A DNA stretch of 64,000 bases, from the NCBI GenBank assembly GCA_002189035.1, contig NEEC01000013.1, positions 1 to 64,000 on the forward strand, in the 5' to 3' direction. The position numbers were made by a program, and so were the translations under genes. The notes beneath the pieces were generated by a model that was not told the DNA's origin, searched no databases, and was given only the letters and a program-made list of their open reading frames with translations. This document shows, one piece after another, positions 1 through 64,000 of this stretch; within the stretch, counting starts at the first letter, position 1; each line of letters begins with the position of its first letter. This stretch comes from Utricularia gibba (Eukaryota > Plantae > Magnoliophyta).

Positions 1-3000
1 CCATCCACAATCTGGGTAAAAGGCATCCGGAGGTCAGGCATTGGAATGTCGTAAAGGTAGAGTATGCATGTTGCAAGGCGTGACCTGCTTGCGAAGCAAT
101 ACCGATCCATTCCACGTTACCCGCTTCTTTGCAAGCCTGGAGGGAGAATGGAATTTTGCATCAGGAGTGGATGCCATGGGGGTCGAATTATAAGGGGAGG
201 TGTGCGTTTGTTCCGTGAGCTATGTGGATTCGAAGCACAAGTGCTGGGTGGTCGAGTTATGGACTTTGGGTTAGGAGTGGCTACACTCTGGATCCACGAC
301 GATATGTTCTTCGATGCTCTATGACTCATTTCTCATTCAATGATGTCCACTCAATAGTAGCTTACGTGGCTCGCAACGTATGTTTGATATAGATGACATC
401 CTTTAACCTGTATGGTCGAAGGTTTTCTCCTCCCAAACGTATAGCGGCATGCCCACTTTCGTGTCCAAATATTCAGGAGGTCGGGGTGGTAGCCATCTAA
501 CGGCTGGATAGCACATCCACATCGTATGTGCTCCGTAGAATGAATCCGAAAATGTTAATGTTTCCAACGCACGTTGTTGGAGATCGGGAAAGTACATGGA
601 GTGTCTTGGCCACATTCTAGTATTCATTGGATGCTGGCTGAGTTTGTTGCACAACAAAACACCCTCAAACGAGTAGCGATGGTGCACCATGATCCGCCAT
701 GGAGTGAACTCGTGACTCCTCTGCGTAAGTCTCACTTTGTTTCCATGGAAGATCATAAGGGAAAGCAATAGGAAAAACTAAGAAGTAATCGTTGTGTTAC
801 AACCCTGCATCATTGATCCTGATGTACCCCTTCGTATCGTTGGACGACACATCAGTGGTGAAGTACTTGGTTAGAGTCCATGGGTTGGACTTTACGGTCC
901 TATGGACGTGCGCATCAGTGCTGGTCTAATCTCCACGCATCCTCATATCTTTCAACGGCCGCGATAATAGACCAACGGTCTCCTTGTCCAGTCCATTCGC
1001 TAAGGAGTCCAGAACACCTGAAGGTAACGGCAAAGCTTGCGAGGCCCGTCCAGCAACGGAGAAAAGAAAGGAAGTAGTGCGCATGGATGTGAACGCCTAA
1101 AAGAGCGTGGGAGTTTGCACTAGAGACCATCAACCCGTTGAATCGTGTCGATGCTTGAGGGAAGACGACCACCCATTCATCTTTGTACGTTGCATCGGAC
1201 CTGGTTGAAAGTGAGGACGGAAAATTGGCTACACTCGTAAAGGTGCACGAGCAGTATGCTGAATCGGATGATGGTCAAGCCGTTAGCATACGGAAAACAC
1301 ACTCGCGTGTTGCGCACGCGGCTTTAACGATTGCTTAACCGAGTGATCCTTCTCTATCTCCATCCACAATCTGGGTAAAAGGCATCCGGAGGTCAGGCAT
1401 TGGAATGTCGTAAGGTATGAAGTATGCATGTTGCAAGGCGTGACCTGCTTGCGAAGCAATACCGATCCATTCCACGTTACCCGCTTCTTTGCAAAGCCTG
1501 GAGGGAGAATGGAATTTTGCATCAGGAGTGGATGCCATGGGGGTCGAATTATAAGGGGACGTGTGCGTTTGTTCCGTGAGCTATGTGGATTCGAAGCACA
1601 AGTGCTGGGTGGTCGAGTTATGGACTTTGGGTTAGGAGTGGCTACACTCTGGATCCACGACCGATATGTTCTTCGATGCTCTATGACTCATTTCTCATTC
1701 AATGATGTCCACTCAATAGTAGCTTACGTGGCTCGCAACGTATGTTTGATATAGATGACATCCTTTAACCTGTATGGTCGAAGGTTTTCTCCTCCCAAAC
1801 GTATAGCGGCATGCCCACTTTCGTGTCCAAATATTCAGGAGGTCGGGGTGGTAGCCATCTAACGGCTGGATAGCACATCCACATCGTATGTGCTCCGTAG
1901 AATGAATCCGAAAATGTTAATGTTTCCAACGCACGTTGTTGGAGATCGGGAAAGTACATGGAGTGTCCTTGGCCACATTCTAGTATTCATTGGATGCTGG
2001 CTGAGTTTGTTGCACAACAAAACACCCTCAAACGAGTAGCGATGGTGCACCATGATCCGCCATGGAGTGAACTCGTGACTCCTCTGCGTAAGTCTCACTT
2101 TGTTTCCATGGAAGATCATAAGGGAAAGCAATAGGAAAAACTAAGAAGTACTTGGTATCGTTGGTGTTACAACCCTGCATCATTGATCCTGATGTACCCC
2201 CTTCGTATCGTTGGACGACACATCAGTGGTGAAGTACTTGGCTAGAGTCCATGGGTTGGACTTTACGGTCCTATGGACGTGCGCATCAGTGCTGGTCTAA
2301 TCTCCACGCATCCTCATATCTTTCAACGGCCGCGATAATAGACCAACGGTCTCCTTGTCCAGTCCATTCGCTAAGGAGTCCAGAACACCTGAAGGTAACG
2401 GCAAAGCTTGCGAGGCCCGTCCAGCAACGGAGAAAAGAAAGGAAGTAGTGCGCATGGATGTGAACGCCTAAAAGAGCGTGGGAGTTTGCACTAGAGACCA
2501 TCAACCCGTTGAATCGTGTCGATGCTTGAGGGAAGACGACCACCATTCATCTTTGTACGTTGCATCGGACCTGGTTGAAAGTGAGGACGGAAAATTGGCT
2601 ACACTCGTAAAGGTGCACGAGCAGTATGCTGAATCGGATGATGGTCAAGCCGTTAGCATACGGAAAACACACTCGCGTGTTGCGCACGCGGCTTTAACGA
2701 TTGCTTAACCGAGTGATCCTTCTCTATCTCCATCCACAATCTGGGTAAAAGGCATCCGGAGGTCAGGCATTGGAATGTCGTAAGGTATGAAGTATGCATG
2801 TTGCAAGGCGTGACCTGCTTGCGAAGCAATACCGATCCATTCCACGTTACCCGCTTCTTTGCAAAGCCTGGAGGGAGAATGGAATTTTGCATCAGGAGTG
2901 GATGCCATGGGGGTCGAATTATAAGGGGAGTGTGCGTTTGTTCCGTGAGCTATGTGGATTCGAAGCACAAGTGCTGGGTGGTCGAGTTATGGACTTTGGG

Positions 3001-6000
3001 TTAGGAGTGGCTACACTCTGGATCCACGACCGATATGTTCTTCGATGCTCTATGACTCATTTCTCATTCAATGATGTCCACTCAATAGTAGCTTACGTGG
3101 CTCGCAACGTATGTTTGATATAGATGACATCCTTTAACCTGTATGGTCGAAGGTTTTCTCCTCCCAAACGTATAGCGGCATGCCCACTTTCGTGTCCAAA
3201 TATTCAGGAGGTCGGGGTGGTAGCCATCTAACGGCTGGATAGCACATCCACATCGTATGTGCTCCGTAGAATGAATCCGAAAATGTTAATGTTTCCAACG
3301 CACGTTGTTGGAGATCGGGAAAGTACATGGAGTGTCCTTGGCCACATTCTAGTATTCATTGGATGCTGGCTGAGTTTGTTGCACAACAAAACACCCTCAA
3401 ACGAGTAGCGATGGTGCACCATGATCCGCCATGGAGTGAACTCGTGACTCCTCTGCGTAAGTCTCACTTTGTTTCCATGGAAGATCATAAGGGAAAGCAA
3501 TAGGAAAAACTAAGAAGTACTTGGTATCGTTGATGTTACAACCCTGCATCATTGATCCTGATGTACCCCCTTCGTATCGTTGGACGACACATCAGTGGTG
3601 AAGTACTTGGTAGAGTCCATGGGTTGGACTTTACGGTCCTATGGACGTGCGCATCAGTGCTGGTCTAATCTCCACGCATCCTCATATCTTTCAACGGCCG
3701 CGATAATAGACCAACGGTCTCCTTGTCCAGTCCATTCGCTAAGGAGTCCAGAACACCTGAAGGTAACGGCAAAGCTTGCGAGGCCCGTCCAGCAACGGAG
3801 AAAAGAAAGGAAGTAGTGCGCATGGATGTGAACGCCTAAAAGAGCGTGGGAGTTTGCACTAGAGACCATCAACCCGTTGAATCGTGTCGATGCTTGAGGG
3901 AAGACGACCACCCATTCATCTTTGTACGTTGCATCGGACCTGGTTGAAAGTGAGGACGGAAAATTGGCTACACTCGTAAAGGTGCACGAGCAGTATGCTG
4001 AATCGGATGATGGTCAAGCCGTTAGCATACGGAAAACACACTCGCGTGTTGCGCACGCGGCTTTAACGATTGCTTAACCGAGTGATCCCTTCTCTATCTC
4101 CATCCACAATCTGGGTAAAAGGCATCCGGAGGTCAGGCATTGGAATGTCGTAAGGTATGAAGTATGCATGTTGCAAGGCGTGACCTGCTTGCGAAGCAAT
4201 ACCGATCCATTCCACGTTACCGCTTCTTTGCAAAGCCTGGAGGGAGAATGGAATTTTGCATCAGGAGTGGATGCCATGGGGGTCGAATTATAAGGGGAGT
4301 GTGCGTTTGTTCCGTGAGCTATGTGGATTCGAAGCACAAGTGCTGGGTGGTCGAGTTATGGACTTTGGGTTAGGAGTGGCTACACTCTGGATCCACGACC
4401 GATATGTTCTTCGATGCTCTATGACTCATTTCTCATTCAATGATGTCCACTCAATAGTAGCTTACGTGGCTCGCAACGTATGTTTGATATAGATGACATC
4501 CTTTAACCTGTATGGTCGAAGGTTTTCTCCTCCCAAACGTATAGCGGCATGCCCACTTTCGTGTCCAAATATTCAGGAGGTCGGGGTGGTAGCCATCTAA
4601 CGGCTGGATAGCACATCCACATCGTATGTGCTCCGTAGAATGAATCCGAAAATGTTAATGTTTCCAACGCACGTTGTTGGAGATCGGGAAAGTACATGGA
4701 GTGTCCTTGGCCACATTCTAGTATTCATTGGATGCTGGCTGAGTTTGTTGCACAACAAAACACCCTCAAACGAGTAGCGATGGTGCACCATGATCCGCCA
4801 TGGAGTGAACTCGTGACTCCTCTGCGTAAGTCTCACTTTGTTTCCATGGAAGATCATAAGGGAAAGCAATAGGAAAAACTAAGAAGTACTTGGTATCGTT
4901 GATGTTACAACCCTGCATCATTGATCCTGATGTACCCCTTCGTATCGTTGGACGACACATCAGTGGTGAAGTACTTGGCTAGAGTCCATGGGTTGGACTT
5001 TACGGTCCTATGGACGTGCGCATCAGTGCTGGTCTAATCTCCACGCATCCTCATATCTTTCAACGGCCGCGATAATAGACCAACGGTCTCCTTGTCCAGT
5101 CCATTCGCTAAGGAGTCCAGAACACCTGAAGGTAACGGCAAAGCTTGCGAGGCCCGTCCAGCAACGGAGAAAAGAAAGGAAGTAGTGCGCATGGATGTGA
5201 ACGCCTAAAAGAGCGTGGGAGTTTGCACTAGAGACCATCAACCCGTTGAATCGTGTCGATGCTTGAGGGAAGACGACCACCCATTCATCTTTGTACGTTG
5301 CATCGGACCTGGTTGAAAGTGAGGACGGAAAATTGGCTACACTCGTAAAGGTGCACGAGCAGTATGCTGAATCGGATGATGGTCAAGCCGTTAGCATACG
5401 GAACACACTCGCGTGTTGCGCACGCGGCTTTAACGATTGCTTAACCGAGTGATCCCTTCTCTATCTCCATCCACAATCTGGGTAAAAGGCATCCGGAGGT
5501 CAGGCATTGGAATGTCGTAAGGTATGAAGTATGCATGTTGCAAGGCGTGACCTGCTTGCGAAGCAATACCGATCCATTCCACGTTACCCGCTTCTTTGCA
5601 AAGCCTGGAGGGAGAATGGAATTTTGCATCAGGAGTGGATGCCATGGGGGTCGAATTATAAGGGGAGGTGTGCGTTTGTTCCGTGAGCTATGTGGATTCG
5701 AAGCACAAGTGCTGGGTGGTCGAGTTATGGACTTTGGGTTAGGAGTGGCTACACTCTGGATCCACGACCGATATGTTCTTCGATGCTCTATGACTCATTT
5801 CTCATTCAATGATGTCCACTCAATAGTAGCTTACGTGGCTCGCAACGTATGTTTGATATAGATGACATCCTTTAACCTGTATGGTCGAAGGTTTTCTCCT
5901 CCCAAACGTATAGCGGCATGCCCACTTTCGTGTCCAAATATTCAGGAGGTCGGGGTGGTAGCCATCTAACGGCTGGATAGCACATCCACATCGTATGTGC

Positions 6001-9000
6001 TCCGTAGAATGAATCCGAAAATGTTAATGTTTCCAACGCACGTTGTTGGAGATCGGGAAAGTACATGGAGTGTCCTTGGCCACATTCTAGTATTCATTGG
6101 ATGCTGGCTGAGTTTGTTGCACAACAAAACACCCTCAAACGAGTAGCGATGGTGCACCATGATCCGCCATGGAGTGAACTCGTGACTCCTCTGCGTAAGT
6201 CTCACTTTGTTTCCATGGAAGATCATAAGGGAAAGCAATAGGAAAAACTAAGAAGTACTTGGTATCGTTGATGTTACAACCCTGCATCATTGATCCTGAT
6301 GTACCCCCTTCGTATCGTTGGACGACACATCAGTGGTGAAGTACTTGGTAGAGTCCATGGGTTGGACTTTACGGTCCTATGGACGTGCGCATCAGTGCTG
6401 GTCTAATCTCCACGCATCCTCATATCTTTCAACGGCCGCGATAATAGACCAACGGTCTCCTTGTCCAGTCCATTCGCTAAGGAGTCCAGAACACCTGAAG
6501 GTAACGGCAAAGCTTGCGAGGCCCGTCCAGCAACGGAGAAAAGAAAGGAAGTAGTGCGCATGGATGTGAACGCCTAAAAGAGCGTGGGAGTTTGCACTAG
6601 AGACCATCAACCGTTGAATCGTGTCGATGCTTGAGGGACGACCACCCATTCATCTTTGTACGTTGCATCGGACCTGGTTGAAAGTGAGGACGGAAAATTG
6701 GCTACACTCGTAAAGGTGCACGAGCAGTATGCTGAATCGGATGATGGTCAAGCCGTTAGCATACGGAAAACACACTCGCGTGTTGCGCACGCGGCTTTAA
6801 CGATTGCTTAACCGAGTGATCCCTTCTCTATCTCCATCCACAATCTGGGTAAAAGGCATCCGGAGGTCAGGCATTGGAATGTCGTAAGGTATGAAGTATG
6901 CATGTTGCAAGGCGTGACCTGCTTGCGAAGCAATACCGATCCATTCCACGTTACCCGCTTCTTTGCAAAGCCTGGAGGGAGAATGGAATTTTGCATCAGG
7001 AGTGGATGCCATGGGGGTCGAATTATAAGGGGAGTGTGCGTTTGTTCCGTGAGCTATGTGGATTCGAAGCACAAGTGCTGGGTGGTCGAGTTATGGACTT
7101 TGGGTTAGGAGTGGCTACACTCTGGATCCACGACCGATATGTTCTTCGATGCTCTATGACTCATTTCTCATTCAATGATGTCCACTCAATAGTAGCTTAC
7201 GTGGCTCGCAACGTATGTTTGATATAGATGACATCCTTTAACTGTATGGTCGAAGGTTTTCTCCTCCCAAACGTATAGCGGCATGCCCACTTTCGTGTCC
7301 AAATATTCAGGAGGTCGGGGTGGTAGCCATCTAACGGCTGGATAGCACATCCACATCGTATGTGCTCCGTAGAATGAATCCGAAAATGTTAATGTTTCCA
7401 ACGCACGTTGTTGGAGATCGGGAAAGTACATGGAGTGTCCTTGGCCACATTCTAGTATTCATTGGATGCTGGCTGAGTTTGTTGCACAACAAAACACCCT
7501 CAAACGAGTAGCGATGGTGCACCATGATCCGCCATGGAGTGAACTCGTGACTCCTCTGCGTAAGTCTCACTTTGTTTCCATGGAAGATCATAAGGGAAAG
7601 CAATAGGAAAAACTAAGAAGTATGGTATCGTTGGTGTTACAACCCTGCATCATTGATCCTGATGTACCCCTTCGTATCGTTGGACGACACATCAGTGGTG
7701 AAGTACTTGGCTAGAGTCCATGGGTTGGACTTACGGTCCTATGGACGTGCGCATCAGTGCTGGTCTAATCTCCACGCATCCTCATATCTTTCAACGGCCG
7801 CGATAATAGACCAACGGTCTCCTTGTCCAGTCCATTCGCTAAGGAGTCCAGAACACCTGAAGGTAACGGCAAAGCTTGCGAGGCCCGTCCAGCAACGGAG
7901 AAAGAAAGGAAGTAGTGCGCATGGATGTGAACGCCTAAAAGAGCGTGGGAGTTTGCACTAGAGACCATCAACCCGTTGAATCGTGTCGATGCTTGAGGGA
8001 AGACGACCACCCATTCATCTTTGTACGTTGCATCGGACCTGGTTGAAAGTGAGGACGGAAAATTGGCTACACTCGTAAAGGTGCACGAGCAGTATGCTGA
8101 ATCGGATGATGGTCAAGCCGTTAGCATACGGAAAACACACTCGCGTGTTGCGCACGCGGCTTTAACGATTGCTTAACCGAGTGATCCCTTCTCTATCCAT
8201 CCACAATCTGGGTAAAAGGCATCCGGAGGTCAGGCATTGGAATGTCGTAAGGTATGAAGTATGCATGTTGCAAGGCGTGACCTGCTTGCGAAGCAATACC
8301 GATCCATTCCACGTTACCCGCTTCTTTGCAAAGCCTGGAGGGAGAATGGAATTTTGCATCAGGAGTGGATGCCATGGGGGTCGAATTATAAGGGGAGTGT
8401 GCGTTTGTTCCGTGAGCTATGTGGATTCGAAGCACAAGTGCTGGGTGGTCGAGTTATGGACTTTGGGTTAGGAGTGGCTACACTCTGGATCCACGACCGA
8501 TATGTTCTTCGATGCTCTATGACTCATTTCTCATTCAATGATGTCCACTCAATAGTAGCTTACGTGGCTCGCAACGTATGTTTGATATAGATGACATCCT
8601 TTAACCTGTATGGTCGAAGGTTTTCTCCTCCCAAACGTATAGCGGCATGCCCACTTTCGTGTCCAAATATTCAGGAGGTCGGGGTGGTAGCCATCTAACG
8701 GCTGGATAGCACATCCACATCGTATGTGCTCCGTAGAATGAATCCGAAAATGTTAATGTTTCCAACGCACGTTGTTGGAGATCGGGAAAGTACATGGAGT
8801 GTCCTTGGCCACATTCTAGTATTCATTGGATGCTGGCTGAGTTTGTTGCACAACAAAACACCCTCAAACGAGTAGCGATGGTGCACCATGATCCGCCATG
8901 GAGTGAACTCGTGACTCCTCTGCGTAAGTCTCACTTTGTTTCCATGGAAGATCATAAGGGAAAGCAATAGGAAAAACTAAGAAGTACTTGGTATCGTTGG

Positions 9001-12000
9001 TGTTACAACCCTGCATCATTGATCCTGATGTACCCCCTTCGTATCGTTGGACGACACATCAGTGGTGAAGTACTTGGTTAGAGTCCATGGGTTGGACTTT
9101 ACGGTCCTATGGACGTGCGCATCAGTGCTGGTCTAATCTCCACGCATCCTCATATCTTTCAACGGCCGCGATAATAGACCAACGGTCTCCTTGTCCAGTC
9201 CATTCGCTAAGGAGTCCAGAACACCTGAAGGTAACGGCAAAGCTTGCGAGGCCCGTCCAGCAACGGAGAAAAGAAAGGAAGTAGTGCGCATGGATGTGAA
9301 CGCCTAAAAGAGCGTGGGAGTTTGCACTAGAGACCATCAACCCGTTGAATCGTGTCGATGCTTGAGGGAAGACGACCACCCATTCATCTTTGTACGTTGC
9401 ATCGGACCTGGTTGAAAGTGAGGACGGAAAATTGGCTACACTCGTAAAGGTGCACGAGCAGTATGCTGAATCGGATGATGGTCAAGCCGTTAGCATACGG
9501 AAAACACACTCGCGTGTTGCGCACGCGGCTTTAACGATTGCTTAACCGAGTGATCCCTTCTCTATCTCCATCCACAATCTGGGTAAAAGGCATCCGGAGG
9601 TCAGGCATTGGAATGTCGTAAGGTATGAAGTATGCATGTTGCAAGGCGTGACCTGCTTGCGAAGCAATACCGATCCATTCCACGTTACCCGCTTCTTTGC
9701 AAAGCCTGGAGGGAGAATGGAATTTTGCATCAGGAGTGGATGCCATGGGGGTCGAATTATAAGGGGAGGTGTGCGTTTGTTCCGTGAGCTATGTGGATTC
9801 GAAGCACAAGTGCTGGGTGGTCGAGTTATGGACTTTGGGTTAGGAGTGGCTACACTCTGGATCCACGACCGATATGTTCTTCGATGCTCTATGACTCATT
9901 TCTCATTCAATGATGTCCACTCAATAGTAGCTTACGTGGCTCGCAACGTATGTTTGATATAGATGACATCCTTTAACCTGTATGGTCGAAGGTTTTCTCC
10001 TCCCAAACGTATAGCGGCATGCCCACTTTCGTGTCCAAATATTCAGGAGGTCGGGGTGGTAGCCATCTAACGGCTGGATAGCACATCCACATCGTATGTG
10101 CTCCGTAGAATGAATCCGAAAATGTTAATGTTTCCAACGCACGTTGTTGGAGATCGGGAAAGTACATGGAGTGTCCTTGGCCACATTCTAGTATTCATTG
10201 GATGCTGGCTGAGTTTGTTGCACAACAAAACACCCTCAAACGAGTAGCGATGGTGCACCATGATCCGCCATGGAGTGAACTCGTGACTCCTCTGCGTAAG
10301 TCTCACTTTGTTTCCATGGAAGATCATAAGGGAAAGCAATAGGAAAAACTAAGAAGTATGGTATCGTTGGTGTTACAACCCTGCATCATTGATCCTGATG
10401 TACCCCTTCGTATCGTTGGACGACACATCAGTGGTGAAGTACTTGGTTAGAGTCCATGGGTTGGACTTTACGGTCCTATGGACGTGCGCATCAGTGCTGG
10501 TCTAATCTCCACGCATCCTCATATCTTTCAACGGCCGCGATAATAGACCAACGGTCTCCTTGTCCAGTCCATTCGCTAAGGAGTCCAGAACACCTGAAGG
10601 TAACGGCAAAGCTTGCGAGGCCCGTCCAGCAACGGAGAAAAGAAAGGAAGTAGTGCGCATGGATGTGAACGCCTAAAAGAGCGTGGGAGTTTGCACTAGA
10701 GACCATCAACCCGTTGAATCGTGTCGATGCTTGAGGGAAGACGACCACCCATTCATCTTTGTACGTTGCATCGGACCTGGTTGAAAGTGAGGACGGAAAA
10801 TTGGCTACACTCGTAAGGTGCACGAGCAGTATGCTCAATCGGATGATGGTCAAGCCGTTAGCATACGGAAAACACACTCGCGTGTTGCGCACGCGGCTTT
10901 AACGATTGCTTAACCGAGTGATCCCTTCTCTATCTCCATCCACAATCTGGGTAAAAGGCATCCGGAGGTCAGGCATTGGAATGTCGTAAGGTATGAAGTA
11001 TGCATGTTGCAAGGCGTGACCTGCTTGCGAAGCAATACCGATCCATTCCACGTTACCCGCTTCTTTGCAAAGCCTGGAGGGAGAATGGAATTTGCATCAG
11101 GAGTGGATGCCATGGGGGTCGAATTATAAGGGGAGGTGTGCGTTTGTTCCGTGAGCTATGTGGATTCGAAGCACAAGTGCTGGGTGGTCGAGTTATGGAC
11201 TTTGGGTTAGGAGTGGCTACACTCTGGATCCACGACGATATGTTCTTCGATGCTCTATGACTCATTTCTCATTCAATGATGTCCACTCAATAGTAGCTTA
11301 CGTGGCTCGCAACGTATGTTTGATATAGATGACATCCTTTAAACTGTATGGTCGAAGGTTTTCTCCTCCCAAACGTATAGCGGCATGCCACTTTCGTGTC
11401 CAAATATTCAGGAGGTCGGGGTGGTAGCCATCTAACGGCTGGATAGCACATCCACATCGTATGTGCTCCGTAGAATGAATCCGAAAATGTTAATGTTTCC
11501 AACGCACGTTGTTGGAGATCGGGAAAGTACATGGAGTGTCCTTGGCCACATTCTAGTATTCATTGGATGCTGGCTGAGTTTGTTGCACAACAAAACCCCT
11601 CAAACGAGTAGCGATGGTGCACCATGATCCGCCATGGAGTGAACTCGTGACTCCTCTGCGTAAGTCTCACTTTGTTTCCATGGAAGATCATAAGGGAAAG
11701 CAATAGGAAAAACTAAGAAGTACTGGGATCGTTGATGTTACAACCCTGCATCATTGATCCTGATGTACCCCCTTCGTATCGTTGGACGACACATCAGTGG
11801 TGAAGTACTTGGTTAGAGTCCATGGGTTGGACTTTACGGTCCTATGGACGTGCGCATCAGTGCTGGTCTAATCTCCACGCATCCTCATATCTTTCAACGG
11901 CCGCGATAATAGACCAACGGTCTCCTTGTCCAGTCCATTCGCTAAGGAGTCCAGAACACCTGAAGGTAACGGCAAAGCTTGCGAGGCCCGTCCAGCAACG

Positions 12001-15000
12001 GAGAAAAGAAAGGAAGTAGTGCGCATGGATGTGAACGCCCTAAAAGAGTGGGAGTTTGCACTAGAGACCATCAACCCGTTGAATCGTGTCGATGCTTGAG
12101 GGAAGACGACCACCCATTCATCTTTGTACGTTGCATCGGACCTGGTTGAAAGTGAGGACGGAAAATTGGCTACACTCGTAAGGTGCACGAGCAGTATGCT
12201 GAATCGGATGATGGTCAAGCCGTTAGCATACGGAAAACACACTCGCGTGTTGCGCACGCGGCTTTAACGATTGCTTAACCGAGTGATCCCTTCTCTATCT
12301 CCATCCACAATCTGGGTAAAAGGCATCCGGAGGTCAGGCATTGGAATGTCGTAAGGTATGAAGTATGCATGTTGCAAGGCGTGACCTGCTTGCGAAGCAA
12401 TACCGATCCATTCCACGTTACCCGCTTCTTTGCAAAGCCTGGAGGGAGAATGGAATTTTGCATCAGGAGTGGATGCCATGGGGGTCGAATTATAAGGGGA
12501 GTGTGCGTTTGTTCCGTGAGCTATGTGGATTCGAAGCACAAGTGCTGGGTGGTCGAGTTATGGACTTTGGGTTAGGAGTGGCTACACTCTGGATCCACGA
12601 CCGATATGTTCTTCGATGCTCTATGACTCATTTCTCATTCAATGATGTCCACTCAATAGTAGCTTACGTGGCTCGCAACGTATGTTTGATATAGATGACA
12701 TCCTTTAACCTGTATGGTCGAAGGTTTTCTCCTCCCAAACGTATAGCGGCATGCCCACTTTCGTGTCCAAATATTCAGGAGGTCGGGGTGGTAGCCATCT
12801 AACGGCTGGATAGCACATCCACATCGTATGTGCTCCGTAGAATGAATCCGAAAATGTTAATGTTTCCAACGCACGTTGTTGGAGATCGGGAAAGTACATG
12901 GAGTGTCCTTGGCCACATTCTAGTATTCATTGGATGCTGGCTGAGTTTGTTGCACAACAAAACACCTCAAACGAGTAGCGATGGTGCACCATGATCCGCC
13001 ATGGAGTGAACTCGTGACTCCTCTGCGTAAGTCTCACTTTGTTTCCATGGAAGATCATAAGGGAAAGCAATAGGAAAAACTAAGAAGTACTTGGATCGTT
13101 GATGTTACAACCCTGCATCATTGATCCTGATGTACCCCCTTCGTATCGTTGGACGACACATCAGTGGTGAAGTACTTGGTTAGAGTCCATGGGTTGGACT
13201 TACGGTCCTATGGACGTGCGCATCAGTGCTGGTCTAATCTCCACGCATCCTCATATCTTTCAACGGCCGCGATAATAGACCAACGGTCTCCTTGTCCAGT
13301 CCATTCGCTAAGGAGTCCAGAACACCTGAAGGTAACGGCAAAGCTTGCGAGGCCCGTCCAGCAACGGAGAAAAGAAAGGAAGTAGTGCGCATGGATGTGA
13401 ACGCCTAAAGAGCGTGGGAGTTTGCACTAGAGACCATCAACCCGTTGAATCGTGTCGATGCTTGAGGGAAGACGACCACCCATTCATCTTTGTACGTTGC
13501 ATCGGACCTGGTTGAAAGTGAGGACGGAAAATTGGCTACACTCGTAAAGGTGCACGAGCAGTATGCTGAATCGGATGATGGTCAAGCCGTTAGCATACGG
13601 AAAACACACTCGCGTGTTGCGCACGCGCTTTAACGATTGCTTAACCGAGTGATCCCTTCTCTATCTCCATCCACAATCTGGGTAAAAGGCATCCGGAGGT
13701 CAGGCATTGGAATGTCGTAAGGTATGAAGTATGCATGTTGCAAGGCGTGACCTGCTTGCGAAGCAATACCGATCCATTCCACGTTACCCGCTTCTTTGCA
13801 AAGCCTGGAGGGAGAATGGAATTTTGCATCAGGAGTGGATGCCATGGGGGTCGAATTATAAGGGGAGGTGTGCGTTTGTTCCGTGAGCTATGTGGATTCG
13901 AAGCACAAGTGCTGGGTGGTCGAGTTATGGACTTTGGGTTAGGAGTGGCTACACTCTGGATCCACGACGATATGTTCTTCGATGCTCTATGACTCATTTC
14001 TCATTCAATGATGTCCACTCAATAGTAGCTTACGTGGCTCGCAACGTATGTTTGATATAGATGACATCCTTTAACCTGTATGGTCGAAGGTTTTCTCCTC
14101 CCAAACGTATAGCGGCATGCCCACTTTCGTGTCCAAATATTCAGGAGGTCGGGGTGGTAGCCATCTAACGGCTGGATAGCACATCCACATCGTATGTGCT
14201 CCGTAGAATGAATCCGAAAATGTTAATGTTTCCAACGCACGTTGTTGGAGATCGGGAAAGTACATGGAGTGTCCTTGGCCACATTCTAGTATTCATTGGA
14301 TGCTGGCTGAGTTTGTTGCACAACAAAACACCCTCAAACGAGTAGCGATGGTGCACCATGATCCGCCATGGAGTGAACTCGTGACTCCTCTGCGTAAGTC
14401 TCACTTTGTTTCCATGGAAGATCATAAGGGAAAGCAATAGGAAAAACTAAGAAGTACTGGTATCGTTGATGTTACAACCCTGCATCATTGATCCTGATGT
14501 ACCCCTTCGTATCGTTGGACGACACATCAGTGGTGAAGTACTTGGTTAGAGTCATGGGTTGGACTTTACGGTCCTATGGACGTGCGCATCAGTGCTGGTC
14601 TAATCTCCACGCATCCTCATATCTTTCAACGGCCGCGATAATAGACCAACGGTCTCCTTGTCCAGTCCATTCGCTAAGGAGTCCAGAACACCTGAAGGTA
14701 ACGGCAAAGCTTGCGAGGCCCGTCCAGCAACGGAGAAAAGAAAGGAAGTAGTGCGCATGGATGTGAACGCCTAAAAGAGCGTGGGAGTTTGCACTAGAGA
14801 CCATCAACCCGTTGAATCGTGTCGATGCTTGAGGGAAGACGACCACCCATTCATCTTTGTACGTTGCATCGGACCTGGTTGAAAGTGAGGACGGAAAATT
14901 GGCTACACTCGTAAAGGTGCACGAGCAGTATGCTGAATCGGATGATGGTCAAGCCGTTAGCATACGGAAAACACACTCGCGTGTTGCGCACGCGGCTTTA

Positions 15001-18000
15001 ACGATTGCTTAACCGAGTGATCCCTTCTCTATGTCCATCCACAATCTGGGTAAAAGGCATCCGGAGGTCAGGCATTGGAATGTCGTAAGGTATGAAGTAT
15101 GCATGTTGCAAGGCGTGACCTGCTTGCGAAGCAATACCGATCCATTCCACGTTACCCGCTTCTTTGCAAAGCCTGGAGGGAGAATGGAATTTTGCATCAG
15201 GAGTGGATGCCATGGGGGTCGAATTATAAGGGGAGGTGTGCGTTTGTTCCGTGAGCTATGTGGATTCGAAGCACAAGTGCTGGGTGGTCGAGTTATGGAC
15301 TTTGGGTTAGGAGTGGCTACACTCTGGATCCACGATCGATATGTTCTTCGATGCTCTATGACTCATTTCTCATTCAATGATGTCCACTCAATAGTAGCTT
15401 ACGTGGCTCGCAACGTATGTTTGATATAGATGACATCCTTTAACCTGTATGGTCGAAGGTTTTCTCCTCCCAAACGTATAGCGGCATGCCCACTTTCGTG
15501 TCCAAATATTCAGGAGGTCGGGGTGGTAGCCATCTAACGGCTGGATAGCACATCCACATCGTATGTGCTCCGTAGAATGAATCCGAAAATGTTAATGTTT
15601 CCAACGCACGTTGTTGGAGATCGGGAAAGTACATGGAGTGTCCTTGGCCACATTCTAGTATTCATTGGATGCTGGCTGAGTTTGTTGCACAACAAAACAC
15701 CCTCAAACGAGTAGCGATGGTGCACCATGATCCGCCATGGAGTGAACTCGTGACTCCTCTGCGTAAGTCTCACTTTGTTTCCATGGAAGATCATAAGGGA
15801 AAGCAATAGGAAAAACTAAGAAGTACTGGTATCGTTGATGTTACAACCCTGCATCATTGATCCTGATGTACCCCCTTCGTATCGTTGGACGACACATCAG
15901 TGGTGAAGTACTTGGCTAGAGTCCATGGGTTGGACTTTACGGTCCTATGGACGTGCGCATCAGTGCTGGTCTAATCTCCACGCATCCTCATATCTTTCAA
16001 CGGCCGCGATAATAGACCAACGGTCTCCTTGTCCAGTCCATTCGCTAAGGAGTCCAGAACACCTGAAGGTAACGGCAAAGCTTGCGAGGCCCGTCCAGCA
16101 ACGGAGAAAAGAAAGGAAGTAGTGCGCATGGATGTGAACGCCTAAAAGAGCGTGGGAGTTTGCACTAGAGACCATCAACCCGTTGAATCGTGTCGATGCT
16201 TGAGGGAAGACGACCACCCATTCATCTTTGTACGTTGCATCGGACCTGGTTGAAAGTGAGGACGGAAAATTGGCTACACTCGTAAAGGTGCACGAGCAGT
16301 ATGCTGAATCGGATGATGGTCAAGCCGTTAGCATACGGAAAACACACTCGCGTGTTGCGCACGCGGCTTTAACGATTGCTTAACCGAGTGATCCCTTCTC
16401 TATCCATCCACAATCTGGGTAAAAGGCATCCGGAGGTCAGGCATTGGAATGTCGTAAGGTATGAAGTATGCATGTTGCAAGGCGTGACCTGCTTGCGAAG
16501 CAATACCGATCCATTCCACGTTACCCGCTTCTTTGCAAAGCCTGGAGGGAGAATGGAATTTTGCATCAGGAGTGGATGCCATGGGGGTCGAATTATAAGG
16601 GGAGGTGTGCGTTTGTTCCGTGAGCTATGTGGATTCGAAGCACAAGTGCTGGGTGGTCGAGTTATGGACTTTGGGTTAGGAGTGGCTACACTCTGGATCC
16701 ACGACCGATATGTTCTTCGATGCTCTATGACTCATTTCTCATTCAATGATGTCCACTCAATAGTAGCTTACGTGGCTCGCAACGTATGTTTGATATAGAT
16801 GACATCCTTTAACCTGTATGGTCGAAGGTTTTCTCCTCCCAACGTATAGCGGCATGCCCACTTTCGTGTCCAAATATTCAGGAGGTCGGGGTGGTAGCCA
16901 TCTAACGGCTGGATAGCACATCCACATCGTATGTGCTCCGTAGAATGAATCGAAAATGTTAATGTTTCCAACGCACGTTGTTGGAGATCGGGAAAGTACA
17001 TGGAGTGTCCTTGGCCACATTCTAGTATTCATTGGATGCTGGCTGAGTTTGTTGCACAACAAAACACCCTCAAACGAGTAGCGATGGTGCACCATGATCC
17101 GCCATGGAGTGAACTCGTGACTCCTCTGCGTAAGTCTCACTTTGTTTCCATGGAAGATCATAAGGGAAAGCAATAGGAAAAACTAAGAAGTACTTGGTAT
17201 CGTTGGTGTTACAACCCTGCATCATTGATCCTGATGTACCCCCTTCGTATCGTTGGACGACACATCAGTGGTGAAGTACTTGGCTAGAGTCCATGGGTTG
17301 GACTTTACGGTCCTATGGACGTGCGCATCAGTGCTGGTCTAATCTCCACGCATCCTCATATCTTTCAACGGCCGCGATAATAGACCAACGGTCTCCTTGT
17401 CCAGTCCATTCGCTAAGGAGTCCAGAACACCTGAAGGTAACGGCAAAGCTTGCGAGGCCCGTCCAGCAACGGAGAAAAGAAAGGAAGTAGTGCGCATGGA
17501 TGTGAACGCCTAAAAGAGCGTGGGAGTTTGCACTAGAGACCATCAACCCGTTGAATCGTGTCGATGCTTGAGGGAAGACGACCACCCATTCATCTTTGTA
17601 CGTTGCATCGGACCTGGTTGAAAGTGAGGACGGAAAATTGGCTACACTCGTAAAGGTGCACGAGCAGTATGCTGAATCGGATGATGGTCAAGCCGTTAGC
17701 ATACGGAAAACACACTCGCGTGTTGCGCACGCGGCTTTAACGATTGCTTAACCGAGTGATCCCTTCTCTATCCATCCACAATCTGGGTAAAAGGCATCCG
17801 GAGGTCAGGCATTGGAATGTCGTAAGGTATGAAGTATGCATGTTGCAAGGCGTGACCTGCTTGCGAAGCAATACCGATCCATTCCACGTTACCCGCTTCT
17901 TTGCAAAGCCTGGAGGGAGAATGGAATTTTGCATCAGGAGTGGATGCCATGGGGGTCGAATTATAAGGGGAGGTGTGCGTTTGTTCCGTGAGCTATGTGG

Positions 18001-21000
18001 ATTCGAAGCACAAGTGCTGGGTGGTCGAGTTATGGACTTTGGGTTAGGAGTGGCTACACTCTGGATCCACGACGATATGTTCTTCGATGCTCTATGACTC
18101 ATTTCTCATTCAATGATGTCCACTCAATAGTAGCTTACGTGGCTCGCAACGTATGTTTGATATAGATGACATCCTTTAACCTGTATGGTCGAAGGTTTTC
18201 TCCTCCCAAACGTATAGCGGCATGCCCACTTTCGTGTCCAAATATTCAGGAGGTCGGGGTGGTAGCCATCTAACGGCTGGATAGCACATCCACATCGTAT
18301 GTGCTCCGTAGAATGAATCCGAAAATGTTAATGTTTCCAACGCACGTTGTTGGAGATCGGGAAAGTACATGGAGTGTCCTTGGCCACATTCTAGTATTCA
18401 TTGGATGCTGGCTGAGTTTGTTGCACAACAAAACACCCTCAAACGAGTAGCGATGGTGCACCATGATCCGCCATGGAGTGAACTCGTGACTCCTCTGCGT
18501 AAGTCTCACTTTGTTTCCATGGAAGATCATAAGGGAAAGCAATAGGAAAAACTAAGAAGTACTGGGATCGTTGGTGTTACAACCCTGCATCATTGATCCT
18601 GATGTACCCCCTTCGTATCGTTGGACGACACATCAGTGGTGAAGTACTTGGTTAGAGTCCATGGGTTGGACTTTACGGTCCTATGGACGTGCGCATCAGT
18701 GCTGGTCTAATCTCCACGCATCCTCATATCTTTCAACGGCCGCGATAATAGACCAACGGTCTCCTTGTCCAGTCCATTCGCTAAGGAGTCCAGAACACCT
18801 GAAGGTAACGGCAAAGCTTGCGAGGCCCGTCCAGCAACGGAGAAAAGAAAGGAAGTAGTGCGCATGGATGTGAACGCCTAAAAGAGCGTGGGAGTTTGCA
18901 CTAGAGACCATCAACCCGTTGAATCGTGTCGATGCTTGAGGAAGACGACCACCCATTCATCTTTGTACGTTGCATCGGACCTGGTTGAAAGTGAGGACGG
19001 AAAATTGGCTACACTCGTAAAGGTGCACGAGCAGTATGCTGAATCGGATGATGGTCAAGCCGTTAGCATACGGAAAACACACTCGCGTGTTGCGCACGCG
19101 GCTTTAACGATTGCTTAACCGAGTGATCCCTTCTCTATGTCCATCCACAATCTGGGTAAAAGGCATCCGGAGGTCAGGCATTGGAATGTCGTAAGGTATG
19201 AAGTATGCATGTTGCAAGGCGTGACCTGCTTGCGAAGCAATACCGATCCATTCCACGTTACCCGCTTCTTTGCAAAGCCTGGAGGGAGAATGGAATTTTG
19301 CATCAGGAGTGGATGCCATGGGGGTCGAATTATAAGGGGAGGTGTGCGTTTGTTCCGTGAGCTATGTGGATTCGAAGCACAAGTGCTGGGTGGTCGAGTT
19401 ATGGACTTTGGTTAGGAGTGGCTACACTCTGGATCCACGATCGATATGTTCTTCGATGCTCTATGACTCATTTCTCATTCAATGATGTCCACTCAATAGT
19501 AGCTTACGTGGCTCGCAACGTATGTTTGATATAGATGACATCCTTTAACCTGTATGGTCGAAGGTTTTCTCCTCCCAAACGTATAGCGGCATGCCCACTT
19601 TCGTGTCCAAATATTCAGGAGGTCGGGGTGGTAGCCATCTAACGGCTGGATAGCACATCCACATCGTATGTGCTCCGTAGAATGAATCCGAAAATGTTAA
19701 TGTTTCCAACGCACGTTGTTGGAGATCGGGAAAGTACATGGAGTGTCCTTGGCCACATTCTAGTATTCATTGGATGCTGGCTGAGTTTGTTGCACAACAA
19801 AACACCCTCAAACGAGTAGCGATGGTGCACCATGATCCGCCATGGAGTGAACTCGTGACTCCTCTGCGTAAGTCTCACTTTGTTTCCATGGAAGATCATA
19901 AGGGAAAGCAATAGGAAAAACTAAGAAGTATTGGTATCGTTGATGTTACAACCCTGCATCATTGATCCTGATGTACCCCCTTCGTATCGTTGGACGACAC
20001 ATCAGTGGTGAAGTACTTGGTTAGAGTCCATGGGTTGGACTTTACGGTCCTATGGACGTGCGCATCAGTGCTGGTCTAATCTCCACGCATCCTCATATCT
20101 TTCAACGGCCGCGATAATAGACCAACGGTCTCCTTGTCCAGTCCATTCGCTAAGGAGTCCAGAACACCTGAAGGTAACGGCAAAGCTTGCGAGGCCCGTC
20201 CAGCAACGGAGAAAAGAAAGGAAGTAGTGCGCATGGATGTGAACGCCTAAAAGAGCGTGGGAGTTTGCACTAGAGACCATCAACCCGTTGAATCGTGTCG
20301 ATGCTTGAGGAAGACGACCACCCATTCATCTTTGTACGTTGCATCGGACCTGGTTGAAAGTGAGGACGGAAAATTGGCTACACTCGTAAAGGTGCACGAG
20401 CAGTATGCTGAATCGGATGATGGTCAAGCCGTTAGCATACGGAAAACACACTCGCGTGTTGCGCACGCGGCTTTAACTATTGCTTAACCGAGTGATCCCT
20501 TCTCTATGTCCATCCACAATCTGGGTAAAAGGCATCCGGAGGTCAGGCATTGGAATGTCGTAAGGTATGAAGTATGCATGTTGCAAGGCGTGACCTGCTT
20601 GCGAAGCAATACCGATCCATTCCACGTTACCCGCTTCTTTGCAAAGCCTGGAGGGAGAATGGAATTTTGCATCAGGAGTGGATGCCATGGGGGTCGAATT
20701 ATAAGGGGAGTGTGCGTTTGTTCCGTGAGCTATGTGGATTCGAAGCACAAGTGCTGGGTGGTCGAGTTATGGACTTTGGGTTAGGAGTGGCTACACTCTG
20801 GATCCACGACCGATATGTTCTTCGATGCTCTATGACTCATTTCTCATTCAATGATGTCCACTCAATAGTAGCTTACGTGGCTCGCAACGTATGTTTGATA
20901 TAGATGACATCCTTTAACCTGTATGGTCGAAGGTTTTCTCCTCCCAAACGTATAGCGGCATGCCCACTTTCGTGTCCAAATATTCAGGAGGTCGGGGTGG

Positions 21001-24000
21001 TAGCCATCTAACGGCTGGATAGCACATCCACATCGTATGTGCTCCGTAGAATGAATCCGAAAATGTTAATGTTTCCAACGCACGTTTTGGAGATCGGGAA
21101 AGTACATGGAGTGTCCTTGGCCACATTCTAGTATTCATTGGATGCTGGCTGAGTTTGTTGCACAACAAAACACCCTCAAACGAGTAGCGATGGTGCACCA
21201 TGATCCGCCATGGAGTGAACTCGTGACTCCTCTGCGTAAGTCTCACTTTGTTTCCATGGAAGATCATAAGGGAAAGCAATAGGAAAAACTAAGAAGTATG
21301 GGTCCGTTGGTGTTACAACCCTGCATCATTGATCCTGATGTACCCCCTTCGTATCGTTGGACGACACATCAGTGGTGAAGTACTTGGTTAGAGTCCATGG
21401 GTTGGACTTTACGGTCCTATGGACGTGCGCATCAGTGCTGGTCTAATCTCCACGCATCCTCATATCTTTCAACGGCCGCGATAATAGACCAACGGTCTCC
21501 TTGTCCAGTCCATTCGCTAAGGAGTCCAGAACACCTGAAGGTAACGGCAAAGCTTGCGAGGCCCGTCCAGCAACGGAGAAAAGAAGGAAGTAGTGCGCAT
21601 GGATGTGAACGCCTAAAAGAGCGTGGGAGTTTGCACTAGAGACCATCAACCCGTTGAATCGTGTCGATGCTTGAGGGAAGACGACCACCCATTCATCTTT
21701 GTACGTTGCATCGGACCTGGTTGAAAGTGAGGACGGAAAATTGGCTACACTCGTAAAGGTGCACGAGCAGTATGCTGAATCGGATGATGGTCAAGCCGTT
21801 AGCATACGGAAAACACACTCGCGTGTTGCGCACGCGGCTTTAACGATTGCTTAACCGAGTGATCCCTTCTCTATGTCCATCCACAATCTGGGTAAAAGGC
21901 ATCCGGAGGTCAGGCATTGGAATGTCGTAAGGTATGAAGTATGCATGTTGCAAGGCGTGACCTGCTTGCGAAGCAATACCGATCCATTCCACGTTACCCG
22001 CTTCTTTGCAAAGCCTGGAGGGAGAATGGAATTTTGCATCAGGAGTGGATGCCATGGGGTCGAATTATAAGGGGTGTGCGTTTGTTCCGTGAGCTATGTG
22101 GATTCGAAGCACAAGTGCTGGGTGGTCGAGTTATGGACTTTGGTTAGGAGTGGCTACACTCTGGATCCACGACGATATGTTCTTCGATGCTCTATGACTC
22201 ATTTCTCATTCAATGATGTCCACTCAATAGTAGCTTACGTGGCTCGCAACGTATGTTTGATATAGATGACATCCTTTAACCTGTATGGTCGAAGGTTTTC
22301 TCCTCCCAAACGTATAGCGGCATGCCCACTTTCGTGTCCAAATATTCAGGAGGTCGGGTGGTAGCCATCTAACGGCTGGATAGCACATCCACATCGTATG
22401 TGCTCCGTAGAATGAATCCGAAAATGTTAATGTTTCCAACGCACGTTGTTGGAGATCGGGAAAGTACATGGAGTGTCCTTGGCCACATTCTAGTATTCAT
22501 TGGATGCTGGCTGAGTTTGTTGCACAACAAAACACCCTCAAACGAGTAGCGATGGTGCACCATGATCCGCCATGGAGTGAACTCGTGACTCCTCTGCGTA
22601 AGTCTCACTTTGTTTCCATGGAAGATCATAAGGGAAAGCAATAGGAAAAACTAAGAAGTACTTGGTATCGTTGATGTTACAACCCTGCATCATTGATCCT
22701 GATGTACCCCCTTCGTATCGTTGGACGACACATCAGTGGTGAAGTACTTGGCTAGAGTCCATGGGTTGGACTTTACGGTCCTATGGACGTGCGCATCAGT
22801 GCTGGTCTAATCTCCACGCATCCTCATATCTTTCAACGGCCGCGATAATAGACCAACGGTCTCCTTGTCCAGTCCATTCGCTAAGGAGTCCAGAACACCT
22901 GAAGGTAACGGCAAAGCTTGCGAGGCCCGTCCAGCAACGGAGAAAAGAAAGGAAGTAGTGCGCATGGATGTGAACGCCTAAAAGAGCGTGGGAGTTTGCA
23001 CTAGAGACCATCAACCCGTTGAATCGTGTCGATGCTTGAGGGAAGACGACCACCCATTCATCTTTGTACGTTGCATCGGACCTGGTTGAAAGTGAGGACG
23101 GAAAATTGGCTACACTCGTAAAGGTGCACGAGCAGTATGCTGAATCGGATGATGGTCAAGCCGTTAGCATACGGAAAACACACTCGCGTGTTGCGCACGC
23201 GGCTTTAACGATTGCTTAACCGAGTGATCCCTTCTCTATGTCCATCCACAATCTGGGTAAAAGGCATCCGGAGGTCAGGCATTGGAATGTCGTAAGGTAT
23301 GAAGTATGCATGTTGCAAGGCGTGACCTGCTTGCGAAGCAATACCGATCCATTCCACGTTACCCGCTTCTTTGCAAAGCCTGGAGGAGAATGGAATTTTG
23401 CATCAGGAGTGGATGCCATGGGGGTCGAATTATAAGGGGAGGTGTGCGTTTGTTCCGTGAGCTATGTGGATTCGAAGCACAAGTGCTGGGTGGTCGAGTT
23501 ATGGACTTTGGGTTAGGAGTGGCTACACTCTGGATCCACGATCGATATGTTCTTCGATGCTCTATGACTCATTTCTCATTCAATGATGTCCACTCAATAG
23601 TAGCTTACGTGGCTCGCAACGTATGTTTGATATAGATGACATCCTTTAAACTGTATGGTCGAAGGTTTTCTCCTCCCAAACGTATAGCGGCATGCCCACT
23701 TTCGTGTCCAAATATTCAGGAGGTCGGGGTGGTAGCCATCTAACGGCTGGATAGCACATCCACATCGTATGTGCTCCGTAGAATGAATCCGAAAATGTTA
23801 ATGTTTCCAACGCACGTTGTTGGAGATCGGGAAAGTACATGGAGTGTCCTTGGCCACATTCTAGTATTCATTGGATGCTGGCTGAGTTTGTTGCACAACA
23901 AAACACCCTCAAACGAGTAGCGATGGTGCACCATGATCCGCCATGGAGTGAACTCGTGACTCCTCTGCGTAAGTCTCACTTTGTTTCCATGGAAGATCAT

Positions 24001-26789
24001 AAGGGAAAGCAATAGGAAAAACTAAGAAGTATGGGATCCTGTTGGTGTTACAACCCTGCATCATTGATCCTGATGTACCCCCTTCGTATCGTTGGACGAC
24101 ACATCAGTGGTGAAGTACTTGGTTAGAGTCCATGGGTTGGACTTTACGGTCCTATGGACGTGCGCATCAGTGCTGGTCTAATCTCCACGCATCCTCATAT
24201 CTTTCAACGGCCGCGATAATAGACCAACGGTCTCCTTGTCCAGTCCATTCGCTAAGGAGTCCAGAACACCTGAAGGTAACGGCAAAGCTTGCGAGGCCCG
24301 TCCAGCAACGGAGAAAAGAAAGGAAGTAGTGCGCATGGATGTGAACGCCTAAAAGAGCGTGGGAGTTTGCACTAGAGACCATCAACCCGTTGAATCGTGT
24401 CGATGCTTGAGGGAAGACGACCACCCATTCATCTTTGTACGTTGCATCGGACCTGGTTGAAAGTGAGGACGGAAAATTGGCTACACTCGTAAAGGTGCAC
24501 GAGCAGTATGCTCAATCGGATGATGGTCAAGCCGTTAGCATACGGAAAACACACTCGCGTGTTGCGCACGCGGCTTTAACTATTGCTTAACCGAGTGATC
24601 CCTTCTCTATGTCCATCCACAATCTGGGTAAAAGGCATCCGGAGGTCAGGCATTGGAATGTCGTAAGGTATGAAGTATGCATGTTGCAAGGCGTGACCTG
24701 CTTGCGAAGCAATACCGATCCATTCCACGTTACCCGCTTCTTTGCAAAGCGTGGAGGGAGAATGGAATTTTGCATCAGGAGTGGATGCCATGGGGGTCGA
24801 ATTATAAGGGGTGGTGTGCGTTTGTTCCGTGAGCTATGTGGATTCGAAGCACAAGTGCTGGGTGGTCGAGTTATGGACTTTGGGTTAGGAGTGGCTACAC
24901 TCTGGATCCACGATCGATATGTTCTTCGATGCTCTATGACTCATTTCTCATTCAATGATGTCCACTCAATAGTAGCTTACGTGGCTCGCAACGTATGTTT
25001 GATATAGATGACATCCTTTAAACTGTATGGTCGAAGGTTTTCTCCTCCCAAACGTATAGCGGCATGCCCACTTTCGTGTCCAAATATTCAGGAGGTCGGG
25101 GTGGTAGCCATCTAACGGCTGGATAGCACATCCACATCGTATGTGCTCCGTAGAATGAATCCGAAAATGTTAATGTTTCCAACGCACGTTGTTGGAGATC
25201 GGGAAAGTACATGGAGTGTCCTTGGCCACATTCTAGTATTCATTGGATGCTGGCTGAGTTTGTTGCACAACAAAACACCCTCAAACGAGTAGCGATGGTG
25301 CACCATGATCCGCCATGGAGTGAACTCGTGACTCCTCTGCGTAAGTCTCACTTTGTTTCCATGGAAGATCATAAGGGAAAGCAATAGGAAAAACTAAGAA
25401 GTATGGGATCCTGTTGGTGTTACAACCCTGCATCATTGATCCTGATGTACCCCCTTCGTATCGTTGGACGACACATCAGTGGTGAAGTACTTGGCTAGAG
25501 TCCATGGGTTGGACTTTACGGTCCTATGGACGTGCGCATCAGTGCTGGTCTAATCTCCACGCATCCTCATATCTTTCAACGGCCGCGATAATAGACCAAC
25601 GGTCTCCTTGTCCAGTCCATTCGCTAAGGAGTCCAGAACACCTGAAGGTAACGGCAAAGCTTGCGAGGCCCGTCCAGCAACGGAGAAAAGAAAGGAAGTA
25701 GTGCGCATGGATGTGAACGCCTAAAAGAGCGTGGGAGTTTGCACTAGAGACCATCAACCCGTTGAATCGTGTCGATGCTTGAGGGAAGACGACCACCCAT
25801 TCATCTTTGTACGTTGCATCGGACCTGGTTGAAAGTGAGGACGGAAAATTGGCTACACTCGTAAAGGTGCACGAGCAGTATGCTCAATCGGATGATGGTC
25901 AAGCCGTTAGCATACGGAAAACACACTCGCGTGTTGCGCACGCGGCTTTAACTATTGCTTAACCGAGTGATCCCTTCTCTATGTCCATCCACAATCTGGG
26001 TAAAAGGCATCCGGAGGTCAGGCATTGGAATGTCGCAAGGTATGAAGTATGCATGTTGCAAGGCGTGACCTGCTTGCGAAGCAATACCGATCCATTCCAC
26101 GTTACCCGCTTCTTTGCAAAGCGTGGAGGGAGAATGGAATTTTGCATCAGGAGTGGATGCCATGGGGGTCGAATTATAAGGGGAGGTGTGCGTTTGTTCC
26201 GTGAGCTATGTGGATTCGAAGCACAAGTGCTGGGTGGTCGAGTTATGGACTTTGGGTTAGGAGTGGCTACACTCTGGATCCACGATCGATATGTTCTTCG
26301 ATGCTCTATGACTCATTTCTCATTCAATGATGTCCACTCAATAGTAGCTTACGTGGCTCGCAACGTATGTTTGATATAGATGACATCCTTTAAACTGTAT
26401 GGTCGAAGGTTTTCTCCTCCCAAACGTATAGCGGCATGCCCACTTTCGTGTCCAAATATTCAGGAGGTCGGGGTGGTAGCCATCTAACGGCTGGATAGCA
26501 CATCCACATCGTATGTGCCCCGTAGAATGAATCCGAAAATGTTAATGTTTCCAACGCACGTTGTTGGAGATCGGGAAAGTACATGGAGTGTCCTTGGCCA
26601 CATTCTAGTATTCATTGGATGCTGGCTGAGTTTGTTGCACAACAAAACACCCTCAAACGAGTAGCGATGGTGCACCATGATCCGCCATGGAGTGAACTCG
26701 TGACTCCTCTGCGTAAGTCTCACTTTGTTTCCATGGAAGATCATAAGGGAAAGCAATAGGAAAAACTAAGAAGTATGGGATCCTGTTGG
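1..26789. repeat. Homogeneous tandem array (satellite) of a ~1.37-kb monomer, ~19.6 copies, open at the left window edge
   Basis: Marker CCATCCACAATCTGGG recurs at 1, 1360, 2730, 4100, 5467, 6834 ... 25985 (mean period ~1368 bp); identical shadow ORFs recur at the same period. Units differ only by scattered SNPs and 1-7 bp indels. Array sequence stops at ...GGGATCCTGTTGG (26789). Confidence 0.98.
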
Positions 26790-27285
26790 AGATCAAGTTC
26801 CTCTCCATCAGATTCATCTATTGATGAGTATTCTGCATTCGTGCTTTTCTGCTCTTCTGGGATTTCGAAATTCCCATCTGAATGTTGATCATTGGCCTGA
26901 TGAGATTGTTCATATAGGGGTTCTGAGTTTGATTCTGAATTCTCATTGGATGAGTAATCTTGATTTGTGACCTTCTCCTCCTCTGGAGGTGAGAAATGCT
27001 CATCTGAATGATTATCATTTACTTGATTTGAATCTTCATGGACGAGTTCTGAAGTTTCTTGGTTTGTTGAATTCCAGGAAGAGATGTTTTGAGTCATATG
27101 TGTCCAGAAGTCTTCTTTCACATGAGTGCTATGCCTTCCACGACTTTTATGTGCTTCTGCATCATTTAGAGAAATGCAATCATCAATTAAAGTATACCTT
27201 GCACCTTCATCAAAAGAGACATCATGCCTGAAGAAAAATTTCTTCTGCTTAGGTATATAAACTTTATATCCCTTGGTAGTGCTTG
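26790..27285 (-). pseudogene. Ty1/copia pol fragment: post-integrase SH3-like segment plus acidic linker
   Basis: Minus-strand translation TKGYKVYIPKQKKFFFRHDVSFDEG matches the copia KGYRxYxP...SRDVxFDE motif. It is followed, after a frameshift, by the acidic linker seen in ORF 26741..27121. Confidence 0.8.
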
Positions 27286-28219
27286 CTGATTTTTCGAGAT
27301 GTTCTCGTATGTTGCCTTGCCGGCGATCATGATAATAGCATGTGATGCATGAAATCTGATTATGTTGGATTGTTTTGCTGCCCTAGGATGCACGAAATTT
27401 GATTGATGATTGATGCTTTCGAGAATCATATCTTACGTGTATATGTGCAGCATGATGATGGTTTATATGTGAAAGTCGTGGGACATGATGGCCTTTGCAC
27501 GAATTTTGATTATGATGATCATATTGGTGAATTATCAATGCATATGATGTTTGATAATTTATTCATGACCAAGGCATCTAGGGTCAATTAGGATTTTTGA
27601 GCTTTATGTATGAAAATCCAGGGAAATGATGCATTATGAACGAAAGGGCAAGGGTTGTCAGGATTTCTATCTGATAGGATATCGATATCCATAGTGCAAG
27701 TGTTGCCTATTGAAATATCCCCTATCAAATAATTAAGCTTATTCCTTCCACTGACATAAGGAGAACGAGAGTCATTTTTAGTGCATAGAGTTGTTGGCTA
27801 CCGTCAAGCTCTCCACTACACATGACATGTTCGAATTATGGAATTAGATTCACGGTGGGTTTGCTTAACTGATTTTATTAACTTGTTGACTGAAGCCAAG
27901 GTTGGTTAAATTGGAGGAAAGATTGAGGTAAATAGTTTTTACATCTGATGACTCAATGATACAGTGGTTGTATGAGAGATACAATTGGCATGAGATGACT
28001 ACCTATTTCATTCATTAAAACTTGTTGGCTACAGTCAAGGTGGCGATGAATGAATGGGACACTGTCCCACTAAGAAAATGTGATTTTCTCGTTTTGTCAG
28101 TAAGGGGCTGCCATCTCGAAAAACATAGTGGGAGTATATCACATTTAATGAAGACCAGTTAGATGTGATTTAAGGAACACTACATGATGTGTTTGCTTTC
28201 TCTTCTTCAGGTTGAAGAT

Positions 28220-29434
28220 ATGTCTTCCAGCGTGAATTTGAGATCCATTCTAGAGTCCAACAAGTTGGTTGGCTCGAATTTTATTGATTGGCACTGCAAT
28301 TTGAGAATTGTTCTCAATGCGGAGAAGATTGCTTACATACTTGAGCAAGATGTTCCTGCGCAACCCAGGGCTAATGCAGCTGAAGATGTTCAGCGTGCAT
28401 ATCAGAAGTATCTAGATGATGCTGAGCTTGTCTCCTGTATCATGCTTGCTTCGATGGCCCCTGATCTCCAAAAACATCATGAGGCGATGACTTGCCAACA
28501 GATGATAACACACCTCAAGGATCTGTTTGGTGAGCACTCACGACTTGAAAGGTTCAAGACATCAAAACTGTTGTTCAATTGTCACTTGGCAGAAGGAAGT
28601 TCTGCTGCTGATCATGCGACATTGATGTTGAGTTACATTGAGAAGTTGTTCACTCTTGGTTTTGTGTTGGATAAGGACTTGAGTATTGACTTAGTCCTTA
28701 CCTCACTACCTGATAGCTACTCACAGTTTGTGATGAACTATCCGATGAACAAGATGGATCAAACTGTTCCTGAATTGATTCAGTTACTCAAGTCTGTTGA
28801 GACAACTATCATAAAGGAACAAAAGAATGTCATGCTTGTCTCTTCATGGAAAAAGGTTTCTAAGAAGAAGAGTCAAGACAAGAATCTCAAAGCTAAAAGT
28901 GAGATCAAGAAGAAGAAGCCTGCTGAAAAACCGGCTAAGGGTGAATGCTTTCATTGTGGGAAATCTGGTCATTGGAAGAGAAACTGCAAAGCCTATCTAG
29001 AGTCAATCAAGGGCAAGAAGCAGCATGAGATTTCAGCTTCAGGTATACACATGATTGAGATTAACACTACTATCAAGAATGGTTCTTGGGTGTTAGATTC
29101 GGGTTGTGGCGCTCACATTTGCACTAACATGCAGGACCTAATGAGTAGTAGAATCTTGAAGAAAGGCGATGTTGACCTAAGAGTTGGGAATGGTGCACGA
29201 GTTGCTGCCATGGCAATTGGGACTTGCCACATCGCCCTACCTTCTGGATTATCTCTTGAATTAGATTCTGTTTATTGTGTTCCTTCATTGTCTAAGAACA
29301 TCGTCTCTATTTCTTGTTTGGACAAGATTGGTTTTGAGTTTTCTATAAAGAACAATTGTTGTTCCATACGGCGAGGGAATGTGCATTATGGTACTACTAC
29401 GATAGTAAACGGAATATATGTTTTGGATCAGCAT
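28220..29434 (+). pseudogene. gag-pol: Copia gag (CCHC zinc knuckle) and aspartic protease, interrupted by a solo LTR
   Basis: ORF 28184..29512: probable start MSSSVNLRSILE at 28220, zinc knuckle CFHCGKSGHWKRNC, protease VLDSG. Frame runs into the LTR after NGIYVLDQH. Confidence 0.9.
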
Positions 29435-30925
29435 TGTTGGTGTATGTGTTCTAGAGACAATCAACTCATTGGCAAATCTTATCCTTTGATGTTTACCTTG
29501 AATTGTGATTAAGTTTACATCATTGATAAAATCCTCTACTTGATCTATATGCTATAGAAATTATGATGAGATCATAATGTGAGATTCTTCAATCATCTAG
29601 GTTCAAGTTAAAAACTCTCTGGCTAGAGTATTTGTGAAATGAGGATATCACAAATACGGATAAGCTGGCACACATTGAGTTCCCTAAACTGTTTAGGCAA
29701 TGGTTCTCACAATTGATGTAATGAGATTACTAGAACCTATGTGTGGGTGTCGATTAGAGAATCGATTCACTGGATGACTCATCTTCGAGATGCTACTATG
29801 GGAAGGTAACCAAGTGTCAGTAGCATGATCTCGAATATGACAGCCGTGAGCTTAGACTTGAGGTCAACAAAGTTATCTTGATCTTAAACTCACATTTTCG
29901 CTCATTACTAATGGGAGCCTAACCATGGCTTGCCTAATATGGATGAGTAGGGATATGACTCCTTAAGGTTAGAGATAGTTGATTGATCAATAAAGGATTC
30001 ATCACTCATGTTAGTGATGAGATCGTATCTCAAATAATTGGATCAAAGCCTAACAGTAAGTCCTGGGCCCAAGATAATGACACTCGAATTGTTTGAGTAG
30101 GTCATTGAGTGTTAGTGCTTGAATGCAATTATAAGTTCAATACATCAGAAAGACACACACCCATGTTCTGGTACCAAATGAGATATAAGTATGATGAAAG
30201 CTGTTCATTGAATGGTGGCTGGCCATGGAAAGGCTCAATGAGTTCACCTGATTATTCTTACATCTTGGGGATCATGATATGTTGCTAGACATTACTCATG
30301 ATCGATAATGATGGATTTGATTAATTAAGAGTTAATTAATAAATCCATTATTATGACCTTGATTGAAGAAGCCTATAGGGTCACATATAAGTGGAGTCAC
30401 TCAACGATATAAAATAGAATGACACAATTACATGAGATTTAATTGGTAAAGTGGATAAATTAAATTGAGTGTTATTTTGAGATTAATATTGATTAAACTC
30501 AAAATAAAAGATCATATATAGATTAAATTTGGAACATATATATATCTCCACAAGATAAGATCTTTACGGAGATATGATTTGATATGTTACCATATATCTA
30601 TCAAAAGATTTAGATCTTGAGACATGCTCTATGGGTCTTCGTGCTCTCTTAGACTAATCCACAAGGGGCGTTTTTCTCTACTAGCACCTGAGAAATTCGA
30701 CCAGCATTCAAGAGCCTTCAGAAGGTTATCGACGGAGTGTTCCACGTGTGGATACCATAGAGGCCGTCTGCTATTGGCGGTTGGTGAACAATGGAGTCAT
30801 CTGAAAGGTACTTTGAACATCCATGTCTGATGTACACCGTATTCCAAGATCTGCGTTGGGGGTTTCTCAAAATTTTTAAAATTCCGCTGCTTTTGAGACA
30901 TACGATGTCTACGAGAAACCCAACA
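29435..30925 (+). mobile_element. Solo LTR (1491 bp), Angela-type, with 5-bp TSD AGCAT
   Basis: Starts TGTTGGTGTATGTGTTCTAGAGACAAT, ends ...GAAACCCAACA; AGCAT at 29430-29434 and 30926-30930. Removing it rejoins ...VLDQH/DSEQINMCIKRPRID... in frame. Confidence 0.93.
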
Positions 30926-30930
30926 AGCAT

Positions 30931-32920
30931 GATTCGGAACAGATTAACATGTGCATTAAAAGGCCAAGGATTGACAATGTCTTGAATTCTTGCCTCTGGC
31001 ATTGTGTTTAGGCAATATAAACAAGAAGCGTATTGAGTACTTATATCGATTGGGATATTTGGACTCAGAAGATTTTGAATCTTATGAAACATGCGAATCT
31101 TGTTTATTGGGCAAAATGACAACACAACCTTTTCTAGGAAAAGCACTAAGAGCTGAAAACTTATTGGATTTAATATATTCTGATGTATGTGGTCCAATGA
31201 GCATCACTGCTAGAGGGGGTTTCTCGTATTTCATCACTTTTATAAATAACCATTCAAGATATGGATGCATTTACTTGATGAAATTAAAATTTGAAGCCTT
31301 TGAAAAGTTCAAAGAGTTTCGGATGGAGGTCGAGAACCAGCTTGAGCGTTCTATCAAGAAACTTCGATCAGATCGTGGTGGGGAATACTTGAGTAATGAA
31401 TTCAAGAATCATCTGAAGGACAATGGTATTGTCTCAGAAAGAACTCCTCCTGATACACCTGAGCACAATGGTGTTTCTAAGAGGAGAAATCGAACTTTGC
31501 TTGACATGGTTCGATCCATGATGAGTTTTGCAGAACGACCAAAGTCCATGTGGGGATATGCTTTAGAGGTAGCGGCTCCTGTTTTGAACAAAGGCCCATC
31601 AAAATCGGTTGAAACCACTCCTTATGAGATTTGGACTGGTAGAAAACCGAGTTTCTCCTACCTCAAAGCTTGGGGATGCCCTGCTTATGTAAGAAGGTTG
31701 AAGTCAGATAAGTTGGAGAATAAATCTGACAAGTGTCTCTTTCTGGGATATCCACAAGAAACCATGGGATACTACTTCTATAATCCTCAAGAGGGAAAGG
31801 TTTTCATCTTGAGGAATGCTGTCTTTTTAGAGAAAGAGTTTCTCCTCAAAGAAGCAAGTGGGAGTCGTTTTGAACTTGAAGAGATGTTTGAGAACGAGCC
31901 AGTGACACCTATAGAGATGCCAGTGGGTAACTCAAAAGGTAATCTAGGCTCACCATCTCGAAATTGTGTCCCAGAAGCTTGTAATGTACCAGTGAGCAAT
32001 CAACTTGAGCAATCTTACTTGCCAAATGTACCAAGCACGTTTTTTGTCAGAAGATCAGTCCGACAACGTAACCCTATTGTGAGATATTGTTTCATTGTTG
32101 ATGCCGAAGGCATGGGAGACCTCATATTAGATGAGGAACCTTGGACTTATGACGAAGCAATCAATAGTGCTGAGTCAAGTAAATGGCTTGTTGCCATGGG
32201 AGCATAAATGAATTCCATGTATGAGAACAATGTATGGACATTGTTCAATGCTTCAGAGGGAGTAAATCCTATTGGATGCAAATAGGTATTCAAAAGGAAA
32301 ACTGACATGGATGGAAATATATCTACCTATAAGGCACGACTTGTGGCAAAAGGGTATCGTCAAAAACAAGGTGTTGATTATGACGAAACCTTCTCGCCTA
32401 TTGCTATGCTGAAGTCCATTCGAATTTTACTTGCCATTGCTGCTCATTTTGATTATGAGATATGGCAGATGGATGTGAAAACAGCCTTCCTAAATGGAAA
32501 TTTGGCTGAGGAAGTGTACATGACACAACCTGAAGGTTTCACGCAAGATCCTAGTAAAGTGTGTAAATTGAACAAATCCATCTATGGGCTAAAGCAAGCT
32601 TCAAGAAGTTGGAACATCAAATTTGATGAGACAATCAAAGAGTTTGGTTTCTCTCAAAATGAAGATGAACCTTGTGTATACAAGAAGGTAGATGGCTTGG
32701 CAATCGTATTTCTCATACTATATGTGGATGACATATTAGTAATGGGAAATGATGTTGCAACAATGCAATCAGTAAAAATCTGGTTATCCAAGAGCTTTTC
32801 AATGAAAGATCTTGGAGATGCGGCTTATATATTGGGCATAAAGATCTATAGAGATAGATCAAAGAGACTGATTGGACTATCACAATCGACCTACATCGAT
32901 AAAGTGTTAAAGAGGTTTAA
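30931..32920 (+). pseudogene. pol: Copia GAG-pre-integrase, integrase and reverse transcriptase (frameshift and in-frame stops)
   Basis: ORF 30990..32207 (CESCLLGK, SDVCGPMS, LRSDRGGEY, SH3 FLGYPQETMGYYFY) and ORF 32307.. ([38 protein letters not shown]). A 1-bp loss near 31000 and stops near 32205 and 32283. Confidence 0.92.
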
Positions 32921-33524
32921 TGATGAGCCCCAGGAAGATAATGAAGTGTATTTGAAGAATGATGAGGAGTTTGTTCAAGTGAACAAATTAGAAAGAAAGA
33001 TGATTCCACCAGGACCAATGACTAGGAGCAAGACAAAGATGGTTGAAGATACACTTAAGGGTCTACTCAATACCATTGGAATCAAACATGGGCTTGAAAA
33101 CATCCCATCAAAAGAGCTCAACTACTTGAAGATGAACTTAACTTAGAGCATTGGGCTTGTTAGACTTTTCTATTTCATTTAGTTTGGACTATGTAATGTT
33201 AGAGCCCAATTCTAGAGTATAAATACTCTAGAGATGTACTAATTCAGGATCTTTGGTCATTTTATGTATCTTGTGAGGATTCCCCTCTCCTTTGAGTGCT
33301 TGAACACTCTTAACTTATCAAGCTTTGAGCTTGTGGCGTTCTAGGATTATCACTTCCAATCAATCTCTCTTTTCTGAAGTGTGGCTCCTAATTTTCTTTG
33401 TTTCGAAGTCTGGTTGCAAGAGATTTATTCTCTTGAGGGTAGACTTGGGTGGGTTCTCTTCAAAGCTTCAAAATCACCTCTTTTTCGTGGGTTGCTAATC
33501 TCTATAGATTAGAGGGTCACATCA
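32921..33524 (+). repeat. CRM-1 5' LTR
   Basis: Direct repeat of 38453-39056 with 4 substitutions counted by eye. Confidence 0.97.
33211..33232 (+). promoter_or_regulatory. Putative LTR TATA box (TATAAATA) centred in a 22-bp palindrome
   Basis: TCTAGAGTAT-AA-ATACTCTAGA; the position in U3 is typical of an LTR promoter. Copy at 38743-38764. Confidence 0.65.
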
Positions 33525-33527
33525 TTT

Positions 33528-33539
33528 TGGTATCAGAGC
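33528..33539 (+). promoter_or_regulatory. Primer-binding site (tRNA-Met type) of CRM-1
   Basis: TGGTATCAGAGC 3 nt downstream of the 5' LTR. Confidence 0.92.
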
Positions 33540-34356
33540 TTTGGGTTCCTTATCCTTATTATTATCCAGTTCTTGTTTGAGTTATTCCATTCCTGCCTAT
33601 TCAAAAAAAAAAAAAAAAAAAAAATCGTTCAAGCCAAGTCCTTATTACTTTTGGCTTTAGTACAAAAAAAAAGGGGGTTCACAGGAAGTTGATTGAAGAA
33701 GAGCTCGAAATTGAGTGTCAATTGAATAGCAAGAACACATTGAATATCATTTTCAAGTGTGCAAGAGGATAAGGAGTGTGAAGGTGAACATCCATTACCC
33801 ATCACTATCATCCATTATTATGTATGTTTAAATTGTGGCCCACCTCTCTACTTTTCCCATTCCACCAAGCAACCACTTTATTGTTGTTTTACTTATCTTC
33901 AATTCCCATCCCCTGTCATTCACGTGTCCCCACCTTTCCATTTGACTATTCTCTTTGTTGATTGCCCATTCCTGTATTTCTATAGTTTAGCAAGCAACAC
34001 ATTTCGTGTGTAGTGCTCTATTCTCTGATTTCATCTGTTCTTACGTTGTTGTCCATCCTTCCTATTTATCTATTCCAACAAGCAACCAATTTAATTTAAA
34101 CACTTCCCTTTGTCTCCATCTTGAGACTATTAATACTGCCACCCTCACCTAACTCCATCATTACACTATAATCAATACCAATCTGGAAGTGATTAATTCG
34201 TTAGATGCCATGAGAACAAGCATGATGACATTAAAGAGTGCATCAAGGACTTGAAGCTTGAGTATTGAGTGGTAAATCTTGTGTGTGTTTCTTTGTTCTT
34301 TTTAGTTTAGTCTCTTTTCTTCCTTGCTGCTCGTTTTCTTTTGTCCAGTATTTAGG

Positions 34357-36711
34357 ATGTCAAATTCCAGAAGTGAGCATGAAAAGGATGACTCACCGGA
34401 TGGGAGGTTCACTTTGAAAGCTATGCAACAGGAGTTCACTAGATTGCATCGCATTCTGGAAAACATAAATGTCAGGCTTGATGAACACGAAAATTCTTTG
34501 CAAAATGTTGCAAGAGCACGAAGACAAGATAATTATGCTGCTGGAAGGGGTCGAGGTAGTCAATTGCATCAACGCATCAACACTGAATATGACTTAAGTG
34601 ATCAACGAAGTGCAAGGACTGTTGGAAGAAGAGATCGAACCCTGAATACTGATGAAGAAGATGACTACATTGAACATAGTGAAAATGATTTTGTGCATGG
34701 GGATACAAGAAGATTTCGAGATCAGGGAGGTAGAAGAGACGGAGGAAGAATTGGAAAGGATGTTAACAACATCAAGATGAAGATACCTCAATTTCAAGGA
34801 AAGAATGATCCAAATGCATATCTCCAATGGGAAACAAGAGTAGAACATGTCTTTGATTGCAACACCTTCTCTGACGAAAAGAAAATCAGATTGGCCTCCA
34901 TGGAATTTAGTGAGTATGCTATCATTTGGTGGGATCAATTGGTGGCTAAAAGAAGGATTGACTCTGAAGAACCAATTCACACTTGGGTTGAGATGAAAAG
35001 AGTTATGAGGAGGCGGTTTGTTCCAAACCATTACCAAAGAGATGTTTATCAACGTTTGCAAAATCTCAAGCAGGGCTCAAGGCCAGTGGAGGAATATTGG
35101 CAGGAAATGGAGATTTTAATGATTAGAGCTCATGTTCAGGAAGATAGAGAAGCAACTATGGCTAGGTTTCTTCATGGGATGAATAAGGAGATTGCAAATA
35201 TTGTGGAGCTTCATCACTACATTGAGATGGAGGACATGATTCATATGGCCACAAAGGTTGAGAAACAACTATCTAGCAAGAGTTTCGCAAGAGATTTCAA
35301 CAAGAGGACTTCTGGTTCGAAATTTGGGGGCACCAATGAGATGATGGAGAGAAATAAAGGGAAGTCATCCATGGAACACTTCAAATTCGACATCCAATCA
35401 AGTTCCAAGCAAGGGGAGCAAACAACACCTCCAAAGGGAACTACCAGAAACATAAAATGTTTCAAATGCTTGGGACTTGGACATATTGCTTCTGAATGCC
35501 CAAATAAACGAGCAATGGTGATTAGGGGCAATGGCGAAGTTGTTAGTGAAGATGATGATGATCTAGTGGAGACAGAAGCTGAAGTGAGTGATGAGGATGA
35601 ATTGCCTGTTTCTGGAGAAGTATTAGTCACTCGAAGGACGCTTAACATTGGGGTGAAGGATAATGATGAGCAAAGGGAGAACTTGTTTCAAACCCGATGC
35701 TTTGTTAATAGGAAAGTTTGCAGCCTGATTATTGATGGAGGTAGTTGCACCAATGTTGCTAGCAACATCTTGGTGGAGAAATTGGGACTACCCACCGTGA
35801 GGCATCCTAAGCCTTACAATCTGCAGTGGTTCAATGAAGGAAGTGAGGTATATGAAGATGTTTTTCCAGAAGAACTTCAAGGCTTACCTCCCCTTAGAGG
35901 GATTGAGCATCAAATTGACCTTGTCCCTGGAGCACAACTCCCAAACCGACCAGCATACCGAGCCAATCCAGAGGAGACCAAGGAAATACAAAAACAAGTT
36001 GAGGAATTGGTGTCTAAAGGATTTGTGCGTGAGAGCATGAGTCCTTGCTCGGTGCCGGTGTTATTGGTTCCAAAGTCTGATGGAACTTGGCGGATGTGCA
36101 CTGATTGTCGCGCCATCAACAACATCACAATCAAGTATAGACATCCTATCCCTAGACTTGAAGATATGCTTGATGAGTTGCATGGTGCTTGTGTTTTTAG
36201 TAAGATTGATTTGAGAAGTGGATATCATCAGATTAGAATGAAGGAAGGTGATGAGTGGAAAACTGCTTTTAAAACTAAGTTTGGTTTGTATGAGTGGGTT
36301 GTTATGCCTTTTGGGTTAACCAATGCTCCTAGCACCTTTATGAGATTGATGAATCACGTTCTTAGGCCTTTTATAGGTAGATTTGTTGTTGTTTATTTTG
36401 ATGATATTCTGATCTATAGTAAAAGTATTGAGGAACATGTAGGGCATTTGAAAGATGTGTTAGATACTCTTAGAAAAGAGAAGTTGTTTGCTAATATCAA
36501 AAAGTGTGTCTTTTGCACAAATAGTGTCTCTTTTCTTGGATATGTTGTAAGTGATGCAGGAGTAGCTGTGGATGAAGAGAAAGTAAGAGCAATCAAAGAA
36601 TGGCCAACACCTACATCAGTGGGTGAAGTTAGGAGTTTTCATGGTTTAGCAAGTTTCTATAGACGGTTTGTTAGGGACTTCAGTTCTATAGCAGCACCCT
36701 CACCCAGTTGA
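34357..36711 (+). CDS. gag-pol: CRM-1 gag-protease(truncated)-reverse transcriptase
   Basis: ORF 34324..36711, ATG at 34357: retrotransposon gag ([17 protein letters not shown]), [14 protein letters not shown] knuckle, protease IIDGGSC, RT ([22 protein letters not shown]). In-frame internal deletion at ~35848; ends by a frameshift at ~36698. Confidence 0.9.
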
Positions 36712-38678
36712 TCAAGAAAAATCATGCATTTCATTGGGGAGATGAGCAGGAACATGCTTTCAAACAACTCAAGAATAAGCTTTGCTCAACACCTCTCCTA
36801 GCACTTCCAAATTTTTCTGATACTTTTGAAATTGAATGTGATGCATCAGGTTTAGGGATTGGTGCTGTGTTGATGCAAAAGGGACGTCCACTTGCTTATT
36901 TTAGTGAGAAGCTTCATGGTGCCACCCTCAACTATCCAACATATGACAAAGAGTTGTATGCGTTGGTTAGAGCTTTGGAGACATGGCAGCACTACTTATG
37001 GCCTAAGGAGTTCGTGATACACACTGATCATGAGTCTCTCAAACATTTGAAGGCTCAAGTAAAGCTGAATAGAAGACATGCTAAGTGGGTGGAATTCATT
37101 GACACATTCCCATATGTGATCAAATACAAGAAAGGTAAGGAGAATGTGGTTGCTGATGCTTTATCTCGAAGGTACACTCTCTTAGCCAATCTTGATGCAA
37201 GAATTCTTGGATTTGCTTCCATCATTGACTTATATGTTCATGATCACGATTTTGGGGATATTTATAAGGCATGTGAACTTGCTACATCTGGACTATTCTT
37301 CAGGAAAGATGGTTTTCTTTATAGGAAAGATAGGCTGTGCATTCCTTCTTGCTCCATACGTGATTTGATTGTTAGAGAAGCTCATGGTGGGGGACTAATG
37401 GGACAATTTGGTGTTAAGAAGACTCTTGATACTCTCACCCAACATTTCTTTTGGCCACACATGAGAAGGGATGTTGAAAGAATTTGTTCTAGATGTATCT
37501 CTTGTAGGAAGGCTAAATCAACCACTGCCCCTAATGGTTTGTATACTCCACTCCCTACTCCTTCCCAACTATGGGTGGACATTTCTATGGACTTTGTTTT
37601 AGGCTTACCTCGTACCCAAAGGGGTAGAGATTCAATTTTCGTTGTTGTGGACAGGTTTTCAAAGATGGCACACTTTATTCCCTGCCATAAAACTGATGAT
37701 GCATCTCATGTGGCTGATCTCTTCTTTAGGGAAGTTGTTAGACTTCATGGTATGCCCCTAACTATTGTCTCTGATCGAGATCCAAGGTTTCTTAGTCACT
37801 TTTGGAGAGTTCTTTGGAGTAAACTTGGCACTAAGCTGTTATACTCAACAACATGTCACCCTCAAACCGATGGGCAAACTGAGGTAACTAATCGCACACT
37901 TTCTACCTTACTTAGGATTATGATTAAATCAAATCTTAAGACTTGGGAGGAATGTTTGCCACTTGTTGAGTTTGCTTACAATAGAACCATGCATCTGACT
38001 ACTAAATTATCTCCATTTGAAGTCGTTTATGGTTTTAATCCTCTTACACCTTTGGATATGTTACCTTTGCCTTGTGATGAGAAAGTTAGTTTAGATGGCA
38101 AGAAGAGAGCTGATGCAATCAGAAGATTGCATGAAAAGGTGAAACAACAGATTGAATGCAACAATGCAAAGTATGCATCAGCAGCAAACAAGGGGAGACG
38201 CAAAGTTGTATTTGAACCTGGAGATTGGGTTTGGCTTCATTTTAGGAAGGAGAGATTTCCCACAAAGAGAAAGTCCAAACTTCTACCTCGTGGAGATGGC
38301 CCTTTCCAAGTTGTTGAGCGCGTTAATGATAATGCGTACAAGCTAGATTTACCAGGTGAGTATTCTGTTCATTTAACTTTCAATGTTGCTGATTTGTCTC
38401 TTTTCGACATGGATACAGATTCAGGGACGAATCTTCCTAAAGAAAGGGGGGATGATGAGCCCCAGGAAGATAATGAAGTGTATTTGAAGAATGATGAGGA
38501 GTTTGTTCAAGTGAACAAATTAAAAAGAAAGATGATTCCACCAGGACCAATGACTAGGAGCAAGACAAAGATGGTTGAAGATACACTTAAGGGTCTACTC
38601 AATACCATTGGAATCAAACATGGGCTTGAAGACATCCCATCAAAAGAGCTCAACTACTTGAAGATGGACTTAACTTAG
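36708..38678 (+). CDS. pol: CRM-1 RNase H-integrase with C-terminal CR-type motif encoded in the 3' LTR
   Basis: ORF 36708..38678: [30 protein letters not shown]...C..C zinc finger, [20 protein letters not shown]-type RGDGPFQV, then [17 protein letters not shown] inside the LTR. It is the frameshifted continuation of the upstream ORF, not an independent gene. Confidence 0.9.
38439..38452 (+). promoter_or_regulatory. Polypurine tract of CRM-1
   Basis: AAAGAAAGGGGGGA immediately 5' of the 3' LTR. Confidence 0.88.
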
Positions 38679-39056
38679 AGCATTGGGCTTGTTAGACTTT
38701 TCTATTTCATTTAGTTTGGACTATGTAATGTTAGAGCCCAATTCTAGAGTATAAATACTCTAGAGATGTACTAATTCAGGATCTTTGGTCATTTTATGTA
38801 TCTTGTGAGGATTCCCCTCTCCTTTGAGTGCTTGAACACTCTTAACTTATCAAGCTTTGAGCTTGTGGCGTTCTAGGATTATCACTTCCAATCAATCTCT
38901 CTTTTCTGAAGTGTGGCTCCTAATTTTCTTTGTTTCGAAGTCTGGTTGCAAGAGATTTATTCTCTTGAGGGTAGACTTGGGTGGGTTCTCTTCTAAGCTT
39001 CAAAATCACCTCTTTTTCGTGGGTTGCTAATCTCTATAGATTAGAGGGTCACATCA
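38453..39056 (+). repeat. CRM-1 3' LTR
   Basis: TGATGAGCCCC...GGGTCACATCA, followed by TSD TTTAA. Confidence 0.97.
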
Positions 39057-39424
39057 TTTAACATGGCTGATTCCCAAAGAGGTTTATTGCCCATGACACA
39101 TAGATCACTATCAAAAGTGGGGTGCCCCAAAATAGAAGAAGATAGGGATTAGATGGCTCCAATCCCACATGCTTCTCCTATTAGGTCAATAATGTATACC
39201 ACACTGTGTACTAGACCAGATGTGTCATATGCTTTAAGTGTTACAAGCAGATACCAGTCGAACCCTAGAATGGATCATTGGACTGCGCTCAAGAGCATTC
39301 TTAAGTACATAAGAAGGACTAAAGACATGTTCCTGATTTATGGTGGTCAAGATCTCGAAATGGGAGACTATGTTTCCAATCTCATTTGACTTGATGACTC
39401 AATCAAGATACATATTCACCCTAA
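39057..39424 (+). pseudogene. pol: Continuation of the Angela copia RT/connection, truncated at the start of RNase H
   Basis: KRF|NMADSQRG resumes across the CRM-1 TSD; ORF 39153..39389 has CTRPDVSYALSVTSRYQSNP. Sequence then jumps into LTR sequence. Confidence 0.85.
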
Positions 39425-40580
39425 ATAGCTAGAGTATTTGTGAAATGAGGATATCAAAAATACGGATAAGCTGGCACACATTGAGTTCCCTAAACAGTTT
39501 AGGCAATGGTTCTCACAATTGATGTAATGAGATTACTAGAACCTATGTGTGAGTGTCGATTAGAGAATCGATTCACTGGATGACTCATCTTCGAGATGCT
39601 ACTATGGGAAGCTAACCAATTGTTAGTAGCAAGATCTCGAATATGACAGCCGTGCAAGTAAGCTTCGACTTGAGGTCAACAAAGTTATCTTGATCCTAAG
39701 CTCACATTTTCGCTCATTACTAAAGGGAGCCTAACCATGGCTTGCCTAGTATGGATGAGTAGGGATGTGACTCCTTAAGGTTGGAGATAGTTGATTGATC
39801 AATAAAGGATTCATCACTCATGTTAGTGATGAGATCATATCTCAAGTAAATGCATCAAAGCCTAACAGTAAGTCCTGGGCCCAAGGTAATGACACTCGAA
39901 TTGTTTGAGTAGGTCATTAAGTGTTAGTGTTTGCATGCAATTATAAGTTTGATACATCAGAAAGACACACACCCATGTTCTGGTATCGAATGAGATATAG
40001 GTATGATGAAAGTTGTTCATTGCATGGTAGCTGGTCATGTAAAGACTTAATCAGTTCACCTGATTATTCTTACATCTTGGGGATCATGATATGTTGCTAG
40101 ACATCACTCATGATCGATAATGATGGATTTGATTAATAAATCCATTATTACGGCCTTGATTGAAGAAGCCTATAGGGTCACATACAATAGTGAAGTCACT
40201 CATCGATATAAAATAGAATGACACAATTACATGAGATGTAATTGGTAAAGTGGATAAATTAAATAGAGAATTATTTTGAGATTAATATTCTTTAAACTCA
40301 AAATAAAAGATCTCATATAGGCGTTTTTCTCTACTAGCACCTGAGAAATTCAACCAGCATTCAAGACCCTTGAGAAGGTTATCGACGGAGTGCTCCACGT
40401 GTGGATACCATAGAGGCCGTCTGCTATTGGCGGTTGGTGAACAATGGAGTCATCTGAAAGGTACTTCGAACATCCCTATGTCTTATGTATACCGTATTCC
40501 AAGATCTGTGTTGGGTGTTTCTCAAAAGTTTTAAAATTCCACTGCTTTTGAGACATACGATGTCTACGAGAAACCCAGCA
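39425..40580 (+). repeat. Angela-type LTR, 5'-truncated with an internal deletion; probable 3' LTR of the host copia
   Basis: Homologous to 29435-30925 from CTAGAGTATTTGTGAAATGAGG onward; ends GAGAAACCCAGCA; lacks ~140 bp near 40320. Confidence 0.85.
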
Positions 40581-41236
40581 CTTTAAGGAGCATCCAGTCT
40601 GATTCTCTGTCATCACTTTGAATTTTCGGAAGATATGAGGAACTTCTGACTTGCTTTTCAGAAAGTAAACCCAACAATAACATGAATAATCATCAATGAA
40701 TGTAAAAAAATATCTACTCCCCCCCAATGAACATTCCTTAAATGGTCCACAAACATCTGTATGCACAAGCTGTAATTTCTCCTTTGCTACTGAATCACTG
40801 GAATAAAATGGCTTTCTACACTGTTTACCTTGATGGCACACTTCACATATGGCATTAGAAAACTTGATGTCTTTCAATTCCAGTACATCCTTATTCTTCT
40901 GCAATATTTTCAGATTGTTGAAGCTATAGTGCCCAAAACGTTTGTGCCAAAGGCTGCTTTGATCCTGAAGTGAGAAAATACAACTTTTATGATCACTGAC
41001 CGTGATTTGGTAGAGGTTGTAGGTGGTCAACACAGCATGGAATTCAATCTTCGTTTTTGGATAGGCAACCTTAACTTTAGTGGTTATACCACTAGCATCC
41101 TTCATCAGCTCAATGTCAAAACCTTGCCTGCTCAATTGGACAAAGCTCAACAGGTTCCTTTTGAGGTTTGGTGAATAATAAACATCATCAACTTGAACAA
41201 TTCCTTCTTTTAGCAAGAGTAAACTCCAGCAATGGA
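40581..41236 (-). pseudogene. pol: Ty1/copia pol fragment (end of protease region, GAG-pre-integrase, start of integrase core), different lineage from Angela
   Basis: ORF 40476..41342: DVYYSPNLKRNLLS, LWHKRFGH, CEVCHQGKQ, LVHTDVCGP, YFLKSKSE, ENQTGCSLK, then cut by the Angela LTR. Confidence 0.88.
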
Positions 41237-42028
41237 TGTCGTAGACCATAACATCAACCCCTCCTAATTGAGAGTTACGTAATACCTCTCTAATGATCAT
41301 GGTTATGTATGAAATCAATACAGGATGGCTATGTGGACCCACACTCCTAGCAACATGGTTTTAACCATGGGATTCATGGCTAAATATGTCAGACATGTCT
41401 GAGGCATCCCTATGGGATAAGCCAGTCAAGAAACACCAGGGAACATGTTTTATGCATGCTATGGTCTAAGTTTAGAGGTGGTGTTCGGTTAGTGGCTCTT
41501 CTAAACACTACTAAAGGACTTAGGCAATACATGACATTTTTCCTAAGATCTGGAGGTGATGCCTAAGCTCAAGGGTTAAGGGGATTGGGCAAAGATAGAC
41601 AATGGGACTCACTACTTGGATATGTGCTTGACTTTGAGTCTTTATGCTCAAACACTTTTTCTTCACTTCATTCATGTTTATATTTAATCAAAATTCAGTA
41701 GCATGACCACTCTATGTTTTAACTTATTCCAGGTGTAGGGGGGAATGGCGGAAGGTCTGGTGATCAACCAAAGTAGGAGTTTAGCTGTAGAAGTTGTGGT
41801 AGATCAAAAATAGCTCTTGGAACCTTAACTACGTTGTGAGGAAAATGCTTAGTAGGCTGGACATCGTTCCTTTTGCATGTTTGAACAGTTGTGACTTAAT
41901 ATACATGTAGCCATCTTAACGATATTTCTCCATGTTACCAAGGGGTTAAGTCGCCTAGAGTCCTAACGTTTGATGGGACTTGGCAGTCATGCCTCATGCC
42001 TCTTGAGCCTTGGGCATGGGTCCTGACA
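41237..42028. mobile_element. Probable solo or recombinant LTR (~790 bp) of unknown family
   Basis: Bounded by TGTCG...TGACA (TGTC/GACA inverted ends); the right end GGGTCCTGACA resembles gypsy LTR termini; no ORF. Flanks (ATGGA / AGCAG) are not a TSD. Confidence 0.4.
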
Positions 42029-43077
42029 AGCAGCATGCTCAATCAGATGATGGTCAAGGCACTAGGATACAAAACACACTCACGTGTTGTGCACACAGCT
42101 TTACCTATTGCTTAACCAAGTGATCTCTCTATCTTTGTGTGCTGTTGGAGAAAAGCCATCTGGAGGTCAAGCATTCGAGTGGCGAAAGGGATAAAGTATG
42201 CATGTTGCGAGGCGTGATCAACTTCCTAAGCAATACCAATTACCTATGGTTAGGTAGTGCTTCCCTATTTGACGAAACGAATGTGGGGTGTGGGAGCTGA
42301 GCGGGATATCTGTAGACTCATCTAAGGAAGAGGTTGAGAGGTTAAGCTTGATGGATTACGAGGAATGTTATCATCTTCTTTGCAAAGCCTAGTGGGAAAA
42401 TGGAATTTCGCACCAGGAGTGGATGCCATGAGGGTCGAATTCCTAAGAGGAAGTGTTCGTGTATTCCGTGAGCCTTGTGGATTTGAGGGACAAGTGGTCG
42501 GTGGTCAAGTTATGGGCTTGGGGTTAGGATTCTTGGCACTCTAGATCCACGATCAATATGTTCTTCAATGCTCTACGACTCACTTGTCATTGAATCATGT
42601 CCACTCAATAATTGCTTACGTGGCTCGCAACGTATTTTTGTTAAAGATGGTATCTTGTAAACTGCATGGTTGAAGGTTTTTTCCTCTCAAAGATATAGTG
42701 GCATGCCCACTTTGGTGTCCAAACATTTTGGAGAGTAGGGTGGGAGTCATCTAAAGGTTGGATAGCACATCCACACCGTACCTACTCCATAAGGTGAAAT
42801 CAAAATTTTTAATATTTCCATCACACGTTGTTGGAGATCGGTGAAGTGCGTGGAGGCTCCTTGGCCACATTCTAATATTTATTGGATGTTGGCTGAGTTT
42901 GTTGCACCACATAACACCCTCAAACAAGTCCCGATGATGCACCAAGATCCACTATAGAGTGAACTCATGAATCCTTTGCGTGCGTCTCACCATGTTACCA
43001 TGGAACATCCTAAGAGAAAGAACCGGGATACACTAAGCAGTATGGGATCCTGTTGGTGTTATAACCCAAGTCGTTGC
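42029..43077 (+). repeat. Diverged satellite monomer (~1.48-kb type), left part
   Basis: Colinear with the array monomer from AGCAGCATGCTCAATCAG to GGGATCCTGTTGGTGTTATAACCC; carries a 127-bp block (42238-42364) missing from the array monomer. Confidence 0.9.
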
Positions 43078-43714
43078 TGATGTGACCCTCAAATCCAAAG
43101 AGATTAGCAACCGACGAACAAAAGGTGATTTAGAAGCTTAGAAAGGAATGCACCCAAGTGTACCCTCAAGAGAATGAATCTTTTGCAACCAGACTTTAAA
43201 AGAAATAGAATTTAGGAGCCACACTTTAGAAGGAGAAGGAAATGGAAGCGATAATCCTAGGACACCACAAGCTCGAAGCTTGTTAAGTCAAGAGTGTTCA
43301 AGCACTCAAAGAAGAGGAAAATCCTCTCAAGATACATGAAAATGAACTAAAAGTCCTTCAAAGAGTACATGCCTAGAGTATTTATACTCTAGAATTGGGC
43401 TATAACATTACAAAGCCCAAACTTAATAACAAGGAAAGGCCTTGCAAGTCCAAGAACACACATAAAGCATGAGGAGATGTTTTGGGCTCTAAGGTATATG
43501 TAGAGTCCAATAGTTGAACTCCTTTAATGGAAATACTTCAGGCCCAATGTTGATTCCAATAGTGTTGAGTAGAGCCTTAAGATTAGCTTCAACCATCTTG
43601 CTCTTACTTCTTGTAATTGGTCCTAGTGGAATGATCTTTGTCTCTAATGTGTTCACTTGCACATCATCCTCATCATTCCTTAAATATGCTTCATTAGCTT
43701 CTTGGGGCTCATTT
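43078..43714 (-). repeat. CRM-2 3' LTR
   Basis: Begins TGATGTGACCCTC on + (reverse of GAGGGTCACATCA); adjacent pyrimidine tract CCCCCCCTTCTTT is the PPT on the minus strand. Confidence 0.85.
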
Positions 43715-46590
43715 TACCCCCCCTTCTTTAGAAAGATTCGTCCCTGAATCTATATCCATTTGGAAAAGAGACAAATCAGCAACATTGAAAGTTAAATGAA
43801 TAGAATACTCACCTAGTAAATCTAGCTTGTATGCATTATCATTCACGCTCTCAACAACTTGGAAAGGGCCATCTCCACGAGGTAGGAGTTTTGACTTCCT
43901 CTTGGTTGGAAATCTCTCTTTCCTGAGATGAAGCCAAACCCAATCTCCAGGTTCAAATACAACTTTCGTCTCCCCTTGTTTGATGTTGATGCATACTTTG
44001 TGTTATTAGATTCAATCTGTTGTTTCACCTTCTCATGCAATCTTCTGATTGCTTCAGCATGTTTCTTCCCATCTAAACTAACTTTCTCATCACAAGGCAA
44101 AGGCAATATATCCAAAGATGTAAGAGGATTAAAGCTATAAACCACGTCAAATGGGGATAATTTAGTAGTGAGATGCATGGTTCTATTGTAAGCGAACTCA
44201 ACAAGTGGCAAACATCCTCCCATGTCTTAAGATATCATTTAATCATCATCCTAAGTAAGGTAGAAAGTGTGCGATTTGTTACCTCTATTTGGCCATCAGT
44301 TTGAGGGTGACATGCTGTTGAGTACAACAGCTTAGTGCCAAGTTTACTCCAGTGAACTCTCCAAAAGTGACTGGGAAATCTTGCATCTCGATCAGAGACA
44401 ATAGTAAGGGGCATACCATGAAGTCTAACAACTTCCCTAAAGAAGAGATCAGCCACATGAGATGCATCATCAGTTTTGTGACAACGGATAAAGTGTGCCA
44501 TCTTTGAAAATCTGTCCACAACAACAAAAATTGAATCTCTACCCCTTTGGGTACGAGGTAAGCCTAAAACAAAATCCATATAAATGTCCACCCATGGCTG
44601 AGAAGGAGTAGGGAGTGGAGTATACAAACCATTAAGGGCAGTGGTTGATTTAGCCTTATTACAAGAGATACATCTAGCACAAATTCTTTCAACATCCCTT
44701 CTCATGTGTGGCCAAAAGAAATGTTGGGTGAGAGTATCAAGAGTCTTCTTAACACCAAAATGTCCCATTAATCCACCACCATGAGCTTCCCTAACAACCA
44801 AATCACATATGGAACAACAAGGAATGCACAACCTATTTTTCCTATAAAGAAAACCATCTTTCATAAAGAATAGTCCAAATTTAGCAAGTTCACATACCTT
44901 ATAAATGTCTCCAAAATCGTGATCATTAGCATATAAGTCAATATGCTAGCAAATCCAAGAATTCTTGCATCAAGATTAGCTAAAAGAGTATACCTTCGAG
45001 ATAAAGCATCAGCTACCACATTCTCTTTTCCTTTTTTGTATTTGATCACTTATGGGAATGTGTCAATGAATTCCACCCACTTAGCATGTCTTCTATTCAG
45101 CTTTCCTTGACCTTTCAGATGTTTGAGGGACTCATTATCAGTGTGTATGACGAACTCCTTAGGCCACAAATAGTGCTGCCATGTCTCTAAAGCCCTAACC
45201 AATGCATACAACTCCTTGTCATACATTGGATAGTTGAGGGTGGCACTATGAAGCTTCTCACTAAAATAAGCAAGTGGACATCCATTTTGCATCAATACAG
45301 CACCAATGCCTAAACCTGATGCATCACATTCAATTTCAAAAGTATCAAACAAATTTGGAAGTGCTAGGAGAGGTGTTGAGCAAAGCTTGTCCTTGAGTTG
45401 TTGGAAGGTATGTTCCTACTCGTCTCCTCAATGAAATGGATGATTTTTCTTGATCAATTGAGTGAGTGGTGTTGCTATAGAGCTGAAATCCTTAAAAAAC
45501 CGTCTATAGAAACTCGCTAAGCCATCGAAACTCCTAACTTCACCAACTGATGTAGGTGTTGGCCATTGCGTAATTGCTCTCACTTTCTCTTCATCCATAG
45601 CTACTCCTGCATCACTTACAACATATCCAAGAAAAGAGACACTATTCATGCAAAAGGCACACTTATTGATGTTAGCAAACAACTTTTCTTTTCTAAGAGT
45701 ATCTAACACATTCTTCAAATGTCCTACATGTTCCTGAAGACTCTTGCTATAGATCAGAATATCATCAAAATAGACAACTACGAATCTAGCTATAAAGGCC
45801 TAAGAACGTGATTCATCAATCTCATAAAGGTGCTAAAAGCATTAGTCAAACCAAAAGGCATAACAACCTACTCATACAAACCAAACTTAGTTTTAAAAGC
45901 GAGTTTCCACTCATCACCTTCCTTCATTCTAATATGATGATATCCACTTCTCAAATAAATCTTAGTAAAAACACAAGCACCATGCAATTCATCAAGCATA
46001 TCTTCAAGTCTAGGGCTAGGATGTCTATACTTCATTGTGATGTTGTTGATGGTGTGACAATCAGTGCATATCCGCCAAGTTCCATCATACTTAGGAACTA
46101 ATAACACCGGCACAGCACAAGGGCTCATGCTGTCATGCACAAATCCTCTAGACATCAATTCCTCAACTTACTTTTGTATTTCCTTCGTCTCCTCTATATT
46201 GGTTTGGTATGCTAGTCGGTTTGGGAGCTGTGCTCTAGGCACAAGGTCAATTTGGTGCTCAATCCCTCTAATTGGAGTTAATCCTTGAAGTTCTTCTGGA
46301 AATACATCTTCATATACCTGTAAGAGAGACATAATACAAGATGGAATGGGTGGAGCATTGTTAGGTAAATTAGGAACTTCATCCTTGTACATAAGTAGAA
46401 GGAATGGTTGCCTAGCATGAAGTGAGTGTCTAATCTCACTTGGGCTTGCTAAGAGATTCTCATTCTTTCTTTCAATTTCTAACACTCTCATGTTTTCACT
46501 TTATGTTTTGCACTCATTGTCACCCCTTTGCCCACTCAATTACTTCCCATCTCTTCTTTTCACTCATTTTTACTCCACTCTCTTTTTGCT
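43715..46590 (-). pseudogene. pol: CRM-2 linker-RT-RNase H-integrase, multiple stops and frameshifts
   Basis: ORF fragments 46168..46491, 45868..46158, 45428..45718, 45050..45352, 44235..44864 and 43843..44223 align with CRM-1 pol. Confidence 0.92.
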
Positions 46591-46595
46591 CTTCC

Positions 46596-47754
46596 CATAT
46601 CAAATCATATCTTCATCAAGATCTTATCTTGTGGAGACATGTATATGTTCCAAATTATATCTACATGAGATCTTTTATTTTGATTTTAATCAGTATTAAT
46701 CTCAAAATATCTCTCTATTTAATTTATCCACTTTACCAATTACATCTCATTTAATTGTGTCATTCTATTTTATATCGATGAGTGACTTCACTATTGTATG
46801 TGACCCTATAGGCATCTTCAATCAAGGCCGTAATAATGGATTTATTAATTAACTCTTAATTAATCAAATCCATCATTATCGATCATGAGTGATGTCTAGC
46901 AACATATCATGATCCCCAAGATGTTAGAATAATCAGGTGAACTGATTGAGTCTTTCCATTACCAGCCACCATTCAATGAACAGCTTTCATCATACCTATA
47001 TCTCATTCGATACCAGAACATGGGTGTGTGTCTTTCTGATGTATCAAACTTATAATTGCATGCAAGCACTAACACTCAATGACCTACTCAAACAATTCGA
47101 GTGTCATTACCCTGGGCCCAAGACTTACTGTTAGGCTTTTATGCAATTACTTGAGATATGATCTCATTGCTAACATGAGTGATACATCCTTTATTGATCA
47201 ATCAACTATCTCCAACCTTAAGGAGACACATCCCTACTCATCCATACTAGGCAAGTCATGGTTACGCTCCCATTAGTAATGTGCGAAAATTTCAGCTTAA
47301 GATCAAGATATCTTTGTTGACCTCAAGTCTAAGCTTACTTGCACGGCTGTCATATTCAAGATCTTGCTACTAACACTTGGTTAGCTTTCCATAGTAGCAT
47401 CTCGAAGATGAGTCATCCAGTGAATCGATTCTCTAATCGACACTCACACATAGGTTCTAGTAATCTCATTACATCAATTGTGAGAACCATTGCCTAAACT
47501 GTTTAGGGAACTCAATGTGTGCCAGCTTATCCGTATTTTTGATATCCTCATTTCACAAATACTCTAGCTAGGGAGATTTAACTTGATCATGAGTGCTTGA
47601 AGAATCTCACATTATGATCTCATCATAATTTCTATAGCACATAGATCAAGTAGAGGATTTTATCAATGATATAAATTCGATTACAATTCAAAGTAAATAT
47701 CAAAAGATAAGATTTTCCAATGAGTTGATTGTCTCTAGAACATATACACTAATA
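46596..47754 (-). mobile_element. Angela-type LTR, 3'-truncated, inside CRM-2 gag
   Basis: Reverse complement of 29435-~30590; 5' end GATTGTCTCTAGAACATATACACTAATA abuts the gag codons EDMIHMA. The other end is fused to the CRM PR-RT linker; no TSD. Confidence 0.88.
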
Positions 47755-48646
47755 GCCATATGAATCATGTCCTCCATCTCAATGTAGTGATGAAGCTCCA
47801 CAATATTTACAATCTCCTTATTCATCTCATGAAGGAACCTTGCCATAGTTGCTTCCCTATCTTCATGAAGATTGGCTCTAATCATCAAGATCTCCATTTC
47901 CTGCCAATATTCCTCCACTGACCTGGAGCCCTTCTTGAGATTCTGCAAACGTTGATAAACATCTCTTTGGTAATGATTTGGAACAAATCGCCTCCTCATG
48001 ACTCTTTTCATCTCAGCCCAAGTATGAATTGGTTCTTCAGAGTCAATCCTTCTTTTAGCCACCAATTGATCCCACCAAATTACTGCATAATCACTGAATT
48101 CCATGAAAGCCAATCTGACTTTCTTTTCTTCAGAGAAGTTGTTGCAATCAAAAACATGTTCTACTCTTGTTTCCCATTGGAGATATGCATCTACATCATT
48201 CTTTCCTTGAAATTGAGGTATCTTCATCTTGATGTTGTTAACATCCTTTTCAATTTTTCCTTCATCTCTTCTACCTTCTTGATATCGAAATCTTCTTGTA
48301 TCCCATGTACAAAATCATTTTCAGCATGTTCGAGTTAGTCATCTTCTTCATCCTCATTCAGGATTGGATCTCTTCTTCCAACGGTCCTTTCACTTCCTTG
48401 ATCATTGAAATCATGTTCAGTATCAATGCGTTGAGGCATTTAAACACCTTGACCCCTTCTGGTAGCATAATTATTTCGTCCTTGGGCTCTTGCAACATTT
48501 TGTAGAGAGTTTTCGTATTCATCCAGCTTGACATTAATATTTTCTAGAATGCGATGCAATCTTGCAAATTCTTGTTGCATAGCTCTCAAAGTGAACCTCT
48601 CATCCGATGAGTCATCCTTTTCATGCTCACTTCTTGAATTTGACAT
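47755..48646 (-). pseudogene. gag: CRM-2 gag (N-terminal part)
   Basis: [20 protein letters not shown] (ATG ~48646) and ORF 47700..48227 ([10 protein letters not shown]...EDMIHMA) nearly match CRM-1 gag. Confidence 0.9.
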
Positions 48647-49452
48647 TCTAAACAGAAGACAAAAGAAACGAGCAACAAAAGAAAGAAAAGAGAATAAAGT
48701 GAAAGAACAAAGAAACACACACAAGGTTTACCAATCAATCCGCAAGCTTCAAGTCCTTGATGCACTCTATAACATCATCATGCTTGGCCTCATGGGGTCT
48801 CAAGAATTAATCACTTCCAGATTGGTATTGATTATGGTGTTATGATGGGGTTAGGTAAGGGTGGTAGTGTTAATTGTCTCTAGATAGAGACAAAGGGGGA
48901 TTGGTTGAATTATGTTGGTTGCTTGTTGCAATAGATAAATAGGAGGGATGGACAACAAGGTAAGAACAGATGAAAACAAAGGAATGAGCACTACACACGA
49001 AATATGTTGCTTGTGAAATTGTAGAAATACAGGAATGGGCAATCAACAAAGAGAATAGTCAAATGGAATGGTAGGGACAAGTAAATGACAGGGGAAGGGG
49101 ATTGAAGATAAGAAAAACAACAATAAAGTGGTTGCTTGGTGGAATGGGAAAAGTAGAGAGGTGGGTCACAAATAAACATATACAATAATGGATGATAGTG
49201 ATGGGTGAACGATGTTCACCTTCACACTCATTCTCTTCTTACACCCTTGAAGTTGATATTCAAGGTGTTCTTGCTATTCAATCGAAACTCAATTTCGAGC
49301 TCTTCTTGAATCAACTTCCTGTGCACCCTTTTTTTTTTGTGCCAAAGCCAAAAGTACGAAGACGAACGTGGATTGAATTTTCTTTTTCTCAATAAGCAAG
49401 AACAGAAGAACTAAAACAAGAACAGGATACTATTAAGGAGAAGGAACCCAAA

Positions 49453-49464
49453 GCTCTGATACCA
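49453..49464 (-). promoter_or_regulatory. Primer-binding site of CRM-2
   Basis: GCTCTGATACCA on + (TGGTATCAGAGC on -), 2 nt from the 5' LTR. Confidence 0.9.
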
Positions 49465-49466
49465 AA

Positions 49467-50047
49467 TGATGTGACCCTCTAATCTAAAGAGATTAGCAAC
49501 CCACGAATAAGAGGTGATTTAGAAGCTTTTGAAAGAAAGGGAATTTAGGAGCCACACTTAAGAAGGAGAAGAAAATGGAAATGATAATCCTAGGACACCA
49601 CAAGCTCGAAGCTTAATAAGTCAAGAGTGTTCAAGCACTCAAAGAAGAGGAAAATCCTCACAAGATACATCAAAATGAACTAAAAGTCCTTCAAATAGTA
49701 CATGTCTAGAGTATTTATACTCTAGAATTGAGCTAGCACATTACAAAGCCCAAACTAAATAACAAGGAAAGGCCTAGCAAGTCCAAGAATACATGTGAAG
49801 CAAGAGGAGATGTTTTGGGCTCTAAGGTATATGTAGACTCCAATAATTGAACTCCTTTAATGGAAATACTTCAGGCCCAATGTTGATTCTAATAGTGTTG
49901 AGTAGAGCCTTAAGATTAGCTTCAACCATCTTGCTCTTACTTCTTGTAATTGGTCCCGGTGGAATGATCTTTGTCTCTAATGTGTTCACTTGCACATCAT
50001 CCTCATCGTCCCTTAAATACTCTTCATTAGCTTCTTGGGGCTCATCA
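49467..50047 (-). repeat. CRM-2 5' LTR
   Basis: TGATGTGACCCTC...GGGGCTCATCA; ~56 bp shorter than the 3' LTR near 49530. Confidence 0.9.
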
Positions 50048-50564
50048 ATTGCTCAAGGTGTACCCACTTGGTATCATTTGATGATAAATGAATTGTGAAG
50101 TACTTGGTTAGAGGCCATCGAATGGACTTTATGGTGCTTTGGACTTGCACATTAGTGCTGGTCTAATCTCCACGCATCTCCATGTATTTAAACGGCAGCA
50201 ACAATAGGCCACCGGTCTCATTCTCCGGTTCATTCGTTAAGAAGTCCAAAACACCTCCACATATCGATAAAGTTAGCGAGATCTGTCCAGCAATGGATGA
50301 AAAAGAGGAGCTAGTGCGCATGGATGTGAACACCTTGAAGAGCATAGGAGTTCGACAATAGAGACCAGCCATGGGTAGAATGGTGTCTATGCTTGAAAGA
50401 AGACGACCACCCATTGTACTTTGTACGTTGCATCGCACCTGTTTGAAAGAGAGGATGGAAATGTGGCCACACTAGTAAAGGTGCACGAGCAACATGCTCT
50501 ATCAGATGATGGTCAAGGCATTAGGATACGGGACACACTCGCGTGTTGCGCACACATGACTTCA
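50048..50564 (+). repeat. Diverged satellite monomer, right part (continues 43077)
   Basis: ATTGCTCAAGGTGTACCCACTTGG...GTGAAGTACTTGGTTAGAG...GCGTGTTGCGCACAC is colinear with the array monomer. Confidence 0.9.
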
Positions 50565-51131
50565 TGATGAAATCATGGATGTTACTGATGATAACAATGA
50601 AGATAAAGGACAGAAGATCAATAACCCTCCATTGATTTCAATTGGGTCAATCACTAGATAAAGAGCACGAAAGAATCAAGAAGCGCTTAAGGGCTTATGG
50701 GCCAATCAACAAAGCTTTGAGATGTTTGTCATGGAATTTAACCTTTTTAAAGTAGACCAATTTGATTAGAGGAGCCCATTAGTCTCAAGTACATTATTAC
50801 TACTTTTCTATGAGGAGGCCCAATACTTCATCTATATAAGAAGTGTCTTACTCTTGTTTGGAACAACTTTGATAGTAATCACTTTTGAGAGCACTTCTCC
50901 TTCCTTGAGTTCTTGTAGAACTTAGACTTATCAAGCCTTGTTTGTGGTGTCTAGTGTGTGGTTTACCACTCCCAATTCCTTCTCTAATTCTGTGAGTGTG
51001 ATACCATTTTATAGTTTGGGTTGCAAGGATCTTTCAATCCTTGAGGGCCAACTTCTTTTTCGTGAGGGATTGCTTCTTTTCAACCAATATCTGGTTTGCC
51101 AATCACTTGTTGATTGGAGGGTCGTATCAGG

Positions 51132-51143
51132 TGGTATCAGAGC
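51132..51143 (+). promoter_or_regulatory. Primer-binding site of CRM-3
   Basis: TGGTATCAGAGC 2 nt after the LTR end TATCA. Confidence 0.88.
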
Positions 51144-51837
51144 GAATCTTTTTCTTCTCTATATCCTATCTATCTTGTTGTTGTTTCGTTCCAAAGAAAT
51201 GAAACAAAAAAAAACCCAGATCTATCTTGATTTGCTTAACTTATCTTTTGCTTCTCTCTTCCTCTGAAAAAAAAACAAAGGAGGGGTTCCTTATCTTTGT
51301 TTGTTCCATCCTATTCTTCTGGATTGGTGCAAAAAGAAAAAAAACGTGTTAAAGGGAGAAAGAAGGTTAGAAACTTGATTCCATTGAATTTTCTACTTCC
51401 TAGATAAAAGAAAAGTAAAAAAAGAAGATTAGCTACTTGAATCCATTGAATCTTCTAGTTACCAAACAAAAGAAAAGTCAATATTGTACAACTTTGTCTA
51501 TTGTCACACTTACATTCCATTTTAACTCTTTTCAATTGTCTACCAACCTCTTTTGTACTAATCACAACAAGTTACATTCTATCCTTCCATTCCTACTCTT
51601 ACTTAATCATAATTACTATTACCATCACCAAGTCCTATATTACTCATTTGCTTATTTGACTCATTACTCTAGCCACCCTTATCTCTTTGAACCACACTTA
51701 GATTGATCATTTAAGGTTTATTGAGTCTTAAAGTTCAAGAGGACTTGAGGTTTAGAAATTCTCTCCTTCTGTTACTTCTATCTTTCTTTCGTTGTTCTCT
51801 TTCCTTCGTTTTGTCTACACTTTTCTCTTGTAGTAGA

Positions 51838-52680
51838 ATGTCGAGCTCTAATAACCCTGCAGAAGAATCAAATGTTATGGATGTTCGTTTTGTACTTAAT
51901 GCAATGCAAAGTGAGTTCAGGAGATTGCAAAGATGCATGGAACAAATCCACATCAAACTAGAGGACCATGATGAATCTCTCAAGAACATAAAAAAGCAAG
52001 AAGAGGACAGTGTCTCCCATGGAAGAACAAGAGTTCCAACACACCATAGCAGAAGGAATTCTCAACAAGAAAAAGATTCGGAATCTGAGGCTGAAGAGGC
52101 AAAGCATGGTGAACAAAGGAGAAACAATAACAACATCCATGATGAGTATGATTCATCTGGTGGTGATGATATAGAACGAAGATCTCAAAGAAATTGGAGG
52201 CCAAATTGTTATGCAAGATATGACGAAAGACCAAGGGGTAGATACGCACGTCAATATAAGGAATTTGATAACATCAAAATGCAAATCCCTCCTTTTCAAG
52301 GGAAAAATGATCCAAATGCCTACTTGGAGTGGGAGACTCGTGTGGAGCACGTGTTTGATAACTATTCTGAAGTCAAGAAGATCAAGCTTGTTGTTGTTGA
52401 GTTTACAGATTATGCCATAACTTGATGGGATAAAATAGTACTCAACAAAAGACAAAATGATGAAGAACCAATTCAAACTTTGGCTGAAATGAAGAGGATC
52501 ATGAGAAAAAGGTTCATTCCCAGCCACTACCAAAGATATCAACACCAAAACTTGCAGAAGCTCACACAAGGGAGCAAAACCGTGGAAGAATATTGGCAAG
52601 AAATGGAAGTGTTAATGATTCGAGCCAATATAACAGAGGATAGGGAAGGTACAATGGCAAGATTCCTCTATGGTTTCAAC
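51838..52680 (+). pseudogene. gag: CRM-3 gag fragment
   Basis: ORFs 51721..52425 and 52480.. separated by an in-frame TGA at a Trp position; homologous to CRM-1 gag but clearly diverged. Confidence 0.85.
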
Positions 52681-54572
52681 ATGCTCAATCAGACGATGAT
52701 CAAGGCATTAGGTTATAGGGGAAACTATCGTGTTGCGCACACGACTTTACCTATCGCTTACCCAAGTGATCTCTCTGTCTTCGTGTGTAGTCGAAGTAAA
52801 AGGTATCTAGAGGACATGTATTGGAGTGGCGAAAAGGATTTAGTATGCATGTTGCAAGGCGTGATCTACTTCCTAAGCAATACCAACACCTTAGGGTCAG
52901 GTTGTGCTTGCTTATGTAGCGAAATGAATGTTGGGTGTGAGAGCTGCGCGGGGTATCTGTAGACTCGTCCAAAGGAGAAGGATGGGAAGTCCAGTTGGAT
53001 GGATTATGAAGAACGTGACCCTCTTCTTTGCAAAGGGTAGTGCGAAAATGGTGTTTTCCATAAAGAGTGGATCCCGTGAGGGTCGAATTCCTAAGGAGAG
53101 GTTGTCGTTCGTTTCGCAGTCAATGTGGATTCGAAGGACAAGTGATCTGTGGTTGCGTTATAGTGTTGGGGTTAGGAGTCGTGGCCCTTTTCATCCATGA
53201 TCGATATGATCCTCGGCACTCTATTTCTCACTTCTCTGCAAATCATGTCAACACAAAGATGGCTTACTTGCTTTGCTATGTGTTTTGGTTTAGGAAGGTC
53301 TTCCCTAAACCGCATGGTTGACGGTGTTCTACCCCTAAACCTATGGTGGCATAGCGACTTTCGTGTTGAAAAATTCTCCAGATCTAGTTTGAAGTCATCT
53401 AGAGGCTGGATCCTGAATCCAACTTTGTTTGTGATTCAGTCAAGGTCGCGAGGTGGGTAGCTTGAGGATTGGACATGACCTCAAGTGTTTATAACGTACT
53501 ACAACCATGCCATGTTACAATGATCATGTGCACTTATGTTGTGTAGTAAGGCTATATTAGAAGATTGGTGGGACCTCATGTTATAGGAATTTGATTCAAT
53601 GATGGCACATTGTACATGGGTTTGGTTTTCGAGAAGACGAATGAGAAATGGAGCCCCATTATGAAGAGCATTGCGAATAAAGTCATCAACACGATAGCTA
53701 CTCTATAGAGTGAATTGACAATTGCAATTCCTATTGTTGCCATCATAGGTGGTTGGAGATTGGTTCAGTGGATGGAGGCTCATAGGACACATTCTAATGT
53801 CCATTGTCTGTTGGCTGAGTTTACAGAACGACATAACACCCTAAAACGAGTCACAATGGTGCACCATTATGCACAAGGAAGTGAACTCGTGACTCCTTTG
53901 AGTACGTCTCACCGTGTTAGCATGGATTTAACAAGAGGAAGCCACATGATAAACAAGGCAGTATGGGATCCTGTTGGTGTGTTTGCTCAAGTTATAACTC
54001 ACGGTGTACTCCCTTGGTATCGTTTGACAATACATAAATGCTGAAATACTTGGTTAGAGCCAATGGGATGGACTTTATGGTGCTTAGGACTAGTGCATCA
54101 GTGCTGGTGAAGTCTCCATGCATCCCCATGTATTAAAACGGCAGCATCAACACGACACCAGTCTAATTCTCCCATCCATGCATTAAGAAGTTCAAAACAC
54201 ATCCACATCACAATAAAAGTAGTGATGACTGTCGAGTAGGGGAGAAAAGGAAGGAGGTAGTGTTCATGGATTCGAACGTCTAGATGTCCATGAGACTTCC
54301 ATACTAGAGTCCAACATTCAACAGAATGATGTCCATGCTTGAAAGAAGATGACTACGCATTGTGCTTTATACGTTGGATCGCACATGTTTGAAAGAGGGG
54401 ATGGAACAGTGGCATCCCTACTAAAGTCACACGAGCAACATGGCCATTCAAACAATGGTGAAGGCATTCAACTACTAGGGAAACTAGTATGTTGTACACA
54501 CAACCTTTACCAAATTCTTTCCTAAGTGATCTTTCTATCTTCATGTGCACTCAGAGTAAGAGGCATGAAGAT

Positions 54573-56022
54573 TGTTGGTATATGTGTTCTAGAGACAATC
54601 AACTCATTGGCAAATCTTATCTTTTGATGTTTATATTGAATCGTGATCAAGTTTACATCTTTGATAAAATCCTCTACTTGATCTATGTGCTATAGAAATT
54701 ATGATGAGATCATAACGTGAGATTCTTCAAGCACTCATGATCAAGTTAAAAACTCCCTGGCTAGAGTGTTTGTGAAATGAGGATATCACAAATACGGATA
54801 AGCTGGCACACTTTGAGTTCCCTAAATTGTTTAGGCAATGGTTCTCACAATTGACGTAATGAGATTACTAGAACCTATGTGTGGGTGTCGATTAGAGAAT
54901 CGATTCACTAGATGACTCATCTTCGAGATGCTACTATGGGAAGCTAACCAAGTGTCAGTAGCAAGATCTCGAATATGGCAGCCGTGCAAGTAAGCTTAGA
55001 CTTGAGGTCAACAAAGTTATCTTGGTCTTAAGCTCACATTTTTGCTCATTACTAATGGGAGCCTAACCATGGCTTGCCTAGTATGGATGAGTAGGGATGT
55101 GACTCCTTAAGGTTGGAGATAGTTAATTGATCAATAAAGGATTCATCACTCATGTTAGCGATCAGATCATATCTCAAGTAATTGCATCAAAGCCTAACAG
55201 TAAGTCCTGGGCCCAAGATAATGACACTCGAATTGTTTGAGTAAGTCATTGAGTGTTAGTGCTTGAATGCAATTATAAGTTCGATACATCAGAAAGACAC
55301 ACACCCATGTTCTAGTATCGAATGAGATATAAGTATGATGAAAGCTGTTCATTGCGTGGTGGCTGGTCATGGAAAGGCTCAATGAGTTCACCTGATTATT
55401 CTTACATCTTGGGGATCATGATATGTTGCTAGACATCACTCATGATCGATAATGATGGATTTGATTAATTAAGAGTTAATTAATAAATCCATTATTACGG
55501 CCTTGATTGAAGATGCCTATAGGGTCACATACAATAGTGAAGTCACTCATCGATATAAAATAGAATGACACAATTAAATGAGATGTAATTGGTAAAGTGG
55601 ATAAATTAAATAGAGAGATATTTTGAGATTAATACTGATTAAAATCAAAATAAAAGATCTCATGTAGATATGATTTGAGATGTCACAAAATATCTATCAA
55701 AAAGATTTAGATCTTGAGATCTCCTCGAAGGTCTTCGTGCTCTCTGAGACTGATCCACAAGGAGGCGTTTTTCTCTACTAGCACCTGAGAAATTCGACCA
55801 GCATTCAAGAGCCTTGAGAAGGTTATCGACGGAGTGCTCCATGTGTGGATACCATAGAGGCCGTCTGCTATTGACGGTTCGTGAACAACGGAGTCATCTG
55901 AAAGGTAATTTAGAATCCCTTTGTATAATGTATACCGTATTCCAAGATCTGTGTTGGGGGTTTCGCAAAAATTTTAAAATTCCGCTGCTTTTTAGACATA
56001 CGATGTCTATGAGAAACCAACA
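54573..56022 (+). mobile_element. Angela-type LTR, near full length
   Basis: TGTTGGTATATGTGTTCTAGAGAC...GAGAAACCAACA, homologous to 29435-30925. Confidence 0.92.
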
Positions 56023-56790
56023 CCATGTTCTGGTATCGAATGAGATATAAGTATGATGAAAATTGTTCATTGCATAGTGGTTGGTCATGGAAAGGCTCAA
56101 TCAGTTTACCTGATTATTCTTTAATCTTGGGGATCATGATATGTTTCTAAACATTACTAATGATCGATAATGATGGATTTGATTAATTAAGAGTTAATTA
56201 ATAAATCCATTATTATGGCCTTGATTGAAGAAGCCTATAGGGTCACACACAATAATGGAGTCACTCATCGATATAAATAGAATGACACAATTACATGAGA
56301 TGTAATTGGTAAAGTGGATAAAATAAATAGAGAGTTATTTTCAGATTAATATTAATTAAACTCAAAATAAAAGATCTGATATAGATAAGATTTGAAACAT
56401 ATATATATCTCCACAAGATAAGATCTTTACGGAGATTGGATTTGATATGTTACCAAATATCTATCAAAAGATTTAGATCGACAGATCTGCTTCTAACATC
56501 TTCGTGCCCTTTGAGAATGATCCACAAGAGGGCGATTTCATCTACTAGCACCTGAGAAGATCGACTAGCATTCTACAGCTTTGAGAAAGTTATCGACGGA
56601 GTGCTTCACGTGTGGATACCATAGCGGCCATCTACTATTGACGGTTGGTGAACAACGGAGTCCTCTAAAAGATATTTTCAGCATCTCTTAGTCTGACATA
56701 TGCCGTATTCCAAGATCTACGTTGGGAGTTTCTTGAAAATTTTTTAAATTCCGCTGCTTTTCTGACATGCGATGTCTAGAAGAAACCGTA
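56023..56790 (+). mobile_element. 3' half of a second Angela-type LTR in tandem
   Basis: Starts at LTR-internal CCATGTTCTGGTATCGAATG and runs to a degenerate end GATGTCTAGAAGAAACC. Satellite resumes with TAGAT, against AAGAT before 54573. Confidence 0.85.
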
Positions 56791-58441
56791 TAGATGACTG
56801 GCATTGGAGTTGCGAAAAGGATGTGCTATGCATGTTGCAAGGCATAATCTACTTCATAAGCAATACCATCACCTTAGGGTACGCTTTTGCTTCCTCATAT
56901 AACGAAATGAATGTAGGGTGTGAGAGCTGCGAGCAGTATCTATAGACTCATCCAAAAAAGAAGGATTTGAAGTCTAGCTGAATGGATTATGAGGAGCATT
57001 ACTCTCTTCTATGCAAAGGCCAATGCAAAAATGGTGTTTTCCATTAGAAGTGGATGCCATGAGGGTTGAATTCCTAAGGAGAGCTGCCTATTCGTTCCGT
57101 GGTCAATGGGGATTCGAAGGACAAGTGGTCCATGGTTGAGTTATGGGGTTGGAGTTACGATTTGTGGCCCTTTGGATCCACGATCGATATGTGCTTCAGA
57201 ACTCTATGACTCACTTCTTGGCGAATCATGTCAACACAAAGATAGCTTAAAACGGCATCATCAACATGACACTAGTCTAATTCTCCTATCCATGCGTAAA
57301 GATATTCAAAACACCTTCACATTACGATAAAACTAGCAATACATGTTCAATAGTGGAGAAAAGGTAGAAGGTAGTGCGCATGGATGTCAACGCCTCGAAG
57401 ACAATGGGAGTTCAATATTGGAGACCAGCAACCGACAGAATGGTGTCTATGTCTTCAAGAAGACAATCACGCATTGTGCTTTATATGGTTGATCGCACAT
57501 GTTTAAAAGAGAGAATGGAACAGTTACATCCCTACTACGGTCGCACGGGCAACATGCTCAATCAGATGATGGTGAAGGCATTAGGTTTCTAGGGAAACCA
57601 GCATGTTGCACACACGCCTTTACCTATTGCTTACCCAAGTGATCTCTCTATCTTCGTGTGCAGTCAGAGTAAAAGGCATGTAGAGGAGGGGCATTGGAGT
57701 CGCGAAAAGGATGTGGTATGCATGTTGAAAGGTGTAATCTACTTCGTAAGCAATACCAACACCTTAGGGTCAGCTTGTGCTTTCTCATATAACGAAATGA
57801 ATGTTGGGCATGCGACGTTCACGTGGTATTTGTAGACTCATCTGAAAAAGAAGGATGAGAAGTCCAACTAGATGGATTATGAGGAACATTACCCTCTTCT
57901 TTTCAAAGGGTAGTGCGAAAATGGTGTTCTCCATCATCAGTGGGTGCCAAGAGGGTCGAATTCCTAATGACAGGTGCCCATTCATTCCGTGGTCAATGTG
58001 GATTCGATGGACAAGCGGTCTGTGGTCAAGTTATGGGGTTGGGGTTAGGATTGGTGGCCCTTTCAATGCACAATTGATATGTTCTTCAGCACTCTAAGGC
58101 TCACTTCTCGACGAATCATGTCAACACAAAGATGCCTTATGTGTGTTATAGTGTATTTGAGTTTACGAAGGTCTCTCATGAACAGCATGGTTGACAGTGT
58201 TTTACCCCAAAACCCTATGGTGGCATGGCCACTTTCGTTTTGAAACAATCTCTATATAAGGGTGGGAGTGATCTAGAGGTTGGATCCCGCATCCAACGTC
58301 GTTGATGATTTAGTCAAGCTTGTGAGGCGGGTGGATTTGGGATTTGACATGACCGTGAGTGTGTAAAATATCCTACAAGCATGCCATGTTATACTGATCA
58401 TGTGCACTTATTTTTTCTAGTAGGCTATGTTAGAAGATTGG

Positions 58442-59950
58442 GTTCTGGCACGCCATACATGGGGTTGGTGATGTGGGCCTCACTCCAAGGATCCAACCCA
58501 CCACTTTCAAGAAAAAGAACAAGCCCAACCCAAGTGCAGAAGCTTAAGGCGCATAACCTATCCCCGATGCGAGTTTGGAACTGAATGAGTACTCAGGGCC
58601 TGGAGGCTACCGGAGTGCGGGCTAGAGGCTGCTCTCTTCCATATTTCTATTTTGTTGCTACTCTCTTTAATGAGCAGCTTTTGCTGAACTTTGTTTTTTT
58701 GCTACTTTCTTCGTTTTGTACAAACTGGGTCCAATAATCCATTCTCAATGTAAAGCCTTATCTTCTTTGGTGCTAGAAGGAGGGCTGATAACACATATTT
58801 TTGAGTGAGTCAATGCATGGAATTTACTCACTTTGTGCTACAAATATTATGTTTTATTGTCTAGTTCTATATTTTTGCACCTAAGTACCGTAGTAGTACC
58901 AATTTAGTCTTAGTTGGGACTAAATCGCAGATTTAGTCCTAACCTTCTAATAGTTTTATTTGAGTAATGCAATGTAGGTCGCAACACAAATCCCAAGGAG
59001 CCGAATATGCACAGTGTAGTGACAGAAGATGAGTCCAAAAGTCTGCAAATTGGTACACACAAAATCCAAGGAGGACAAAAGGGAGATTTTGGACAAAAGG
59101 AGGGAAGGTTGGAGAGAGAAGGCAGATCTCCCATTGGAGACTCACGACAAGTTTCTGGAGATTTTTCTGGAGGAAGGAGGAGGAGGGGAACGACGAACCA
59201 GAAGAACACAGCTTCTCTTGATAATTTATTTTCGTTCTTGACGTTTACTGTTCCTAGCTAAGACTAGATTTGGATTTCCTGCGTGAACAAATAGTCTTTC
59301 CCACTTCTGCTGGATATTGCTCGTTGTTGTTTAGCTTTAAAGCAAGGATGCTGTTTAGGATATGCTATGAAAACGTTTTCCTTTACCTTATCATGAGTGG
59401 CTAAGCACTTGGGGGGGGTGCCTTGGGGTGAAAAGGGGAGAAATATGCTAATCCATCCTTAGATCTAATAAACCATAAGTCACACAATTTCCTTAACAAA
59501 CCAGGAGGGGGAAGTAGTGAAAGCCAACTTAACAACCCTGATTAGAGGTAGACCAAAGATTAGGGGGAAAAACAAGAATCCGGGTAGACCTAGATCTTGT
59601 GAGTTAATTGTTTGATTTATGATTTATGTGAGCTTGATTAGTGATAGGCATACATTCCCTAGGAGTCCCAAGGCATCACCCATTCGATTCCAAAAACTAC
59701 CGAATCCCAAAACTTGTTACCTTTCTTACTGCATTCCATCGTAGTCCCGTTTTATTCTTAGCTAAGACCAATTTTTCCAACGTGACACTGATTTCATGCA
59801 TTAACTTTCACATAGCAAGCACCTGCTCTTCGTGTTCGACCCTAATCACTATGCTCATAATTGTTTTATGCTTGAATGTGTGTTAGGTTATAAATTTATT
59901 TGATAAGAGAAATTTGCATTTAACGACATTGCATAATTTTTCATTTATCA
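58442..59950 (+). mobile_element. 3' end of a Ty3/gypsy element: internal remnant, PPT and ~1165-bp LTR, Athila-like
   Basis: Purine tract AGAAGGAGGG (58775-58784) followed by TGATAA (58786) ... TTATCA (59950); contains ATGAGTGGCTAA and CTTCGTGTTCGACCC motifs typical of Athila-type LTRs. The lineage call is motif-based only. Confidence 0.55.
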
Positions 59951-60332
59951 CTAGCCAGGGAGTTTTTAACTTGAACATAAATGCTTGAAGAATCTCACAT
60001 TATGATCTCATCATAATTTCAATAGCACAGAGATCAAGTAGAAGATTTTATCAATGATGTAAACTTGATCACAATTCAAAGTAAATTGCCTAAATAATTT
60101 ACAGAACTCAACATGTGTCAACTTAGCCACTTTTGTGATATCCTCATTTCACAATATTTTAACCAGAGAATTTTTAACTTGAATATAAATACTTGAAGAA
60201 TTTCACATTATGATCTCATCATAATTTCTACACCATATAGATAAAGTAAAAGATTTTATTAGTAATATGAATTTGATTATAATTCAAAGTAATATAAAAA
60301 AGTTGATTGTTTCTAGAACACATACACCAATA
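59951..60332 (-). mobile_element. Two tandem fragments of the 5' end of the Angela-type LTR
   Basis: 59951-60086 and 60087-60332 both match the reverse complement of 29435-29700; the right end is TTCTAGAACACATACACCAATA. Confidence 0.8.
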
Positions 60333-61395
60333 GCAGCCACATAGTAGGAGCAGCATAAAAACAGAAGACAATGAGTGCACGTTCATCATAGCAATCTGCA
60401 AGTCAGGGGTTGGAGTAGCAATGCTATCAAAGACTGCTTGGAGAGAGAAGGAAGAAAATATTTTTTTCGGGGGGGGGGGGGGGGGTAGGGGAGAGAGAGA
60501 GAAAGCAAGAGAGAGCTTCAAAACCGAACCAAAAAAGAAGAAGAATGAGTTTTTTTGGAAGAACACTCCCATCCTCAAGGTCACACCAAGACCCAATTCA
60601 ATGCTACTGTTCCGGGCTGTAAACAGTAGTAGATGGGAATTGGAACTATTTCTACTTTACTTTCGTTTGTTCAACGTTTTTATTTTCTTTGACTGACTTG
60701 CTCAAAATGTCCTTGATATTTTTGTTACTTTATCTTAATGATATCATGTTTTATCCTCCACATATGAGTAGCTAAACTTAGGAGATGGCTTAAGGTGTAG
60801 AATGGTGATGTGGGGCTAGAGTTCATAACACAATTGATCATTATTTCTTAGCTTTTGTTTCTATCATTCCTTGGGTAGACCAACAAATCAAGGTGAGGAT
60901 AAAAGGTGTTAGACCTTGGTAGAACCAATAGAGCCGAGTAGACCTTGTTCTACATATTTCGCACATGGGTAGATCTAAATGTGGGATGGATGATAAAATC
61001 AGGGGCTATGTTAATCAAAAACATGAGAAATAACCTGGGTAGACTTAATTTGTTTGGAGTTGTGAGTATAGAACCATTGTAAATTAAATTAGGAATCTTA
61101 ACACCATATCACCTGCATCTTCTTAAAGCATCTTAGTGTTACTTTGTACTAGAACCAATATTTTTTACTCTCAGTATTGAGTCTTGATATTGTTTACTGA
61201 ACTTGCCTACTACTGTTAGTTTGAGGTTAGACTAAGAGTGAACTCAACCTATGATTTTGCATCTAAGAAAACACTTTGCAAGCACTTGCTTCTTGATAGA
61301 CCTCGAAATCTATACAAGTTTTCTGAATTTGTATTTTGTGTAGATTAGGGATTATAAATTTATTTGATACAAAGATTTCCTCTTTTGAAATGACA
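60333..61395 (+). mobile_element. LTR-like fragment related to 58786-59950
   Basis: Shares ATGAGT(A/G)GCTAA, GGTAGACC and TTATAAATTTATTTGATA blocks in the same order; boundaries uncertain. Confidence 0.4.
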
Positions 61396-61625
61396 AAGAA
61401 ATATTCATTACTCCACTACGCTTTCATCATAGGAATAACTTTGTTCCTTAGCTTCCTCTCTTGCCTATTTAATATCCTAATAGGTACTTCCTTGTAAGTC
61501 AAATTCTCCGTAAGACTTTCGAGCACTTTCTCCATAATGTCCCTTGAGGTGTCCATACACTTCTTGAGTTGAGACACATGAAACACAGTGTGATCCTTTG
61601 CACTCCAATGGGTAATCTTAGCTTG
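61396..61625 (-). pseudogene. Ty3/gypsy (Tekay/Del-like) integrase C-terminus and start of chromodomain
   Basis: Minus-strand HTVFHVSQLKKC ... PIRIL.RQERKLRNKVIP motifs. Confidence 0.7.
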
Positions 61626-61689
61626 TATGATATTGATGAGGAGATATTGGTGTAATTTGAGATATTACTCTTTTAATTTCCTCACTCAC

Positions 61690-62090
61690 TCTTTGTTGTA
61701 TATGGATGCTTCCAAACAAGAACTTGGATGTGTGCTGATGCAAGCTGATAGAGTAATTTCTTATGCTTCTGGGAAATTAAAACACCATAAGTTGAATTAC
61801 CCTACACATGACTTGGAATTGGCTGAAGTTGTCTTCGCTTTGAGAATCTTGAGGCAATACTTGTATAGTGCAAAATGTTAGTTATATGCCGACCACAAGT
61901 CATTGAAATACTTGTTTACACAAAAGGTGTTGAACATGAGATAGAGGAAACGACTTGAACTAATAAAGGATTATGATCTTGATATGAACTATCAGTCTAG
62001 AAAGAGAAATGTGGTTGCTGATGCATTAAGTAGGAGGAATCAAGGATTGATGAGCAGTATGCTAGTCAACAAATTTTAGAAGTTAAGTAT
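61690..62090 (+). pseudogene. Ty3/gypsy (Tekay-like) RNase H fragment
   Basis: [56 protein letters not shown], with stops. Confidence 0.85.
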
Positions 62091-62279
62091 AGAAGTAATT
62101 GAGTCTACTGAGACGATGATAGTTGCTATATTAGCAACTCTAAACATTTTTGATGATGCACAAGAACCCTATCTGATGAGAAGCTTACTGGCACTCCATA
62201 CAACATCACTATTTCGTCAATGTAAAGTTTTGCTAGTTGATCCAAGGGGTTAGTAGACTTTACAAGAAGAAAATGAGCT

Positions 62280-62750
62280 ACTCAAATCACCCATGTCACA
62301 TCCTTTTTTGTCGGTGTTTTTGAAAGGCCAACAACAAAATCCATGGTAACATGATCCCACTTCCATTCTAGTATCTCTAAATATTGTAGTTCACCTTCTG
62401 GATTTTTATGCTTAGCCTTCACCTTCTGATAGACATCCCAACATGCAACATATCTTGCAATATCCGCTTCATGGTAGGCCACCATCAATGCTTCTTTAAG
62501 TCCCTATACATTTTGTTTCTACCAGGGTGCTAAATTAGTGAGTTTTGGGAACAAACAACCTCTTCCCCTACTTAGCAAGTCCCTCAGATATTTGCAATTG
62601 TTGTTGCTTTCCTTTAGCTAGTAACTTTTTTCATTTCATAACTAATAGATCATTTTCTTGAGCTTGTTTTACCAAATCACATTATATTATCCATTTATTT
62701 TTGGGCACCCAAAACTCACAATTTTACGTCCTCCTCATTCAAGGAAAAGT
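62280..62750 (-). pseudogene. Ty3/gypsy (Tekay-like) integrase zinc-finger and core-start fragment
   Basis: HPGRNKMYRDLK, QKVKAKH, EWKWDHVTMDFVVGL (ORF 62282..62488). Confidence 0.8.
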
Positions 62751-63662
62751 TCTCATGCAAGGCCCCTAGTACATTCAAGCACATCCTCTTCCCCCCCCCC
62801 CCCCCCCCATTCGTAACCAACATGAGATATTATAACTGTCACAAGGCCCCTAGCCATACATGCTTCCCCTCTTCGACAATCATTGTCACAACCAACCCTT
62901 GCTTTCCACGATATTGTCCCCTTTAGGCACCCAGCCCCCATGCTTTTACGTTCCCCCATTATAGAGAAAGATCTTATATAAGATTAGTAAAGTCCCTCAA
63001 TTTAAGCATGTCCCCTCCCCCATCCATAATCAATGTGAGATACTAGAACCATCGTGAGGCCCCTAACCTTACATTCTTCCCCACTTAGATACTCGGAGAA
63101 AGATCAGACATGCAATCATGGCCAATCAGAAAGCACCATGTGTTTTATCAAGGTAATGACATGTGTTTCATTTGGAACAAACAAAGATGAAACATGCAGC
63201 ATGATCAATCAGAAAATGCCACGTGTTTTAATATGGCATTTGCATGTGTTTCATGTAGAATCAAAAGGTACTGTGTATTTTAATCAGTTGGTGATGTGTA
63301 TCTCGTTTAAAGGAATTACAAATAAGCATGAATAATGTTATAAAGAGAAGATAGATGAAGGGAAAAATATTGGAAAGGAGGAAAAGGGGAGGATTGAAGG
63401 GGAATATGCTGATAGAGATATCATTGAGTTTGTAGCATTGTGAACTTCAGTCTCCTAAGAGTTGTGTTGCAAAAATCACATAACTTTGCAGGCTCATATC
63501 AGAGATGTATACAAAAGAGTTGGCTTTGGAAGGAGCTGATTTAGACAAGGATAAGTGGGATGATGGGTTCTGAATGTCAGTGCTATGTTCTATGTGCAAA
63601 TTTGTGCTTACATGACTGTCTATATTGTTCATGATTTTTATGTGTTGATTGACTATGATTCA

Positions 63663-64000
63663 TGATGAGCCCCCGAAAGATAATGAAGAGTATTTAAAAA
63701 ATAATGAAGATGTTGCGCAAGTGAACACATTGGATAGTAAGATCATTCCACTAGAACCAATGAAAAGAAGTAAGAGCAAGATGATTGAGAAGCTACACTC
63801 AAGGCTCTACTCAATACTATTGGAATAAACATTGGACTTAAAGTCTTATCATCAAAAGAGTTCAACTACTGGAGTCTAAATCTACCTTAGAGCCCAAAAC
63901 ATCTCCTCATCTGTTATGTGTGTTATTGGACTTGTTAGGTTTTCCTTTTTATTTAGTTTGGGTTTTGTAATGTTAGAGCCCAATTCTAGAGTATAAATAC
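63663..64000 (+). mobile_element. Start of another CRM-1/2-family LTR, cut by the window end
   Basis: TGATGAGCCCCCGAAAGATAATGAAG... colinear with 32921-33226; ends in TCTAGAGTATAAATAC. Not preceded by a PPT, so a 5' or solo LTR. Confidence 0.88.

Follow-up and report, generated by a model that had tools for sequence, protein, structure and literature searches.

A young satellite array beside decayed, longer-unit relatives within one 64-kb stretch of plant DNA

A single satellite family occupies two parts of the window, the 64-kb stretch of DNA that was analyzed in full: a young, homogeneous array of units of ~1368 bp and, 15 kb from it at 42026–58441, four old, decayed relatives of the array unit (R1–R4), which carry one or both of two blocks of sequence, A (268 bp) and B (127 bp), missing from every array unit. 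The locus is probably a layered one, in which an old array of long units decayed and a short form without the two blocks was recently amplified. The original prediction that three length classes of one family lie here side by side is borne out, with the short units in a homogeneous array and the long units in decay; the unit sizes and block positions that it gave are accurate to a few bases, and the lengths are consistent with one another.

Self-BLAST and an anchor search delimit 19.6 head-to-tail units of 1365–1372 bp in the array (Table 1), which extends past the left boundary of the window (position 1); sensitive BLAST found no continuation of it beyond 26789. The units are regularly spaced, arranged head to tail and non-coding, as the definition of a satellite has it. 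They differ from one another by 0.24–0.4% in substitutions (mean 0.37%), and pairwise identity is 99.1% with indels counted; 40 of the 54 variable columns are indels, and 31 of these 40 lie in homopolymer context. GC content is 48.6%, CpG o/e is 0.92, and the 26.8 kb of array hold no transposon insertion. The substitution difference between units grows with the distance separating them, and a gradient runs from the edge nearest the relics to the core: the edge unit is the basal branch of the array clade (91% support), core and edge differ by 0.87% in substitutions (vs. 0.24% within the core), and the edge units carry TGGGATCCTG at a hypervariable 10-bp spot, a state shared with R1 and R2.

The relics align with E-values down to 1e-169, which excludes chance, and the left part of R1 is 80–82% identical to the array consensus. 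K2P distances are 0.20–0.30 among relics and 0.23–0.43 between relics and array; CpG o/e is 0.57–0.62 in the relics, and at 35 of the 74 CpGs of the array, R1 has TG or CA. The relics, too, are tandem: R1 is followed by the first 72 bp of another unit, which places it in a tandem arrangement, and R2, R3, and R4 succeed one another, the period of R2 being confirmed by a match of 52677–52811 with 54437–54571. Sensitive BLAST found no continuation of R1 before 42026 or of R4 beyond 58441. The 1.37-kb class thus counts 19.6 copies, the 1.76-kb class ~2.5 in tandem, and the 1.48-kb class one unit plus 72 bp, in the old array that also contains the 1.76-kb units; in this window, the proposed amplification of the length variants in turn is therefore conjectural for the 1.48-kb class.

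Table 1. Satellite units, blocks A and B, and transposons of the locus, by position in the window.
Feature	Position	Strand	Remarks
Young satellite array	1..26789	+	19.6 units; A and B missing from all
Example of 10-bp GATCCATTCC at B site	1464..1473	+	Junction identical in every array unit
Three edge units nearest relics	23128..26789	+	States common to R1 and R2 at 4–5 sites
R1, left part	42026..43077	+	1.48-kb type: B present, A absent
Block B in R1	42238..42364	+	127 bp
Ty3-type LTR retrotransposon inside R1	43078..50047	-	Splits R1
R1, right part	50053..50484	+	Both R1 parts sum to 1484 bp
First 72 bp of unit after R1	50485..50556	+	87.5% to R1 start
Ty3 element, 5′ half	50557..52671	+	LTR and cut gag
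R2	52672..54431	+	1760 bp; 1.76-kb type, A and B present
Block B in R2	52885..53012	+	
Block A in R2	53422..53689	+	268 bp
R3, left part	54432..54571	+	Relic unit
Solo LTR inside R3	54572..56789	+	Starts TGTTGG...; internal duplication of ~750 bp
R3, right part	56790..57544	+	Carries B; 867-bp internal deletion
Block B in R3	56868..56995	+	
R4	57545..58441	+	Truncated; B plus first 147 bp of A; family ends here
Block B in R4	57758..57885	+	
Block A in R4	58296..58441	+	Cut off

Three LTR-element insertions with target-site duplications are found in 5 kb of relics, and one LTR family is represented by four copies in the window as a whole, next to three Ty3 elements. The LTRs of the Ty3 element in R1 are 93.6% identical (K2P 0.067), and its 5-bp target-site duplication, GTTGC/ATTGC, lies at 43073–43077 and 50048–50052; the solo LTR in R3 is flanked by AAGAT/TAGAT, its CCCAACA end is degenerate (the end is seen in copies 1 and 3), and a sister copy at 29435–30925 has a perfect duplication, AGCAT. 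Two deletions at the locus have a direction beyond doubt: R3 lost 867 bp at 57249/57250 with a TTA microhomology, and the gag next to R2, as comparison with the intact element shows, breaks off after ...ARFLYGFN, where it is fused to the repeat over a 3-bp overlap, CAA. An origin of the unit from this adjacent Ty3 gag was considered and rejected; ORF 52480–52962 merely runs gag into R2. No similarity of the unit to retrotransposon parts was found in the window. A coding or RNA origin was rejected on uniformly negative searches: ten unit ORFs had no Pfam match, Rfam gave nothing, whether at gathering score or at E<=1, and no tRNAs were found. A literature search for a satellite of similar unit length gave no relevant match.

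Block B occurs in all four relics, and every array unit has the 10-bp GATCCATTCC instead, so that R1 exceeds the array unit (1484 vs. ~1368 bp) by 127 − 10, net of small indels. Block A is present in R2 and R4 and missing from R1 and the array at an identical breakpoint; the difference between R2 and R1 (1760 − 1484 = 276) equals 268 + 6 plus small indels. In R2, the ancestral left flank of A reads CATCCA and the last 6 bp of A read CATCAA, a direct repeat matching at 5 of 6 positions. Such a repeat is what could be expected if one or both blocks were transposable elements that had entered a short ancestral unit, which is nonetheless very improbable: neither block has a terminal inverted repeat, TG..CA ends, LTR ends, an A-tail, a coding remnant, or an Rfam match; B lacks any flanking repeat; and no copy of either block lies outside the relic units in the 64-kb window, including 37 kb of transposon-rich flank and all the LTR-family copies and Ty3 elements mentioned above. 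True insertions into these units, of about the same age, can still be readily recognized. By these hallmarks, and within the window, the view that the blocks are not transposon insertions is upheld; an origin as internal duplications was likewise rejected, second copies and terminal repeats both being missing.

Block B was very probably deleted in the array lineage, with a 10-bp filler left in its place. The relics, all of which carry B, occupy two of the three arms of the tree, and the array alone lacks it; B is therefore ancestral under any rooting but one on the array arm. At the B site, 127 bp stand against 10 unalignable bp, a pattern typical of deletions with filler. The filler matches nearby sequence at 7–8 of 10 positions by eye, which was roughly estimated to be not above chance; by this estimate, its derivation as a templated copy of such sequence is not favored. 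The difference in block A amounts to a single event between short direct repeats: A was either deleted in an ancestor common to R1 and the array, which is modestly favored, or gained by the R2–R4 lineage; as sequence, the 6-bp repeat fits a microhomology deletion and a target-site duplication, i.e., an insertion, equally well. The predicted succession of deletions is therefore supported for B, which is best read as deleted in the array lineage, and no more than modestly favored for A, the polarity of which hangs on the root of the tree.

The unrooted tree is a three-armed star of array, R1, and R2–R4 (arms ~0.145, 0.075, and 0.123, respectively), in which R2–R4 form one clade (100%) and R1 is the sequence nearest to all others. 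Because of this shape, the expected grouping of R1, the 1.48-kb type, with the array depends on an unproven root; the unrooted tree establishes the R2–R4 clade only. Midpoint or clock rooting places the root on the R2–R4 arm; a non-reversible model prefers the R1 branch (rootstrap 62%), followed by R3 (22%), with the array arm at 3%; and a root test rejects no position outside the array clade (array arm, AU p 0.125). Together with transition direction and the concordance of CpG decay, these approaches disagree, so the root was left unplaced and the polarity of A undecided. Two degenerate-pattern scans of metagenome contigs for outgroup copies returned 0 matches.

Under a strict series of nested deletions, the 1.76-kb unit would be ancestral, loss of A would have produced an amplified 1.48-kb generation, and loss of B the 1.37-kb array. 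This order has a little less than an even chance: it agrees with the nested distribution of the blocks (A+B+, A−B+, A−B−) and with unit sizes that add up, with a clock or midpoint root on the R2–R4 arm, with microhomology deletions demonstrably active at the locus, and with blocks that bear no transposon hallmarks, but it requires a root inside or beside the R2–R4 clade, which the data do not establish, it finds here a single 1.48-kb unit inside the old array of 1.76-kb units, and it leaves the array arm too long, and its transition bias reversed, for a simple R1-like descendant. The array arm carries 52 AT-to-GC transitions vs. 24 GC-to-AT, the reverse of the R1 arm (14 vs. 39), and 2.3 times more transversions (73 vs. 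32), so that a simple order from ancestor to descendant is not secure. Where array CpGs are decayed in both R1 and R2, the product is shared in 15 cases and different in 4, which means that many such differences do not reflect independent decay. The length of the array arm, its transition bias, and the shared decay are compatible with rooting on that arm, or else with a process of substitution that was unusual in the array lineage.

A root on the array arm would suit the opposite order, in which the short form is nearest to the ancestor, the relics gained first B and then A, and the array lineage escaped methylation-driven decay. If the R1 spectrum applied, most of the array arm would need to be read in reverse; the array has kept its CpGs (o/e 0.92 vs. 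~0.6), R1 and R2 have a decay product in common at 15 of 19 doubly decayed CpGs, and the AU test tolerates such a root. This order is improbable all the same. It calls for two separate gains (127 and 268 bp) of anonymous DNA that is neither duplicated nor part of a transposon; such insertions are rare, and the first must also have replaced 10 bp. The rootstrap of the array arm is merely 3%, R2–R4 would have evolved ~2.6 times faster than R1, and parallel CpG/CHG decay explains part of the bias (29 of the 52 AT-to-GC sites). A related idea, of similarly low probability, is that the array lineage was shielded from methylation-driven decay, possibly by hypomethylated centromeric chromatin, GC-biased conversion, or selection, so that the shortest unit would best preserve the ancestral form and unit length may have grown along the series; if so, a protected, “live” satellite lineage would lie here beside dead branches of its own. 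Of possibly wider importance are the reversed substitution bias and intact CpGs of the array lineage, which, combined with methylation and CENH3 data, could show whether active arrays escape decay.

R1 may, on a weak signal, be a conversion mosaic rather than an intermediate. It would then combine long- and short-type lineages, through conversion or unequal exchange, with tract ends at both indel sites. Between B and A, the ratio of array-private to R2-private sites is 31:80, and R1 is much nearer to the array there, as compared with 28:25 to the left of B and 87:113 to the right of A, while the array-to-R2 path is steady at 0.25–0.27 per site; Fisher tests on segments bounded by the two indels yield p 0.003 and 0.007, and a free scan selects array positions 268–640, nearly exactly the interval between B and A. 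Set against this, the permutation p of the free scan is 0.095, a test with 100-column windows is not significant (p 0.27), and the signal weakens when R2 is replaced by R4 (p 0.066), R3 (p 0.47), or the R2–R4 majority sequence (p 0.087). A mosaic origin is accordingly unlikely, if somewhat less so than a series that runs from short to long.

The preferred reading is that of layered turnover. An old, non-coding array of 1.48–1.76-kb units would have ceased to be homogenized, after which it would have become methylated and depleted of CpG, been invaded by LTR retrotransposons, and been trimmed by microhomology-mediated deletions. A relative of the old units that lacked A and B, the latter most probably lost through a break-repair deletion that left the 10-bp filler, would then have been amplified very recently by unequal exchange, probably in situ, giving a near-identical 1.37-kb array that now lies 15 kb off across nested transposons. 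Satellite turnover would thus be visible in a single 64-kb view, which takes in a newly amplified array of short units, the older units at its edge, and dead relatives with long units, datable by the transposons within them; this makes the locus a handy teaching and test case for changes of unit length and for the choice of the variant to be amplified. As a new instance of a known process, layered satellite turnover, it is neat but unremarkable; arrays in layers, variants that differ by indels, and deletions at microhomologies are established already, which leaves the current picture unchanged.

The closest parallel is human alpha satellite, in which centromeric arrays have a layered-expansion (age-gradient) architecture (bioRxiv 10.1101/2021.07.12.452052). 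A young homogeneous core with older, divergent flank units of the same family is likewise found here; flank units shrink and gather mutations and transposons in both cases, the new layer grows from a variant of that family, and in this locus the gradient extends into the array, the edge units being older. The present locus differs in belonging to a plant, in its unit of 1.4–1.8 kb (vs. 171 bp), in having a single flank visible, in a centromere role that is putative, and in layers separated by two large indels in addition to point divergence. In the library model, related satellite variants coexist, one of them amplified and the others at low copy number (PMC8122249). Coexisting variants of this kind, one amplified and the rest at low copy number, are present here; the model, however, concerns families shared between species, whereas these variants lie within one locus of one genome.

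Satellites with long monomers are known from plants, the centromeric repeats of potato being an example. Many of them are derived from tandem repeats of retrotransposons (cf. PMC7004042, PMC7403623). The locus shares with them a kilobase-sized unit, homogeneous and recently amplified arrays, and an association with Ty3-type elements, but its unit resembles no retrotransposon part in the window. Deletions by illegitimate recombination between short direct repeats are known, from Devos, Ma and Bennetzen, to erode plant repeats (cf. PMC3615480). R3, the gag/R2 junction, and possibly A show internal deletions of the same kind, with overlaps of 3–6 bp, and B shows one with short filler; the difference is that here a deletion product would have been amplified into an array instead of just decaying.

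The 64 kb window was divided into three parts by self-comparison (see the table). In the tandem array, an anchor search located 19 phase-matched unit starts with a spacing of 1365-1372 bp, and the 18 complete units share 99.1% pairwise identity. Among these units 54 columns are variable; indels account for 40 of them, of which 31 lie in homopolymer context, so that three-quarters of the variable columns across 1-26789 are indels, single-base and mainly homopolymeric. Most of these indels are probably long-read errors, and the assembly of 1-26789 is probably an unpolished long-read consensus; true unit identity is therefore higher than 99.1%. The mean substitution difference between units is 0.37% (0.24% in the core, which leaves out the three edge units nearest the diverged copies) and is larger for units that lie farther apart, as local unequal exchange would predict. 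A C/G variant at column 112 of the all-unit alignment (near unit position 112) separates 1-13553 from 13554-26789, and a G/A variant beside a hypervariable spot alternates along the array in short runs; together these suggest block-wise local duplications within the array. Array GC content is 48.6%, whereas that of the surroundings is 38-42%, and CpG is not depleted (observed/expected 0.92). Pfam searches of the open reading frames of the array unit and Rfam searches of the unit at both thresholds returned no match.

The hypervariable spot, 10-12 bp long, takes at least eight forms among otherwise near-identical units, including CTTGGTATCG, TGGTATCG, and CTGGGATCG. The three edge units carry TGGGATCCTG, as do two of the diverged copies (R1 and R2). 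Either the spot is especially prone to mutation, or base calling or consensus building errs systematically there, at a motif that contains GGATCC. The array stops a few bp past the spot, and the Ty3 insertion in R1 lies ~25 bp beyond.

Features of the window, with limits of the diverged (relic) units R1-R4 from junction reading and a five-way alignment
Feature	Coordinates	Strand	Length	Remarks
Tandem array, ~1368-bp units	1-26789			runs past left window end; self-comparison
Hypervariable spot	about 788-800, 2151-2163			same phase in every array unit
Hypervariable spot, ancestral form	24032-24041, 25404-25413, 26776-26785			three edge units
Nested LTR retrotransposons	26790-42025			copia gag, integrase and reverse transcriptase fragments; intact Ty3-type element; further fragments
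TGTTGG...CCCAACA copy	29435-30925			solo LTR in copia element; perfect AGCAT duplication
Intact Ty3-type element	32920-39059			LTRs 99.3% identical; perfect TTTAA target-site duplication
TGTTGG...CCCAACA copy	39428-40577
Diverged copies of array unit	42026-58441			transposon-broken
R1	42026-43077 + 50053-50484		1484 bp
Ty3 element splitting R1	43078-50047	minus		GTTGC/ATTGC duplication; LTR K2P 0.067
TGTTGG...CCCAACA copy	46596-47749	minus		inside Ty3 element splitting R1
Start of unit following R1	50485-50556		72 bp	then 5′ half of another Ty3 element
Short tandem duplication	51359-51478			62 bp x 1.9; transposon-derived sequence
R2	52672-54431		1760 bp	blocks A and B present
Block A in R2	53422-53689		268 bp
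R3	54432-54571 + 56790-57544		894-895 bp
TGTTGG...CCCAACA copy	54572-56789			inside R3; internal tandem duplication ~750 bp
R4	57545-58441		897 bp	truncated
Short tandem duplication	63099-63254			83 bp x 1.9; transposon-derived sequence

The layout of the relic units (R1 with the 72 bp that follow it; R2, R3, and R4) identifies the relic region as the remains of one old tandem array rather than of two separate ones. The gag of the Ty3 5′ half after 50556 is cut and fused to R2 through a CAA overlap; R3 bears a solo LTR of 2.2 kb, flanked by the duplication AAGAT/TAGAT, and an internal deletion of 867 bp with a TTA overlap; no homology was found past the end of R4 at 58441. The relics are CpG-depleted (observed/expected 0.57-0.62), and R1 reads TG or CA at 35 of the 74 array CpGs. 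The left ends of R1 (42026) and R2 (52672) lie at most about 5 bp apart in unit phase, although their junctions are different events, the one in R2 being the gag/satellite deletion junction; with roughly eight boundaries in the locus, chance is not a very improbable source of this agreement (rough p about 0.2). Of the transposons, the intact Ty3-type element is very young and sits in a copia reverse-transcriptase gene. Pfam detected no chromodomain in its polyprotein, a result compatible with putative membership of the centromeric CRM clade. The LTR family TGTTGG...CCCAACA has four copies in the window.

The block coordinates and size arithmetic of the original prediction are correct, and a single satellite family in three length classes, with a clear age order of relics and array, is real. 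All four relic units, R1 to R4, contain block B (127-128 bp), and its position is taken in each array unit by the 10-bp GATCCATTCC. Block A is complete in R2 and represented by its first 147 bp in R4, R3 being deleted there, and is missing from R1 and the array at one identical breakpoint. A search of both strands of the window at word size 7 gave no further copy of either block. When the blocks were checked as possible transposon insertions, neither showed the homology or terminal features of one: A lacks a terminal inverted repeat, TG..CA ends, a tail, or an Rfam match, and B has no flanking repeat, while genuine insertions that entered the relic units at a similar age, such as the member of the TGTTGG...CCCAACA solo-LTR family in R3, remain obvious. 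The left flank of A was ancestrally CATCCA and its terminus is CATCAA, an ambiguous 6-bp repeat that fits a target-site duplication and a microhomology deletion equally well.

Plant repeats erode, as standard, by deletions between short repeats, and microhomology deletions are demonstrably active at the locus. The series of nested deletions (1.76 to 1.48 to 1.37 kb) that had been proposed keeps deletion as its working mechanism. The loss of B is very probably a deletion in the array lineage, because only a root on the array arm would say otherwise and because deletions with filler usually look like this, with 10 unalignable bp standing where there had been 127 bp. Deletion of A is modestly favoured, since deletions are active at the locus and A has no mobile-element feature, yet whether A was deleted rather than gained depends on the root: a root within or close to the old clade (R2, R3, and R4) means deletion, and one on the R1 or the array arm means gain.

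In the maximum likelihood tree (TPM3u+F), R2, R3, and R4 form a clade with 100% support, and the array units form another with an edge unit basal (91%). The rest is a three-armed star, with arms of 0.145 to the array, 0.075 to R1, and 0.123 for the old-clade stem. R1 is 80% identical to the array, against 70% for R2, yet its identity to R2 (75%) likewise exceeds that of the array to R2, because the R1 arm is the shortest; in such a star the predicted grouping of R1 with the array depends on the root. A non-reversible model preferred a root on the R1 branch (62% rootstrap support), followed by R3 (22%), and the root test rejected no position outside the array clade. Two degenerate-pattern scans of metagenome contigs for outgroup copies of the family gave 0 hits.

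Private differences, counted with R2 as the third sequence, number 149 on the array arm (73 transversions, 52 AT-to-GC and 24 GC-to-AT transitions) and 85 on the R1 arm (32, 14, and 39, respectively); a relative-rate chi-square calculated by hand on the transversions is 16. The R1 arm shows the usual decay bias, and the array arm, unexpectedly, the reverse. In the array, 29 of the 52 AT-to-GC sites lie in a CpG or CHG context, and where a CpG has decayed in R1 as well as in R2, the two carry the same product in 15 cases vs. 4, for which independence would give ~50:50 (binomial p about 0.01, our calculation); the bias is thus only partly parallel decay of the relics. The other part reflects either decay common to the relics or, in the array lineage, GC-biased fixation or a gain of CpG. 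Shared decay would place the root on the array arm and make the short form nearest the ancestor, but this reverse order is unlikely, as it requires two anonymous insertions.

R1 could owe its lack of A and possession of B to conversion rather than descent. When the unit was cut at both indel sites, array-private to R2-private sites numbered 28:25 left of B, 31:80 between B and A, and 87:113 right of A; R1 thus attaches much nearer the array between the blocks than in the rest of the unit, with the array-to-R2 path constant (Fisher tests, p = 0.003 and 0.007). Positions 268-640 were selected in a free scan, but the permutation p of the scan is just 0.095, and the effect weakens when R3, R4, or the clade majority replaces R2; conversion is a lead and not a result.

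The amplified 1.48-kb generation that had been envisaged comes down to a single unit in the window, and descent of the array in place from an R1-like unit is hypothetical. The locus fits the layered-expansion model of satellite arrays, where the expansion of a new variant displaces older layers, which shrink and gain mutations and transposons (10.1101/2021.07.12.452052), and the library view of coexisting satellite variants (PMC8122249). Recently amplified plant satellites with kilobase units are documented (PMC7004042 and PMC7403623), and the locus is a fresh instance of an already known satellite architecture.
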